DNA of 63,565 nt, counting the filler. It is 5 parts of 5 records of this genome, joined end to end, with 100 filler letters (N's around TTAATTAATTAA, not from the genome) between each part and the next. Parts side by side here need not be neighbours in the genome. Positions count along the whole stretch, not along the records: positions 56,728 to 63,565 come from SRR22947725_2537; 4 more parts are not named here. The stretch is one strand, 5' to 3'. This document shows, in pieces, positions 1 through 63,565 of the stretch. Both the position numbers and the translations under genes were made by a program. The notes under the pieces were generated by a model. It did not search any database, had not been told where the DNA came from, and worked only from the letters and a program-made list of their open reading frames with translations. Each line of letters begins with the position of its first letter. The first letter of the stretch is position 1.

Positions 1-88
1 GATGTGTGAGGGAGGGTGTATATATCTATCCATTATCGCGCTAGGCTCCCCCACCCGTACCTTCAAAGTAAGTATATATATGCGAAGG

Positions 89-122
89 ATTGTTACTTAT
101 TTCTTATTAAATAAGTAACAAT
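89..122. repeat. Perfect inverted repeat, 14-bp arms with 6-bp spacer
   Basis: ATTGTTACTTATTT-CTTATT-AAATAAGTAACAAT read directly from the sequence. Confidence 0.85.
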
Positions 123-207
123 TTGTGAGTAGAAATTTGTTGATAATTAGAAAAATACTTTTATATAAAGGGTTATAGAAATTATGCGCATCCCATTCTC
201 GTATGCG

Positions 208-606
208 TTAATTAACAGTTTCATTATCAAAGTTGTAGGGTGAGTCATCGTTACTGTATTCTGCGACTCCTTCTTTGACTTTAACACCATTCTCATAGAA
301 GGTATATTTTCCTGAAGGCTTTCCGTGCTTGAACATAATTTCTGATTCAAGTTGTCCCTCCTCATTCCAAACTCTAGATAGCCCATGAAGTAAATCACTT
401 TTGTAGTTGTCCTGCTGAATGACGAGTCCAAACTCAGTCCAAGCAGTGAGCTCACCTTCTAGTTTGTCATTGACATAGTAACACTCTGAGGCTTTCTGGC
501 CTATTGGATACCAATACGTTTCCTTGCCATTCTTCTTTCCATCTTTATAGGTAGTCACCTGCTTCATGTCATTAAAAAGTTTTTGAGTGTGTTCTCCGTC
601 TTTCAT
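208..606 (-). CDS. MORN-variant repeat protein (YwqK-like)
   Basis: Repeats of G-x-x-x-x-W/Y-Y-x-x-G-Q (GKETYWYPIGQK, GLSRVWNEEGQL, GKYTFYENG). ATG at 606 overlaps the upstream stop (TGATG); the track starts it at TTG 639. Confidence 0.8.
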   Translation of the reverse strand: MKDGEHTQKLFNDMKQVTTYKDGKKNGKETYWYPIGQKASECYYVNDKLEGELTAWTEFGLVIQQDNYKSDLLHGLSRVWNEEGQLESEIMFKHGKPSGKYTFYENGVKVKEGVAEYSNDDSPYNFDNETVN

Positions 607-797
607 CAGGTTACTATAGTCCATTCTTTCTTTTGACAAAGCTCAACTCCAACATCATCGCTGTCGCAATAAAGTTGTTGACCCTTTTCAGTTCCAAACA
701 TAGAGGACATGGTGAGCGTCCAGAGCATTACTATCCAAAGAAAGAAACTAAAAACAGTTGTGACAATAGAGTCCACTATTGATAAAAGCCAGACCAT
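606..797 (-). CDS. Small hypothetical membrane protein, 63 aa
   Basis: Hydrophobic N-terminal half and two Cys; its stop overlaps the next gene's start. Confidence 0.5.
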   Translation of the reverse strand: MVWLLSIVDSIVTTVFSFFLWIVMLWTLTMSSMFGTEKGQQLYCDSDDVGVELCQKKEWTIVT

Positions 798-891
798 TAG
801 TTATGCACAAAGGCTAGAAAGATCACGCTTGCTAAGACGTTAAAGAGAATCCAAATGACAAAGTTTTTATTGATCTTCATATTAAATAGTT

Positions 892-1275
892 TTATTTTAG
901 CTTACCGTCTTTATAGTTTTCTTGAGCGGCAATCTGACCATTTTCATCCCACTTCGTCCAGAGGCCTTCTTTCTTTTCTTTTCTGTAGTTGCCTTGTTCC
1001 CATTTCTGACCATTCTCATGCCAAGTAACCCATAGGCCCTCATAGAGGCCATTTATATCGATACTCTCTTTCATCTTCTGACCGCTCTCGTACCAGTAAT
1101 TGTGTTTTCCGTGCCATACATTCTCTTTGTATGACTCCTGGCTTTTAATCTGTCCATTTTCATACCACTCCGTCCAGACTCCTTCCTTCTTGCCATTCAT
1201 CCAAAGGCCTTCAGATAGCTTCTGTCCGGATGCATAGCGGTGCGTTTCTATTTCATTTTTTGTGTCAATTTTCAT
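892..1275 (-). CDS. MORN-variant repeat protein (YwqK-like)
   Basis: Clear repeats EGVWTEWYENGQ / HGKHNYWYESGQ / EGLWVTWHENGQ / EGLWTKWDENGQ; ATG at 1275 (TTG at 1293 possible). Confidence 0.85.
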   Translation of the reverse strand: MKIDTKNEIETHRYASGQKLSEGLWMNGKKEGVWTEWYENGQIKSQESYKENVWHGKHNYWYESGQKMKESIDINGLYEGLWVTWHENGQKWEQGNYRKEKKEGLWTKWDENGQIAAQENYKDGKLK

Positions 1276-1331
1276 AATCAAATTATATTTCAATATAAAC
1301 TAATGCTTAATGAATATTGAGTGTTAGTTTT

Positions 1332-2963
1332 ATGGACAGTTATGATTATGTCATCGTTGGCGCTGGCTCTGCAGGGTGCGTTCTTGCGAATAAGCTTGGC
1401 CAAGACAAGAAACATCGAATCTTAGTCTTGGAAGCGGGACCAATGGACTCCAACCTAATGATCCATATACCCGCTGGCGTCTATAAGGCTTATCGAAACC
1501 CAAAGACCAACTGGAACTACTTAACTGAGGATGAGCCAGAGCTCTTTGATCGAAAGGTTCCAATGCCAAGAGGTAAGGTGGTTGGTGGATCATCCTCAAT
1601 CAACTCGATGGTATATATGCGCGGTCACCCGCTCGATTATGATCGCTGGCAATCAGAGTGTGGACTGAAGGAGTGGTCTTATGATCAGTGCTTGCCTTAT
1701 TTTAAAGAGGGCGAGAATTCAGATCGCGGTGAAGATGAGTGGAGAGGGGGTAGCGGTAACCTTGGCGTTTCGAAGGGCTCCTTTGAAAACCCACTTTTTG
1801 AGGCTTTTGAGGAGGCCGGGCGTCAGTCAGGGCAGGGCTACTCTGAGGACCTTAATGGCTACAATCCCGAGGGCATCGCCAGGCTTGACGCCACAAGAAA
1901 GCACGGAAGAAGATGCAGCGCTGCTGTGGCCCATCTCAGGCCGGCTCTTGCCAGGGGTAACGTAAAGCTTCTTACCAAATCTCAGGTTCTCAAAATTAAT
2001 ATGACCGATAACTCAGTAAGCGGAGTGACCTTTAAGCACAGAGGAGAGACACGCTCAGTTAAGGCCAATAAAGAGGTGATACTCTCGGGCGGAGCTATTA
2101 ACTCACCTCACCTACTGATGCTCTCTGGTATTGGTCCAGAAAAACACCTGAAGGAGCACGGTATTGATGTCAACGTTGATCTGCCTGGTGTCGGTCAAAA
2201 CCTCCAGGACCATTCTTGCGTCATACTTCAATACGCCTGTAAAAAAAGTTTTCCGATTCACAAGGTCAACCAGCCGCACCGAAAATTAGCAACCGGAATT
2301 AAGTGGGTCTTTACGAAAAAGGGGATTGGGGCTTCAAATATATGGGAGGCAGGCGGACTTATCAGAAGTAGCTCAAAGGCGGCATACCCCGACATTCAGT
2401 ATCACTTTGGCCCAGTAGGCTTTGAATATGAAGACAATAAAATCTCTCTGCTGCAAGCCTTTGCCATTCATGTTGATCAGCTCAGGCCGCGGAGTAGGGG
2501 AGAGGTCACTTTGAAATCAGCAGACCCTCTTGAAAAGCCCTTGATGACCTTTAATTACTTGCAACATCCAGAAGACTTGGCTGAAATGTTAAGCGGCGTC
2601 AAAAAGGCGCGTGAGCTTATCTCACAGCAGGCATTTGTTGAGTATCGGGGAGAGGAATTAATTCCTGGCCCTGAGGTTCAGTCAGATGATGACTTAGTGA
2701 AGTTTATTAGAGATGTTGCGGAGACAGACTATCACCCAAGCTGCTCATGTGCAATGGGAAGTAGTAAGATGGCGGTGGTTGATGAGCAGATGAAGGTTCA
2801 TGGGGTCAATAACCTTCGCGTAGTTGATGCGTCAGTGATGCCCCAAATAATTTCTGGCAATTTAAATGCACCTACCCAAATGTTAGCTGCTCGCGCTGCA
2901 GATATGATTTTAGGGAAGGAGCAACTCAGTCCTATACAGGCGTCCTTTGCTTTTAATGACTAG
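1332..2963 (+). CDS. GMC oxidoreductase, choline dehydrogenase (BetA)-like
   Basis: GAGSAG FAD motif, RGKVVGGSSSIN, GAINSPHLL, catalytic YHPSCSC and GNLNAP. Confidence 0.88.
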   Translation: MDSYDYVIVGAGSAGCVLANKLGQDKKHRILVLEAGPMDSNLMIHIPAGVYKAYRNPKTNWNYLTEDEPELFDRKVPMPRGKVVGGSSSINSMVYMRGHPLDYDRWQSECGLKEWSYDQCLPYFKEGENSDRGEDEWRGGSGNLGVSKGSFENPLFEAFEEAGRQSGQGYSEDLNGYNPEGIARLDATRKHGRRCSAAVAHLRPALARGNVKLLTKSQVLKINMTDNSVSGVTFKHRGETRSVKANKEVILSGGAINSPHLLMLSGIGPEKHLKEHGIDVNVDLPGVGQNLQDHSCVILQYACKKSFPIHKVNQPHRKLATGIKWVFTKKGIGASNIWEAGGLIRSSSKAAYPDIQYHFGPVGFEYEDNKISLLQAFAIHVDQLRPRSRGEVTLKSADPLEKPLMTFNYLQHPEDLAEMLSGVKKARELISQQAFVEYRGEELIPGPEVQSDDDLVKFIRDVAETDYHPSCSCAMGSSKMAVVDEQMKVHGVNNLRVVDASVMPQIISGNLNAPTQMLAARAADMILGKEQLSPIQASFAFND

Positions 2964-2994
2964 TCTGTCATTTTTTATACTGGGATTTAACTGT

Positions 2995-4530
2995 CTAACA
3001 ATTTAGAGTAAATAGTTTGCCTTTTTCTATCTTTCCAGTTGATGTTCTTGGTATTTCATCAAGGAACACGATATGCTTTGGAACCATAAAGCGTGCCATA
3101 CGCTCTTTGCAATGCATAATTAAATCTTCACTTGTAAGCTGGGAATTGTCTTTTTTAATGACAAATAATTTAATATCTTCCTCACCCATTTCACCTGCTA
3201 CTCCAATAACAGCACAGTCCTTTACATCTGGGTGCAACAACACGCCTTCTTCGATCTCATAAGCTGAAACCATTTCACCTTTGACGCGTATCCGCTCACT
3301 GATTCTATGCATGAAATAGAACCTACCCTCATCATCCATTCGTCCAATATCGCCGGTATGAAACCAAAGATTCCTCCAGCTTTTAAGAGTTCTCTCTGGC
3401 ATACCAAAATACCCGCTACTCATGACTCCAGGCTCTAAAGGTCGAACTACCATTTCTCCTGGTGTATTGGGAGGTAATGGGTCATCATTTTCATCGTGAA
3501 TGGCCACTTCAAAATGAGGTAAAACTATCCCACCAGGGTGATCCCATTGAGGTGCAACTACCCATCCAGCATCTGTAGATCCGTAACCACCACCAGGAAC
3601 TAAATGCAAATTAAACCGCGCATCAAAATCTTTTTTTGGAACGGGTGCTGGAGTACCCCAGCACCGAGTTACTTTGTGATCTTTTTCCTCTGGGCAGCTT
3701 GGATGTGCCCATAAAAGCTGCTGAACAGAGCCTAACATCATGAACCAAGTAGCTCCATATTTTTTGGCTTCTAACCAAAAATTTGAAACACTAAAACGCT
3801 GACGCAGTATTACTCGACCCCCCGTCATCATGGTTGGAAGAATGTCATAGTAGGCAGGACCAATATGAGACAAAGGATAAAATGTATATACAGAATCTTT
3901 TTTGGTAATCTTGTTGGGTTCAATTAAGTTTTCTGCAGTTCTAACAGCGTATCGATGAGATAACAGGCATCCTTTTGACACTCCAGTCGTGCCTGATGTA
4001 AAAAGAATTGTTGCAATGTCGGTATCTTTTGCAAGTGAATCAATATGGTCTTGGCAATTTGAAAGTAAATCTTTAAAAAAAATGATTCGAAGTTCTGGGA
4101 ATAATTTTTGCGCCTGATCAACTGAATCCAACATAATTAAACTTTTAATGTTTGTTATTGAGTCTCGAATTTGATCTAAAGCTTCAAGTTGAATTCCTGA
4201 GGTAAATAATAATTTTGACCCTGTTTGATTAATCATTCTAGCAAGAGATTCACCACGCATAGCTGGGTTTATCGATACCTCTATCGCGTTCGCTTTTTTT
4301 AGAGCATAAGTTAATGCGAGATATTGAGAGCTATTTTCAAGAAAAATATTAACATATTTTATTTTTTCAGGGAATTGTTCCAACAAACCGTTAGTAATTC
4401 GATTGGTAAGAACTTCAAACTCATTGTAAGTCAATGACTCACCAGTTTCAGCAATGACTAAGAATTGTCGTTCGGCAAATTTTTCAGCACATTCATGTAA
4501 AAGGTTTCCTAGTGTAATTCTGAGTGGCAT
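2995..4530 (-). CDS. AMP-dependent acyl-CoA ligase, CaiC (crotonobetaine/carnitine-CoA ligase)-like
   Basis: FTSGTTGVSKG AMP-binding motif, YGSTD, WRNLWFHTGD, PRTSTGK; ATG at 4530 is the likely start. Confidence 0.85.
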   Translation of the reverse strand: MPLRITLGNLLHECAEKFAERQFLVIAETGESLTYNEFEVLTNRITNGLLEQFPEKIKYVNIFLENSSQYLALTYALKKANAIEVSINPAMRGESLARMINQTGSKLLFTSGIQLEALDQIRDSITNIKSLIMLDSVDQAQKLFPELRIIFFKDLLSNCQDHIDSLAKDTDIATILFTSGTTGVSKGCLLSHRYAVRTAENLIEPNKITKKDSVYTFYPLSHIGPAYYDILPTMMTGGRVILRQRFSVSNFWLEAKKYGATWFMMLGSVQQLLWAHPSCPEEKDHKVTRCWGTPAPVPKKDFDARFNLHLVPGGGYGSTDAGWVVAPQWDHPGGIVLPHFEVAIHDENDDPLPPNTPGEMVVRPLEPGVMSSGYFGMPERTLKSWRNLWFHTGDIGRMDDEGRFYFMHRISERIRVKGEMVSAYEIEEGVLLHPDVKDCAVIGVAGEMGEEDIKLFVIKKDNSQLTSEDLIMHCKERMARFMVPKHIVFLDEIPRTSTGKIEKGKLFTLNC

Positions 4531-4643
4531 AGGTGAGCCTTTAGATAGCCAGTGTATTTTGATACACAATAAATGTAATTATAAGTCAACTTAGAGCAAA
4601 GTCAAAACTTCATTTGATCTGGGAGTGCAAGACTGATTGATGA

Positions 4644-5348
4644 CTATTTTTTTTCGTAGTGGACCATATAATTCACACTGACATCGTCACCCAGCTTATA
4701 CTTTTTTGTAATTGGGTTGTAGGTCATTCCAATCATCGAGCTGATGGATAAGTCAGATGACCTAGCCCACTCATCAATCTCGCTTGGACGAATAAACTTC
4801 TCATAGTTGTGGGTCCCTTTCGGTAGAAGATTCAAAACATATTCAGCGCCAACAATGGCAAAGAAGTATGACTTTGGATTCCTGTTAATCGTTGAGAAGA
4901 AGATTTGGCCTTGCGGCTTCACTAATTTTGAGCAGGCCTCGATCACCAGTGACGGGTCAGGAACATGCTCTAACATTTCAAGGCAGGCAATGACATCAAA
5001 AGATTCAGTTTCTTTTTCAGCTAAATCCTCGGCTGATATGGACTGATAATCAATATCCAAGCCAGACTCAAGGAGGTGAAGTTTAGCCACTTCAAGTCCT
5101 GCTTCAGCGAGATCAATTCCAACAACAATAGCACCCTCGAGCGCTAGAGACTCACTGAGTATTCCACCGCCACACCCGACATCTAGAATGCGCTTACCTT
5201 CGAGAGTGCCACCGCACTGCTCTTTAATATAGTTAAGGCGAAGTGGATTAATATCATGAAGCGGTTTAAACTCTGAATTTCTATCCCACCAGCGCGCTGC
5301 TAGAACTGCAAATTTATTTACCTCTTCGTGGTCAACGTTTGAATTCAT
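4644..5348 (-). CDS. ubiG: Ubiquinone biosynthesis O-methyltransferase
   Basis: WWD..SEFKPLHDINPLRL, LDVGCGGGILSE, EMLEHVPDP. Confidence 0.96.
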   Translation of the reverse strand: MNSNVDHEEVNKFAVLAARWWDRNSEFKPLHDINPLRLNYIKEQCGGTLEGKRILDVGCGGGILSESLALEGAIVVGIDLAEAGLEVAKLHLLESGLDIDYQSISAEDLAEKETESFDVIACLEMLEHVPDPSLVIEACSKLVKPQGQIFFSTINRNPKSYFFAIVGAEYVLNLLPKGTHNYEKFIRPSEIDEWARSSDLSISSMIGMTYNPITKKYKLGDDVSVNYMVHYEKK

Positions 5349-5794
5349 AGCGCCTTTATAAAGTCGAGTACTTCTTCAGCATGCCCATCCACCTTGACTT
5401 TATCCCAATGCTTGAGAATGTCTCCGTCAGGACTAATAACGAAAGTCGATCTGACAATACCGATGTGCTCTTTACCGTACATTTTTTTAAGCTTTAAAAC
5501 ATCAAACTGCTTACACAAAGACTCATCCTCATCTGAGATTAGGTCGATTGTGTAGTTGAACTTATTGATGAATTTATCATGCGATGCAATAGAGTCTCTA
5601 GAGACACCATAGATCACTGAATTATTTGCAGCAAAGTCATCGTTGAGCCTTGTAAAGTCGTTGCCTTCAATGGTGCATCCAGGGGTGTCATCCTTCGGAT
5701 AAAAGTAGAGAACAATATTTCTTCCTTGGTCATCAGGAATGTTTACATTTAGATCACTTGTTGCGACACATGTAGTAGGGTTTACTTTATTCAT
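5345..5794 (-). CDS. bcp: Peroxiredoxin BCP/PrxQ
   Basis: YFYPKDDTPGCT, GVSRD, RSTFVI; ATGA overlap with ubiG. Confidence 0.92.
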   Translation of the reverse strand: MNKVNPTTCVATSDLNVNIPDDQGRNIVLYFYPKDDTPGCTIEGNDFTRLNDDFAANNSVIYGVSRDSIASHDKFINKFNYTIDLISDEDESLCKQFDVLKLKKMYGKEHIGIVRSTFVISPDGDILKHWDKVKVDGHAEEVLDFIKAL

Positions 5795-5844
5795 ATACGA
5801 TATAATCTCATGGTTTTAATAAAAGCAGTCATTTTATCATTGAT

Positions 5845-7632
5845 ATGCAAAAAATCCGAAATTTTTCTATCATTGCGCACATCGATCATGGCAAGTCAAC
5901 CATTGCCGATCGCTTCATTCAATTTTGCGGCGGACTTAGTGATCGAGAGATGTCTTCTCAGGTTCTTGATTCTATGGATATTGAGAAAGAAAGAGGCATC
6001 ACGATTAAGTCGCAGAGCGTATCCCTTGACTTTAACTCAAAGGATGGAGAAACCTATCATCTCAACTTTATTGATACTCCGGGACACGTTGATTTTTCTT
6101 ACGAGGTTTCAAGGTCGTTATCTGCCTGTGAGGGTGCTTTACTCATCGTCGATGCCTCTCAGGGGGTAGAAGCACAAACCGTTGCCAATTGTTATACGGC
6201 GATGGATCAGGGTTTAGAAGTATTGGCCGTTCTCAATAAGATTGATCTTCCTGCTGCTGAGCCAGAGAGGGTGGTTGATGAGATTGAAGATGTGGTCGGC
6301 GTTGAGGCGCATGACGCGGTTCATGCGAGTGCCAAATCTGGCATTGGTATAGAGGAAATCCTTGAGCAGATAGTAGAGAAAATTCCTGCGCCAGAGGGTG
6401 ATTTAGATGCTCCAATTAAGGCGCTCATTATTGATTCATGGTTTGATAATTATCTTGGCGTTGTCTCCTTAATAAGAGTCATTGACGGAGAGATAAAACC
6501 CAAAACAAAAATTAAAATCTTCTCAAACAAGAACGAGCATCTCGTAGACGAAGTTGGTATTTTTACCCCTAAGAGAACAAAAACGGAAAGCTTAAAGGCT
6601 GGTGAAGTTGGCTTCTTAATTGCGAGCATCAAAAACATTGATGGCGCTCCAGTAGGGGATACAATCACAGGAAGCAAGAATTCTGTTGATGTCCCTCTTG
6701 AGGGATTTAAACCGGTTCAGCCAAGAGTGTTTGCCGGCTTATTTCCGACCTCGGGTGAGGACTATGAAAAATTCAGAGACGCTTTAGCAAAACTGCGATT
6801 GAATGACGCAGCACTTCAGTACGAGCCAGAAAACTCTGATGCTCTCGGGTTTGGATTTCGAATTGGTTTCTTGGGTCTTCTTCATATGGAGATCGTTCAA
6901 GAGAGACTTGAGCGTGAATATGACCTCGATCTAATTACGACTGCGCCGACTGTAATCTATGAGATTCTAGATACCAAGGGGAACGTTTCTAGAATTGATA
7001 GCCCTTCAAAGCTGCCGCCACCGCAAACCATTGCTGAGTTCAGGGAGCCAATCATCACAGCAAATATATTGGTGACGAGTGAGTATGTTGGGCCTGTCAT
7101 CAGTCTCTGCGTAGAAAAAAGAGGCGTACAAAAGAGTATCAACTATATGGGAAGGCAAGTCTCGATTATTTATGAGTTGCCTCTGAATGAGGTTGTTCTA
7201 GATTTTTTTGATAAACTGAAATCAGTCTCTCGCGGGTTTGCCTCTATGGACTACCAATTTGAGCGCTACCAGACCTCTGATTTAATCCGCCTAGATATTC
7301 TCATTAATAATGAAGGTGTTGACGCCTTAGCGCTCATTATCCACAGAGACAACTCGGTCTATAAAGGCCGTGAAATTGCAGAAAAAATGAAAGAGCTTAT
7401 TCCAAGACAGATGTTTGATGTCGCCATTCAGGCTTGTATTGGCGTTAAGATCATCTCAAGAACCAACGTCAAAGCGCTCAGAAAAAACGTGACCGCTAAG
7501 TGTTACGGCGGTGACATCACCCGAAAAAGAAAGCTACTTGAAAAGCAGAAGAAAGGTAAGAAGAGAATGCGCTCGATTGGAAGGGTGGATATTCCGCAAG
7601 AAGCGTTTCTTGCTGTTCTTCATATCGACTAA
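5845..7632 (+). CDS. lepA: Elongation factor 4
   Basis: [42 protein letters not shown]. Confidence 0.98.
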
Positions 7633-8021
7633 AGCATCTCTTCGAGCTTTTTGAACCAGTCGGTGTGATCTTTTGCGCAGACGAGTGTTGGCTCAATCTC
7701 AGGCGACTCCATAGTGCTTCCTAGTGGCGCCATCATCCAGCCCCTTGCAGGAGAGAATCTTGGCGACCTTGAGCCACACTTTTTACAAAAGGCATTGCCA
7801 AAAGTATTGGGCTCTTCCATCGCATACTCACCCACCATCTCTTTTCCTGAAAGCCATTTAAATTGCTCAGCCTTCACAAACAGGTTGGTTGCAAACGCTG
7901 CGCCAGTTGCCTTTCTGCAGCGTGAGCACTGACACATACCAAAAAATTCGTAGGGCCCTGATAGTTGCCAGGAGACCTCACCACATAGACACTCACCCTT
8001 TAATGTTTTGTATGTTTTCAT
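7629..8021 (-). CDS. GFA/CENP-V family Zn-binding protein
   Basis: [21 protein letters not shown] pattern. Confidence 0.88.
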
Positions 8022-8031
8022 AAGGCTAACA

Positions 8032-8820
8032 TTATGCTGCTAAAACCTCTATAAAGAACTTTGTTCCAAAATAAGATAAGACGAGAACTGCGAAGGCAGC
8101 TTGGGTCGATAAGACAATGAGCTTGCCTCTCCATCCAAAGACCATGTGGCCAAATAATATGACAGTAAAACCGATCCAAGCCATGACCGATAAGATTGTT
8201 TTGTAGGTCAGCTGCTGGGTGAAGAAATCAGAAATATAAAAGTACCCCGATATTAGTGAGAGCGTGAGCAGTAAAAAACCCATCTTTAGTGTCTGATAGA
8301 GAAAGTCTTCCATGGTTTGAAGTGCTGGAAGTTTGTCTACAAATGTGTTGAAGTTATGATCGTGCAATAGGCGCTCTTGAATACTCAAAAGGATTGATTG
8401 ACCAACCGCAAGAGCGAGAAGGGCATAGGCTCCTATTGATAAAAAAACATGCGCAGCAATCGAGATAGAAAGAAGCTTTCCTTCACTTCCAGGAAACAAA
8501 AAGGAGACAATCACAGCTATAGCGCTGAGCGGGTATACCAGCATCCCCAAAGAGTGAATCGGTTTTGTGAAGGAGGTTAAAAACAATAATGTTGCTACAA
8601 CCCATGCCACAAAAGAAACACTCACCGTTAGCCCAAAAAAAACGCCGTTATGCTGCCACATTTCAAACAGTATGTATCCGTGAGAGGAGACGGCAACTAA
8701 GAGCATTAAATTGACGACTAATCGATGTTGGCTTTTCACTGTGTCTAAGACAAAATAGCGCGTCAGAAGAAGCCCGGCGAGCAAATACGCAATAAATGGT
8801 AGAGTGTGTAGTAAAGGCAT
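8032..8820 (-). CDS. Cytochrome c assembly family (CcsA/YpjD-like) membrane protein
   Basis: Multiple TM segments, HVFLS, LP.LQTME, GWRG, YFGTKF; divergent from ffh as in many proteobacteria. Confidence 0.85.
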   Translation of the reverse strand: MPLLHTLPFIAYLLAGLLLTRYFVLDTVKSQHRLVVNLMLLVAVSSHGYILFEMWQHNGVFFGLTVSVSFVAWVVATLLFLTSFTKPIHSLGMLVYPLSAIAVIVSFLFPGSEGKLLSISIAAHVFLSIGAYALLALAVGQSILLSIQERLLHDHNFNTFVDKLPALQTMEDFLYQTLKMGFLLLTLSLISGYFYISDFFTQQLTYKTILSVMAWIGFTVILFGHMVFGWRGKLIVLSTQAAFAVLVLSYFGTKFFIEVLAA

Positions 8821-8879
8821 CTCTAGCTTTGTCTTTGCAAAAGATTATATAATACGATATTTCAATGAGCTAGAAAGCA

Positions 8880-10283
8880 ATGTTTGATAATTTAACAGAT
8901 CGTCTATCCAATAGTTTTAAGGCCCTTCAAGGCAAAAATAAATTATCTGAAGGCAACATTAAAGAGGCTATTCGTGAAGTCAGACGATCTCTTCTTGAGG
9001 CCGATGTAGCGCTTGATGTCATAAAGTATTTCATTGAACGCGTTCAAACCAAAGCGGTGGGCCTTAAGGTAGGTGAAGGGCTCAGCCCATCACAAGCCTT
9101 TGTCAAGCTAGTCGAGTCGGAGTTAACTGAGGTTATTGGTGGTCAAAACGAATCCTTAAACCTCTCAACTCAGCCACCAGCCGTAGTCATGGTTGCGGGT
9201 CTTCAGGGTTCTGGTAAGACAACGTCCATTGCAAAGCTTGCTAGATTCCTTAAAGAGGAGCAAAAAAAGAAAGTACTTGTTGTAAGTGCAGATGTCTACA
9301 GGCCTGCAGCGATAGAGCAGTTGAAAGTTCTTGCAGAACAGATCGATGTTGATTTTTTCCCATCAACGATTGATGACAAGCCTGAAAAAATAGTCAGTGA
9401 TGCTAAAAAGCAAGCACAATCTCAGTTTCACGATGTACTCTTAGTCGATACCGCAGGTAGACTTGCGATTGATGAGCAGATGATGTCAGAGATCCAATTG
9501 CTTCAAAAGAAAGTCAATCCGATTGAAACACTATTCGTTGTTGATTCAATGACTGGTCAAGATGCAGCTCATACTGCAAAAGCATTCTCAGATAAACTCC
9601 CATTGACGGGCGTCATCCTCACGAAGACGGATGGTGATGCCAGAGGGGGTGCGGCGCTTTCAGTGAGACACATCACCGGCAAGCCTATTAAATTTATGGG
9701 TGTGGGTGAGAAAACAGATGCTCTAGAACCTTTTCATCCAGATAGGATTGTTTCTCGAATACTTGGAATGGGAGATGTCCTTTCTCTTGTTGATGAAATT
9801 TCTAAGAAGGTTGATCACAAGAAAGCCCAAAAAAATGTCCAAAAAATGGCAAAAGGCCGATTTGATCTTGATGATATGAGAGATCAGTTGATGCAGATGC
9901 AGGAGATGGGCGGAATGGGCGCTTTGATGGATAAACTCCCTGGAATGGGGCAAATTCCGCAAAGCGTTAAAAATCAAGTTATTGGGGACTCTGAGAGTTC
10001 CAGAATGATTGCTATTATTAATTCAATGACGCCTAAAGAAAGAAACCACGTCAATTTAATCAAAGGTTCCCGCAAAAAGAGAATTGCGAATGGCTCTGGG
10101 ACTGATGTTCAGCATGTCAATAAATTATTGAAGCAGTTCGAAAAGATGCAAAAAACAATGAAAAAGATGAAGGGCGGTAAGATGAAAAAGATGATGCAGC
10201 AGATGGGCGATATGCAGGGGCAGGGCGGTATGCCTGATATGTCAAAGATGCCTGGCTTTGGTAATAAGAAATTTCCTTTCTAG
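8880..10283 (+). CDS. ffh: Signal recognition particle protein
   Basis: GLQGSGKTT, DTAGR, TKTDGDARGGAALS, Met-rich M domain. Confidence 0.98.
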   Translation: MFDNLTDRLSNSFKALQGKNKLSEGNIKEAIREVRRSLLEADVALDVIKYFIERVQTKAVGLKVGEGLSPSQAFVKLVESELTEVIGGQNESLNLSTQPPAVVMVAGLQGSGKTTSIAKLARFLKEEQKKKVLVVSADVYRPAAIEQLKVLAEQIDVDFFPSTIDDKPEKIVSDAKKQAQSQFHDVLLVDTAGRLAIDEQMMSEIQLLQKKVNPIETLFVVDSMTGQDAAHTAKAFSDKLPLTGVILTKTDGDARGGAALSVRHITGKPIKFMGVGEKTDALEPFHPDRIVSRILGMGDVLSLVDEISKKVDHKKAQKNVQKMAKGRFDLDDMRDQLMQMQEMGGMGALMDKLPGMGQIPQSVKNQVIGDSESSRMIAIINSMTPKERNHVNLIKGSRKKRIANGSGTDVQHVNKLLKQFEKMQKTMKKMKGGKMKKMMQQMGDMQGQGGMPDMSKMPGFGNKKFPF

Positions 10284-10325
10284 CTCAAAGTTATTCTGAA
10301 AATAAGAGCGCATAGAGAATAGAAA

Positions 10326-10694
10326 ATGAAAGATTTATTAGAGGCAGTTCATTTATATTTTGAAGGTATTCACGAGTGTGATGTATCAAAATTGAAAGAA
10401 GTATTTCACCCTGAATCTAGTCTTTTTGATGCAGACAATGGAAATATTTTTGTAGAAACAATTGATAGTTTTTTAGAAGATGTATCAACAAGAACTTCAC
10501 CTGCAAGTGTTGGACAAGTCATGAAATCAGAAGTGCTAATGATTGATCACTTATCTCCTATGAGTTCTTCAGTAAAAATTAGAATCCAAACACACAAGAA
10601 TGTATTTGTTGATCATTTAGCATTTGTAAAAGGTCAGAATGGTTGGAAAATTGTTTCAAAGGTTTGGCATTTAGAAAGAGAAGAAAAAGAATAG
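10326..10694 (+). CDS. NTF2-like (putative lumazine-binding) family protein
   Basis: YFEG..LKEVFHP ... FVDHL..VK...GWKIVSK pattern. Confidence 0.75.
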   Translation: MKDLLEAVHLYFEGIHECDVSKLKEVFHPESSLFDADNGNIFVETIDSFLEDVSTRTSPASVGQVMKSEVLMIDHLSPMSSSVKIRIQTHKNVFVDHLAFVKGQNGWKIVSKVWHLEREEKE

Positions 10695-10813
10695 AAAACA
10701 AATGCTGAACTATTAAGAAATGAAGGGTAAGGCTAGAATTATTTTTGTTGATGCATCTTGTAGTTTATCGTTTTTGATATAAAATTCGACAAATTGTTTA
10801 GCCTAGTGAATCG

Positions 10814-11188
10814 ATGAAACTAAATCTCAGAATCTTAACACTTCTATTGATGGGCCTCTTTTCAATGTTCTCTTCGGTATCTTATGCCGACGAGTCGCCT
10901 GAATCGGTCCAGCTTACGTTAGCAGTTACAGCAGCTGACAGGATCAATCTAACGTCTGTCAAGATGGTTGAAAAAGGTTTGAATGCTTATGAAGCTATTA
11001 AGCAGTTAGTTGTTGTAGGAGTGAAAGATACAAGCTATGGTCCTCAAATCATGTCTCTGGGCGGAGTTGAGGCCATTGGAAATACCTATTGGGCTTTGTA
11101 TGTGAATGGCTCGATGTCGATGGTTGGAGCGCAAGATGTGATTCTTTTAGACGACACATTTATTCGCTTGAATATGGAAGACTTTTAA
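10814..11188 (+). CDS. Secreted DUF4430 / transcobalamin C-terminal-like domain protein
   Basis: Signal peptide (VSYA-DES); SYGPQIMSLGGV..YWALYVNG..SMVGA..L motif typical of this fold. Confidence 0.75.
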   Translation: MKLNLRILTLLLMGLFSMFSSVSYADESPESVQLTLAVTAADRINLTSVKMVEKGLNAYEAIKQLVVVGVKDTSYGPQIMSLGGVEAIGNTYWALYVNGSMSMVGAQDVILLDDTFIRLNMEDF

Positions 11189-11222
11189 GATATTATTGTT
11201 TCAAATTTAATGGAGAGAAAAG

Positions 11223-11810
11223 ATGGACAATCAAGATTATAAACTTAACTCAAGTTTTAGTTATTTAGTTATTTTGGCAGTCTTAATTGCCCTAGGTGTT
11301 GCAGGAAGACTGCTTCCGCATCCACCAAACTTTACGCCGATGGCGGCGATTGCACTGTTTGCAGGCTTTATTTTCGTTAAGAGATATATGGCTGTTGTTG
11401 CTGTAGTGGTAACAATGCTTCTATGTGATTACTTTGCCTTTGGAACAGTGTCTGCAGAATGGTTTGGCTCTAAGTCCATGTTTGTTGTTTACTTGGCATT
11501 ACTGTTTCCAATTGTATTTAAGAGCTTTCTTCAGAAAAAGCTCGGTGTTCTGAGAATAGCTGGTGCGGCTCTTGCGAGCTCCAGTGTGTTTTTTATAGCA
11601 ACGAATTTTGCAGTTTGGGCGTTCTCTCCGATGTACGCAAAAACATTTGAAGGTCTCGTTCTTTGCTATACGATGGCGATTCCTTTTTTCCAAAACACAA
11701 TCACAGGAGATCTAATCTGGTCAGGCGCAATCTTTGGATCTTACTTTGCTTTGCGTAACTACTCAAATTTGCAAATTTTCAATCAGAAAGATTCTTTAAT
11801 TTTTAATTAA
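11223..11810 (+). CDS. DUF6580-type membrane protein, ECF S-component-like (CbrT/BtuM-like)
   Basis: About six TM helices; RLLPHPPNFTPMAAIALF, FFIATNF.VW, CY..AIPFF.NT..GD. Confidence 0.72.
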   Translation: MDNQDYKLNSSFSYLVILAVLIALGVAGRLLPHPPNFTPMAAIALFAGFIFVKRYMAVVAVVVTMLLCDYFAFGTVSAEWFGSKSMFVVYLALLFPIVFKSFLQKKLGVLRIAGAALASSSVFFIATNFAVWAFSPMYAKTFEGLVLCYTMAIPFFQNTITGDLIWSGAIFGSYFALRNYSNLQIFNQKDSLIFN

Positions 11811-11857
11811 AGTTATTGCTTTGATCAATGATTTTTTAAACTGATCAAATTGATGCT

Positions 11858-12739
11858 ATGAGTAATCATTTAAAAGGACTTTTAATGACTATCTTTGCGG
11901 TAGTCATCCTCAGCCCTGATTCAGTTTTAATTAGATTAGTCGAGGATGCATCCCCTGATGTTGATAGTTGGACGGTGCTTTTTTGGAGAGGAGCTTTATA
12001 TGCAGTCGGAGTCTCGACACTGGTCTTTTTAAAGTATCGCTCCAAGACCATATCAGAATTCAAAAATATTGGAAAGGGCGGCTTGTTAATTGGTTTCTTT
12101 TCAGGCATTAGTACAGGAACCTTTGTCTTTGCTATTGTCTACACATCGATTGCAAATGCTCTCGTTATTATCAGTACGGGCCCCATCATGATTGCAATTG
12201 TGGCGTGGGTCTTGCTTCGAGAGAAGTCTAGCCTGGTGACCTGGATTGCAATGGTTATTGTTTTTATTGGAATTTATATTGTGATGAGTGGAAGTGTCGG
12301 CGGTAAGAGCCTTGTGGGTGACTTTTTCGCTCTTATCACTGCTGTAATGATGGGCTTTACCTTTACGCTGACTAGAAAATATAAAGACATCAATATGGTC
12401 CCTGTGAATGCCATTGGCGGCCTCATTGCAGCAATAATAGCTGTTTTTATGGCCAATACAATAGCGATCCCCAAAGAGGTTGTGACTTACATTATTGCAA
12501 TGGGTGTCATACTTTCAATCTCCTTTAGTTTAATCACCATTGCGCCAAGGTATATGCCTGCTGCTGAAGTTGGAATGATTATGCCTTTAGAGACTGTTCT
12601 GGGTTCGTTGATTGCTTGGTATATCATTAAAGAGGAGCCAACAATGAATGCTCTCATTGGAGGCTCTATCGTTATCGTTACCTTATTCTTGCATTCCTGG
12701 TATAGCACCAATCAAGCTCATAAACTTGAAAAAATCTAG
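11858..12739 (+). CDS. DMT/EamA family transporter
   Basis: About 10 TM helices in two EamA repeats; SPD..LIRL, LFWRG, PAAEV. Confidence 0.88.
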   Translation: MSNHLKGLLMTIFAVVILSPDSVLIRLVEDASPDVDSWTVLFWRGALYAVGVSTLVFLKYRSKTISEFKNIGKGGLLIGFFSGISTGTFVFAIVYTSIANALVIISTGPIMIAIVAWVLLREKSSLVTWIAMVIVFIGIYIVMSGSVGGKSLVGDFFALITAVMMGFTFTLTRKYKDINMVPVNAIGGLIAAIIAVFMANTIAIPKEVVTYIIAMGVILSISFSLITIAPRYMPAAEVGMIMPLETVLGSLIAWYIIKEEPTMNALIGGSIVIVTLFLHSWYSTNQAHKLEKI

Positions 12740-12749
12740 GGACTATTAG

Positions 12750-13604
12750 ATGTCTACTCACTTAAAAGGCATGTTGATGGCTTTTCTTGGTGTTTTTATA
12801 TTAACACCTGATGGCGTCTTAATTCGTTTAGCTGATGCAGACAGTTGGTCAATTATTTTTTGGCGTGGCTTTTTTTTCGCAATTGGCGTTCTTATTATTC
12901 TTTTGATGACTTCAGGCTCCAAAGCTGTTGATGAAGTTAAGCAAATAGGTAAAGATGGCATATTCATTGGCATCCTTACAGGCCTTGGAAGTGTGACATT
13001 TGTGTTTTCAATTCATCACACTACAATAGCCAGTACGCTTGTTATTGTGAGCATCATGCCAATGATGATTGCGGTTATTTCATGGCTGATTCTAAGAGAA
13101 AAGTCAGGAATTTTTACTTGGATTTCAATGGTTATTGTTGTCATTGGAATTTATATTGTAATGAGCGGAGAGACTAAAGGTTCAAATCTCTATGGAAATC
13201 TACTGGCACTTCTTTCTGTGACTTTGGGTGCGACTGGTTTTACTCTTATCAGAAAAAATAAAGATATAAGTATGATTCCTGCTATGGGTATTAATGGACT
13301 CGTTCAGTCGGTGGTCGCCTTGGTTTTTATTGAAGCAGTGATATTGAGTTTTGATGCTATGATCTATATTTTTGCAATGGGCGTAATGCAGGCATTATCA
13401 TTTAGTTTGATTACAAGTGCAGGCAGGTATATCCCGGCAACTGAAGTAGGAATGTTTATGCCGTTAGGGGCAGTTTTTGGAATTGTAGCTGGATGGTTAA
13501 TTATTAGTGAAGAGCCTTCAAGTAGTGCTTTAATTGGTGGCTTTATAGTGCTATTAACATTATTTATACATTCTTGGTATTCCAATAATCTGGATAAAGG
13601 TTAG
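12750..13604 (+). CDS. DMT/EamA family transporter (paralog of the upstream gene)
   Basis: TPD..LIRL, IFWRG, PATEV; same architecture as the upstream gene. Confidence 0.88.
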   Translation: MSTHLKGMLMAFLGVFILTPDGVLIRLADADSWSIIFWRGFFFAIGVLIILLMTSGSKAVDEVKQIGKDGIFIGILTGLGSVTFVFSIHHTTIASTLVIVSIMPMMIAVISWLILREKSGIFTWISMVIVVIGIYIVMSGETKGSNLYGNLLALLSVTLGATGFTLIRKNKDISMIPAMGINGLVQSVVALVFIEAVILSFDAMIYIFAMGVMQALSFSLITSAGRYIPATEVGMFMPLGAVFGIVAGWLIISEEPSSSALIGGFIVLLTLFIHSWYSNNLDKG

Positions 13605-13682
13605 TAATAAATAGAATGATAGGTCATTTATTTTTGACTAAAATGCATGGCTGCTTAACGTTCAATTCTTTAACTAAGACTA

Positions 13683-14582
13683 ATGATAAAAAATAAAGTA
13701 ATTAGGGCTGATCTCATTATGCTTCTTGCAGCAGCAATATGGGGATTTGCATTTGTTGCGCAGCGAGAAGGCATGGAGACGATGGGTCCATTTCTTTTTA
13801 ATGCTGCTAGATTCTTTATAGGCTCAGCTGTTTTATTTCCATTAGTCTGGTATCTATCAAAGAAAAATAAGACCCCAACAAACAAGGAAACATCAACTAA
13901 AAAATTATTAATTGCAGGCACAATTGCTGGATTATTTTTATTTTTAGCTTCCAGTTTTCAGCAAGTTGGAATTCAGTATACAACTGCTGGAAAAGCCGGT
14001 TTTATAACTGGTTTGTACATTTTTTTTGTACCGCTGATTGGCATCTTTTTTGGCCAAAGAACTGGCTCTGGAACTTGGTTGGGTGCATTTATAGCAGTCA
14101 TAGGGCTCTATCTTCTAAGTATCAATGATGACTTTAGTATTGCACGCGGTGATTTGCTTCAGCTTATATGCGCTGTTTTCTTTGCTGCACATATTTTAGT
14201 CGTGGGCTATGTTGCTAAAAGAATGGATCCTTTAAAGCTTTCCCTGATTCAATATGTTGTTTCAGGCGTTTTGAGTTTCTTTATTGCAATTGCTATCGAA
14301 GTGATCACTTGGCAGATGATTGTCGATACTGCAATTCCACTGCTTTATGCTGGAGTTATGTCAATTGGGGTTGGATATACGCTTCAGGTTGTTGCTCAGC
14401 AGCACGCTAAATCATCTCACGCCGCTATCATATTGGGATTAGAGGGGGCTTTTGCAGTTCTTGGTGGTTGGCTCATATTAGATGAAAACCTATCATCGAG
14501 AGGTCTTATCGGTTGTGGATTAATGCTTTCTGGAATGTTCTTATCTCAGTTATTGCCTCGTTTAAGCCTTAAAAAAAGCTAA
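13683..14582 (+). CDS. DMT/EamA family transporter
   Basis: IWGFAFVAQ, FQQVGIQYTTAGKAGFITGLY, YTLQVVAQ. Confidence 0.9.
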   Translation: MIKNKVIRADLIMLLAAAIWGFAFVAQREGMETMGPFLFNAARFFIGSAVLFPLVWYLSKKNKTPTNKETSTKKLLIAGTIAGLFLFLASSFQQVGIQYTTAGKAGFITGLYIFFVPLIGIFFGQRTGSGTWLGAFIAVIGLYLLSINDDFSIARGDLLQLICAVFFAAHILVVGYVAKRMDPLKLSLIQYVVSGVLSFFIAIAIEVITWQMIVDTAIPLLYAGVMSIGVGYTLQVVAQQHAKSSHAAIILGLEGAFAVLGGWLILDENLSSRGLIGCGLMLSGMFLSQLLPRLSLKKS

Positions 14583-14651
14583 TCTAAGAAAAACTATTTA
14601 TCATGGTATTATTAGCCAGCTTCTTTGTGTTTAATACAATAGTGGAAATTG

Positions 14652-15431
14652 ATGAATATTATCGATCTTCAAAACATAACGGTATTTCAAGGAAGAAATA
14701 AGGTCCTTGATAATTTCTCTTTAACGATTGACGAAAGTCAAAGTACCGTCATTTTAGGTCCAAATGGTTCTGGCAAAACAACCCTTCTTAAGCTCTTAAA
14801 TCGAGAACTTTACATCGTTGAAGACCCAAGGAGCAGTCTTAAGATTTTTGAAAAAGACAAGTGGAATGTTGACGATCTGAGATCAAATCTTGGCGTTGTC
14901 TCCCAGCACCTTCAGCAGGGTTATTCTGAGAGTACGATTGGTTTGTATGTTGTTCTCTCTGGGTTTTATTCTAGCGACGGGATATGGCAGCACCAAACAT
15001 ATGAAGATGATAAGTTAAATCGCGCTAAAGAGGTTATGGATCTATTGTCTATATCTGATCTGCAAGATAGAGCATTCTCTTCGATGTCTACAGGTGAGCA
15101 ACGAAAATTTTTGCTTGCAAGATCTCTGGTTAATGACCCTGCCGTTTTAGTGTTCGATGAGCCTACCAGTGGCCTAGATATGAGTACCTGTTTTCAGTAT
15201 CTTGAAATCATTAGAGAGCTCATCAGTATGGGTAAAAAAGTGGTCTTGGTAACGCATCACGTTCATGAAATTCCGCCCGAGGTAACCAGAGTCATTCTTT
15301 TAAAAGAGGGTAAGATTATCGATGATGGCAACAAGGATGAAATTTTAACGAACGCTAACCTGACTAACCTGTTTGACTGGCCTATTAAGGTTATTAAAGA
15401 AAACGGATATTACCAAGCAATGCCTGGCTAG
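14652..15431 (+). CDS. ABC transporter ATP-binding protein (ModF/YlmA-like), stand-alone
   Basis: GPNGSGKTT, MSTGEQR, VFDEPTSGLD, VTHHVHEIP. Confidence 0.9.
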   Translation: MNIIDLQNITVFQGRNKVLDNFSLTIDESQSTVILGPNGSGKTTLLKLLNRELYIVEDPRSSLKIFEKDKWNVDDLRSNLGVVSQHLQQGYSESTIGLYVVLSGFYSSDGIWQHQTYEDDKLNRAKEVMDLLSISDLQDRAFSSMSTGEQRKFLLARSLVNDPAVLVFDEPTSGLDMSTCFQYLEIIRELISMGKKVVLVTHHVHEIPPEVTRVILLKEGKIIDDGNKDEILTNANLTNLFDWPIKVIKENGYYQAMPG

Positions 15432-16730
15432 CTAGTCTTTGTCTGTTCGATAAAGAGCCGATAGTGCATGCGCCTGAAGGCCTTCACCATAAGCCAGCGT
15501 TGAGGCAGTCTTGCCAAGTTTATTAGCACCTTCTTTTGAAGCCATAATGATGCTAGATCGCTTTGTAAAGTCATAGACTCCGAGCGGTGATGAAAACCTT
15601 GCAGTACCCGACGTTGGAAGAACATGGTTTGTGCCAGCGCAATAATCTCCAAGCGCTTCAGAAGAGTACTGGCCCATAAAGATTGCACCTGCATGTTTGA
15701 TTTCATCAACAATACTTTCAGGGTCTATAACAGAAAGCTCAAGGTGCTCTGGCGCTATGTCATTAGAGATTTGTATCGCCTCAGCAATGTCTTTAGTCAG
15801 AATGAGAGCGCCTCTATTCTTTAATGAAGTCCGAATAATTTCTTCTCGATCCATAGAAGGTAGTAGTTTGGTAATACTCTCTTCAACTTGACTGATAAAG
15901 GCTTCGTCTGGACAAAGAAGGATTGCCTGAGCATCTTCATCATGCTCGGCCTGTGAGAAAAGATCCATCGCAATCCAGTCTGGGTTCGTTGTGCCATCAC
16001 AAATAATCAGTATTTCTGAGGGACCTGCTATCATATCAATGCCGACCTGACCAAAAACGTGTCTCTTTGCTGTAGCCACATAGATATTTCCAGGGCCAAC
16101 AATCTTATCTACTTTGGGGATAGTCTCGGTTCCATAAGCAAGTGCTGCGATGGCTTGAGCTCCGCCAATAGTAAATACAAGGTCAACCTCAGCAACATAA
16201 GCGGCAGCTAAAACGAGCTCATTGATGAGACCTTTTGGTGTTGGAACAACCATAACGAGTTCTTTAACGCCGGCTACTTTTGCAGGTATAGCGTTCATAA
16301 GGACAGAGGATGGATAAGCAGCTTTGCCTCCAGGAACATAGAGTCCAGCGCGATCTAATGGAATAATTTTTTGACCTAAAACCGTTCCATCATCTTCTGT
16401 GTATTGCCAGGACTTTTGAGTTTGCTTTTGGTGATAAGACTTGATGCGATCAGCAGCTATAGAAAGGGCTATTTTTTGTTCCTCATCTAAATTATCAAAA
16501 GACTGTTTTAGTCTCTCTTTTGAGATAATAAGTTCTGAAAGAGAGATTGCATCAACAGAGTCAAATTTTTGAGTGTAATCTAGAACAGACTGGTCACCAT
16601 TTTTGATAACGTCATCAATAATTTTTTTAACTGTACTGTTTACCTCTTCATTGGAAGAGTTATCCCAAGATGTTAATGAGTTGAGCATCTCATTAAAATT
16701 TTGATCCTCAGAGGATAACTTATTAATCAT
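15432..16730 (-). CDS. hisD: Histidinol dehydrogenase
   Basis: [49 protein letters not shown] 16730 overlaps the hisG stop. Confidence 0.97.
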
Positions 16731-17344
16731 AAGTTTTGCTCTATTTTTTGGATCCATTGATTAATGTCTTTGTGTTTGGTGTTGAAAGCGGCAGAGTTTA
16801 CAATTAGTCTTGAGCTGATCTCTTGAATTAATTCGAGCGGAACTAAATTGTTTGCTTTTAAAGTGTTTCCAGTGTCTACTAGATCAACGATACAGTCTGA
16901 AAGTCCAACAATGGGCGCAAGTTCCATAGCGCCATATAGCTTAATGACTTCAACCTGCTTGCCTTGTTTATAAAAATATTCTTTTGCTGATTTGACATAC
17001 TTTGTAGCAACCTTCAGAGTGCTCTTGTTTAAGTCTTGATCTTTTTTAGAGGCAACCATGAGTCTGCATTTGGAGATACCTAAATCCAGCAACTCAAAAA
17101 TTCCACTTGCACCATGCTCTAACAAAACATCTTTTCCAGCAATTCCTACGTCAGCAGCACCGTGTTGAACAAAAACAGGGACATCACTTGCTCTAATCAC
17201 AATCACTTTAACGTTATTAAGGTTAGTGTCTAGAATTAATTTTCTGCTTTCTAACTCTTTCTTTGGAATGCTGATTCCGGCTTTCTCAAGAAGAGGCAGA
17301 GTCTGGTCTAATATACGACCTTTCGATAGCGCAATCGTTAACAT
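16727..17344 (-). CDS. hisG: ATP phosphoribosyltransferase, short (HisZ-dependent) form
   Basis: [39 protein letters not shown]; 205 aa. Confidence 0.96.
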
Positions 17345-17370
17345 AGTTATTATCTAGTTGTCTTATTATT

Positions 17371-18630
17371 CTAGTGCTGAACGCGTTCGATATCTGCGCC
17401 TAGCATTTTAAATTTTTCTTCAATCATCTCATAACCGCGATCAAGATGATAGACACGCTCGATTGTCGTAGACCCTTGAGCAGCTAGACCAGCCAATACT
17501 AAACTGGCAGAAGCCCTAAGATCTGTAGCCATCAAATTCGCGCCAGTCAAAGATTTTACCCCTTTACACACTACTGTGTTACCTTCTAGTTTGAGGTTGG
17601 CTCCCATACGACTGAGCTCAGGAACGTGCATAAAGCGATTTTCGAAGATCGTTTCTGTAATGGTACTGCTTCCTTCAGCAATAGAGTTAAGCGCCATGAA
17701 TTGAGCCTGCATATCCGTTGGAAAGTTGGGGTATGCGCTGGTACGAATATTGACAGGATGAGGCCTTTTACCTTTCATATCTAGCTTTATAGAGTTTTGA
17801 TTCGTTTGAATATCTGCACCAGTTTCAATAAGCTTACCAAGGACAGCCCGCATAGCATCTGGTTCAATATTATTGATTGTAATTTTACCGCCCGTAATTG
17901 CTGCAGCCACAAGATAAGTGCCTGCTTCGATTCTATCAGGGCAAATTGAATATTCAACACCACTTAATTGATCAACGCCTTCAATAACAATAGTAGAGGT
18001 ATTTTCACCTGAAATTTTAGCTCCCATTTTCTTCAAGCATCGAATAAGATCAGTTACCTCAGGCTCTTGTGCGGCATTATTAATGGTTGTGATCCCTTTA
18101 GCAAGAGTTGCAGCCATAACAATATTTTCAGTAGCCGTAACAGAGATCAAATCAAAGTTAATTTGGGCACCAACAAGCCCAATAGTTGTTGCATAAATGT
18201 AACCATTTTTTACTTCTATTTTGGCGCCCATCTTTTCTAAGGCGTCAAGGTGAAGGTTTACTGGACGCGTTCCAATAGCACAGCCTCCAGGCAGAGATAT
18301 TTTTGCTTTCTTATATTTAGCAAGCATGGGGCCAAGGGTTAAGATAGATGCGCGCATAGTTTTAACGAGCGAGTATTCAGCAGTCAAATTAGTTAGAGTT
18401 GAAGAGTCAATAAAGATTGAGCCATCTTCTTCGAGGACAAAATTTGACCCCATATCCATAAGCAACCTTAGTGTCGTTGAAACATCACTCAGTTGAGGTG
18501 TGTTTGATAGCTTGAGAGGAGTATCTGCTAGAATAGATGAAAAAAAAATAGGGAGAGTTGCATTTTTTGATCCAGAGGTTTTAATTCTTCCTTTTAGGGG
18601 GGTACCTCCATGTATAACTAATTTGTACAT
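17371..18630 (-). CDS. murA: UDP-N-acetylglucosamine 1-carboxyvinyltransferase
   Basis: SGSKNATLP, MRAS, PGGCAIGTRP, FPTDMQAQ, DLRASA. Confidence 0.98.
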   Translation of the reverse strand: MYKLVIHGGTPLKGRIKTSGSKNATLPIFFSSILADTPLKLSNTPQLSDVSTTLRLLMDMGSNFVLEEDGSIFIDSSTLTNLTAEYSLVKTMRASILTLGPMLAKYKKAKISLPGGCAIGTRPVNLHLDALEKMGAKIEVKNGYIYATTIGLVGAQINFDLISVTATENIVMAATLAKGITTINNAAQEPEVTDLIRCLKKMGAKISGENTSTIVIEGVDQLSGVEYSICPDRIEAGTYLVAAAITGGKITINNIEPDAMRAVLGKLIETGADIQTNQNSIKLDMKGKRPHPVNIRTSAYPNFPTDMQAQFMALNSIAEGSSTITETIFENRFMHVPELSRMGANLKLEGNTVVCKGVKSLTGANLMATDLRASASLVLAGLAAQGSTTIERVYHLDRGYEMIEEKFKMLGADIERVQH

Positions 18631-18634
18631 TTAT

Positions 18635-19273
18635 TTAAGATCTCGAAAGCATTTTTTCAACCAGCTTTTCAATACCTTGCCGTTTAATTTTAGAGTCATA
18701 GCCAATTCTTTCGATATCCAAAATACTGATTGATTGGTATTCAAGATCATATAGCTTCCATCTACTTTTTTTAATTAATTTAAGCGTAACAGAGGCATTC
18801 GCACTATTATCTTCTAAAGAAACTATTATTCTTACTCTTGCAGTATTGTCTGTTTGAACAAAGTTTTTATCAACTGAAATATTAATATCTTTCCATTTTT
18901 CAATATCAGCTAATACACCAACATAGTCATTAATTAAGGAGTTTTTAATATCTCTCTCAAATATTTTCTTCTGTCTGGAGTCTAATTGTCCCCAATATTT
19001 ACCCAAAGCTAGCTCAGTAGTTTGCTCAAGATCAATGTATGGAAGAATTTTCTTTTTAGTTAAATTAAGAGTCGAAGTTAATGTCCCATTATTCTGATCA
19101 TTGAGATCAATAAATGCACAGACAATGTCATTTAGAATGGCTTCAACTTGATCAGTTGGTTCTTCACCAGCTAATTTAGGAGAGATTGAAGGGCAGATTG
19201 TTGCAGCATGTATTAACCCGATAAAGAGAAAATTAATCAGGAATGCCTTTAAAATATTAAGGACAAATTTCAT
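18635..19273 (-). CDS. mlaC: MlaC/Ttg2D-like periplasmic phospholipid-binding protein
   Basis: Signal peptide, ALGKYW, WKLYDL..ISI; upstream of murA as in the mla-murA cluster. Confidence 0.72.
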   Translation of the reverse strand: MKFVLNILKAFLINFLFIGLIHAATICPSISPKLAGEEPTDQVEAILNDIVCAFIDLNDQNNGTLTSTLNLTKKKILPYIDLEQTTELALGKYWGQLDSRQKKIFERDIKNSLINDYVGVLADIEKWKDINISVDKNFVQTDNTARVRIIVSLEDNSANASVTLKLIKKSRWKLYDLEYQSISILDIERIGYDSKIKRQGIEKLVEKMLSRS

Positions 19274-19311
19274 GAGACTATTGTACTATAACTGTGAAAT
19301 AAATTATTGAA

Positions 19312-21105
19312 ATGAAAAACGAAAATTTAAAAATAAAATTAGAAAACCTGTCAAGAGAATCTGGCGTCTATAAGATGCTTGATAAATCAGGAAAAGTTAT
19401 CTATGTTGGTAAAGCAAAAAACCTAAAAAACCGAGTTTCAAATTATTTTGTAAAGTCAAACCAAGACGAAAAAACACAGCTGCTCCAAAAAAATATTGAT
19501 GATTTTTCAATCATCATCACTAAAACTGAAACACAGGCCCTTCTCTTAGAGAATGATCTCATTAAGCAGTTTAAGCCAAAGTTCAACATTCTTCTTAAGG
19601 ACTCAAAGAGCTACCCCTATATTTATATTAGTGACGACAAGCATCCTCGTCTAGGCATGTTTAGAGGCAAGAAAAATAAAGGGTATCACTATTTTGGCCC
19701 ATACCCATCTAAGTATGCGGCAAGAGATGCACTAGTTCTTTTAAAAAAGATCTTTAAAGTGAGACAATGCAGTAACAGTTTTTATAGGGCACGATCACGC
19801 CCCTGTCTTGAATACCAGATCGGATTATGCAGCGCACCATGTGTTGGAAAAATCTCTGATGAGAGGTATGAACAGGATGTAGGTCTGGTTTCTTTATTTT
19901 TAAATGGTAAGTCAACTAGGCTCCTGAACCAAGTATCCAAACAAATGAAGTCTGCCTCCACTGATCTCGATTTTGAAGCTGCTGCAAAATACAGAGATCA
20001 GCTCATCAGTTTAAGAATAATTCAAGAAAAGCACAGCTCGCAATTTGCATCTGATATGGATGTCGTTAGCATCTTAAAAGATGCCGAGGTGCACTGCATT
20101 GAGATTGTTTTTGTTCGCTCAGGAAAACAAATTGGTAACGAGACATTCTTTCCAAAAAATGCAAAAAAAGATTCCTGTGAAAGAGTTCTAAGCGCTTTTT
20201 TACCGCTCTATTATTTAGGTAAAAATACGCCCAAGGAGATAGTCATTAGTCACAAGATGGAGGATAAAACTCTTTTAGAAGATGGGCTATCTACAAGGCT
20301 TATTCATAAACCTAAGATTGATAAAAAACTGTTTTTGGAAATGGCAACTTTAAACGCTAAAGAAAATTTAAAGCAGCGCCTTTTACTTAAATATACAAAA
20401 ATGAAGCAGCTTGAGGGGATCCAAAAAACGTTAGCACTTGACTCACTGCCAGAGGTGATGGAGTGTTTTGACATCAGTCACACCATGGGAGAGGCGACGA
20501 CTGCCTCTTGTGTTGTGTTTGAAAAAGGATTGCCAAATACTAGTAAGTATAGGCAGTTCAACATTAAAGATATAACCCCTGGTGATGATTATGCAGCCAT
20601 TAATCAGGCAGTTTTTAGAAGGTATTCTCGTCTTCTTGAATCCAAAAAGAAGATGCCAGATATTATTTTTATTGATGGCGGATTGGGGCAGCTTAACCAA
20701 GCCATCATGGTTATGAATTCAATTGGAATTGACTCAGTTCTCCTTGTTGGTGTTGCTAAAGGTGAGGGCAGAAAAGCAGGATTAGAGACTTTGATCACTG
20801 TTGAAAATGACAAAGTGAAAAGGATTTCACTTCCGCCATTTGATCCTGCTCTTCTTTTAATCAATCATATCAGAGATGAGTCACATCGATTTGCAATTAA
20901 AAATCATCGCAAGAAAAGAGCTAAAAAAAGAACTCAGTCAACCTTAGAATCTATTAAAGGGGTTGGCGTAAACAAAAGAAGTGCACTATTAAATCACTTT
21001 GGCGGAATTCAAGAAATAGAAAATGCAAGCGTAGATGAGCTGCAAAAAGTAGTTGGCATTAATTATAAATTAGCGACTAAAATACGAGAATCTTTAAAGA
21101 AATAA
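19312..21105 (+). CDS. uvrC: Excinuclease ABC subunit C
   Basis: GVY..IYVGKAKNLKNRV GIY-YIG domain, ECFDISH, IDGGLGQ, RDESHRFA, HhH. Confidence 0.97.
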   Translation: MKNENLKIKLENLSRESGVYKMLDKSGKVIYVGKAKNLKNRVSNYFVKSNQDEKTQLLQKNIDDFSIIITKTETQALLLENDLIKQFKPKFNILLKDSKSYPYIYISDDKHPRLGMFRGKKNKGYHYFGPYPSKYAARDALVLLKKIFKVRQCSNSFYRARSRPCLEYQIGLCSAPCVGKISDERYEQDVGLVSLFLNGKSTRLLNQVSKQMKSASTDLDFEAAAKYRDQLISLRIIQEKHSSQFASDMDVVSILKDAEVHCIEIVFVRSGKQIGNETFFPKNAKKDSCERVLSAFLPLYYLGKNTPKEIVISHKMEDKTLLEDGLSTRLIHKPKIDKKLFLEMATLNAKENLKQRLLLKYTKMKQLEGIQKTLALDSLPEVMECFDISHTMGEATTASCVVFEKGLPNTSKYRQFNIKDITPGDDYAAINQAVFRRYSRLLESKKKMPDIIFIDGGLGQLNQAIMVMNSIGIDSVLLVGVAKGEGRKAGLETLITVENDKVKRISLPPFDPALLLINHIRDESHRFAIKNHRKKRAKKRTQSTLESIKGVGVNKRSALLNHFGGIQEIENASVDELQKVVGINYKLATKIRESLKK

Positions 21106-21114
21106 ATTGAATCT

Positions 21115-21294
21115 ATGTTTATACTCAGACTTTTAATCGCTGCTCTCGTTGTGAGTTATCTTATTTGGTTATTCAACACGCGCGTCATGGGAAAAAATGT
21201 TTCATTATCAAAAATTGCAACTTATGTTCTTAGCGCTACCTTTGTGATTTTTTTGGTTCTATCAGGACTATCTTATTTGGTAGAAGGGTCTTAA
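21115..21294 (+). CDS. Small two-TM hypothetical protein, 59 aa (not in ORF track)
   Basis: Manual translation MFILRLLIAALVVSYLIWLFNTRVMGKNVSLSKIATYVLSATFVIFLVLSGLSYLVEGS fills the gap after uvrC. Confidence 0.65.
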   Translation: MFILRLLIAALVVSYLIWLFNTRVMGKNVSLSKIATYVLSATFVIFLVLSGLSYLVEGS

Positions 21295-21836
21295 GCTTTA
21301 CTGGATAACACAAAGGTTTTAAGATGCTTTGTGCTTGTAATGATTCGGTTTGTCGCATTCACAATAATGGATAGTCTGGACACTTCCCATACTGGAAGGT
21401 CCCTCATATGATCTCCCATGTAGTCAAAGCTTTTCTCACCAAATCGATTTACTAATTTATCTGCCTTGTTTTGACTTGAGAGGTTGAAGTCTTTGTTAGT
21501 AGCCATAACATCATCGAAAAATTTGAGATGTTTAGCAACAGCAAAGGCATAATTTTTGTGTGATGCAGTTGCCAAAACAATTTTAGAGCCCTCTTTTTTG
21601 CGTTCCATAATGTAGCTTATAACGCTCTCGTTATAAGGCAGTTCAGGAATGTTAATTTCAAATCGTCTAACAAGCTGATCTTTTAAGAAACCTTTCCCTT
21701 TAGATAACCAGAAAAAGTAATGCCCAATTAACCAGGGCCTCTTTGATAGAACGCCCAATGACGATAAAAACAATAAATCGGTGTCAATTAGTGTGTGATC
21801 AAGGTCAACAATGAGTGGCACATTGCTATTATCCAT
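21291..21836 (-). CDS. HAD-like hydrolase resembling the N-terminal domain of HAD-UbiA fusions
   Basis: PLIVDLDHTL..TD, LATAS, NL...K, FDYMGD...DLPVW. Confidence 0.8.
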   Translation of the reverse strand: MDNSNVPLIVDLDHTLIDTDLLFLSSLGVLSKRPWLIGHYFFWLSKGKGFLKDQLVRRFEINIPELPYNESVISYIMERKKEGSKIVLATASHKNYAFAVAKHLKFFDDVMATNKDFNLSSQNKADKLVNRFGEKSFDYMGDHMRDLPVWEVSRLSIIVNATNRIITSTKHLKTFVLSSKA

Positions 21837-23679
21837 TATCTAATTCACTCCATTTATCATAAAGCTGACCTATTTCTTTTTCCATAGTGCTGAGTTTAAT
21901 TGTCAAATTTTGAGCATCTGGGTTTTGATAAAAATCTGAATCTGACAACAATTTTTGCGCCATCGTGATCTTATTTTCCAAGTCTTCAATTTTCTCAGGT
22001 AAAGATTTTAATAGTTGCTGATCATTGTAGGAGAGCTTTTGAGAAGATTTTTTAGATTTAGATTTGGTAGTAGACTGTTTTGGAGCTTTATCATTTAATC
22101 TGTCATTTTTTTGAAGTATGTAATCATCATAGCCCCCAGAATACTGCTCAATAACAGCGTTACCTTCCATAACGATGGTTGAGCTGACGATGTTATTTAA
22201 GAAGGTTCTGTCATGTGAGATTAGGATTAGCGTACCTGCATAATCAACCAGCATCTCCTCTAAAAGTTCAAGCGTTTCCACATCCAAGTCATTAGTAGGC
22301 TCATCAAGGACTAAAAGATTGGCTGGCTGAGATAAAATTTTTGCTAGCATTAACCGATTTTTCTCGCCACCAGAGAACATTTTAATAGGCGCCATTGCCT
22401 GTTTACCAGTAAACAGGAACTGTCTGAGATAGCCTATGACATGTTTACTTTTTCCGTTGATGTCAATATAGTCTTTACCACCAGAGACAAAATCCATAGC
22501 CTTTATGTTAGGATCAAGCGACTCTCTCATTTGATCAAAGTAGGCAAGCTGAATTGTTTTTGAGCGCCTTATGTTTCCTTTACTAGGAAGAAGCTCTCCA
22601 AGAAGCAGCTTTATTAAGGTTGATTTGCCAGACCCATTGCCTCCAATAATTCCAATTTTTTCACCTTTTAAAACGAGAAGAGAAAACTGCTTTACAAGCT
22701 CAAGCTCCGCTATTGAGTAATCAATATTTTTAACTTCAAAAACTATTTTAGAAACTCGCTTCTCATCCTCTAAGGCATGTATTTTGACGTTTCCTTGCTG
22801 TTTACGTTTACTGAAAAATTGTTTACGCATAGCCTCAAGCGCCCTAACTCTTCCTTCATTACGAGTTCTTCTTGCTTTAATCCCTTGACGAATCCACGCC
22901 TCCTCTTGAGCGAGCTTTTTATTGAACCTTGCGTTTTCAAGCTCTTCACTATTAAGCAAATTTTCTTTGCGTTTTAGGTAATCTTGGTAGCCACAGTCAA
23001 ATATGGATAGATTGCCACGATCCAAATCAAAGATCTTATTGACAATTCCTTTAACAAACGAGCGATCATGACTGATCAAAATTAAAGTTCCATGAAAATC
23101 TTTGAGCATTTTTTCCAAATCAAGAATCGCAGTGATATCCATATGGTTGGTTGGCTCATCCAGCAAAAGAATATCTGGCTCCTGGACAATTGCTTTTGCA
23201 AGCATCACTCTTCTCTTCCATCCTCCTGATAGAGTTGACAAGGATGAATCTGCGCTAAGCTTAAATCGATTTAATATAGTTTCAATTTTGTGTAAATAAG
23301 GCCACAAATCTTGACTCTCAATTTGTTCTTGTAATTCAGAGCTTTCAGAGACATTTTCATCTTTCAAAGCATTATGATATTTTGATATCAGTTTTCCGCT
23401 CTCTCCAAGACCATGTGCAACAATATTGAAAAGTGTATTGTTGTTATCTTCAGGCGGCTGTTGTTCTAAGTAACTAATTCTTGTACTATTTTGAATTTTA
23501 AGATCGCCATCATCAGCTGTCACTATTCCAGCTAGGACTTTTAAAAAAGTAGATTTACCTTCACCATTGCGACCAATGAGGCCAATTTTGTCACCTTTAT
23601 GAATGGTTGCATTGATTTCATCAAGAATCACTTTTTCAGAAAATCTAAGGGAAATATTGTCTAAGGTTATAAGTGGCAT
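21829..23679 (-). CDS. uup: ABC-F family ATPase Uup
   Basis: Two ABC domains, LSGGWKRR, QEEAWIRQGIKARRTRNEGRVRAL, KLSY C-terminal domain. Confidence 0.93.
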   Translation of the reverse strand: MPLITLDNISLRFSEKVILDEINATIHKGDKIGLIGRNGEGKSTFLKVLAGIVTADDGDLKIQNSTRISYLEQQPPEDNNNTLFNIVAHGLGESGKLISKYHNALKDENVSESSELQEQIESQDLWPYLHKIETILNRFKLSADSSLSTLSGGWKRRVMLAKAIVQEPDILLLDEPTNHMDITAILDLEKMLKDFHGTLILISHDRSFVKGIVNKIFDLDRGNLSIFDCGYQDYLKRKENLLNSEELENARFNKKLAQEEAWIRQGIKARRTRNEGRVRALEAMRKQFFSKRKQQGNVKIHALEDEKRVSKIVFEVKNIDYSIAELELVKQFSLLVLKGEKIGIIGGNGSGKSTLIKLLLGELLPSKGNIRRSKTIQLAYFDQMRESLDPNIKAMDFVSGGKDYIDINGKSKHVIGYLRQFLFTGKQAMAPIKMFSGGEKNRLMLAKILSQPANLLVLDEPTNDLDVETLELLEEMLVDYAGTLILISHDRTFLNNIVSSTIVMEGNAVIEQYSGGYDDYILQKNDRLNDKAPKQSTTKSKSKKSSQKLSYNDQQLLKSLPEKIEDLENKITMAQKLLSDSDFYQNPDAQNLTIKLSTMEKEIGQLYDKWSELDNG

Positions 23680-23715
23680 AAGTTAAAATTGAAACTTTAA
23701 ATAACAGCTTTACTA

Positions 23716-24063
23716 ATGCGTTATTTTATTCATTTTGTAATTGGACTTTTACTTATTCAGGCACCTTTTGCTGAAAGTATTGAAGTCAGTGACTTTGAAA
23801 CCACAAAACAGGAAAGTCGATACACTCAGTTGATTGAAAATATTCGCTGTCCGGTATGCCAAGGCCAGAGCATTGGAGGGTCAAACTCAGACCTTGCGAA
23901 AGATTTGAGGGGGAAGGTGCGTGAGATGGTATTAGACAATCAATCCGATTCTGAAATCTATTCTTTCATGGTCGAGCGATATGGCGAGTTTGTTGTCTAT
24001 AAACCTCCAGTCAGTCCAAAGACCTATCTATTATGGTTTGCACCTCTTATAGCTTTGCTTCTC
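23716..24063 (+). CDS. ccmH: Cytochrome c biogenesis protein CcmH/CycL, truncated by contig end
   Basis: IRCPVCQGQSI..SN..LA.DLR, RYGEFV.YKP, LLW. Confidence 0.9.
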
Positions 24064-24163
24064 NNNNNNNNNNNNNNNNNNNNNNNNNNNNNNNNNNNNN
24101 NNNNNNNTTAATTAATTAANNNNNNNNNNNNNNNNNNNNNNNNNNNNNNNNNNNNNNNNNNNN
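24064..24163. other. Artificial contig linker
   Basis: 44 N + TTAATTAATTAA (stops in all six frames) + 44 N. Confidence 0.99.
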
Positions 24164-24212
24164 ATATATTCTTCACTAGGATATATTATACGCTACTTGG
24201 AGTGAGTACAAA

Positions 24213-24908
24213 GTGATACCTATATCAGATATTAATCCAGCCAAGAACATTCCCTATGTGACAAGGCTTTTCATCTTTGCAACGATAATTGTTTATTTAC
24301 TGATACAACCAAAAGATGCTGCCGAGCTTTTTAATTTTTTTTATGAATTCTCAGCAATTCCATGTGAAATTCAAATAGGAAGGCCTATAAGTGCCAATCA
24401 ATTCTATTCAAATAACTGTATGGCATTAGTTGATACTGTCATATTTGAAGATAAAAACATATTTGCTAGTTTATTGACCGCAAATTTTCTTCATGCTAAT
24501 TTATTGCATCTAGTAGGTAATTTATGGAGTTTTTGGATTTTCGGTAACAATATTGAAGACAAGTTAGGTATTTTTAAATTTATCCTCTTTTTAATAATTG
24601 TTTCAATTGGAAGCATTGGTGTGCATATTTTTTTGAATTACTCTGACTTAAATCCTGTAGTCGGAGCTTCTGGAGTCGTATCAGCATTAATGGGTGCTTA
24701 TCTTTATAGATTTCCAAATGCAAAATTACTTGTCTTAGTTCCATTTGGAATAATCTTTCCAACAACATTAAAAGCTAAGTACTTTATGATTTTTTGGTTT
24801 ATTTCACAAGTCTTTATCGCTTTGCAAAATAACAACATTTCTTGGGAAGCTCATTTGGGTGGTTTTGTTATTGGTTACCTGAGTATGAAACTACTTAACA
24901 ATAGATGA
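24213..24908 (+). CDS. Rhomboid family intramembrane serine protease
   Basis: FLHANLLHLVGN, GNNIED, VGASG catalytic Ser, AHLGG catalytic His. Confidence 0.93.
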   Translation: MIPISDINPAKNIPYVTRLFIFATIIVYLLIQPKDAAELFNFFYEFSAIPCEIQIGRPISANQFYSNNCMALVDTVIFEDKNIFASLLTANFLHANLLHLVGNLWSFWIFGNNIEDKLGIFKFILFLIIVSIGSIGVHIFLNYSDLNPVVGASGVVSALMGAYLYRFPNAKLLVLVPFGIIFPTTLKAKYFMIFWFISQVFIALQNNNISWEAHLGGFVIGYLSMKLLNNR

Positions 24909-25640
24909 GACGAACTCATTGAAGGTATCAAAAACTTCATCTGCAAGAGAAATCGGCATGTGGTTTTCTATACTTGAATTAACTAAGATTGATGTTGTAT
25001 TTATATTTTTAGCAAAGACAATATCTGTATCTACCCTGTCTCCTATCATGTAGTCAATTTGGATACCTTTATTTATAAAATAATCAGAAAATAGCATTCC
25101 GTCTTTTCCAAAAGAGTCTAGAGTTTTCCTTGTTGCTGATTCTATGTATCTAGCTATTTGTCCATTTCCTGGTTTAAACTCAGTTGGGCTAACGGGATAC
25201 GTTAAGTCTTTATTCAGAGTTGCAGCAGCTATTCCAGAATTAATCCCTTTTGCAATCTCATCAAGTTCATCTTCATTTGGGAAATCAACTCTGCCCAAAA
25301 TTACTAAATCAGCTGTTTCAAGATTTGTGACAAGGTTTGAAATGTTACTAATGTATTGTTTGATTTCGTCTGAGCCAAATACATAGACAGAATAATTTTT
25401 ACCTTTTAGGTAATCTTCTAAGACAACCAACGGTGTGATTACAGATGATAGGTCTATGTCAACCTGTAATAACCTCTCAAGTTTAGAAGCTATTATTTGT
25501 CTTGATTGGGAACTGTTGTTCGTTGCGTGATAAATATAGTAATTATTTGCTAAAAGCAATTGATATGACTCCTTTACACCGGGAATCAATATATTGTCTA
25601 AATAAAGAGTGCCATCAAGGTCTGTAGCGAGAGTTTTCAC
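24891..25640 (-). CDS. HAD-IIA (NagD-like) hydrolase
   Basis: DLDGTL, TNNSS, GK, IGDRVDTD. Confidence 0.88.
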   Translation of the reverse strand: MKTLATDLDGTLYLDNILIPGVKESYQLLLANNYYIYHATNNSSQSRQIIASKLERLLQVDIDLSSVITPLVVLEDYLKGKNYSVYVFGSDEIKQYISNISNLVTNLETADLVILGRVDFPNEDELDEIAKGINSGIAAATLNKDLTYPVSPTEFKPGNGQIARYIESATRKTLDSFGKDGMLFSDYFINKGIQIDYMIGDRVDTDIVFAKNINTTSILVNSSIENHMPISLADEVFDTFNEFVSSIVK

Positions 25641-26058
25641 GTTTTTCCTCCATAACTAAGGCACGAGCTGTGATTAGATTGCTCTCATAAAAGTTTTTAC
25701 CTGTTCTGTCACTAGGTAGTGTAATAGATCGTATTTTAAGATTGCTAGTATGTGTGAAAGTACGTATTTCATTGAAAATCTTAGTGCCAAATCCTAACTC
25801 TCTATATTCAGGAAGAACAAAGAGTTCATAAATAGTAAGAAAACCATTTTCTATAACACCACACCCATAACCAATATTTACATCTTCTTGAGTTAGAACA
25901 AAATAGATTTTTTTTATAAATTCCAGAGATAGATAATGGTTTATCATTATGTTGTCTATTTGATTCATCTCTTCAATAAAAGACGAACGTAATTCCGCTG
26001 GTGCGGTATCCGTAGTTGTTATAGAAAATTTATAGTTAAAATTTTCAAATTCATGCAC
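25615..26058 (-). CDS. GNAT family acetyltransferase
   Basis: LFVLPEYRELGFG, LPSDR.GKNFYE. Confidence 0.8.
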   Translation of the reverse strand: MHEFENFNYKFSITTTDTAPAELRSSFIEEMNQIDNIMINHYLSLEFIKKIYFVLTQEDVNIGYGCGVIENGFLTIYELFVLPEYRELGFGTKIFNEIRTFTHTSNLKIRSITLPSDRTGKNFYESNLITARALVMEEKRENSRYRP

Positions 26059-26413
26059 AATCGGTGCACACTTTTGATCTAGGTTTAGCTAGTTGAGTAT
26101 TTTTCAAAACAAGAAAACAGACAGAACAAGTAAACTCATCTTCTTCTTTATCTGCTGCAGCTTCATCAAGTTTTAAATCAGATTTTTTGACATTTCTCTT
26201 TTCGGCAGCATCAACACTCATAAAAGAACCTTCGGCATCGTCAGGGTCTTCAACAGTTTTTTTCTCACTTTCAACGCGAGCTTCTAAAGATTCTGTTTCT
26301 ACCTCTTCTTTTTCTTCTTCTTCATCTGAGGGGGCATCGGATTCCTCAAGATCTTCTTCTTCAAGATCTTCTAAATTAGGTTCTTTAATATCTTCTACAT
26401 CTTTTTCTGACAT
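26051..26413 (-). CDS. DUF4193-like actinobacterial protein
   Basis: Acidic N-terminus; C-terminal DEFTCSVCFLV....QL.......CTDCA. Confidence 0.75.
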   Translation of the reverse strand: MSEKDVEDIKEPNLEDLEEEDLEESDAPSDEEEEKEEVETESLEARVESEKKTVEDPDDAEGSFMSVDAAEKRNVKKSDLKLDEAAADKEEDEFTCSVCFLVLKNTQLAKPRSKVCTDCA

Positions 26414-26443
26414 TTGTCTCCTTAAAGTGCTCTAAAAATAATA

Positions 26444-27319
26444 CTAAATTTTAAGCTGTATGGAGTGCTTTTTGACAAATATCTCAGCTGGGCCTTTGTC
26501 GAAATAATCACCATCAATTTCAATTGACTGGGTAGTTAAAAGTTTTATATTTCCACTTCGCTTCAATAAAACATCTGGATCAGTCAAATGTAAACCCTTT
26601 TTTGCTTGAAAAAAAAGTTTCATAGCTTTTCGTTTTGTTACTTTAAATATTTGTATATTTAATAAACCGTCCTGTAAACTCGACTTTGGTGAAATGTTCC
26701 ACCCCCCGCCAAAAAATTGTCCGTTGCAGATTGAAACAACAAACGCATGTGATGAAAACTCATAGTTGTGTGTCTGAAGATTCATTTGGGATGATTTTGC
26801 AGGTAGCAATTTTACCCAAAAACTAATGGGGTATCTAAATCTTCTGAAGAGTTTGGGTAGCTTTTCGCTTAATTCAACAGTATCTGCTAAAAATCCAAAA
26901 TTTAATACATTTATAAAATGCTTTGAACGAAATTCAGAAGAAACTAGAGCAGTGTCAATTAAATAAACAGAATCCCCTTTTAAATGTTCCATTGCTTTTT
27001 CTATGTTTTGAGGAATTGCAAATGTTCTTAAAAAGTCAGAACCACTTCCGGATGGTAAGCATGCAACTATAGGCTGTACTAATCCTTTGTTTAAAAGAGA
27101 GTCTATAAGAGAACTAATAGTACCGTCACCACCAATAGCACAATAGATATATTTTTTAGTATCGGTGAACTGGTCTATTATTTCTCCAAGTTCACTAATG
27201 CTCTTAGTCATAAATATTTTACAACTTAATTCATGCTTTCTAAAAAGAGACTCTATGTAGTCTTGTGTAAGATTTCTGCCTCTAGAATTTACGTTATAAA
27301 AAACAATAAATTCCTTCAT
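26444..27319 (-). CDS. Diacylglycerol/lipid kinase family protein
   Basis: GGDGT, PSGSGSDF, NGQFFGGG, EIDGD. Confidence 0.9.
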   Translation of the reverse strand: MKEFIVFYNVNSRGRNLTQDYIESLFRKHELSCKIFMTKSISELGEIIDQFTDTKKYIYCAIGGDGTISSLIDSLLNKGLVQPIVACLPSGSGSDFLRTFAIPQNIEKAMEHLKGDSVYLIDTALVSSEFRSKHFINVLNFGFLADTVELSEKLPKLFRRFRYPISFWVKLLPAKSSQMNLQTHNYEFSSHAFVVSICNGQFFGGGWNISPKSSLQDGLLNIQIFKVTKRKAMKLFFQAKKGLHLTDPDVLLKRSGNIKLLTTQSIEIDGDYFDKGPAEIFVKKHSIQLKI

Positions 27320-29208
27320 CGCATTGTTTTCTGTATTAATTCGTCATTAAATAGATTACTTATCATTTTGAATTCATCAATTCCATAGATATTAAAAAGT
27401 TTAGCTGAAAGTTCAGAGGCTTCCTTGCCTGCTCTAATAAAATCACCAATACTAATGTTAAACTTTATTAATACAGATTCAATATCTTCTGAATGAAGAT
27501 ATTCATTAAATATACTAAACCAGCCAATATCTATAGAGGTTGTTCTTTTAACACCAGCAAAAGATTCAATTTTATTTATTCTTTCCTCCATGATTTGAAA
27601 TTTTATATAGGTGTCTAAATATATTTCATTCAAGGAAAGATCGTGACGTGTAGAGGACAAACCTGTGCAGACAAACATTAAATAAAAATTCATGTCTTTA
27701 GCAAAATCAGTTTCCAACAGCTCTATTCCAACAATTAATTCATCTCGGTAGGTATCTGTTAAAACATTTGATTTTTTGTTTCTATTCTTAAAGCCTAGAT
27801 TCTCTAAAACCTCAAGTTTAGATTTGAACGTTTTCTGTAATCCGGAAACATTAAAATTGTTTTGATAAGCAAAAAAGCTTTTTTCGAGTAACTCTATAGC
27901 TTCAACTAATGAATATTTGTTTAACATGTTGAGAATTGAGGAATATGAAATAGAATAAGCAGATTTTAATGTACTCGACTTAAGAGTGAAAAGATTATTG
28001 TACCAAAAGTTTTCAATGTTTCTATCGTAATTTACAAAAGCAAATCCTTTAGTGTCTATACCTCGTCTACCAGCTCTACCTGTTAGCTGAAGAAACTCAG
28101 ATTGATTTATTAAACGGGTTTTTATCCCGTCGAATTTGTATAGTCTATCAATAACTATAGATTTTGCAGGTAGGTTCAAACCAAGTGAAAGAGTCTCTGT
28201 AGCAAAAAGGTAATCAATGTATCTATTTAAAAATAAATGTTCAACAAATTCTTTCACTATTGGTGCAAGTCCAGCATGATGATATCCAACTCCTCTAACC
28301 CACATCCACAGTAGTTCATCAAGGTTAAGGAGTTCATACTGATTTGAATCAAGGGAGTCGAAAACGTTATTAAATATGGCTCTAAGTTCTTTAGATTTTT
28401 TTGTTTTATTCCTATTTGTTGCAGCCTGCCTAGCTTTAGTTTCAACTCTATCCCTTGAAAAATAAAAGAAAATAGAGGGGGTTAACGTCTTATCATTTAA
28501 GTAATCTAACTGAAAGCCTAGATGTGGACGTTTAAATTTTTTATATTGTTTTTCAAATTTAAAGATTTTGTTATTTCGTTTATCTTTAGAAGACTTAATT
28601 ATTTTCAACTGATCGTTGTATGGATTTACTCCCACTAAAGAAATCTCAAGTGGAACTGGTCTTATCTCAGATTTGATTAGTGATGTTTTTCCACGCAAAG
28701 AAACTATCCAATTGTGAAATTCATCTTTATTTCTTATAGTTGCAGAAAGAAAAAGGAATTTAATATTTTTTGGAGCATGAATAATGATTTCCTCCCAAGT
28801 AGTGCCTCGTTCAGTATCAGACAAATAATGAACTTCATCAAGTACTATTAATCCAATTTTTTTTAACCTTTTATCGTTTGAATAAATCATATTTCGAAGT
28901 ATTTCTGTAGTTGCGACTATCAACTCTGAGTCAGGATTTATGGTTCTATCACCTGTTAGTAATCCCGTATTAATACCTATATTTAAAAAATCATTATATT
29001 TCTGATTAGACAATGCCTTAATTGGAGTTGTGTAAATAACATTTTGATTTTGATTTGTATATTTTTCTATGGCTCTTTCGGCAATAAATGTTTTACCAGA
29101 TCCAGTAGGAGCTACTACTAAGACATTGAAATTTTTATTTATAGATTCAACTGCATCAATTTGAAATTGATCTGGATTAAATTCCACGTTTACTTTTTTT
29201 GTGAACAA
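27316..29208 (-). CDS. helY: Ski2-like DEVH RNA helicase HelY (short form)
   Basis: APTGSGKT, PIKALSNQK, DEVH, SAT, HHAGL, QLTGRAGRRG; follows tatC. Confidence 0.88.
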   Translation of the reverse strand: MFTKKVNVEFNPDQFQIDAVESINKNFNVLVVAPTGSGKTFIAERAIEKYTNQNQNVIYTTPIKALSNQKYNDFLNIGINTGLLTGDRTINPDSELIVATTEILRNMIYSNDKRLKKIGLIVLDEVHYLSDTERGTTWEEIIIHAPKNIKFLFLSATIRNKDEFHNWIVSLRGKTSLIKSEIRPVPLEISLVGVNPYNDQLKIIKSSKDKRNNKIFKFEKQYKKFKRPHLGFQLDYLNDKTLTPSIFFYFSRDRVETKARQAATNRNKTKKSKELRAIFNNVFDSLDSNQYELLNLDELLWMWVRGVGYHHAGLAPIVKEFVEHLFLNRYIDYLFATETLSLGLNLPAKSIVIDRLYKFDGIKTRLINQSEFLQLTGRAGRRGIDTKGFAFVNYDRNIENFWYNNLFTLKSSTLKSAYSISYSSILNMLNKYSLVEAIELLEKSFFAYQNNFNVSGLQKTFKSKLEVLENLGFKNRNKKSNVLTDTYRDELIVGIELLETDFAKDMNFYLMFVCTGLSSTRHDLSLNEIYLDTYIKFQIMEERINKIESFAGVKRTTSIDIGWFSIFNEYLHSEDIESVLIKFNISIGDFIRAGKEASELSAKLFNIYGIDEFKMISNLFNDELIQKTMR

Positions 29209-29878
29209 ATATCATTACTTCTATCAGTAGATACATTGGGATGGTGAATACAAAAAGGGAAACAGGGTCTCCTGTAGGTGTGATAATTGCAGAGAAGATA
29301 AGAATCACTATAAACATCTCTGGTCTTTTTTTTGTAAGACTTTCAACATCAATAATTTTTTTATTAAGTAAAAATAAAATAACTAAAGGAAACTGGAAAG
29401 ATATACCAAATAATAACGATACTCTAGTTATGAATTGGAAGTAATTTTGAGATCGTAATATTATTTCATTCTCATTGAAGGAAAGAAGAAACTCAATACC
29501 AACATGAGCAATGCTAAGTGAAGATCCTATTCCAAGATAAAATAAAACTGTGAAAAATAAGAAGTAGAGTAAAAAGGCTGTATTCCCAATCTCTAATGCA
29601 GGCTTTATAAAAAGAGCAATTATTAGTGAGACCAAAGGGAAACATATGATAATTGCTATCCAAAATGTATTCTGAAGCTTGACCTGAAAACCTTCATAGA
29701 TAGTTAAAGCAAAAATATTTGACTGATCATATCCTGCTTTTATCAATGGATCTAGGAGTAGGTCTACAAAAAAAGAATAGCGAACATAAACAACAATAGA
29801 AACAACTGCGATGAGAATGATTGAAATTAGAAATCTAAAATTAAGTTCTTTAAGGTGGTCTATAAATGGTTTTTTCAT
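29177..29878 (-). CDS. tatC: Twin-arginine translocase subunit TatC
   Basis: HLKEL..R, FGISFQFP, AIITPTGDP, PMYLL.E. Confidence 0.93.
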   Translation of the reverse strand: MKKPFIDHLKELNFRFLISIILIAVVSIVVYVRYSFFVDLLLDPLIKAGYDQSNIFALTIYEGFQVKLQNTFWIAIIICFPLVSLIIALFIKPALEIGNTAFLLYFLFFTVLFYLGIGSSLSIAHVGIEFLLSFNENEIILRSQNYFQFITRVSLLFGISFQFPLVILFLLNKKIIDVESLTKKRPEMFIVILIFSAIITPTGDPVSLFVFTIPMYLLIEVMIFVHKKSKRGI

Positions 29879-29882
29879 CTAT

Positions 29883-30062
29883 TCACTCCTCCTCATCTTT
29901 ATCAACCCAAATCCAGTTTTCATTAATTGAAGTATCCCCTATGATTTGGCGATTTTGGCCTTTTTGAAAATTTATTATTTTTTGATAATATTGTATAATT
30001 TTACTCTTATCAAAAATACCAAGAGAAATTAACAAAATAACTAATAGCTCAACCAAGCTCAT
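29883..30062 (-). CDS. tatA: Divergent TatA/TatB-like subunit, 59 aa (not in ORF track)
   Basis: MSLVELLVILLISLGIFDKSKIIQYYQKIINFQKG...: short TM plus amphipathic helix, between pafC and tatC, ATGA-coupled to pafC. Confidence 0.65.
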   Translation of the reverse strand: MSLVELLVILLISLGIFDKSKIIQYYQKIINFQKGQNRQIIGDTSINENWIWVDKDEEE

Positions 30063-30877
30063 TTCATTAACTCATTTATCAATATTGTTTTCCTCTTTTC
30101 TATTTCAACTTTAACTGAGTTTGGAGAAATTATATTTTCTGTGTCAATATTCTTAATGAAATGTTCTATTGCGATATTTTCAGATCTAAATTGTTTTTTT
30201 TGTTGTGTTGAAAAAGAATCTGTAAAGATTGCCTCTACACTATTTTCCATATTTGAAAATGACGATTTAAGATGTTTTTCTTCAGATAGGTTGACTATTC
30301 TATCTATCAAAAAAGTCTTTATTCTATTGTCTTCATAATCGTATGCTTCTACTGTGTCTCCATCATTGCCAGAACCAAAAGAGAGTGGTTTAATCTTATA
30401 TGTACTTGGTTGGCTATTGCCAAGTTTGATGTATTCAATATAAATTTCATCAGTTTCAAATATACTACTTAAGTCGGCATCATCATTTTGCATTGAATAA
30501 TTTGACTCAAAATATTGACCTAATACATTATAGAACTTTACCACCTCGTCACTATCATCAAATAATTTCTCAATATTTATTTTTGGATTACTAAGTAGGG
30601 TGTACATTTTAAATAAGTCCAGATCTGTAATGGGTTCAAGTTCGAGTAGATATTTATCATATTCAAAAGTTATAGAATTTGTTTCTGAATTGATATTAAA
30701 ATCTAGGAAACTATCTCCATTTGTTGAATATATTTCGGATAAAATAGTTAGTGAATATATCAGTTTTTCAAAATTAAGATTGAGTTTGTTTAGTAGGTCT
30801 TCAACTTCATAAGTTGTCTTTAATCTTATTAACGAAAGTATATGAACGATTGTACTTAGACTAACTTTATAATCCAT
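30059..30877 (-). CDS. pafC: WYL-domain regulator, PafC-like
   Basis: N-terminal wHTH-like region; IEY...IKPL...EAYD....IKTFLIDRI WYL domain; position after pafB. Confidence 0.7.
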   Translation of the reverse strand: MDYKVSLSTIVHILSLIRLKTTYEVEDLLNKLNLNFEKLIYSLTILSEIYSTNGDSFLDFNINSETNSITFEYDKYLLELEPITDLDLFKMYTLLSNPKINIEKLFDDSDEVVKFYNVLGQYFESNYSMQNDDADLSSIFETDEIYIEYIKLGNSQPSTYKIKPLSFGSGNDGDTVEAYDYEDNRIKTFLIDRIVNLSEEKHLKSSFSNMENSVEAIFTDSFSTQQKKQFRSENIAIEHFIKNIDTENIISPNSVKVEIEKRKTILINELMK

Positions 30878-31700
30878 TTATCACCTGTAATAATAGTTCT
30901 CTATTAGATGAAGAAATATTTGTAATTTCTGGAGAAACTAACAATAAATACTTTATAAAACCGTGGTGATCTTTTGTGACCAAATTTAAAGTTATTAAGT
31001 CATCTTGGATGACTTGGTTAGAATCTGTAAAGATAAAAATATTTTTATGGATGTTATGCAAATTTTTGTTTGATCGTAATTGTACAGAAATTTCTTCACT
31101 TTTATCCTCCCAAGTAAAGGTAAAATTTTTAATCTCATTATTGTGAAGGTTGTCTTTTGTTCCTATCTTTAAATCGTTTATATTTGATATTTTAAAGGTC
31201 TTAACAAACTTGTTATCTTCAGCACCTAAATACCAAGATCCGTTGTGGAACCTTAAACCAAGTGGATAAACTTTCCTGAGTTTTTCATTGTATAAAAAAG
31301 ATACCCTCCTTTTTTCTCTAGAGGCAACACTTAATCTTGGTATAATTTTTAAATTTTGGTTTAGCTCAAAGTGAGGAGATAAGTATTTTTTGATAACTGA
31401 ATATGTATTACTAAATGATTCAAAATTAAAATTTGGAGTATTCTTTATTTGAGTAATAATATTCCTACCTTCAAGTTTATAACCTTCTTGGAGGGTCCAT
31501 TTATCATTTTCATATTCCAATCTAAAACCAACTTCTTTTAACAACACCTTATCGCGTTCGAATGATCTTTTGAAGGCACCGTCGCTGAGTTCTCTATATT
31601 CAGGAATATTGTCTTTTATATAATTACTATCAATATTCGAGTTAGGCAGATTGTCAAAAAGAGCAATTATCTTTAAACATCTTTTAAATACATTTTTCAT
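30867..31700 (-). CDS. pafB: WYL-domain regulator, PafB-like
   Basis: AFKRSFERDK.LL.E.G (PafB wHTH signature); RKVYPLGL....GSWYL; KTFKISNI. Confidence 0.8.
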   Translation of the reverse strand: MKNVFKRCLKIIALFDNLPNSNIDSNYIKDNIPEYRELSDGAFKRSFERDKVLLKEVGFRLEYENDKWTLQEGYKLEGRNIITQIKNTPNFNFESFSNTYSVIKKYLSPHFELNQNLKIIPRLSVASREKRRVSFLYNEKLRKVYPLGLRFHNGSWYLGAEDNKFVKTFKISNINDLKIGTKDNLHNNEIKNFTFTWEDKSEEISVQLRSNKNLHNIHKNIFIFTDSNQVIQDDLITLNLVTKDHHGFIKYLLLVSPEITNISSSNRELLLQVINGL

Positions 31701-31779
31701 AAAATTCGTTTCATTAGTATCTTACAAAATATTTAAAATAATTTTTGTATTCGATGATTTGTGTAAATCTATAATAGGG

Positions 31780-31785
31780 TAAAAT
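31780..31785 (+). promoter_or_regulatory. Putative -10 element for a leaderless ferredoxin transcript
   Basis: TAAAAT 7 nt before the ATG at 31793, no Shine-Dalgarno; an alternative TATAAT lies at 31770. Confidence 0.35.
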
Positions 31786-31792
31786 ACTATGT

Positions 31793-32038
31793 ATGAAAGT
31801 ATGGATTGATCAAGATTTATGTACAGGAGATGGACTCTGTGAAGAAATAGCACCTGATGTTTTCGTTGGATTAGATGATGGGCTTTTTTATGTTAAAGAG
31901 GGAGACAAAATCTTTTCTGAAGAAAATGGAAATGTTGGTGGCGCAGAGGGATTAGCAGTAGTGCCAAAAGGTCAAGAAGATGCAGTAGTTGAGTCAGCGG
32001 AAGAGTGTCCTGGCGAATGCATCATGATTGAGCCATAA
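31793..32038 (+). CDS. Monocluster ferredoxin (CxxDxxC...CP)
   Basis: WIDQDLCTGDGLCEEIAPDVF ... EECPGECI. Confidence 0.92.
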   Translation: MKVWIDQDLCTGDGLCEEIAPDVFVGLDDGLFYVKEGDKIFSEENGNVGGAEGLAVVPKGQEDAVVESAEECPGECIMIEP

Positions 32039-32039
32039 A

Positions 32040-32813
32040 TCAAATAATAAACCTTCCACTTATAATAAATCCAGTATGACCTACCATAGTGTGTTTTGGT
32101 CTTGAAATATTGCCTTTAACTGTCCACTCTCTTTCAAGGACTTCCTTGATCTCAATATGCTGAAAATTATGTTGTTCAAGTGTGTCTTTAGTTTTTGAAA
32201 TCTGAGATATAGATGGTAAATACGACACCCAATATAGATTGTCTTCAATTTGATTATTGTCAAAAAAATGCCAAGGTTCAGGAACGTCAGTAATTATTGA
32301 ATTAAAATTTATTGAGATATTTTTCATCGAAAATGTTGATAAATCTTCATTTACAAAGTTAATTTTTTTTATAAATTCTTCAGAGTAATTTGATAGATAT
32401 CTTGAAATAGTCTTACCTGCTCTGTATTGATTTTTTTTGCTGACATCTAATGAGTAAAATTCAGAATTAGGTCCAAGCAATGTAGCAATAAAAAGTGTGA
32501 GTGCACCAGAGCCAGTACCAATTTCAAGAACTCTGCTGTGTGAATTAATATTTGCTGAAACGATTATAGATCCTGCATCTTTTGGATAAATTATCTGTGG
32601 ACCTCTTTTCATAAGAAGAACGAAATCTTTATAAGAGGGGGTATATATTGTAAATTCGATACCCGTTGATGATAAGATCTTGATAGGCAGTTTGTCTATA
32701 TTATCAAATTCTATTTTGCCTTCATTAGTTATGAATTCTTGACCCTTAGTTATGACGCTTAAATACTGTTTAGATGGTGACTCGATAATAACGAGATTAT
32801 TTTCAAAATTCAC
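32040..32813 (-). CDS. trmI: tRNA (adenine-58-N1)-methyltransferase
   Basis: MKRGPQIIYPKD, EIGTGSGALT, DVPEPW, MVGHTGF. Confidence 0.92.
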   Translation of the reverse strand: MNFENNLVIIESPSKQYLSVITKGQEFITNEGKIEFDNIDKLPIKILSSTGIEFTIYTPSYKDFVLLMKRGPQIIYPKDAGSIIVSANINSHSRVLEIGTGSGALTLFIATLLGPNSEFYSLDVSKKNQYRAGKTISRYLSNYSEEFIKKINFVNEDLSTFSMKNISINFNSIITDVPEPWHFFDNNQIEDNLYWVSYLPSISQISKTKDTLEQHNFQHIEIKEVLEREWTVKGNISRPKHTMVGHTGFIISGRFII

Positions 32814-32817
32814 AAAA

Positions 32818-32907
32818 TTATATTAACAATAAAAAATATGCAATTGTTGAAAATACTACACCTGCTGCAAGCAAAATAGCTACAAATTTTTGTAAAGATC
32901 TGTTCAT
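32818..32907 (-). CDS. 29-aa single-TM small protein (not in ORF track)
   Basis: MNRSLQKFVAILLAAGVVFSTIAYFLLLI; ATGA overlap with upstream ORF; stops 4 nt before the trmI GTG. Confidence 0.55.
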   Translation of the reverse strand: MNRSLQKFVAILLAAGVVFSTIAYFLLLI

Positions 32908-33059
32908 TTTCGTTTCTTGATTATCTTAGTTTTAATCCTATTAAATTTTTCATACAGTCTTCCTATAAGAATACCGAAGATTAGGAAAGTGATAATCTTA
33001 GAGTTATCGTCATTGACATTTTTTTTGAGTTCACTGTATGAGTCTTTGTAATTTTTCAT
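32904..33059 (-). CDS. 51-aa single-TM hypothetical protein
   Basis: ATG 33059 overlaps the upstream TGA; IITFLIFGILIG TM followed by a basic tail. Confidence 0.6.
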   Translation of the reverse strand: MKNYKDSYSELKKNVNDDNSKIITFLIFGILIGRLYEKFNRIKTKIIKKRK

Positions 33060-33349
33060 TTCATTATTCTCCAAATAATAAGTCCAAAAGAGAATAAACA
33101 CAGTAAGGCCATGGAAAAATAAGTCATAGCTTGGAGGAAAAAATTACCTACAAATAATTGGCTTAGTATTGATGCAATTCCAATAATTATAAATAACATG
33201 GATATAGCTAAATAGTTTCCTGCTTTAAAGTTTCTTTTTAAAGATTTTATTGAATCTTCAACTTCATCAATTGTTTCCTCTTTGAAGTGTTGCAATAATT
33301 TATCTACTGATTTTACTGCACTGATTGGAAGGTCAAATATACTACTCAT
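33056..33349 (-). CDS. Two-TM hypothetical protein (YqjE/holin-like topology)
   Basis: Soluble helical N-terminus plus two TM segments; ATGA overlaps at both ends. Confidence 0.65.
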   Translation of the reverse strand: MSSIFDLPISAVKSVDKLLQHFKEETIDEVEDSIKSLKRNFKAGNYLAISMLFIIIGIASILSQLFVGNFFLQAMTYFSMALLCLFSFGLIIWRIMK

Positions 33350-34377
33350 TTTTTATTATTTTCAATAACTGTCCCAACTACACCTTGTATGGTTGCTGCC
33401 ACAGGTAGTGCTAGAATTGCTCCTACTGCTCCAACTGTATATGCTCCAAAGATTGTTGAGAAAACTGCTACTGCTGGGTGTATCTCCATGGTTGACTGTG
33501 TAATTTTTGGACTGATAAAATAGTTTTCTAGTAATTGATATATCGAAAGAACCAGAAGCGTGTACAAAACATAATTAGCTCCCAGTGATACCGAAGCTAA
33601 AACTGGAACTATTCCACCAAGGAATGTCCCGATCACTGGAATCAATTGGGATAATACCCCTGCTGCTATTCCTAAAGCTACGGGTGATGGTAATCCAATA
33701 ATAAGAAAAGAAACTGTAAATACAACACTGGCAAGGATTCCCAAAATTACTCGTGCAACGATAAATCCACCTGCCTTGGAAACACCTATTGTCCAAACTT
33801 GATCTATAAGATTGGAATAGCGTGAAGAAATAGAATTTTTTAAACTTTCTCTCCAATGCTCACCTTCGCTTATTAAGTAAAAAGAAAAGAAGAAGATTAT
33901 GAAAAAATGTCCAAGTGCACTCAGCACACCTTGTCCGGCGAACACAACAGTCTCGCCAACTGTTTCCCCATATGATTTAATAAATGTACCAAATTGAGTC
34001 TCCAAATCGAGAGATTGATTTGAAATTGAAAAACCTTCACTATTTATATATTCCAAAATGTTATCTAGGTAAGTTGGTAACTGTGTTGATAGAAAATAAA
34101 TCTCTTGAACCATAATTGGAACAAGGGAAAAGATTATTCCAAATATAACAAATAAAATTACAAACACAGCAATAAGTGCCGATATTTTTCTTCCAAATTT
34201 TTTTGACAACCTGTAAACGACAGGTTCCGCTAAAGCAGCTAAGACAATAGCTACAAATAAATCAAAAATTAAAGGCTTTACTCTTAAAAATATAATTATT
34301 GCAATTCCAATAAAGAGAACATAAAAGAATGCTCTATTCAATAGCTCTTGTCTTGATTCACCTTTTTTCATATTCAT
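33346..34377 (-). CDS. AI-2E (PerM) family transporter
   Basis: IPVIGT, YQLLENY.ISPKI, IHPAV, GAILALPVAA. Confidence 0.9.
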   Translation of the reverse strand: MNMKKGESRQELLNRAFFYVLFIGIAIIIFLRVKPLIFDLFVAIVLAALAEPVVYRLSKKFGRKISALIAVFVILFVIFGIIFSLVPIMVQEIYFLSTQLPTYLDNILEYINSEGFSISNQSLDLETQFGTFIKSYGETVGETVVFAGQGVLSALGHFFIIFFFSFYLISEGEHWRESLKNSISSRYSNLIDQVWTIGVSKAGGFIVARVILGILASVVFTVSFLIIGLPSPVALGIAAGVLSQLIPVIGTFLGGIVPVLASVSLGANYVLYTLLVLSIYQLLENYFISPKITQSTMEIHPAVAVFSTIFGAYTVGAVGAILALPVAATIQGVVGTVIENNKK

Positions 34378-34427
34378 ATATTATGACTCAAACTAGCGAT
34401 TTATAGTTACGATTATTAAATATCAGT

Positions 34428-34527
34428 NNNNNNNNNNNNNNNNNNNNNNNNNNNNNNNNNNNNNNNNNNNNTTAATTAATTAANNNNNNNNNNNNNNNNN
34501 NNNNNNNNNNNNNNNNNNNNNNNNNNN
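34428..34527. other. Artificial contig linker
   Basis: 44 N + TTAATTAATTAA + 44 N. Confidence 0.99.
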
Positions 34528-34561
34528 ATATTAGCTAATGAATAAAGAGTGGAATTGTTAA

Positions 34562-35590
34562 ATGTCAAATTTCCCAGATATTTTTAATAGTAAAGGGATA
34601 TTGTTGTTATTAATTATAGCAATATCAATTTTTTTTTCAATTTACATATTTGAAGTTTTAAAATTATTTATAATTGCTTTTATCATTGTATATATTACTA
34701 ATCCTATTAAAGTAAATTGTGAGAAATACATTAACAAAACTTTTTCAAGTTTATTTTCCATAATAATTTTTGTTTTACTTCTTTTATCAACTTTAATTTT
34801 AATTGTTCCTATTATTCTAGAACAAACTCAAAATTTAATTTTAATATTACCTTCTTATATAAGTGAAATTGAAAACTATGTTAGAGAAATTAATACTAAG
34901 TATTTATTTAATGACAAATTAAAATCATTAGATATATCTTTTTTATTTAAACCATTATCAAATACTTTTTTAAAATCAGGTAATGAGCTAATTAACAATA
35001 GTATTCAGTTTTTTAGCAGTTTCTTTAACATAATATTGATTTTAGTTATTAGCTTTTACATGAGTATAGAGTTTGAAAAAATCAAATCTTTTTTTAATGA
35101 CTTAGCAGGTAAGTCTCGTTTTAAAGACTTTAAAAAATTAACTACTGAAATAGATCACGTTTTGTCAAAATTTATAAGAGGGCAGGGGTTGATTTGTCTT
35201 TTTTTAGCCGCTTTTTATGCAATATCATTATTGTTGGTTGGTATAAAGTTTGGAATACTTTTGGGAATATTCTCAGGTATAATATCTTTTATTCCATATG
35301 TTGGAGCATTTCTTGGTGGTGGCCTGACACTCGTTCTTGGCTTCTTTCAATTTGGCATGTCAATTGAAATGCTGATTTTACTATTTATATTTGTGTCTGG
35401 CCAACTATTGGAGAGCTATTATTTAACACCAAAATTTGTAGGAAATGCAATAAACCTCAACCCTGTATGGATTATGTTTGCTCTATTAACTGGTGCACAT
35501 TTGGCTGGGTTTGTGGGAGTATTAATATCTCTTCCAATAGCTGCTATTTTTGGTGTTTTGGTAAGGCATTATATTGTTAAACTATTCTAG
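34562..35590 (+). CDS. AI-2E (PerM) family transporter
   Basis: FIRGQ, FIPYVG, GQLLESYYLTPKFVG, LNPVW. Confidence 0.9.
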   Translation: MSNFPDIFNSKGILLLLIIAISIFFSIYIFEVLKLFIIAFIIVYITNPIKVNCEKYINKTFSSLFSIIIFVLLLLSTLILIVPIILEQTQNLILILPSYISEIENYVREINTKYLFNDKLKSLDISFLFKPLSNTFLKSGNELINNSIQFFSSFFNIILILVISFYMSIEFEKIKSFFNDLAGKSRFKDFKKLTTEIDHVLSKFIRGQGLICLFLAAFYAISLLLVGIKFGILLGIFSGIISFIPYVGAFLGGGLTLVLGFFQFGMSIEMLILLFIFVSGQLLESYYLTPKFVGNAINLNPVWIMFALLTGAHLAGFVGVLISLPIAAIFGVLVRHYIVKLF

Positions 35591-35601
35591 TGAACTAATT
35601 T

Positions 35602-36321
35602 ATGTCTTTTAAAATAAGAAAAATTAATAAAAATTCGTTTAATAAACAACTAATATTACCTTTAACCTTTAAATCAATAAAAAATAGAGAAAATTTTATA
35701 ATTTCAAGCTCAAACCAGTCAGCTATTCAGTTAATTGAAAATTCTAATTATTGGCAAAAAGAGACTAATAGTATACCAGCAGCAATCATATATGGACCTA
35801 AAGGGTGCGGAAAAACACATTTAAGTAATATTTTTAAAGATAATAATAATTCTATTTATTTAGATGATTTGTTGTCTTTCAATTTAGATTTAATTAATAA
35901 AGAAAATAGTTTTATCATCGACAATTTTTATCCCAGTCGGGTTTATCCAGCAGAATTAGTGATGCATTTTTTAAATAGAGTTATAAACTCTGATGGTTCT
36001 GTTTTGTTCTTATCAACATTGTCTCCTCATATGATGGATTGGGGTTTAGAAGATTTAAATTCAAGGATACGTAGTCTAATATCTAGTGAAATTAAAATAC
36101 CTGATGATGTGTTGTTATATTCTTTTATAGTTAAATATTCTAATGATAAAAAATTATTTTTGAGTGATAAGCATATTTTTTATATTTTGCAAAGAGTAGA
36201 ACGAAGTTTTGAAAATATAATTAAAATGATAGATAAACTTGATTATTATTGTTTAGAAAAAAAAGAAAAAGTAAATTATAAAACTATTAGAGCTGTTTTT
36301 GAAAGTTTAAGCTTACGTTAA
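35602..36321 (+). CDS. hdaA: DnaA regulatory inactivator HdaA
   Basis: N-terminal clamp-binding QLILPL, FIISSSN, Walker A GPKGCGKTHL, DLNSR, ERSF; follows an AI-2E gene. Confidence 0.8.
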   Translation: MSFKIRKINKNSFNKQLILPLTFKSIKNRENFIISSSNQSAIQLIENSNYWQKETNSIPAAIIYGPKGCGKTHLSNIFKDNNNSIYLDDLLSFNLDLINKENSFIIDNFYPSRVYPAELVMHFLNRVINSDGSVLFLSTLSPHMMDWGLEDLNSRIRSLISSEIKIPDDVLLYSFIVKYSNDKKLFLSDKHIFYILQRVERSFENIIKMIDKLDYYCLEKKEKVNYKTIRAVFESLSLR

Positions 36322-37472
36322 AGTTTGATTTTTTTAATTTTTTTATTTTCAATAGAAAATGCTAATTTTCCTTCTAATAATAACCTAACATAATTTCCGA
36401 AAACTTCCTTTCGCCATCCTTTAAATATTTTATGATTTTCATTCGGTTCATACAAAATATCTCTTAAATCTTCTGAGTCAGCAATTAATTTCTGTGCTAA
36501 ACCACTTTTGTCTGAACAATATGTAAGTAAAAGTCTTAATAATTCTAAACAACATTTATCAATATTTTGTTTCTTATATGTGTTGTTGATTTGGGGCCAT
36601 TGATTAGAATTACATTTTCTAGAATGTTTCAGAGTTTCTATAATCTGGTTATAATCATCGTTTGATAAATTTTTTGAGATACCTCTAATTTTTTTTAACT
36701 TATTTATTTCATAAGGTTTTAAAATTGCGATATTGACTAAAGTTTCATCTCTAATCAGTCTATTTCTAGGAATGTTTCTTTTTTTACATTCTATTTCTCT
36801 CCATGATGCAAGATCTTTTAAATAGTTGAGTGTTTCTCTATTCGCTTGTTTAATTTTAATCCTTTCCCACGCAGTTTTTGGTTCTGTAATATATAAACTC
36901 TTATTAGTGAGGTGATTTGTTTCCTTCTCTACCCAAGAATCACGTTTTAATTCTTTTATTAATTGTGAAATAAGATAATAAATTCTAATCAAATGCGTGA
37001 CGTCAGAGATTGCGTAATCCAATTGATTTTTTGTTAATGGCCTTTGTAGCCAATTTGTAAATTGATTTTCCTTATTTATTGAAATATCTAAAAATTTATT
37101 TACTAATTTTTCGTAGCCAACTTGGTCTCCCAACCCACAAAACATAGCAGCAATTTGAGTATCATATATTGATTTAGGTATTTCTCCTGTTAGATGAAGA
37201 AAAATTTCAATATCTTGTCTTGCTGAATGAAAAACTTTTAGAATAGTTTCATTAGCAAGTAAATCCCAAATAGGCTGCATTTCTATACCAGACAGTGGGT
37301 CTATAGCTGCAGAAAAGTTTTCGCCAGCAATTTGGACTAAACATAAAGATGGGTAATATGTATTATCTCTAATAAACTCTGTATCAATAGCTAATACTTT
37401 TTCTTTTATACATTTATTATAGAAATCTTTTAATGTATTGTTATCAGTGATTATAGTGTTTGATTTAAACAT
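36318..37472 (-). CDS. rnd: Ribonuclease D
   Basis: AIDTEFIR..TYY, KVFHSARQD, DTQIAA, YAISDV, HRDC (WRE), GWR. Confidence 0.95.
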   Translation of the reverse strand: MFKSNTIITDNNTLKDFYNKCIKEKVLAIDTEFIRDNTYYPSLCLVQIAGENFSAAIDPLSGIEMQPIWDLLANETILKVFHSARQDIEIFLHLTGEIPKSIYDTQIAAMFCGLGDQVGYEKLVNKFLDISINKENQFTNWLQRPLTKNQLDYAISDVTHLIRIYYLISQLIKELKRDSWVEKETNHLTNKSLYITEPKTAWERIKIKQANRETLNYLKDLASWREIECKKRNIPRNRLIRDETLVNIAILKPYEINKLKKIRGISKNLSNDDYNQIIETLKHSRKCNSNQWPQINNTYKKQNIDKCCLELLRLLLTYCSDKSGLAQKLIADSEDLRDILYEPNENHKIFKGWRKEVFGNYVRLLLEGKLAFSIENKKIKKIKL

Positions 37473-37554
37473 AGTTATTTAATTTAAAACAAATTATCTA
37501 TAAAACAACATTATTTAAATTTTAATAAAAGATTTAAACGAAGAGATAGAATGT

Positions 37555-38343
37555 ATGTTTATTAAAAATTTTTTTTTAGCGTTTTTATTTTCAATATATT
37601 TTTTTAGTAATGCTTCAGCAGAGATTTTGTCTCATAAAGCTACATATTCACTATTAATTCAAAATATAAAAGATGGAAGTTTCCTTGAGGGTGGTCAAGG
37701 TCAAACATATTTTGAAATAAAGAAAGGATGTGAGGGTTGGAATGTCAGGGAAGATTATGTTCTCATATATGATTTACCAAATAAAAAGACATCCAACAGT
37801 TTGTCTGCTTATTCTACTTTTGAAAATTTTGCAGGCACTAAGCATAGCTTTGAACTAAATGATGATAGCCAATTCAGTGGCAAGAATGCCTATGAGGGTT
37901 ATGTTGAGAAAAATAAAAGTAAAATCCAAGGGTATTTGATTAAAGACAATATAAAAAGCTTATCTTTTAATAAAGATTTATTGTTTCCTATAGAACATTT
38001 AAGAAAAATTATTCAAAAGGCTGAATCTGGAGAAAAATTATATACACAAAAAGTTTTTTTTGGAAATGAAGACAAAGAATTTGTTAAAACAGTTTCTGCT
38101 TTTATTGGAAAAAAAAAGCAATCAACCTCACAAGATTTTAAATTTTTATCTAATAGTAAAGTTTGGCCAATGAAAATTGCTTTTTATAGTCAAAACTCTA
38201 GAAAAGGTGATCCAGATTACGAAATTAAGTTAGACCTTGATGATAATGGTATCGCTCATTATTACGAGGTTGATTACGGCGATTTTGAAATAAAGGCAAC
38301 ATTAAAGAGCTTTGAGAGGGTTAAAGAAGAAAAATGTAATTAA
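37555..38343 (+). CDS. eipB: Periplasmic EipB (DUF1849) family protein
   Basis: Signal peptide; HKATY.L, GCEGW, LFP.EH, WP...A.Y, DYGDF, terminal Cys. Confidence 0.75.
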   Translation: MFIKNFFLAFLFSIYFFSNASAEILSHKATYSLLIQNIKDGSFLEGGQGQTYFEIKKGCEGWNVREDYVLIYDLPNKKTSNSLSAYSTFENFAGTKHSFELNDDSQFSGKNAYEGYVEKNKSKIQGYLIKDNIKSLSFNKDLLFPIEHLRKIIQKAESGEKLYTQKVFFGNEDKEFVKTVSAFIGKKKQSTSQDFKFLSNSKVWPMKIAFYSQNSRKGDPDYEIKLDLDDNGIAHYYEVDYGDFEIKATLKSFERVKEEKCN

Positions 38344-38346
38344 AAA

Positions 38347-38514
38347 TTATTTTATTTTTGCTTCTTTAAATATCACGTGTTTACGAATCTTAGGATCGTA
38401 TTTTTTTAATTCCAATTTTTCAGGCTTAGTTCTTGGATTTTTTTTTGTTACATAAAAAAAGCCCGTGTCGGCAGTACTTAGTAGTTTAATCTGTAGTGTA
38501 GCTGGTTTAGCCAT
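38347..38514 (-). CDS. rpmG: 50S ribosomal protein L33 (not in ORF track)
   Basis: [55 protein letters not shown]. Confidence 0.97.
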
Positions 38515-38577
38515 TCTGTTCTCCAATAATTATGCTTAATTTATGTATTTTTTTTTTAAAGTCAAGTTTCGTTATTT

Positions 38578-40617
38578 TTATTTTCTTTTATAACGTTTCC
38601 CTTTTCGTTTTCTCATTTCACCATTATAAAAGCTACTATCCAATTTTACTAATATACTTCCAGTAGATGAATCGACTTCAGTTATTTTAGCTTTTAATTT
38701 CATTCCAACATTGAAAATAAGGCCATTACTTTCACCAGTCAGTGATTGCTTCTTTTCATTATATTTATACCAGTCATATGGTAACTCTCTTACCGGCATT
38801 AATGCGTCAGCTATTCCTTCATCTATAGAGACAAATATTCCAAATTTATGAACTGAAAGGATTACGCACTCAATTATTTCATTAATGCGTTCTTGATATA
38901 TTAATGCGATAAGTCGATCTATAGTTTTTCTTTCTGCAACTATTGCTTTTCTTTCAGTGCTTGAAATATGCTCGCAAATTAAATCTAAATTATTTTTTTG
39001 TTTGAGGTTTGTATCATTTTTCTTTTTGGGTTTTGTATTTATGATTTCAATAATTTGTCTATGTATCAGTAAGTCGGCATATCGTCTAATTGGTGATGTG
39101 AAGTGAACATAGTTTTTCAGAGCTAAACCAAAATGTGATTTATTTATATTGTTATATTTAGCTTGAGACTGACTTCTTAAAATTGATTGGTTTATCATTT
39201 CATAGTCAGGAGTTTCTTTAGTTTGTTCTAAAATTTTGTTCATTAATGATGTGTGTGGTATTTTGCCAATTAAGTTGTTTGCTAGGGGTTTACCTATTAA
39301 ATCAATTAAGGTTTTATATTTTTCTGGGCTTGGGGGTTCATGAATACGATAAATTGATTCACTATTATATTTCTGTATTTCTTCTGCCGCACTAACATTG
39401 GCTAATATCATTAATTCTTCAATAATTTTATTACTTTTTAACCCATAAACTTTTTTCACTTCAGTGGGCCAATTTTTATCATCAAATAAAATTTTCTTTT
39501 CAGGTAAATCTAAATTAAGTGCCCCTCTTTGCTTTCTTAGCTTTTGAAGAATTAGATAAACTTCATATAAGGATTCAATAACTTCTATAACTTTATTATC
39601 ATAATCAGTGTAAGGTGTTTTATTATCAATAATGTTTTCAACTTCATGATAAGTAAGGCGTTTTTGTGAATTAATAATCGATCTAAAAAATTTATGAGAT
39701 AATTTCTTTCCATCATTATTTAACGTTATCTCTACTGTTAAACATAATCTATCTACATTGGGCTTTAATGAACATAGATCATTTGACAATTCCTCAGGAA
39801 GCATAGGAATAACTAGATTAGGTAAATAAACAGAATTACCTCTTTCCTTGGCCTCTTTATCTAAGTTTGAATCTAGTTTAACAAAATGAGATACATCGGC
39901 AATAGACACTAATATTCGCCACATATTATCATGAGTTTTTTCAGCAAAAACAGCATCATCAAAATCTCTAGCGTCATCTCCATCTATTGTTACAAATGGA
40001 ATAGATTTTATGTCTGTTCTTTTATTAATAACAGATGCATTTACTAATTTTAGTTCGTTTTTTATGTTTTCGTTAAACTCATTTCTAATATTATTCTCTT
40101 TTATTGAAAGATAAGAAAATGTTTTAGGGTCAAAACTCGAGCCAATTACCTCTAATATTTCAGCAAATAACTTTTCTCTTTTGTTTCGTAATTTGTTTTT
40201 TTTAATTTTCTTGATTTTAATCTTGTTTAAAGTTTTACCCGAAGCTATTTGGGCTCTGACTATATCACCATCTTTGATTGAATAATTGTTTGAGGGTATA
40301 GGTTCTATTTTTTCTTTATATTTTGAACCTCTTTCTAATTCTTGAAGTATAAGATTTTTTGATTTTAATTTAACTATAGCGAAAAACTGTTTTCTCTCGA
40401 TATTAACTTTTTTTATTATTTTTATAAAAATCCAAACATTATTTATCTCTTTAGCTTCAACTAATAAAATGTCACCTAAATTAAAATCAATATTATTAGT
40501 ATTAAACGGAATTTCTATTTGATTAGTACTATCTAAAATTTCGCCAATAGCAAAACCATCAGCATCCAAGCTTAATACTGTTATTGATAAAATTTTGGTA
40601 CCTTTAGATGTTACCAA
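38578..40617 (-). CDS. rnr: Ribonuclease R
   Basis: TIDGDDARDFDDA, IADVSHFV, RGNSVY, HFTSPIRRYADL, S1 domain. Confidence 0.92.
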   Translation of the reverse strand: MVTSKGTKILSITVLSLDADGFAIGEILDSTNQIEIPFNTNNIDFNLGDILLVEAKEINNVWIFIKIIKKVNIERKQFFAIVKLKSKNLILQELERGSKYKEKIEPIPSNNYSIKDGDIVRAQIASGKTLNKIKIKKIKKNKLRNKREKLFAEILEVIGSSFDPKTFSYLSIKENNIRNEFNENIKNELKLVNASVINKRTDIKSIPFVTIDGDDARDFDDAVFAEKTHDNMWRILVSIADVSHFVKLDSNLDKEAKERGNSVYLPNLVIPMLPEELSNDLCSLKPNVDRLCLTVEITLNNDGKKLSHKFFRSIINSQKRLTYHEVENIIDNKTPYTDYDNKVIEVIESLYEVYLILQKLRKQRGALNLDLPEKKILFDDKNWPTEVKKVYGLKSNKIIEELMILANVSAAEEIQKYNSESIYRIHEPPSPEKYKTLIDLIGKPLANNLIGKIPHTSLMNKILEQTKETPDYEMINQSILRSQSQAKYNNINKSHFGLALKNYVHFTSPIRRYADLLIHRQIIEIINTKPKKKNDTNLKQKNNLDLICEHISSTERKAIVAERKTIDRLIALIYQERINEIIECVILSVHKFGIFVSIDEGIADALMPVRELPYDWYKYNEKKQSLTGESNGLIFNVGMKLKAKITEVDSSTGSILVKLDSSFYNGEMRKRKGKRYKRK

Positions 40618-40662
40618 ATTATTAATTTTTTATTTTTATATTTTGAAGAATTATCATTAAAA

Positions 40663-43182
40663 CTATTTATTCTTTTTAGACTTATTGATTTTCTTAGTTG
40701 ATCTTTTAGGTTTTGCTGCTTTGGCAGTTAACAATTGGATAGCCAATTCTAAATTTATTTCTTCTAAAGAAGTGTCTTTAGGTAATGTTGCCCTAATTTT
40801 ATTATGCTCAACATAAGGTCCAAATCTACCAGATTTTGCAAAAACTTTACCATTCCCATCAGGGTGATCACCTAACACTTTACCTAATTTTTCACTATTT
40901 TCAGCAATCAAAACTACAGCGTGATTTAGACCTATATTGATAACTGTTTCGTCTGCCGGCAAACTTATAAAATTGATATCATATTTTAAATAAGGTCCAT
41001 ATCTTCCTATTCCAGCAGAAATATCTTGGTTAGTTTCAGGATGTTTTCCTATCAATCTTGGTAAAGAGAGAAAAGCTAAAGCTTTTTCTAAATTTATTTC
41101 TTTTGCACTAACGAGTTTAGGAATACTAGTTCTTTTGGGTTTCTTTTCATCACCAAGTTGCAGGTAAACGCCATAAGGTCCTTTTTTAATAAAAACATTT
41201 AATCCTGTAACTGGATCAATGCCTAAAACACCATCATTATCAGGAATGAAATTATCATTAGTATTATTTTCATCTTTATCCTGATTACTAGCAATCTGTT
41301 TTGTAAATTTACATTCAGGGTAATTTGAACAGCCTATAAAAGCACCATATTTACCTAATTCTAATCCTAAATTACCATTAGAACAAGTAGGACATTTCCT
41401 ATTAGGGGCTCCGTTTTTTAGATCATCTGTAGGAAAGAATAGTTCAGCTAATTCCTTTTCTAAAGCCTCAAGTATTTTGTCTCTTTCAAGTTCAGACATT
41501 TTACTTAGATGGGGTTTAAAACCATCCCAAAATTCCTTTAATAAATTTTTATAATTAAGTTTTCCATCAGATACTTTATCCAATTGTTTTTCAAGATCTG
41601 CTGTGAAGTCATACTCAATATATTTACCAAAAAAATTATTTAAAAAAGCAGTTAGAATTCTACCTCTTTCTTGCGGTATGTGTTTTCCTTTTTCTTTTTC
41701 AACATAACTTCTATTGACTAAAACTTGTAAAATAGAGGCATATGTAGATGGTCTACCAATACCCAACTCCTCCATTTTCTTAATTAAGCTTGCGTCCGTG
41801 TATCTAGGCGGTGGTTGTGTAAAATGTTGTTCACTTTTAAGATCAATTAAATTGACACTTTCATTTTCAACAAAATTTGGTAATAATCTATCATCTTCTC
41901 TATCTCTATAAATAAAAAAGCCAGGAAAAATGACTTGAGAGCCGTTAGCTCTAAAAGTAACTGTTTGGTCTTGATTTGAAATATCTGCAGCGGTTTCATC
42001 TAGTTCAGCAGATTGCATCTGACTTGAGATAGTTCTTTTCCATATTAAATCATAAAGTTTAAGTTGTTCAGTGTCTAAATATTTAGATATACTATCAGGA
42101 TCACGTGATATTGTAGTTGGTCTAATTGCCTCATGGGCTTCTTGAGCATTCGCAGCTTTAGATTTGTATATCCTTGGGTTTTGAGGAATATAATTTTTTC
42201 CATGACGGTTAGTAATTTCCTCGCGTAACTCTTCTACTGCTTGAGAACTTAGTTGAACTCCATCTGTTCTCATGTAAGTTATTAATCCTGTTGTCTCACT
42301 ACCTACATTTATTCCTTCATATAATTTCTGTGCAATACGCATAGTTCTCGAAGCATTAAAACCTAATTTATTTGAGGCTTCTTGCTGAAGGGTTGAAGTG
42401 GTGAAGGGGGGTAAAGGATTTCTTTTAACTCTTTTGCTTTCAATCTTTACAATATTGAATTTTGATATCTTAATCTGCTCTAGAGCTATATTAGCTTCTT
42501 TCTCATTTTTAATATCCATTTTTGCTAGTTTTTGAGAATTAAGAAAAGTTAACCTAGAAGAAAATTCTTCTTTTTTCATTGTAGAAAAAATAGAAGATAT
42601 TGACCAATATTCTTCAATATTAAATTTTTCTATTTCAATTTCTCTCTCACAAATTAGCTTTAGGGCCACAGATTGCACTCTTCCGGCAGACTTGGAGCCA
42701 GGTAGTTTCCGCCATAAAATAGGAGAAATTGAAAAACCAATAAGGTGATCTAAGGCTCTTCTTGCTAAATATGCTTCAACAAGTTCAGAGTTTATGTCCC
42801 TTGGTGATTTCATAGCCTCTAAAACAGCATTTTTAGTAATTTCGTTGAAAACAACTCTTTCAACTGGTTTTCCTAGGGTGGTCTTTTTATTATCAAGTAT
42901 TTCTTTTAAATGCCAGCTAATAGCTTCTCCTTCCCTATCTGGGTCAGTAGCTAAAATTAGTCTGTCAGCTAATTTTAACGCGCCTACTATTTCTTTAATA
43001 ACCTTGTCTTTATCTTTGTTCATTTCCCAAGACATTTTAAAATTTTCATCTGGTAGAACAGCTCCATCTTTTGATGGAAGGTCTCGAATGTGGCCAACAG
43101 AAGCAATAACTTTATAATCATTACCTAAATATTTATTAATGGTCTGAGCTTTAGCAGGAGATTCAACTATTACTAATTTCAT
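40663..43182 (-). CDS. topA: DNA topoisomerase I
   Basis: VIVESPAK, ATDPDREGEAI, SAGRVQS, ITYMRTD, Zn ribbon, G.YGPY C-terminal repeats. Confidence 0.98.
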   Translation of the reverse strand: MKLVIVESPAKAQTINKYLGNDYKVIASVGHIRDLPSKDGAVLPDENFKMSWEMNKDKDKVIKEIVGALKLADRLILATDPDREGEAISWHLKEILDNKKTTLGKPVERVVFNEITKNAVLEAMKSPRDINSELVEAYLARRALDHLIGFSISPILWRKLPGSKSAGRVQSVALKLICEREIEIEKFNIEEYWSISSIFSTMKKEEFSSRLTFLNSQKLAKMDIKNEKEANIALEQIKISKFNIVKIESKRVKRNPLPPFTTSTLQQEASNKLGFNASRTMRIAQKLYEGINVGSETTGLITYMRTDGVQLSSQAVEELREEITNRHGKNYIPQNPRIYKSKAANAQEAHEAIRPTTISRDPDSISKYLDTEQLKLYDLIWKRTISSQMQSAELDETAADISNQDQTVTFRANGSQVIFPGFFIYRDREDDRLLPNFVENESVNLIDLKSEQHFTQPPPRYTDASLIKKMEELGIGRPSTYASILQVLVNRSYVEKEKGKHIPQERGRILTAFLNNFFGKYIEYDFTADLEKQLDKVSDGKLNYKNLLKEFWDGFKPHLSKMSELERDKILEALEKELAELFFPTDDLKNGAPNRKCPTCSNGNLGLELGKYGAFIGCSNYPECKFTKQIASNQDKDENNTNDNFIPDNDGVLGIDPVTGLNVFIKKGPYGVYLQLGDEKKPKRTSIPKLVSAKEINLEKALAFLSLPRLIGKHPETNQDISAGIGRYGPYLKYDINFISLPADETVINIGLNHAVVLIAENSEKLGKVLGDHPDGNGKVFAKSGRFGPYVEHNKIRATLPKDTSLEEINLELAIQLLTAKAAKPKRSTKKINKSKKNK

Positions 43183-43271
43183 TTATGTTAGCCTTAATAT
43201 ATATATTTAATGACTTAATTATTTTTTAGTGCAGATAACATTACTTTTGTGAAATAACAATAGTAATATTT

Positions 43272-43901
43272 CTATATTTTTGGCTCAGACCCTTTTAAAA
43301 GTCTTTTAATATTGTCTTTATGTTTAATAAAGCAAACGCATGAAATTATTATAGAAGAAATCAAAAAGACATTTTCTATTGAATTTATAAACATTAGTAT
43401 AGGAATTAAAATATAAACAGTGAGCGCAGATAACGAACTTATTTTAAATATTTTAGTAACTAAAAGCCACATAATAAGACTTATTATTCCAATGAAAAAG
43501 TCGAAGTAAAGTATTACACCAAAACCAGTTGCTACACCTTTTCCACCGTTGAATTTTAGCCAAATTGGATAACAATGACCAATAACGGCTGAAACACCTG
43601 CAACACATTCAAAAAAATTATTATTATTTAAATTTGATACTATTTCATAATTAGATATTACTTTAACCAAATAAATTGCTAATGCTCCTTTAACTCCATC
43701 AAGTAATAGGGTCATTAAAGCTAATTTTTTGTTACCTGTTCTTAAAACATTAGTGGCACCAATGTTTCCACTTCCTATTTTTCTAATATCTCCAATACCA
43801 TTGGCTCTGGTTAATATTAACCCAAATGGGATTGACCCTACTAAATATCCAAAAAAAACAAATAAGGATGAAAAGATTAAAAAATTTTGATCTAAGATCA
43901 T
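43272..43901 (-). CDS. plsY: Glycerol-3-phosphate acyltransferase
   Basis: GSIPFG, GSGNIGATNVLR, GGKGVAT, KH.DNI.RL. Confidence 0.96.
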   Translation of the reverse strand: MILDQNFLIFSSLFVFFGYLVGSIPFGLILTRANGIGDIRKIGSGNIGATNVLRTGNKKLALMTLLLDGVKGALAIYLVKVISNYEIVSNLNNNNFFECVAGVSAVIGHCYPIWLKFNGGKGVATGFGVILYFDFFIGIISLIMWLLVTKIFKISSLSALTVYILIPILMFINSIENVFLISSIIISCVCFIKHKDNIKRLLKGSEPKI

Positions 43902-45223
43902 TTTTTGATTTTTTCTTCTAAATCTTTATGGATATAAGTAGCATGGCCATTAATAAAAGTGCCTAAAACTTTCCCAGAAGTTTTTCGTCCATGAAATGGC
44001 GTAGGGCTTGTTTTCAAATTATTTTTATCAATCTTTCCAATAGCGTTTTCATCAAAAACTATAAAGGTAGCTTTTTTATTATTATCTATTTTATTTTTTT
44101 CTATATTCAAGATATTGCTTGGATTGGTTGTTAATAGAGAAACAGCTTTGTTTAAATCAATAATTTTTTTATGCACTAATTCTAATGTAAGTAAAAATAG
44201 AGTTTCAATTCCTGATGCACCTATTGATGCGGCAGAAAAAGGTTGAATTTTAGTGTCATTTGACCTTGAACGATGATCTGACGCGATAGCATCTATCGTA
44301 CCATCTTGTATACCTTCTATTACCGCCAACCTATCATCTTCACATCGTAGTGGAGGAGAAAGTTTAAATGCTGTGTTATAACTAAGTAATTCAGTTTCAT
44401 TGAGAGCAAAATAAGGTGGGGCAGTATCACAAGTTATTTTTACTCCTTCTTTTTTTGCTTTTCTTATTACATCAATACTATCTCTAGTTGACACGTGTGC
44501 CACATGATAATGAACACCAGTTAATTTCGCTAATCTAATATCTCGTTCAATCATTATGACTTCAGCACAAGAGGGTATACCAATTAAACCAAGCCTTGTT
44601 GAGACCTCACCTTCATTCATTTCACCCCTGATAGAAGTGGTAGATGCTTGATTTAATCCTGATAAATCTTCGTCTTCAGCATGTTGAATGATAGGGCGGT
44701 TGATCATTTGAGCGTAACTCATTACACGCCTTAAAACTAAACTATTTTTTATACTTTTGTTACCATTAGTAAAGCCTATGGCTCCCAATTCAGCCATAAG
44801 CCCTAATTCACACATTTGTAATGATTGGTCATCTTTAGTAGCAGCACCATAAACCCAAACTTTAGGAAGAGAAGGGTCTTCAGATTGTCTTTGAATATGA
44901 TCTATTATAGAAGGATTGTTTAGTTTAGGCGTTTGATTAGGTAGAAGAACCATAGAAGTTATTCCATTTTCTGAAGCTACTTTTTGGGTAAGTTTTAAGT
45001 TTTCAGTTTTCCCTATGTTAACTCTCATATCTACTAATCCAGGAGCCATTGTTAGCCCATTACAGTTATAAAAAGTTATTGGATTTTTATCAGATAGGAT
45101 TACTTCATCAAAATTTTTAACAATTGCATTGATTTTATTGTCTTCAATTATGACATCAAAAATATCACTGACATCGATCTCTGGATTTACGACTTTTATT
45201 GATTTAAATATTGAGTAAGCCAT
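43898..45223 (-). CDS. pyrC: Dihydroorotase-like protein, probably inactive PyrC'
   Basis: PGLVD, HAED, HVST, PPLR, IASDH retained, but the HxH motif reads DMRVN. Confidence 0.85.
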   Translation of the reverse strand: MAYSIFKSIKVVNPEIDVSDIFDVIIEDNKINAIVKNFDEVILSDKNPITFYNCNGLTMAPGLVDMRVNIGKTENLKLTQKVASENGITSMVLLPNQTPKLNNPSIIDHIQRQSEDPSLPKVWVYGAATKDDQSLQMCELGLMAELGAIGFTNGNKSIKNSLVLRRVMSYAQMINRPIIQHAEDEDLSGLNQASTTSIRGEMNEGEVSTRLGLIGIPSCAEVIMIERDIRLAKLTGVHYHVAHVSTRDSIDVIRKAKKEGVKITCDTAPPYFALNETELLSYNTAFKLSPPLRCEDDRLAVIEGIQDGTIDAIASDHRSRSNDTKIQPFSAASIGASGIETLFLLTLELVHKKIIDLNKAVSLLTTNPSNILNIEKNKIDNNKKATFIVFDENAIGKIDKNNLKTSPTPFHGRKTSGKVLGTFINGHATYIHKDLEEKIKK

Positions 45224-45231
45224 TTAGTTTT

Positions 45232-46206
45232 TCAAATTTGATGTTTTGTATAATTTAACGCTTCAATAATAGACATTCTTACTGCGACCCCCATTTCAAC
45301 CTGAGTTTTAATGAGGCTTCTATTTGTATCATCTGCTAATGCTGATGCTATTTCAACACCTCTGTTCATGGGACCAGGGTGCATGATAACAGCATTTGAG
45401 TTAGCTAAAGAAAGCTTTGTTTCATCAAGACCAAAGAACTTAAAATACTCTCTTTCAGAAGGATTTTCTGTTCCAGACATTCTTTCGTTTTGTAACCGTA
45501 AAAGCATTACTACATCTGAATTTTTTATTCCTTCTTTCATGTTGTAAAAACATTTAACGCCTAATTTTTCCAGGCCAGAAGGCATCAGAGTTGGAGGGGC
45601 CACGCACCTAACTTCTGCGCCCATTATTGTCAGTAAATGTATATTGGAACGAGCTACCCTACTATTAGCTATATCTCCACATATACTTATTTTTAAACCT
45701 TCTAAATATCCTATCCTTCTTTTAATAGTTAATGCATCTAACAATGCTTGAGTTGGGTGTTCGTGTCTTCCATCTCCGGCATTAATAATGCTACAATTTA
45801 AATAATTAGCAAATAAAATTGGAGCTCCACTATGTGGGTGCCGAACAATTAAAAGATCAGGTTTCATTGCATTCAATGTGCTTGCTGTATCAAGTAGACT
45901 TTCTCCCTTTTTTATTGAGGAGTTTATTAAAGATATATTAATAACTTCAGCACCGAGTCTTCTTGCTGCTAATTCAAACGATACCCTTGTCCTTGTAGAA
46001 TTTTCAAAAAAAACATTTAAAACTACATAACCTTGAAGAAATTTTGTATCGCTATGTTTATCTAAATTTGCAAAAAAGTCTGCTCTGTCAATTAAGCTTT
46101 GTATTTCTAATTTGTCCATTCCTTCAATTGAAAGAAGATGATGGGAAGAAAGTTTAACCGGAGAAGTGGATGTGTTTTTTTGAATTTTGTTTAATAAATC
46201 ATTCAT
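45232..46206 (-). CDS. pyrB: Aspartate carbamoyltransferase catalytic subunit
   Basis: [33 protein letters not shown]. Confidence 0.97.
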
Positions 46207-46219
46207 TAAAAAAATATTA

Positions 46220-46682
46220 CTACATCTTTTTTTGCAATCCGTCTAGCGCTGTTTGTAATATCCAACTTGCTGCTAAATAGTCTTTTCTAGATTTTCTTTT
46301 TTTCCTTGATAAATCCTGTGTTATCATTGGCCTTTCTACAGCCATTGTGGATAGTCTTTCATCTTGAAGCAAAACTGGCAAGTCAACAACATTCATTAAA
46401 CTTATTGTAAAATCTCTAACAGAATCACACCTTGGACCAATAGTTCCATCCATATTGAGGGGCCAACCCATTACTAAACCTGTTATTTCGTATTGATTAA
46501 AAATTGATATTAGGTGATTGATGTCTGAATTTAACTTATTTCTTTTTATAGTAGAAACTGGAGATGCTATAGTCCAATCAGAATTACTAACAGCAATCCC
46601 TAAGGTCTTTGTTCCAGGATCTATACCTAAAAGTCTTTTTTTGGGCAAAATATTCAACAAAAATTCATCAGGCTTGAAGATA
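46220..46682 (-). CDS. ruvX: YqgF/RuvX nuclease, 5' end at contig edge
   Basis: [35 protein letters not shown]. Confidence 0.92.
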
Positions 46683-46782
46683 NNNNNNNNNNNNNNNNNN
46701 NNNNNNNNNNNNNNNNNNNNNNNNNNTTAATTAATTAANNNNNNNNNNNNNNNNNNNNNNNNNNNNNNNNNNNNNNNNNNNN
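46683..46782. other. Artificial contig linker
   Basis: 44 N + TTAATTAATTAA + 44 N. Confidence 0.99.
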
Positions 46783-46837
46783 TTAGAGCGTCGGATTCAT
46801 AACCCGGAGGTCCCGAGTTCAATTCTCGGTCTCGCTA
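46783..46837 (+). tRNA. tRNA with CAT anticodon (probably elongator Met), 5'-truncated
   Basis: TTAGAGC D-arm remnant, anticodon loop TTCATAA (CAT at 46798-46800), T-arm CCGAG-TTCAATT-CTCGG, acceptor 3' strand TCTCGCT-A; CCA not encoded. Confidence 0.9.
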
Positions 46838-46854
46838 CTATTTTTCACTGAAAT

Positions 46855-48228
46855 TTATTTCTTTAATATCTCAACTATTTTCTCAATAGAAAGTATTTGC
46901 TGACTACCATCAGACATTTTTTTCAAACAATAAGAAGAGCTATCTACTTCATTATCATCAACAATAATAACGTAAGGAACTGCAATATTATTTGCGTATT
47001 TCAATTGCTTTTTTAAACTAACGACATCAGGATAAAAGTCAGTGTTAATATTGTTTAATCTCAAGTGATCAACTCCTTTAAGAAGATAATTTAAATGCTT
47101 GTTATTGGTATTTGTAAATAAAACTGTTGCTTTTGTCTTATTTATTTTTGGAAATAAATTTAAAGTATCCATTACTATATAAATTCTATCTAATCCAAAA
47201 CTTACTCCAATACCACTAACATCATTAAGACCAAATACTGAAGTTAAATCATCATATCTTCCACCTGCGGCAATTGATCCAATATTAACTTTATCACTAG
47301 CATTAACTTCGAAAATAGTACCGGTATAATAACTTAAGCCTCTTGCTAAAGAAGTATCAAGAACTAATTTAGTTTTACCCAGGTTCTTTAATGAAATAAG
47401 ATTGTAAATTGAATTTAAATCTTGTACTCCCTCTAAACCAACAATACTTTTTTTAAATAAATTATTTAAAGAACTAATTGAATTAATGAAGTCATCTTTA
47501 ATAGATAGGTAATTAACCAATATAGGTTTTAAAGAAGGATCTAAACCTAATTTTATAAGTTCACTAACTACTTTATCCTTACCAATTTTATCAGTTTTAT
47601 CTAAAATTACAGTCAGTTCAATTAACTTGTTCTCAAGTTTTAAAACTTCACATAGACCAATGAGTATCTTTCTATGGTTAACTCTTATTTTACAATCAGG
47701 GATTTTCAAACTATTAAAAACATCTGAAAATAAATGAATAAAATCAACCTCCTGAAGTAAAGACTTTGATCCTATAACATCTGCATCACATTGCAAAAAC
47801 TCTCTAAATCTTCCTTTTTGAGGTCTGTCTGCCCTCCATACTAATTGAATTTGATATCTCTTAAATGGTAAACTAATTTCATTTTGATTTTGAACAACAT
47901 ACCTTGCGAAAGGAATTGTGAGATCATACCTTAGAGCTTTATCTGAAATAGAGGATGAAATTAAACTAAGATTATCAGAAAGAAGTGTTGAATCATCAAT
48001 ATTTTTTTTAAAATTACCAGATTTTAATATTTTAAAAATAAGTCTATCTCCTTCATCTCCATATTTACCTAATAAAGTTTCAGTATTTTCAAAACTTGGA
48101 GTTTCAATTGGTGAAAATCCAAACTTATTAAAACTGTCTTTTATTGAACTGACAATAAAATCTCTTTTAAAAATTTGAGTTGAGTTAAAGTCTCTTGTTC
48201 CTTTGGATGTTAAGGCTTTCGATTTCAT
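46855..48228 (-). CDS. hisS: Histidine--tRNA ligase
   Basis: KGTRDF, LRYDLTIPFAR, WRADRPQKGRFREF.QCD, LARGLSYYTG, GGRYD. Confidence 0.97.
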   Translation of the reverse strand: MKSKALTSKGTRDFNSTQIFKRDFIVSSIKDSFNKFGFSPIETPSFENTETLLGKYGDEGDRLIFKILKSGNFKKNIDDSTLLSDNLSLISSSISDKALRYDLTIPFARYVVQNQNEISLPFKRYQIQLVWRADRPQKGRFREFLQCDADVIGSKSLLQEVDFIHLFSDVFNSLKIPDCKIRVNHRKILIGLCEVLKLENKLIELTVILDKTDKIGKDKVVSELIKLGLDPSLKPILVNYLSIKDDFINSISSLNNLFKKSIVGLEGVQDLNSIYNLISLKNLGKTKLVLDTSLARGLSYYTGTIFEVNASDKVNIGSIAAGGRYDDLTSVFGLNDVSGIGVSFGLDRIYIVMDTLNLFPKINKTKATVLFTNTNNKHLNYLLKGVDHLRLNNINTDFYPDVVSLKKQLKYANNIAVPYVIIVDDNEVDSSSYCLKKMSDGSQQILSIEKIVEILKK

Positions 48229-48264
48229 TACAGAAATATATACAATTATTAATTAATTTAATAA

Positions 48265-48738
48265 CTAGGCAATAATTAATTCATCAAAATAATTAAATAA
48301 TTCACCCTTGGTAATTATACCGCCTTTTTTTATTAAATCGAATATATCGGCAAGTTTATCATCAGAATAGTTTTTGTTTGAATTATATATTTTAACACTA
48401 TCATCAAATAAATTATCTCTTAACCAAGAGAATCCATCATCAGTTGTGAAATCTACATCAGTATTTTCAGTATAAATTGCAATAAATTTCATTTGAGATT
48501 CACCAAAAGAAAATAAATAAATATGATTTTTTGAAATATTTTCTAAAAATCGTGTTTTACCTAAAACTTTAGTCCAAACAATATCACTAAAAAGATCTAA
48601 TAGTCCTTCAGTTTTTCCGTCATTATTTTGTTTGAGAATATTCCAATCTTCATAAGTAATTGAATTTGAGGATAGAAAATCAATAAATTCTTTATGTAAT
48701 TCAACGAATTGGTCCTTAGTTAATCTAGAATATTTCAT
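48265..48738 (-). CDS. Conserved Bacteroidota protein (DUF6495-like)
   Basis: MKY.RLTK.QF.ELH.EFI.FL, FSDIVW; lies downstream of rplI. Confidence 0.75.
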   Translation of the reverse strand: MKYSRLTKDQFVELHKEFIDFLSSNSITYEDWNILKQNNDGKTEGLLDLFSDIVWTKVLGKTRFLENISKNHIYLFSFGESQMKFIAIYTENTDVDFTTDDGFSWLRDNLFDDSVKIYNSNKNYSDDKLADIFDLIKKGGIITKGELFNYFDELIIA

Positions 48739-48748
48739 AATCTGTAAT

Positions 48749-48779
48749 AAAAAAAAACCCCAAGAAGTATTGAGGTTTT
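48749..48779 (-). terminator. Rho-independent terminator after rplI
   Basis: Minus strand AAAACCTCAA-TACTTC-TTGGGGTTTT followed by a T run. Confidence 0.7.
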
Positions 48780-48799
48780 AAGTTTTAAGATAATAATTA

Positions 48800-49252
48800 T
48801 TATTTACCCTCTGGAATAATTTCAAAAGGAAATTCAACACTAACTTCTCTGTGTAATCGAATGTTAGCAATAAATTTACCTAATTGTTTTATTGACCCAC
48901 CAGGGATAATAATCTGCTTTTTATCAATTTCAAAACCACTAGCTTCTAGAGCCTTTTGAACGTCTATATTATTTATAGATCCAAATAATTTGACTCCTTG
49001 GCCAACTTTAGATTTAATTTTAACTTCTAAAGTTAATAATTTCTTTGATAATTTATTAGCATCATCTATAATTTTTTTCTCCTTAAAAGCTCTTTGTTTT
49101 AAATTTTCTGCAAGTACTTTTTTAGCTGATGATGTAGCTAAAACGGCAGAACCGTTTGGTATTAAAAAGTTTCTACCAAATCCATTTTTGACATTCACTA
49201 AGTCGTCTTTAAAACCGACTCCTTCAACATCTATTTTTAGTATTAGTTCCAT
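48800..49252 (-). CDS. rplI: 50S ribosomal protein L9
   Basis: VKNGFGRNFLIP, KLFGSI, IRLHREV. Confidence 0.97.
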   Translation of the reverse strand: MELILKIDVEGVGFKDDLVNVKNGFGRNFLIPNGSAVLATSSAKKVLAENLKQRAFKEKKIIDDANKLSKKLLTLEVKIKSKVGQGVKLFGSINNIDVQKALEASGFEIDKKQIIIPGGSIKQLGKFIANIRLHREVSVEFPFEIIPEGK

Positions 49253-49265
49253 ATTATAAATATTT

Positions 49266-49562
49266 TTATTTCATTAAATCAGCTACGTAAGGCATAATTG
49301 CTAAATGTCTTGCTCTTTTAACAGCAACAGAAACCTTTCTTTGAAATTTCAAAGAAGTTCCAGTTAATCTTCTAGGTAAAAGTTTACCTTGCTCATTAAC
49401 GAATTTTATTAAAAAATCTGGATCTTTATAGTCAATGTACTTAATACCAGACTTTTTAAATCTACAATATTTTTTTGCTTTGTTTGTATCTATTTGAAGT
49501 GGAGTAAGATATCTAATTTCTCCATCTTTTTTTCCTTTTGCTTGTTGTTCTAATGTAGCCAT
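49266..49562 (-). CDS. rpsR: 30S ribosomal protein S18
   Basis: [21 protein letters not shown]. Confidence 0.98.
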
Positions 49563-49564
49563 AG

Positions 49565-49903
49565 TTATGATTTTACTTTTAATTTTTCTCTTCTTCTTTC
49601 AGCCCAAGATATAGCATGCTTATCCATCTTTACAGTTAAGAAACGCATAAATCTTTCATCTCTTTTAAATTCTGTCTCAAGGGGGTTAACAACAGATCCA
49701 TCTGATTGGTACTCAAACATATGGTAGAAGCCACTTTTTTTGTTTTGAATTGGGTAGGCTAATTTCTTGAGGCCCCAATTTTCAGTAAATATCATCTTTG
49801 CTCCTTTAGAGGTAAGAAAACTTTCGTATTTCTTCACTGTTTCCTTTATCTGATCTTCAGATAAAACGGGATTTAAGATGAAAACAGTTTCATAATGATT
49901 CAT
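49565..49903 (-). CDS. rpsF: 30S ribosomal protein S6
   Basis: [22 protein letters not shown]. Confidence 0.98.
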
Positions 49904-49936
49904 AAAAATTTATTTTTTTTGTTTATTAAACGGGTG

Positions 49937-49944
49937 CGAAAATA
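49937..49944 (-). promoter_or_regulatory. Putative Bacteroidota -7 promoter element for rpsF
   Basis: TATTTTCG(C), a near match to TAnnTTTG, about 33 nt upstream of the ATG. Confidence 0.45.
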
Positions 49945-50045
49945 GTTATTTTATATCATATCTACAATTATTTAAACTTTTATTATTTAATAAAATAGTG
50001 TTTTAAAATCCACTGATATTTATTAATTTTAAAAAAACCCAATAA

Positions 50046-50726
50046 ATGAACTGTATTGTAATTGATGAAAATATTGAAGACTTAAAAAGTCTAGTCACTA
50101 AAATTAATTTATTTCCGAGTTTAAATATGGTTGGACGATTTTCAAATTATATTGATGCAAAACTTCATGTAAATAAGAACCAAGTAGACATAATCATTGT
50201 TGAGATTAGCAAGGATCATGAAAGTTGTTTTAGTTTTTTAGACTCTTTAACAAAAAACATTAAAATTATATTTACTAGTCATGATACCCAATTTGCTTTT
50301 AGAGCATTTAATTACAACTGTATTGATTATCTAAAAAAACCAATATCTGAAGAGAGATTTAAAAAAGCAATAAACAAGCTAAATAATCTAAATCAAAAAA
50401 ATAATGGCAATCATATTTATGTAAAAAGTAAACTAAAAAAGAAAAAAATATACCTAACTAATATTAAATGGATTGAAGCATTAGGTGATTACATAAAGTT
50501 GATTACAAACTCAGGAAATATAGTAATGCTATCATCTTTAAAATCCTTCGAAAAAGAATTACCAAAAGATAAATTTATGAGAATACATAAGTCCTATATT
50601 GTTAATTTGGAGAAAATTGAGACTTATGATAGTAAATATGTATTTATTGATTCAGAAAAAATACCACTTAGTAGAAATAAAAAAATTGAATTAGATTCAG
50701 CCTTAACTTCAAAAAATAATCAATAG
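50046..50726 (+). CDS. LytTR family response regulator with degenerate receiver
   Basis: DYLKKP, WIEALGDYIK, FMRIHKSYIVN; phospho-Asp position reads Glu (IIIVEIS). Confidence 0.9.
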   Translation: MNCIVIDENIEDLKSLVTKINLFPSLNMVGRFSNYIDAKLHVNKNQVDIIIVEISKDHESCFSFLDSLTKNIKIIFTSHDTQFAFRAFNYNCIDYLKKPISEERFKKAINKLNNLNQKNNGNHIYVKSKLKKKKIYLTNIKWIEALGDYIKLITNSGNIVMLSSLKSFEKELPKDKFMRIHKSYIVNLEKIETYDSKYVFIDSEKIPLSRNKKIELDSALTSKNNQ

Positions 50727-53167
50727 CTGTCAACATTTATAATAACCTGAACAGATCTAAATTTTGCTATACTACTTAGTGATTTTTTAGATTTTATTAT
50801 AATATTTTTAGTTTGATTTAAAGATTGGTTTTTTTGAATTTTTATTAATATATTTTTCTGAAATTTATTTCTAACTCTAATTATGTGAGGGAATTCTGGG
50901 CCTAAAATATTTTTTTTAAAAAATTGTCTTAGATATTTACCTAACCAATCTGAAGATTCATTAATTATTGAATAGTCTTTATGCTTAAGAGTTATTTTTA
51001 TCAGTTTACAATTTGGAGGATAATTATACTTAACTCTATCTAAAATCTCTTCTTCAAACATGGAAATATAATCATCATTTATTATATTTTGTAAAATTTT
51101 ATGTTTCGGATTGTAGGTCTGAAGACAAACTTTTCCTCTTTCAGATGACCTACCTGCCCTACCTGAAACTTGCTGAATTAGCTGAAAACTTCTTTCGTAG
51201 GCTCTAAAATCAGGAAAATTTAAAGAATTATCTGCATTTAAAATACCAACTAGCTTCACATTTTTAAAATCTAAACCTTTTGTGATCATCTGAGTTCCAA
51301 TCAGAATATCAATTTTTTGATTTTCAAAATCTGAAATTAACCTTTCGAAACTATTTTTCTTTCTAGTTGTGTCATAATCTAACCTTTTCACTCTATAGTT
51401 TGGAAATAAAGCCTTAACCTCCTCCTCTACCTGTTCAGTACCGAAACCAACGCTAATAATATTATTAGAGTTACAGGATTTACAATTATTAATTAAAGGA
51501 ATACCATAGCCACAATAATGACATTTTAAAGAATTAGTATTTAAATGATAAGTTAAACTTACATCACAATTTATACATGTTGGAGAAGCCCCACAATCCT
51601 CACACTCAACTATTGGAGAAAAACCCCTTCTATTTTGGTATAAAATAACTTGTTTGTGATTACTTACAGTATTAAAAATTTCACTTATTAAGGAATCACT
51701 AAAATGACCATTCATTAATTTTTTAGCATATTTCATTTTCAAATCAATCAACTCAATAACAGGCATTAAAACATTATTATACCTATTTTTAAGTTCAACA
51801 AGATCATACTTGTTTAATACAACTGCATTATTATAAGACTCAACACTAGGAGTTGCAGAACCCAATAAAATATTAGATTTAAAAATTCTTGACAAAACTA
51901 ATGATGCATCTCTAGCATGATATCTAGGAGCAGGCTCTTGCTGTTTATAAGACTGCTCGTGCTCTTCATCGACTATTATTAGTTTAAGGCTCTTAAAAGG
52001 TATAAGTAGTGAAGATCTAGCACCTATTATAAGTTGACAAGATTCATTAGCAGAAATCTTATTCCAAACTTCAACCCTTTGATTTATAGAATAACCAGAA
52101 TGATAAACCAACACTTTATCTCCGAAAAAATTAGCTAATCTTTTTACAACCTGTGTGGTCAATGCAATTTCAGGGACCAAATAAAGAACTTGATTTTTAT
52201 TAATTAATGCCTTTTGAATTAATTTAATATAGACTTCAGTCTTACCAGAAGATGTAACTCCGTGAAACAAAACTGGATTATTCTTTTTAAAAGACAATAG
52301 AATTTTTTCAAAAGCCTTTTCTTGACTCTGACTTAAATTGTTAATTGGAGATGTATTTGATGGTAAATTGTTAAAACGATTAATTTCAACAAAATGTTCT
52401 TTCAAAATTTTCTTATCAATCAATTGTTTGATTATACTTGAACTAACATCTAATTTCTTTTTTAAATCTTCAACTGAAATAGACTCTTTTAAATTTAATT
52501 TTACAAGATTTAAATACAAAGACAATTGTTTAGGTGATCGCTTTAGTTTTACTTTAATTTCAGAAACAGAAAAAGTGCCCTTATTTAAAGAATTAATTTC
52601 TACAAATCTTTTTAATTTTGGTTTGTACTTAGAATATAGCTTTTCATCAATTTGTATAATCTGTTTATCGTTTAAAGATTGTATGATTTTAAATACATTT
52701 TTTTTATTTAAAATTTCAGATATTTCATGAATTGACAATTCTAGTCCCTTTAATAAAGCTTCATAAATTAAAAATTCATCATCACTTAACTCATTGTGAT
52801 TAAATTCTGTTTTTTTATTTAAACTAATTATAGTTTCACTCTCTATAAGTAAAACTGATGGAATGGAAGCTTTCATCACCTCGCCAATGCCACACATGTA
52901 ATAATTAGACATCCAATCCCAAAAACTTAATTGATTTTGATTAACGATAGGAGTTTCGTCAATAATCTGATGAATAGGTTTGACATCATAAGATAACGGC
53001 CTCTGATTATGTAAACTAGAGACGATTCCAGTAATAATTCTACTTTTACCAAACGGAACAGACACTCTAGATCCTGGTTTAATAAAATCAAATTCACTTT
53101 CTGTAATTTCGTAGCAAAATAGCTGGTCAATAGGGATTGGTAATATAACGTCTACGTAAAAGTTCAT
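50720..53167 (-). CDS. priA: Primosomal protein N'
   Basis: GVTSSGKTEVY, VPEIALT, DEEHE.SYKQ, CxxC Zn motifs, QVSGRAGR. Confidence 0.97.
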   Translation of the reverse strand: MNFYVDVILPIPIDQLFCYEITESEFDFIKPGSRVSVPFGKSRIITGIVSSLHNQRPLSYDVKPIHQIIDETPIVNQNQLSFWDWMSNYYMCGIGEVMKASIPSVLLIESETIISLNKKTEFNHNELSDDEFLIYEALLKGLELSIHEISEILNKKNVFKIIQSLNDKQIIQIDEKLYSKYKPKLKRFVEINSLNKGTFSVSEIKVKLKRSPKQLSLYLNLVKLNLKESISVEDLKKKLDVSSSIIKQLIDKKILKEHFVEINRFNNLPSNTSPINNLSQSQEKAFEKILLSFKKNNPVLFHGVTSSGKTEVYIKLIQKALINKNQVLYLVPEIALTTQVVKRLANFFGDKVLVYHSGYSINQRVEVWNKISANESCQLIIGARSSLLIPFKSLKLIIVDEEHEQSYKQQEPAPRYHARDASLVLSRIFKSNILLGSATPSVESYNNAVVLNKYDLVELKNRYNNVLMPVIELIDLKMKYAKKLMNGHFSDSLISEIFNTVSNHKQVILYQNRRGFSPIVECEDCGASPTCINCDVSLTYHLNTNSLKCHYCGYGIPLINNCKSCNSNNIISVGFGTEQVEEEVKALFPNYRVKRLDYDTTRKKNSFERLISDFENQKIDILIGTQMITKGLDFKNVKLVGILNADNSLNFPDFRAYERSFQLIQQVSGRAGRSSERGKVCLQTYNPKHKILQNIINDDYISMFEEEILDRVKYNYPPNCKLIKITLKHKDYSIINESSDWLGKYLRQFFKKNILGPEFPHIIRVRNKFQKNILIKIQKNQSLNQTKNIIIKSKKSLSSIAKFRSVQVIINVDSY

Positions 53168-53218
53168 TTTAAATACTTAAAATAACATTGATTTATCTAC
53201 AGTTTTTATTAAAATATT

Positions 53219-53226
53219 TAAATTTG
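53219..53226 (+). promoter_or_regulatory. Putative Bacteroidota -7 promoter element upstream of rlmH
   Basis: TAAATTTG matches TAnnTTTG. Confidence 0.4.
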
Positions 53227-53316
53227 TATCAAGAAATATCACTAAGAATTTATCAAAGAAAACATACAATACACTAAAAAATAATATATTTATAAAAATA
53301 CAATTAAATTTTATTA

Positions 53317-53784
53317 ATGAACATAAAACTAGTAGTTATTGGAGAGACAAATAATAAGAATTTAAAAGCACTTACAGACCAGTATATTAATAAACTAAAA
53401 CACTACATTACATTTGACTTAATTATTATTAAGGATCAAAAAAAAAAATTACCAGAAAGTATTCAAATTAAAAAAGAAGGAGAAAAAATATTATCCATTT
53501 TAAAAAAAAATGAATTTATCATACTACTAGATGAAAATGGGGAACACAAATCATCTGTTGGATTTTCTAAGTTCATACAAAAGAAATTAAATTCGGGAAT
53601 GAAAAATATCACTTTCATAGTAGGTGGACCCTATGGTTTTTCAAGTGAAATAAAATCTATATCAAATTATCAATTATCATTATCTAAAATGACATTTTCT
53701 CATGAGATGATTAGACTGTTTTTTACAGAACAACTCTATAGAGCTTTTAGTATTCTTAAGAATGAACCTTATCATCACCAATAA
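53317..53784 (+). CDS. rlmH: 23S rRNA (pseudouridine-1915-N3)-methyltransferase
   Basis: LLDENG, GGPYGFS, SLSKMTFSHEMIRL..EQLYRA, PYHH. Confidence 0.96.
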   Translation: MNIKLVVIGETNNKNLKALTDQYINKLKHYITFDLIIIKDQKKKLPESIQIKKEGEKILSILKKNEFIILLDENGEHKSSVGFSKFIQKKLNSGMKNITFIVGGPYGFSSEIKSISNYQLSLSKMTFSHEMIRLFFTEQLYRAFSILKNEPYHHQ

Positions 53785-53786
53785 TT

Positions 53787-54362
53787 ATGAAACTAATTTT
53801 CGCTACTAACAACGACGACAAAATAATTGAAGTCCAAGCATTACTAAATAAAAAATTTGAAATACAAAGTTTAAAGGACATCAATTGCTTTGATGAAATA
53901 GTTGAAAACAAAAATACTATTGAAGGAAATGCTATACTAAAAGCTGAATATATACATGAAAAATTTAAAGTTGATTGTTTTGCTGATGATACTGGTCTTG
54001 AAGTTGAGTCACTTGATGGTTTGCCTGGGGTGATGTCAAAAAGATTTTCAGGATTAGATTATAGCGCTGAAAAAAACATTAGTAAACTCTTAATTATGAT
54101 GAAGTCTGCATCAAATAGAAAAGCCAGATTCAAGACTGTAATAGCACTAATTTTAAATGGTGAATTATCAGTCTTTACTGGTATTTGTGAAGGGGAAATA
54201 GTTTTTACTAAAAAAGGATCAAAAGGATTTGGATATGACCCAATTTTTAAACCCATAGGTCATGAATTTACTTTTGCAGAAATGGATATGGAGATGAAAA
54301 ACACAATTGGTCACAGAGCAAAAGCTATGAATAAATTAATAGAATTTCTTAGCAAAAAATAA
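53787..54362 (+). CDS. rdgB: Non-canonical purine NTP pyrophosphatase (Ham1)
   Basis: FATNN..K, ADDTGLEV, GFGYDPIF, HRAKA. Confidence 0.95.
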   Translation: MKLIFATNNDDKIIEVQALLNKKFEIQSLKDINCFDEIVENKNTIEGNAILKAEYIHEKFKVDCFADDTGLEVESLDGLPGVMSKRFSGLDYSAEKNISKLLIMMKSASNRKARFKTVIALILNGELSVFTGICEGEIVFTKKGSKGFGYDPIFKPIGHEFTFAEMDMEMKNTIGHRAKAMNKLIEFLSKK

Positions 54363-54379
54363 TATCCATTAATTAACAC

Positions 54380-54387
54380 TATATTTG
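54380..54387 (+). promoter_or_regulatory. Bacteroidota -7 promoter element for the DEAD-box gene
   Basis: TATATTTG(CAC), exact TAnnTTTG, about 110 nt upstream of the ATG. Confidence 0.6.
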
Positions 54388-54495
54388 CACCTTTAAATCC
54401 TTAATCGATAAGGTAGTGTTTCAGAGGTCTCAGTTTAAGTATGTCGATAACAACTTCGTTAACACATTATATAAATCGAATATTTAAACAAAATT

Positions 54496-56418
54496 ATGAG
54501 TGAATTCAAAAAAATTGGATTAGAAGAAAATTTATTACTTGCTGTTGAAAAAATGGGGTTTGAAGCTCCTAGTGAAGTTCAAAGTAAAACAGTCCCTGTT
54601 CTTTTAGAAAAAGATACAGACTTAGTAGCCTTAGCTCAAACTGGAACTGGTAAAACAGCTGCATTTGGATTTCCAATGATCCAAAAAATTGATATCAACA
54701 GTAAAAAAACTCAAGGACTTATTTTATCGCCTACCAGAGAATTGTGTTTACAAATCACTAATGAATTAAAGCAATATGGGCAGTTTTATAAAGGATTGAA
54801 CATAACAGCTATTTATGGTGGTGCAAGTATAACTGACCAAGCTAGGTCAGTAAAGAAAGGAAGCCAAATAATTGTTGCTACACCAGGTAGAATGAAAGAT
54901 ATGATAAACAGAAATCTGGTGAATATTTCTGAAATAAAATACAGTGTTTTAGATGAAGCTGACGAAATGTTAAACATGGGTTTCTATGAAGACATTACTG
55001 ATATTCTCTCTTTTACCCCAAAAGAAAAAAACACATGGCTATTTTCTGCAACTATGCCTAAAGAAGTTTCTAATATTGCTAGAAAATTTATGAGTAGTCC
55101 TGTTGAAATCACTGTGGGTACTAAAAATGTTGGTAGCGATCAAGTATCTCATGAATATTACTTAGTTAATTCAAGAGATAGATATGCTGCTCTCAAAAGA
55201 TTAGTTGACGCTAACCCTCAGATATTTTCTGTAGTGTTTTGTCGAACTAAAAGAGATACTCAAAAAGTAGCAGAAAAACTTATTGAAGATGGTTACAACG
55301 CTGGGGCATTACATGGTGATTTAAGTCAAAGTCAAAGAGATTTAGTAATGAAGTCTTTTAGGAACAAACAAATACAATTTTTAGTAGCTACAGATGTAGC
55401 TGCGAGAGGAATCGACGTAGACAATATTACTCACGTGATTAATTATCAATTACCTGACGAAATTGAAACATACACACACAGAAGTGGTAGAACTGGTAGA
55501 GCAGGAAAAACAGGAATATCTCTTGTTATTGTATCTAAAAGTGAGATAAGGAAAATTGGACATATTCAAAAGAAAATAAAAAAAGAATTTATAAAGAAAG
55601 AGATACCTAGCAGTGAAGAAATATGTAAAATTCAACTTTTCGCTTTAGCTAATAAGGTAAATAAAACTGAAGTAAATAATAATATTGATGAATATATTGA
55701 GGAAATTAATAATTTATTCAAAAAGACTAAAAAGGCTGATCTAATCAAAAAGTTCTTTTCAGTTGAATTCAATAGATACTTTGACTACTACCAAAAATCT
55801 AAAAATTTAAATGTTGAGGGTGGGAATCAACACAGTTACTCCGATTTTTCAGATTCTGAAGAATCTAGCTCAGCAAGATATTTTATTAATATTGGTCAAA
55901 AAGATGGCTACGATTGGATGAGTCTTAAGGATTTTCTTAAGGATGTTCTTGAACTTGGAAAAGACGACGTGTTTAAAGTTGATGTGAAAGAAAGTTTTTC
56001 TTTTTTTAATACTGAAGAAGTTCACAAAGAAAAGATACTTGCATTTTTTACTGATTTTAAAGAAAACGGTCGATTTGTAAATGTTGAAATTTCTAAGGAT
56101 ATAAAAGGTAACCGCGGTAAAGGAAGATCAAATAGAGGAGATAGACGTGGTGGAAATAGAGGGTTTAAAAAATCTAATTCAAGAAGATCTGATTCAAGAA
56201 GATCTGATTCAAGAAATTCAGATAGAAGTTTTAAAAAAAGAAGTAGCTCTAATGATTCAGACAGAGGATCGAGAAGGTCTAATTCTAAAGAATCGGACAG
56301 AGGAAGTGATACTAAAAGATCTGGCTCCAGAGAGTCTGAAAATAACTCAAGTTCTAGAAGATCAAAATCATTTAATGCGGATAGCTTTTCTAGACCTAGG
56401 AGAAGTAGAAGAAAATAA
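54496..56418 (+). CDS. DEAD-box RNA helicase (DeaD/CshA-like) with DbpA-like RBD and RS-rich tail
   Basis: AQTGTGKT, PTREL, DEAD, SAT, ARGID, HRSGRTGRAG. Confidence 0.95.
   Translation: MSEFKKIGLEENLLLAVEKMGFEAPSEVQSKTVPVLLEKDTDLVALAQTGTGKTAAFGFPMIQKIDINSKKTQGLILSPTRELCLQITNELKQYGQFYKGLNITAIYGGASITDQARSVKKGSQIIVATPGRMKDMINRNLVNISEIKYSVLDEADEMLNMGFYEDITDILSFTPKEKNTWLFSATMPKEVSNIARKFMSSPVEITVGTKNVGSDQVSHEYYLVNSRDRYAALKRLVDANPQIFSVVFCRTKRDTQKVAEKLIEDGYNAGALHGDLSQSQRDLVMKSFRNKQIQFLVATDVAARGIDVDNITHVINYQLPDEIETYTHRSGRTGRAGKTGISLVIVSKSEIRKIGHIQKKIKKEFIKKEIPSSEEICKIQLFALANKVNKTEVNNNIDEYIEEINNLFKKTKKADLIKKFFSVEFNRYFDYYQKSKNLNVEGGNQHSYSDFSDSEESSSARYFINIGQKDGYDWMSLKDFLKDVLELGKDDVFKVDVKESFSFFNTEEVHKEKILAFFTDFKENGRFVNVEISKDIKGNRGKGRSNRGDRRGGNRGFKKSNSRRSDSRRSDSRNSDRSFKKRSSSNDSDRGSRRSNSKESDRGSDTKRSGSRESENNSSSRRSKSFNADSFSRPRRSRRK
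56178..56215 (+). repeat. 15-bp coding tandem repeat, about 2.5 copies
   Basis: TTCAAGAAGATCTGA x2 plus a partial copy, encoding SRRSD repeats. Confidence 0.8.
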
Positions 56419-56492
56419 TATATGTTAAATCATAGTTAAGGTGGTGATATTAGATATAAATAATTAGTTAAGTTTATTATATTTATTACTAA

Positions 56493-56627
56493 ATGATTAA
56501 AAGAAGATTATTTAATTTCCTATTTATTTTAACCAGTTTTTGTTTTTCTCAAGAAATAACTACTGTAAAGGGTGCTATTATTAACGCCAATAATAACACT
56601 CCTTTAGAAAATGTTAATATTGTTAAC
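56493..56627 (+). CDS. Secreted carboxypeptidase-regulatory-like domain protein, truncated
   Basis: Signal peptide ending FSQ, then VKG.II......PLENVNIVN. Confidence 0.7.
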
Positions 56628-56727
56628 NNNNNNNNNNNNNNNNNNNNNNNNNNNNNNNNNNNNNNNNNNNNTTAATTAATTAANNNNNNNNNNNNNNNNN
56701 NNNNNNNNNNNNNNNNNNNNNNNNNNN
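56628..56727. other. Artificial contig linker
   Basis: 44 N + TTAATTAATTAA + 44 N. Confidence 0.99.
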
Positions 56728-56930
56728 TCCTCCAACGCCGCCTGCGGGCGCTGGAGGCGGGTGCTGGAGGCGTTGTGTTGGTGGATGGTGGATGGTGGAT
56801 GGTGGTTTGGTGGTTTGGTGGTTTGGTCGGGCGGGTGGTGGTGGGGTTGCTGGGATTTCCTGGTGGTTCCTCTGCCTGGACGTCTTGGTTCGAGTGTGTG
56901 GCTCACGTGTTGGTGTCTGTGTGCGTGTAG
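56728..56930 (+). other. Probable spliceosomal intron 3' portion (donor not identified)
   Basis: GT-rich low complexity with TGGTGGA x3 and TGGTGGTT x3, branch-like CTCAC near 56902, acceptor TAG at 56928-56930. Confidence 0.65.
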
Positions 56931-59900
56931 GTCTGAGGTGGATGCGTCGCGAGCGGAGAAGCTTCGGCAGGAGATTGGGTTCACGGAGCATACGTGGCCG
57001 TTGGAGAAGGTGTACGAGTATTACGGCGGTTCCCCAGAGGGTGGGCTGAGTTCTGCGCAGGTGCTGCAGAATAGGTACGTGGCTGCCTGTGTTGTATCGG
57101 TCGTATCGGTTGTATCGGTTGTATTGTTCGTTTTGGTTGGAGTCCACGGCGTCTCATGGTGTGGTCGTCTTGGTTGCCGCTGCAGAGAAAAGTATGGCTG
57201 GAACCGTCTGACGCCGCCGGTGCTTGTGCCGTGGTGGATCAAGTACCTGATGTGCTATGCGGACGTGTTCATGCTGCTGTTGCTGTTCGGAGGTGTGCTG
57301 TGTTTCGTGGCGTACGGTATTGATCAGTCTGACCCCACGAATCTCTACCTGGGTGTGGTCCTGATCATGGTGGTGGTCATCTCGGCGACGTTTGGGTATC
57401 TGACAGAGTCGAGGGCGTCTTCGGTTATGGAGGGATTCAAGAAGCTTGTTCCGAAGAAGACCAAGGTGCTTCGTGATGGGAACATTAGCATCATCGATGC
57501 GGAGGAGCTGGTGCCGGGAGATGTGGTGGATTTCAGTGATGGGGACCAGGTGCCGGCCGATCTCCGTGTGGCGACTGCCAATGATGTCAAGGTGGACAAC
57601 TCGTCTCTGACGGGAGAGCCCGAGCCGCAGGAGCGGTACCCGGATCTGCAGATTGGTTCGAATGGCAAGCCGGTGACGGTGCCGCTCGAGGCGCAGAACC
57701 TCATGTTCTACACGACCATCATCGTGGCCGGGTCGGGGCGTGGTATTGTGATTGGTACTGGAGATAGGACGGTTATGGGGCAGATTGCCGGGCTTGCTTC
57801 GGAGTCTTCGAACGATGAGGCCACGCAGTTCCAGAAGGAGGTGGACGTTTTTATCAAGATCATCTCGGTGATTGCCATATTGATCGGCGTGGTGTTCATT
57901 CTGATCGGAATTTTTGTGGCCGGGGCTGATGCGATTGCCATGGTGGTGTTCGCCATCGGTATCATCGTCGGTACGGTGCCAGAGGGTCTTCTGCTGACGC
58001 TCACGGTGTCGTTGGCGCTCTCGGCAAAGCACATGTACTCGAAGAACGTGCTGGTGAAGGGCATGCCGAGTGTGGAGAACCTGGGTTCGACGACCGTGAT
58101 TGCTTCGGATAAGACGGGAACGCTGACGCAGAACCGGATGACCGTGCAGCACGCGTGGTACGATGGTCAGCTGGTGACGGTCCCCGCCGCCAGGAACCAG
58201 CCGCAGCTCAAGGCTGCGATGCGCCCTGGTGTGATCAAGGGTCCCAAGTACGATGTCAACTCTCCCTCTTGGCAGGCGTTGCAGCGAGTTGCGACGCTTT
58301 GCAACAACTCGAGGTTCGTGCTGACGGATGCGGACGACGAGGACAGGCCTCCGCTCAACCTCAAGGAGGAGGTCGAGACGCCCGACTTCAACCTGCTCGG
58401 ACTGCAGTGCACTGGAGACGCGTCAGAGAGTGCGCTGATCAAGTGCGTGCAGCTTCTCCGGGACGTCGAGGAGTATCACAAAGCCAACCCCAAGCTCCAC
58501 GAGATTAAGTTCAACTCGACAAACAAGTGGCAGCTGTCCATCCACAAGCCGGAGGATCCGTCCGCGAAGAACCCTTTCATGGTATTTAAGGGCGCCCCGG
58601 AGCGCGTCATCAACCGATGCACGAAGATTCTCATCGATGGTGAGGCGGTACCGCTCACGGACGAGTGGAGGAAGAAGTACCAGGACGCGTACGAGAGCCT
58701 CGGTGCGATGGGAGAGCGCGTGCTCGGGTTCGCGATGCGCAACCTCGAGAACATCCCGATGGACTATGCCTTCACGAATAAGCCAGAGCCAAACTTCCCC
58801 ACGGACAATCTCACCTTTGTGGGACTGATTTCCCTCATCGATCCTCCAAGGGAGGGTGTGCCCGAGGCCGTGGCCAAGTGCAAGCGGGCCCGCATCAAGG
58901 TGTATATGGTCACCGGAGACCATCCAATCACCGCGCTTGCCATCTCCAAGCAGGTGGGTATCATCGATCAGGATATGTGGGACGCTGGCAGGGCCATCGT
59001 CGTCAAGGGAGACGACATCAGGGACTGGATGGAGATCGAGGATCCGGAGGAGCGGCAGGCCAAGTGGGACTGGGCCCTCGACCATGAGCAGATTGTGTTT
59101 GCTCGCGTGTCGCCCGCTCATAAGCTGCTCATCGTCGAGAACTGCCAGCGCCGCGGCGAGAACGTGGCGGTGACCGGGGATGGTGTCAACGATGCCCCGG
59201 CCCTCAAGAAGGCCAACACTGGTATCGCCATGGGTATCTCCGGCAAGGACGTGTCAAAGGAGGCAGCCGATATGATTCTCATGGACGATAATTTTGCTTC
59301 CATCGTCAATGGTATCGAGGAGGGCAGGGTGATCTTCGACAACCTGAAGAAATCCATTGCCTACACCCTCGCCTCCAAGTTCCCGGAGCAGATCCCGTTC
59401 CTCCTGTTCGTGGTCATCAGCTTCCCGGCCGCCATCTCCACCATTTTGATCCTGTCGATTGACCTGGGATGCGACATGCTGCCCGCCATCTCGCTCGCCT
59501 ACGAGCCCAAGGAGGCCGACATCATGGACCGCCCGCCCAGGAATCCGGACGTGGAGCGCCTTGTCTCGAGGAGGCTCATCTCATTCTCGTACTTCCAAAT
59601 CGGTCTGATTCAGACCTGTGCCGGATTCCTTGCGTTCATGACCGTATTCAACGATTACGGGTATCAGTGGGGCAACATGATTGGCCGCGGCATCACGTGG
59701 GAGACGGGCCCTCTCTGGTGCAGGCCGCAGGTCGGCGGCACGGGTCTTTGGGCGGCAGACTGTGAATTTGGCTGCGCCGAGCCGCAGGACACGTATAACG
59801 GGATCCCCACCCTGTACAGCCAAGCGACGGACGAGAACAAGTTCTGCAAGTACGGGTGCCCGACTCCGTTCAACGGAACTGCCGACCCGTTTGTCGAGTC

Positions 59901-60633
59901 CACCCAGTACGGATTCAGGGGATGGCACGAGAACGTCTTCGGTGGCGACAAGGATAAAGCCACGGAGGCCGTGTGCGGCCGGACGTGCGCGTGGTGGAAC
60001 GGCCTGGGCACGGACCTCAAGGCGGAGTTCTTTGCAGCCAATGACGAGTATGTGCGCAGGTTGAACGCCGGGGTTGTCGACTTCGACAACCCCTTCAACT
60101 ACGAAGGCAGCGAATACGCCCTGTACCTGTCCAGAGAAGAGGATGGGCTCTTTGGAGAGTATTGCTCCCAGCCCAACGCTGACCAGTACGGGTTCCCGGG
60201 ACGTGAGATGCTCAACGAGGGCGAGCGGGCCCGTCAGGGATCCTACTACTGGTGGAACGGCCAGGTCCAATTCTTCCCCAACCTGGAATCGCAGAAGAAC
60301 GTCCTGTACACTGGGCAGACGGCATACTTTGCGGCAGTTGTCATCGCCCGCACGGCCGATCTGCTGATCTGCAAAACCAGGAAGGAAAGCCTCTTCACCC
60401 AGGGACTGCGAAACAGGATCCTGAATGCCGGGTTCTGCACCATGATCCTGTTCGTATGCCTGGTCTCGTACGTCCCACCTTTCAGGATTGTATGGACCAC
60501 CAGACCCCTCTACGTTCTGTACATGTTCATAGGCGTGCCGTATGCCATGTTCATCTTCGTCTACGACGAGATTCGCAAGATGATCATCCGCGCCTACCCC
60601 AGAGGATGGGTGTTCAGGAACACCTACTGGTAG
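56931..60633 (+). CDS. Type IIC P-type ATPase (Na+/K+-ATPase alpha-like); exons 56931-57074 and 57186-60633, 5' end missing
   Basis: NRLTPP, VDNSSLTGE, VPEGL, SDKTGTLTQNRMTV, FNSTNK, KGAPER, MVTGDHP, TGDGVNDAPALKKA, IDLG.DM.PAISLAYE, ICKTR, C-terminal TYW. Confidence 0.95.
57075..57185 (+). other. 111-bp GT-AG intron, in frame and stop-free
   Basis: AG|GTACGT donor, GTATCGGT(C/T) x3, CTCAT branch-like motif, TGCAG| acceptor; splicing restores QNREKYGWNRLTPP. Confidence 0.85.
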
Positions 60634-60708
60634 ACACATAAACCCATTACAACGCATTAACTAGCATGTTACCCAATCACATCACCATGTCCATCCCATC
60701 ACGGGTCG

Positions 60709-60918
60709 CTACGAGTACATTCTCAGCATACGCCGGACGTGCCGCTGGAGCAGAGACCGCTCCGCCTGCTGGACGTTGGCTGCCAACCGCCCTCTTGACC
60801 TTGCTATGACCGCCTTCAGCTTCTGGTTCGGCTGGACGTGTGGTGCTACATTGTTTGGGGGAGACTGTGCGAGGAACCGCCGCAGCAACTTGACGATGGG
60901 CCGCTGTTTTGCCGTCAT
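60709..60918 (-). CDS. Possible small basic protein, 69 aa; gene model uncertain
   Basis: MTAKQRPIVKLLRRFLAQ...; minus-strand TGTAA at 60646-60650 downstream; competing frames exist. Confidence 0.3.
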   Translation of the reverse strand: MTAKQRPIVKLLRRFLAQSPPNNVAPHVQPNQKLKAVIARSRGRLAANVQQAERSLLQRHVRRMLRMYS

Positions 60919-61172
60919 TGCATTCGAAGACCGACGGACGGGAACAAATCCGCGACAACCCACGTTTCCCGGCTCGGCGGCGACGGTATCCCGTGCGAAG
61001 ATTTTGAGATTCCGGAAGAGTGCTTCGAGCGCCGGGAATGCCGGGAAAGACTCAGAAAACCGTTTGCCTCGCTCGGCGTGCTCAAGGGTCCCCTTCCCAT
61101 CCGCTTCCACCGACTCGAGGACGAGGTCCTTGGCGCCCAGACACCAAGTCGCAGATCATTCCAACACCGAAA

Positions 61173-61961
61173 ATGAAGTTTGGATCGAGGTCCAAGTCCA
61201 AGTCCAAGTCGAGCGCGTCGCCGGCGGCCGGCCCTCCCCCGGCGCCCGCTGGCCGGTCACCTGCCTCGTCGACCTCCTCGTTCATCTCCGTCGGCGTCCT
61301 CATGGATCAGCGCGAGCGGCCACGTGGCGTGACCGTTGAAGAAGTGGACGATCTGGATTGCGCTTATGAAGCCATGTCGCTGGACGGTGGACGAGAAGAG
61401 GGGCTCATGAACCCGTCCCACGACGAGCTCTTCGAAGCCTACACCGGGTACATGGAGGTGATCCAGGCGTCCGTCGCAAGTCGAAGCAAACCCCAGAGGC
61501 TTGGAAGACCCCCGGCAGCCAGATATGCCAGGCCGGGCGCTGCCATGCGGCCGCACGAGGCCAGGGCGCCTGCGCTGCCAGCCACGAATCCATACATCCG
61601 CTCCATGCACGACGTCATGGACAAGAAGCGTGGCAGCCGCTCCGTGGAAGGCAGCGGCGCCGGCAAGGGGAAGGGGAAGGGGAAGGGGAAGGCGTCGAGT
61701 GCCATCAAGGCCACCGGCGTCACCCGACGGCTTATGGAGGAGGTGGCGGTCGCCAGGGAGAACATGCACCTGTTCAACCGCCTGATCTCCGTCCTGCCGT
61801 CATCCGACGTCGCCCGTCGCCGTCTCCTGAAGGATTTCTACAAGAGTCGAGAGCTTCTGGATAAGATCTCGCGATTCCCACAGGTTCCAGCGCCGGAAGA
61901 GAACCGGCGGGACGGCAAGCCCGCCTGGGACGAGAACTGGGTCGGGTGCATGGTGGTCTAG
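61173..61961 (+). CDS. Hypothetical eukaryotic protein, 262 aa, low-complexity
   Basis: First ATG at 61173; SK and GK hexamer repeats; GC3-rich codons. Confidence 0.65.
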   Translation: MKFGSRSKSKSKSSASPAAGPPPAPAGRSPASSTSSFISVGVLMDQRERPRGVTVEEVDDLDCAYEAMSLDGGREEGLMNPSHDELFEAYTGYMEVIQASVASRSKPQRLGRPPAARYARPGAAMRPHEARAPALPATNPYIRSMHDVMDKKRGSRSVEGSGAGKGKGKGKGKASSAIKATGVTRRLMEEVAVARENMHLFNRLISVLPSSDVARRRLLKDFYKSRELLDKISRFPQVPAPEENRRDGKPAWDENWVGCMVV

Positions 61962-61996
61962 ATGAATTACAAGCAGGTAAAACCGTTCCCGTCTGC

Positions 61997-62173
61997 CTAG
62001 CGCGTAGACGAGCTGACGCGCTCTTCCACCCCGGCCATCAACGCATCAAACTCCTTCTTCCTGCCCTTTGTCCTAGCCACGCTGGTCATGCCAAGCGTCA
62101 CCACCGTCGCCCCGGACAGCAGCAAAAACATGCCCATCGCCATGCGGTCGCCCATCTTGAACATCCCGCTCAT
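61997..62173 (-). CDS. 58-aa single-TM small protein (not in ORF track)
   Basis: MSGMFKMGDRMAMGMFLLLSGATVVTLGMTSVARTKGRKKEFDALMAGVEERVSSSTR; TGTAA about 25 nt after the stop. Confidence 0.6.
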   Translation of the reverse strand: MSGMFKMGDRMAMGMFLLLSGATVVTLGMTSVARTKGRKKEFDALMAGVEERVSSSTR

Positions 62174-62204
62174 TTATTCCGAGTCTGTCGTCGCACGTGA
62201 CCAA

Positions 62205-62558
62205 TCAAAACACACGGGCAGCCAGCGATAGCACCTTGAGCATGTTCCGACTCCGCAACTCGTGCGTGACAAACCCCAGCACCCTGGTCCCGATCGGCAG
62301 CCCCTTGCTGTTCACCAGAACGCACGAGTTCTTGTCAAACTTGATCACCGACCCGTCTGCCCGCTGAATCTCCTTCTTCGTTTCCACGACGACCGCCTTG
62401 ACGACCTGGCCCTGCTCGACTTTTCCCTTGCTCGCCTTCTTCACCGAGCACGTGATGATATCCCCGATGCTCGCGACCTTGCCTTTCGTCTTGATACACT
62501 CGACCTCTTTCGCGCCACTGTTGTCGGAGACGTGCAGTCGGCTGCCGGCGATGAGCAT
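62205..62558 (-). CDS. rpl14: Ribosomal protein uL14, nucleus-encoded mitochondrial type
   Basis: V.DNSGAK, IGDII..SVK, KAVVV, R.DGS.IKFD.N, GTRV.G.V.HELR; first ATG at 62558. Confidence 0.9.
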   Translation of the reverse strand: MLIAGSRLHVSDNSGAKEVECIKTKGKVASIGDIITCSVKKASKGKVEQGQVVKAVVVETKKEIQRADGSVIKFDKNSCVLVNSKGLPIGTRVLGFVTHELRSRNMLKVLSLAARVF

Positions 62559-62692
62559 AATTCGAGCCAAAGGTTGCGCGCCGTTGTTTCTTTCCTGCCG
62601 CCGCGATTCCCGTACGACCCGGCGGACCGATCGTCAGTATCGTTGGTTAAATGCGTCGGGACGTAGATCAATTGACTGTGAAATTCTTGGCG

Positions 62693-63526
62693 TCATAGGT
62701 TCGTCCATGGGTCTGCGTACCCGCCCTCCACACAGCGCAGGTACTGGACAAAGTGGCCGAGGGCGTACTGGGTCAGTCTATTGTGTACGATTTCCTCGTT
62801 GTCTGGGTCGTTTGCGTGCGGTATGAACGCGTCCGGCGGGTGAACATCCAGGTCGGCGCCCGGGGCCGAGTAGAGCTGCTTCAGGTTGTCGAGGATCGTC
62901 CTGCGGATTCCCAACAGTTCCTCCTTCGTGTTCAAATCCTGGAACCTTGCCGGAGGGTTGTACCGGAGACTATTATCCGGGCCAAAAAAGTCCCGAAATT
63001 TGCTCTCGGGCAATTCGTTGTCCGGGTCCTCGTCGACGATGGCCGCCGTGCCAAGCGTCCAGGCCCTTGCCACGTTGGTCTTTGTGTAGCCGCCGCCTCC
63101 AAGCACCAGCATCGGCACGTTGAAGGACTTGACGAATTCAACGGCGGCCGCGTGGCCCTGCACCGTCATGTTGAACGTACCGAGCCTGTCGCCGACGAGC
63201 CCATCGGCGCCACACTGGAGGCAGATGGCGCTCGGCTTGAACACATCCATGATGCGCTCGAGTATCGGCTTGAACATGAACATGAAGTCATCGTCCGTGC
63301 ATCCCTCCACCAGGGGGACGTTGACGGAGTAGCCCCGTCCCTGCCCCTCGCCAATCTCCGCCAGGCTCCCCGTCCCCGGGAAGAACCACTCTGGTCGGTA
63401 TAGGTGTGTGGATAACGTCATCACCCTGTCCGTGCAATAGAACGCCTCCTCCACGCCATCACCGTGATGGATATCGATATCTATGTACAACACCCGCGCG
63501 TGGTATTTGAGCATCTCCAGGACGGC
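62693..63526 (-). CDS. Class I (RPD3-type) histone deacetylase, last exon
   Basis: RVLYIDIDIHHGDGVEEAF, FFPGTG, VNVPL, QCGAD, GGGGYT; exon begins AVLEMLK after a CAG acceptor. Confidence 0.93.
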   Translation of the reverse strand, partial: AVLEMLKYHARVLYIDIDIHHGDGVEEAFYCTDRVMTLSTHLYRPEWFFPGTGSLAEIGEGQGRGYSVNVPLVEGCTDDDFMFMFKPILERIMDVFKPSAICLQCGADGLVGDRLGTFNMTVQGHAAAVEFVKSFNVPMLVLGGGGYTKTNVARAWTLGTAAIVDEDPDNELPESKFRDFFGPDNSLRYNPPARFQDLNTKEELLGIRRTILDNLKQLYSAPGADLDVHPPDAFIPHANDPDNEEIVHNRLTQYALGHFVQYLRCVEGGYADPWTNL

Positions 63527-63565
63527 CTGAGGGGACGGTATTGGTGGTGGTGGGTGAGAGGACGA
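63527..63565 (-). other. Intron 3' end of the HDAC gene
   Basis: Minus-strand CTCAC branch-like motif and CCCCTCAG acceptor. Confidence 0.75.

Follow-up and report, generated by a model that had tools for sequence, protein, structure and literature searches.

A green-algal Na,K-ATPase-like pump with lysine at position 776 and arginine at position 923, a candidate for Na+ export at reduced stoichiometry

The 3:2 stoichiometry and the Na+ selectivity of Na,K-ATPases have so far been probed through engineered mutants and one natural oddity, the isoform alpha2KK of the brine shrimp Artemia franciscana (8k1l). This isoform is a type IIC animal paralogue that needs a beta subunit, carries lysines at the positions of N776 and N324, retains E327, E779, D804, D808 and all residues of site III, and was measured at a reduced stoichiometry of 2Na:1K, with Lys758 located in the ion cavity (PMC10756188). 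The lysine background on alpha2KK and the H,K-ATPases quoted in an initial annotation of the locus described here agrees with that study. The relevant passages of PMC9463140 identify Q923 and D926 as direct ligands of site III and W924 and E954 as residues needed to form the site, Trp924 being required for its formation. The same passages describe the H,K-ATPases, animal enzymes with a beta subunit, as pumps that lack the Trp924 equivalent, have a cation tethered around sites I and II and transport ions electroneutrally at low stoichiometry. In these enzymes, as in the Na,K-ATPase mutant C930R, an arginine in M8 near D926 abolishes Na+ binding at site III, and Arg949 of the non-gastric pump forms a salt bridge with the D926 equivalent (PMC9463140). 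C930R itself is reported as electroneutral with a 2Na:2K stoichiometry (PMC10812997; Holm 2017 as cited in PMC9463140 and PMC10812997). For green algae, the sections of PMC3355532 on the NAK1 pumps of chlorophytes treat their Na+ sites as conserved.

The pump gene described here lies in a window of 63,565 nucleotides composed of five joined contigs. The last of these (56728-63565) is green-algal with 60% GC, and the other four are bacterial. The gene is arranged as follows:

56931 to 57074, plus strand: exon 2, N-terminal cytoplasmic part, with the AG acceptor at 56929-56930
57075 to 57185, plus strand: GT..AG intron, in frame, 111 nt, with a 9-bp tandem repeat, delimited by RNA versus DNA contigs
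57186 to 60633, plus strand: exon 3, one open frame that encodes the remaining type IIC P-type ATPase alpha-like sequence up to and including the stop

Exon 1 and the start codon lie beyond the contig start (56728). Exon 2 contains no in-frame ATG, the starts of related proteins lie further upstream, and the RNA contig X15 carries a loose end of 186 letters before 56929 that is absent from the window. The RNA contigs X15 and X16, from two runs of two studies, skip the 111 bases of the intron, which the DNA run X1 retains, and the relatives P0003, P0004 and P0005 are continuous across the junction of exons 2 and 3. Metatranscriptomes from marine and estuary sites yield RNA contigs that cover the gene with the intron removed; the gene is thus expressed as a spliced mRNA. 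A bacterial origin was considered and rejected on account of the spliced GT..AG intron, the 60% GC contig and the neighbouring genes, a histone deacetylase and an L14 gene. A tRNA scan found none. The intron and a 217-residue loop between M7 and M8 are features absent from the initial annotation.

The protein shows 86% identity with a Picochlorum protein, and the Pfam domains E1-E2_ATPase, Cation_ATPase, Hydrolase and Cation_ATPase_C make up the set of a P2-type pump. With the NCBIfam model TIGR01106 (Na,H/K antiporter P-type ATPase subunit alpha), the protein reaches 1006.4 bits, above the curated cut-off of 946.1 even with the N-terminus missing, while the remaining specific subfamily models stay under their own cut-offs. 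Among solved structures, Na,K-ATPase alpha chains come closest (E 2.4e-260). Together, these two results bear out the earlier description of the gene as an algal Na,K-ATPase-like pump of type IIC. The catalytic motifs DKTGT, TGDGVND and, in M4, PEGL are all present. In the A domain, TGEP replaces TGES, a position at which green-algal relatives of class B (defined below) vary: the 22 rows covering it divide into 13 with TGES, 5 with TGEP and 4 with TGEA. The positions of these landmarks are:

57610 to 57621, plus strand: A-domain dephosphorylation motif, TGEP in place of TGES
58108 to 58122, plus strand: DKTGT phosphorylation motif
60616 to 60633, plus strand: C-terminus RNTYW and stop, with the T-Y-W end common to most green-algal rows

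The best explanation of the locus, which as a whole we hold at about an even chance, makes the protein the plasma-membrane-type Na+ pump, a type IIC (P2C) P-type ATPase alpha-like protein, of a marine trebouxiophyte resembling Picochlorum. A literature search on Picochlorum, ATPases and salinity yielded, among the papers listed, none on a P-type ATPase of this genus.

Ion-site residues were assigned by alignment of the translated sequence P0001 (window positions 57235-60633) with human alpha3 (8d3u) by phmmer, in which M4, M5, M6, M8 and M9 aligned without gaps; BLASTP alignments were likewise ungapped. Residues are given in pig alpha1 numbering, with the alpha3 numbers of the printed alignment three lower, so that the lysine at residue 715 of P0001 stands opposite alpha3 N773. 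The segments read as follows:

57967 to 57990, plus strand: M4 VGTVPEGL, with A323G, N324T (57973-57975) and E327 kept
59362 to 59391, plus strand: M5 YTLASKFPEQ, with T774A, S775 kept, N776K (AAG, 59377-59379), I777F, E779 kept and I780Q
59458 to 59478, plus strand: M6 IDLGCDM, with D804 and D808 kept and T807C
60337 to 60363, plus strand: M8 VVIARTADL, with Q923R (CGC, 60349-60351), W924T, D926 kept and C930 kept just downstream
60430 to 60450, plus strand: M9 GFCTMIL, with E953T and E954M (60439-60444)

The carboxylates E327, E779, D804, D808 and D926 are therefore all in place, while the canonical Na,K-ATPase ligands N324, N776 and Q923 and the W924/E954 network are replaced by T, K, R, T and M. 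All motifs quoted in the initial annotation occur in one open frame, M4 lying outside the range 59360-60633 that it had assigned, and the ungapped phmmer comparison reproduces its by-eye alignment (N324T, N776K, Q923R and E953T/E954M, with the five carboxylates kept). Misalignment was considered and rejected, since three aligners give the same placement and no gaps fall within the segments. A read-level error at the two codons, another weak point the annotation had named, is likewise rejected: independent DNA and RNA assemblies carry both residues, the lysine codon being covered by DNA X1 record 4 and RNA X15 record 21 and the arginine codon by DNA X1 record 8 and the RNA records X16 record 31 and X14 record 15. 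No alternative letters are reported at either codon in this comparison of assembled contigs; as these are not raw reads, rare variants at the two codons would escape notice. Of the 34 members of the 90% cluster, 15 are listed; 13 of these carry the M5, M8 and M9 motifs, and the other two are fragments.

Comparison with related pumps separates three classes: canonical green-algal pumps with N776 and Q923 (class A, n=60), pumps with K776 and R923 (class B, n=24) and pumps with K776 and K923 (class C, n=12). Lysine at 776 is found in 24/24 class B and 12/12 class C sequences, against N776 in 60/60 of class A; position 923 is arginine in 24/24 of class B, lysine in 12/12 of class C and glutamine in 60/60 of class A. 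K776 combined with a basic residue at 923 is thus present in 36/36 relatives from Trebouxiophyceae and Chlorophyceae. Position 324 is threonine in 20 and cysteine in 2 of 22 class B rows, compared to asparagine in 56/56 class A rows. The remainder of site III, invariant in class A (60/60 each for W924, D926 and E954), is eroded unevenly: W924 is kept in 7/24 of class B and 0/12 of class C, E954 in 6/24 and 10/12, and D926 in 24/24 and 0/12, respectively. E327, D804 and D808 are invariant across the three classes, S775 is kept in 36/36 class B and C rows, and C930 in 24/24 class B rows. An unbiased scan of 1132 positions picked out 11 at which class A holds one fixed residue, class B another, and class C differs as well; non-conservative changes among them are those at 776 (N to K), at 923 (Q to R/K) and at 780 (I to Q/L), together with a single Pro-to-Ala replacement.

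Classes B and C form one clade, with a support of 99 in FastTree (91 rows) and 100 in an IQ-TREE quick analysis (37 rows), and within class B the window pump groups with P0003 and with the Picochlorum BPE23 pump P0007. On this sequence evidence, the green-algal pumps with K776 and a basic residue at 923 have a single origin, with the state ancestral to the B and C clade, and the rest of site III appears to have decayed within the clade after the 776/923 change. The trees place the green-algal pumps in a clade of their own, and the M5 lysine accordingly arose independently of that in Artemia, in line with the convergence with brine shrimp suggested in the initial annotation. A second independent case of the K776 and R923 pairing occurs in Sphaerothecum destruens.

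The suggestion of a special adaptation in a marine alga fares less well. The clade also holds pumps of Volvox, Gonium, Edaphochlamys, Parachlorella, Micractinium conductrix and Chlamydomonas reinhardtii. The portions of the cited sources dealing with the last two describe M. conductrix as a freshwater alga (PMC7911474) and C. reinhardtii as a soil or freshwater alga (PMC3355532, PMC11252407), and a pattern that is ancestral to this clade and common to freshwater algae weakens the marine reading. Moreover, canonical N/Q pumps occur in the marine green algae Ostreobium, Bryopsis and Pseudoscourfieldia, so that the K/R state is not needed for life in seawater.

Among the described pumps close to that of the window are CrNAK1 and OtNAK1, members of the same green-algal clade that share its long M7-M8 loop according to the relevant sections of PMC3355532 and PMC11252407. 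P0088, taken here as CrNAK1 by species, name and equal length (1112 aa), has N324V, N776K, Q923K and D926A by three aligners and appears to be the only pump of this type in Chlamydomonas. It belongs to class C, with lysine at 923, D926 lost and E954 kept, compared to R923, a retained D926 and E954M in the window pump. The Ostreococcus pump OtNAK1 is taken as class A from its description. The residues of P0088 bear on a rival account, an ordinary 3Na+:2K+ pump in which the lysine and arginine side chains face away from the sites or are offset by other changes, so that the substitutions would simply mark the lineage without effect. The passages of PMC3355532 on CrNAK1 (Pedersen et al. 2012) speak for such a pump, as they report all Na+-coordinating residues as conserved and conclude that it is a Na+ pump, as does the 48-52% identity of the window pump to animal alpha subunits among the matches listed. 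However, the residues of P0088 contradict the claimed conservation, the site III residues Q923, W924, D926 and E954 are changed or decaying in the clade, and N785K by itself shifts the Na+ and K+ affinities of Xenopus alpha1 (PMC10756188). An unmodified 3:2 cycle is thus considered highly improbable. No published report of the K776/basic-923 pattern was found, although the residues may be shown, with no remark on them, in Figure S1b of PMC7911474 and in Figure 8 of PMC3355532.

The reading preferred here, with chances put at about one half, is that of an old chlorophyte clade whose pumps would hold two tethered cations in the ion pocket and export Na+ at reduced stoichiometry. K776 would lie in the cavity common to sites I and II, like the lysine of alpha2KK, and would substitute for one Na+ and one K+. 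K776 is taken as the equivalent of Lys758 of alpha2KK (PMC10756188). The parallel with alpha2KK drawn in the initial annotation extends to the lysine at 776; the algal pump has only this one of the two Artemia lysines, with threonine at 324, and its site III is altered by Q923R, W924T and E954M.

A lysine at this place could also make the enzyme a K+-independent electrogenic Na+-ATPase, a uniporter exporting one Na+ per cycle. In P1B-2, P3A and P4A pumps, as well as in KdpB, the role of an intrinsic counter-ion falls to a Lys or Arg of TM5 (PMC10654040), and the pocket of the algal pump offers only E327, E779, D804 and D808 to balance a pair of fixed positive charges. The green alga Dunaliella maritima furthermore has a vanadate-sensitive Na+-ATPase, reportedly an electrogenic uniporter without K+ transport, whose gene was never identified (PMC8708325); the link is circumstantial, since the Dunaliella workers found no structurally Na+-transporting ATPase (PMC8708325). 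Against a uniporter, the same lysine in alpha2KK still permits the transport of one K+ (PMC10756188), the K+-ligand residues S775, E327, E779, D804 and D808 are all retained, and Chlamydomonas NAK1 is described as responsive to low K+. Uniport is therefore regarded as unlikely.

In the preferred mechanism of two tethered cations, R923 would replace a Na+ ligand of site III and, being one helical turn from D926, is placed to neutralise this residue. It would thereby act as the M8 arginine of the H,K-ATPases or C930R of the Na,K-ATPase does, from a different position: the arginine of those pumps is at 930 (i+4 from D926) and the lysine of the H,K-ATPases at 775, compared to 923 (i-3) and 776 in the algal pump, which keeps S775 and C930. 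The hydrogen-bond network between W924 and E954 that shapes site III would have decayed. With the R923 substitution and the decay of this network, site III would no longer bind Na+. The loss of site III together with one shared site is a reasonable inference from the parts of the published mutant and structural work cited above. Most likely one Na+ would be exported for each K+ (or H+) taken up, and such a 1:1 exchange would be electroneutral and could hold steep gradients whatever the membrane potential.

Specificity for Na+ does not follow from this mechanism. Young et al. argue that a pump whose site III is destroyed no longer discriminates between Na+ and H+, and that a cation tethered at site I is further required before selectivity for H+ becomes strict (PMC9463140); the Na+ specificity of the algal pump is thus not assured. 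The algal pump has both kinds of change and might instead be an H+/K+ or mixed H+,Na+/K+ exchanger serving mainly K+ uptake, convergent with the animal H,K-ATPases. The induction of NAK1 along with HAK K+ transporters would fit, as would the make-up of the clade, which has its centre in genera for which the sources cited report freshwater or soil algae. Contrary to this exchanger, the lysine is at 776 and not at 775; according to Artigas et al., a lysine at the 776 equivalent keeps cytosolic Na+ selectivity, and one at the neighbouring position is required for H+ (PMC10756188). S775 is conserved throughout classes B and C, D804 is not changed to Glu, and NAK1 mutants of Chlamydomonas were identified as NaCl-sensitive (PMC11252407), a phenotype that would equally follow from poor K+ uptake. 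A pump mainly for H+/K+ exchange is judged quite unlikely.

The proposal of reduced Na+ export can be extended, tentatively and at distinctly less than even chances, to the Na,K-ATPase-like pumps of Trebouxiophyceae and Chlorophyceae as a whole, including what appears to be the only one of Chlamydomonas. These might be natural electroneutral 1Na+:1K+ pumps working without a beta subunit and uniting two devices, the M5 lysine of brine shrimp and the M8 arginine of the H,K-ATPases, and the clade could hold the long-sought genes for the atypical K+-independent or H+-exchanging Na+-ATPase activities of green microalgae. The M5 lysine and the M8 arginine are known separately; what appears to be new from the aligned sequences is the fixation of K776 with a basic residue at 923 across a green-algal clade. 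This clade would represent a second, much older natural experiment, in which the 776 lysine and a basic 923 were fixed and site III then decayed. As it includes Chlamydomonas NAK1, for which salt-sensitive mutants exist, the finding is directly testable. It also corrects a claim made in work on plant P-type ATPases, namely that CrNAK1 has conserved Na+ ligands, and it is relevant to proposals for algal sodium pumps in crops for salt tolerance: if the reading is true, the hyperpolarised plant membrane would affect an electroneutral pump working at 1:1 in a very different way from a 3:2 pump.

The M7-M8 loop is the last feature in which the pump departs from its animal counterparts:

59668 to 60318, plus strand: M7-M8 exoplasmic loop (P0301), 217 aa with 8 cysteines

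Its 217 residues compare to 34-40 in animal-type rows. A long M7-M8 loop in green-algal pumps is already known. A large insert at the M7-M8 junction is also said to occur in another algal Na,K-ATPase-like pump, HANA of Heterosigma akashiwo, reportedly described by Shono et al. in 2001. HANA is a stramenopile pump and is likened to the window pump by description. The sections of PMC7911474 on the algal pumps claim a high similarity of the loop to the animal beta subunit and state that no beta subunit evolved in green algae. The Pfam search of the loop returned 0 families at E up to 10, and the comparison with solved chains gave a single chance-level match (8imn CpcN, E 0.38); the claimed likeness to the beta subunit is thus not borne out at the sequence level. 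The disulfide-rich loop would probably do the job of the missing beta subunit. An HMM built from the green-algal loop matches 3 of 162 sequences with long loops from other lineages, all of them Closterium or P0106, and the 8 loop cysteines are invariant in 61 green-algal sequences.

The pump of the window, P0001 (1132 aa), carries the P2-type Pfam domain set and scores 1006.4 bits against NCBIfam TIGR01106, the type IIC Na,H/K pump alpha subunit (curated cut-off, 946.1); no other specific subfamily model reached its own cut-off. Its solved relatives are, best first, Na,K-ATPase alpha chains (E 2.4e-260), H,K-ATPases, and alpha2KK, the brine-shrimp Na,K-ATPase with lysines at the N324 and N776 positions. 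The closest named protein comes from the trebouxiophyte Picochlorum sp. BPE23 (86% identity over 1135 residues). M4, M5, M6, M8, and M9 align with human alpha3 without gaps in phmmer, and alpha3 numbering, which we take to be that of pig alpha1 minus three, gives the following changes in pig alpha1 numbers:

A323 to G
N324 to T
T774 to A
N776 to K (AAG at 59377)
T807 to C
Q923 to R (CGC at 60349)
W924 to T
E953 to T
E954 to M

Unchanged are Y771, S775, E327, E779, D804, D808, Q854, D926, C930, and R933. The by-eye alignment from which the initial annotation derived K776 and R923 is correct in every particular, and both codons lie where it placed them. No alternative letters were reported at either codon, both of which are covered by independent DNA and RNA assemblies. 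The K776/R923 observation is real, conserved, and expressed.

No stop codon interrupts the reading frame between the contig start and 60631-60633, where it ends. It has two splicing features:

57075-57185, in-frame GT..AG intron of 111 nt, spliced in RNA contigs
56929-56930, AG acceptor upstream of the second exon

RNA contigs from two runs and two studies skip the intron, a DNA run retains it, and intron-less relatives cross the junction without interruption. In an RNA contig, 186 letters foreign to the window precede the AG acceptor, which places the first exon and start codon outside the contig, upstream of its first position; all that the window copy is missing is a short stretch of the N-terminus. 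The pump stretch is present in 19 of 22 listed runs (16 studies), mostly from seawater, estuary, and marine metagenomes, six of them recorded as RNA. RNA contigs span most of the gene and, being assembled contigs, indicate presence and splicing rather than expression level. The intron contains a 9-bp tandem repeat (3.8 copies), varies in length between near-identical environmental copies, and is translated as protein by prokaryote-style gene calls in public collections. The A-domain TGES motif at 57610-57621 reads TGEP in the window pump; 22 class B rows show TGES (13), TGEP (5), and TGEA (4).

The spread of the pattern was followed in an alignment of the best 120 matches to the C-terminal 433 residues (121 sequences), extended by 148 cluster representatives to 269 sequences. 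Classes were counted among the long-M7-M8-loop green-algal pumps of the first 121 sequences, leaving out 15 rows (models that were animal or fused, members of other lineages, and P0056, a truncated class-B-like fragment):

class A, 60 rows: Ostreobium, Bryopsis, Flabellia, Pseudoscourfieldia, a pedinophyte, Prasinocladus; canonical pocket
class B, 24 rows: window pump, Picochlorum, Micractinium, Parachlorella; K776 and R923
class C, 12 rows: Chlamydomonas, Volvox, Gonium, Edaphochlamys; K776 and K923
class D, 10 rows: Klebsormidium, Closterium, Mesotaenium; N776, mostly Q923

Class A retains N324 (56/56) and N776, Q923, W924, D926, and E954 (60/60 each). In class B, K776, R923, D926, and T774A are fixed (24/24 each), with W924 kept in only 7 and E954 in 6 of the 24 rows; their loss has gone furthest in a Picochlorum-like subgroup. 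Class C has K776 and K923 in all 12 rows, D926 in none, and E954 in 10. E327, D804, and D808 are invariant across these three classes. An unbiased scan of all 1132 positions for residues at least 95% fixed in class A, replaced by another residue in at least 90% of class B, and different in class C passed only 11, of which the non-conservative ones are 776, 923, 780, and one Pro-to-Ala change, so that the B+C lineage is defined by its two basic residues. Class D (P0091, P0096, P0099, P0100, P0103-P0105, P0107, P0109, and P0112) carries T772A, S775V, D804C, and D926N in 10/10 rows each, a streptophyte-algal pocket remodelling which, judged from these residues, suggests yet another ion specificity.

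In a FastTree phylogeny of 91 rows, the long-loop green-algal pumps form a single clade, and classes B, C, and D form one group each (support of 100 throughout). The B+C clade has a support of 99 in this tree and 100 in a short IQ-TREE search of 37 rows, both trees including the trait columns, a handful among more than 1100. Mapping the K/R distribution thus gives a single origin of K776 with a basic residue 923, before the Trebouxiophyceae/Chlorophyceae pump split and independent of animals. Beyond the green lineage, K776 is found at least three to four more times in the FastTree phylogeny, with Nonionella stella and Sphaerothecum destruens as named cases. Basic pocket residues are found in unrelated protists (P0160, P0237, P0124, and P0196), with K776 and R923 in Sphaerothecum destruens, K776 in a Nonionella stella pump, and R923 alone in Dictyostelium discoideum (Q55FW3 cluster) and Clastostelium.

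According to PMC10756188, the N776-position lysine of alpha2KK lies within the ion cavity and stands for one Na+ and one K+, leading to 2Na:1K, with all site III residues intact; its authors consider that this lysine preserves Na+ selectivity. In several further families of P-type pumps, lysines or arginines of TM5 play the part of built-in counter-ions (PMC10654040). The window pump has lost W924 and E954 and carries Ala at T774. PMC9463140 and PMC10812997 describe Q923 and D926 as direct Na+ ligands of site III, the formation of which requires W924, acting via E954 and Y771. They also describe the M8 arginine of H,K-ATPases, at the C930 position, as forming a salt bridge with the D926 equivalent and blocking Na+ binding, whereas the arginine of the window pump occupies Q923 itself, one turn from D926. 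Na,K-ATPase with C930R is electroneutral, stated as 2Na:2K in PMC10812997.

Site III residue decay is confined to the clade with the basic residue, and the shared-site carboxylates stay fixed, as expected if site III is no longer an ion site; one rival reading is an ordinary 3:2 pump. Site III would then be lost in the window pump, and the loss of one shared site as well would leave each cycle with a single Na+ and a single K+ (or H+), making the exchange electroneutral; we infer this one-for-one exchange to be the most likely mode of transport. Destruction of site III is also said to relax Na+/H+ selectivity (PMC9463140), the reason for considering an H+/K+ exchanger as another rival. A further rival, a K+-independent Na+ uniporter, finds a parallel in an activity of this type reported in Dunaliella maritima, the gene for which is not known (PMC8708325). 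Chlamydomonas NAK1 mutants are NaCl-sensitive (PMC11252407), and in vivo evidence is limited to this class C pump. The reduced-stoichiometry mechanism put forward in the initial annotation is plausible, unproven, and experimentally tractable.

The proposed marine link loses force: algae described as freshwater or soil species share the K/R state or its K/basic counterpart, namely the freshwater Micractinium conductrix (PMC7911474) and the soil or freshwater Chlamydomonas reinhardtii (PMC3355532 and PMC11252407), and named marine taxa have the canonical pocket. M5-lysine isoforms in fish and Daphnia are associated with low salinity too, as stated by Artigas et al. (PMC10756188).

Green-algal P2C pumps, the M7-M8 insert, M5 lysines of animal isoforms, and the M8 arginine of H,K-ATPases are already known. 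For the clade-wide pairing of K776 and a basic residue 923 with site III decay, no earlier report on algal P2C pumps was found in the searchable literature, within which subscription coverage is partial and supplementary figures might show the residues. The word "lysine" is absent from the main texts of PMC7911474, PMC3355532, and PMC9609216; "alga" refers only to shrimp feed in PMC10756188 and is absent from PMC9463140. Pedersen et al. describe all Na+-coordinating residues as conserved in CrNAK1 (PMC3355532), which is contradicted by N324V, N776K, Q923K, and D926A, found with three aligners in the 1112-residue Chlamydomonas protein taken to be CrNAK1.

The extracted loop of the window pump is as follows:

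59668-60318, M7-M8 loop of 217 residues

Animal-type rows have 34 to 40 residues here. Across the four classes, eight cysteines are invariant in 61 green-algal sequences. The insert was proposed, without experiments, as a beta-subunit substitute (PMC7911474, citing Pedersen 2012). No sequence likeness was found to Pfam families or to solved chains, those of beta subunits included. A green-algal loop profile failed to match long loops from red-algal or other lineages; among 162 other sequences it matched 3, all of them Closterium or P0106.

The five contigs, with N spacers between them, are as follows:

1-24063, bacterial
24164-34427, bacterial
34528-46682, bacterial
46783-56627, bacterial
56728-63565, green-algal

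The four bacterial contigs are of low to medium GC (25-45%), compared to 60% in the last. Long ORFs sampled by position in every contig but the third include the bacterial housekeeping genes for LepA, UvrC, an ABC-F protein, a DEAD-box helicase, topoisomerase I, PriA, and a DEAD/DbpA helicase. The last contig, with the pump, a histone deacetylase fragment, and an L14 ribosomal protein gene, is green-algal within an otherwise bacterial assembly, into which it appears to have been mis-binned. Two further frames stand out:

54496-56415 (+), bacterial DEAD/DbpA-type RNA helicase with a long, low-complexity, Arg/Ser/Asp-rich C-terminal tail
61011-61961 (+), algal-contig open frame of 316 codons with no Pfam match, in which AAGGGG is briefly repeated in tandem (61665-61692)
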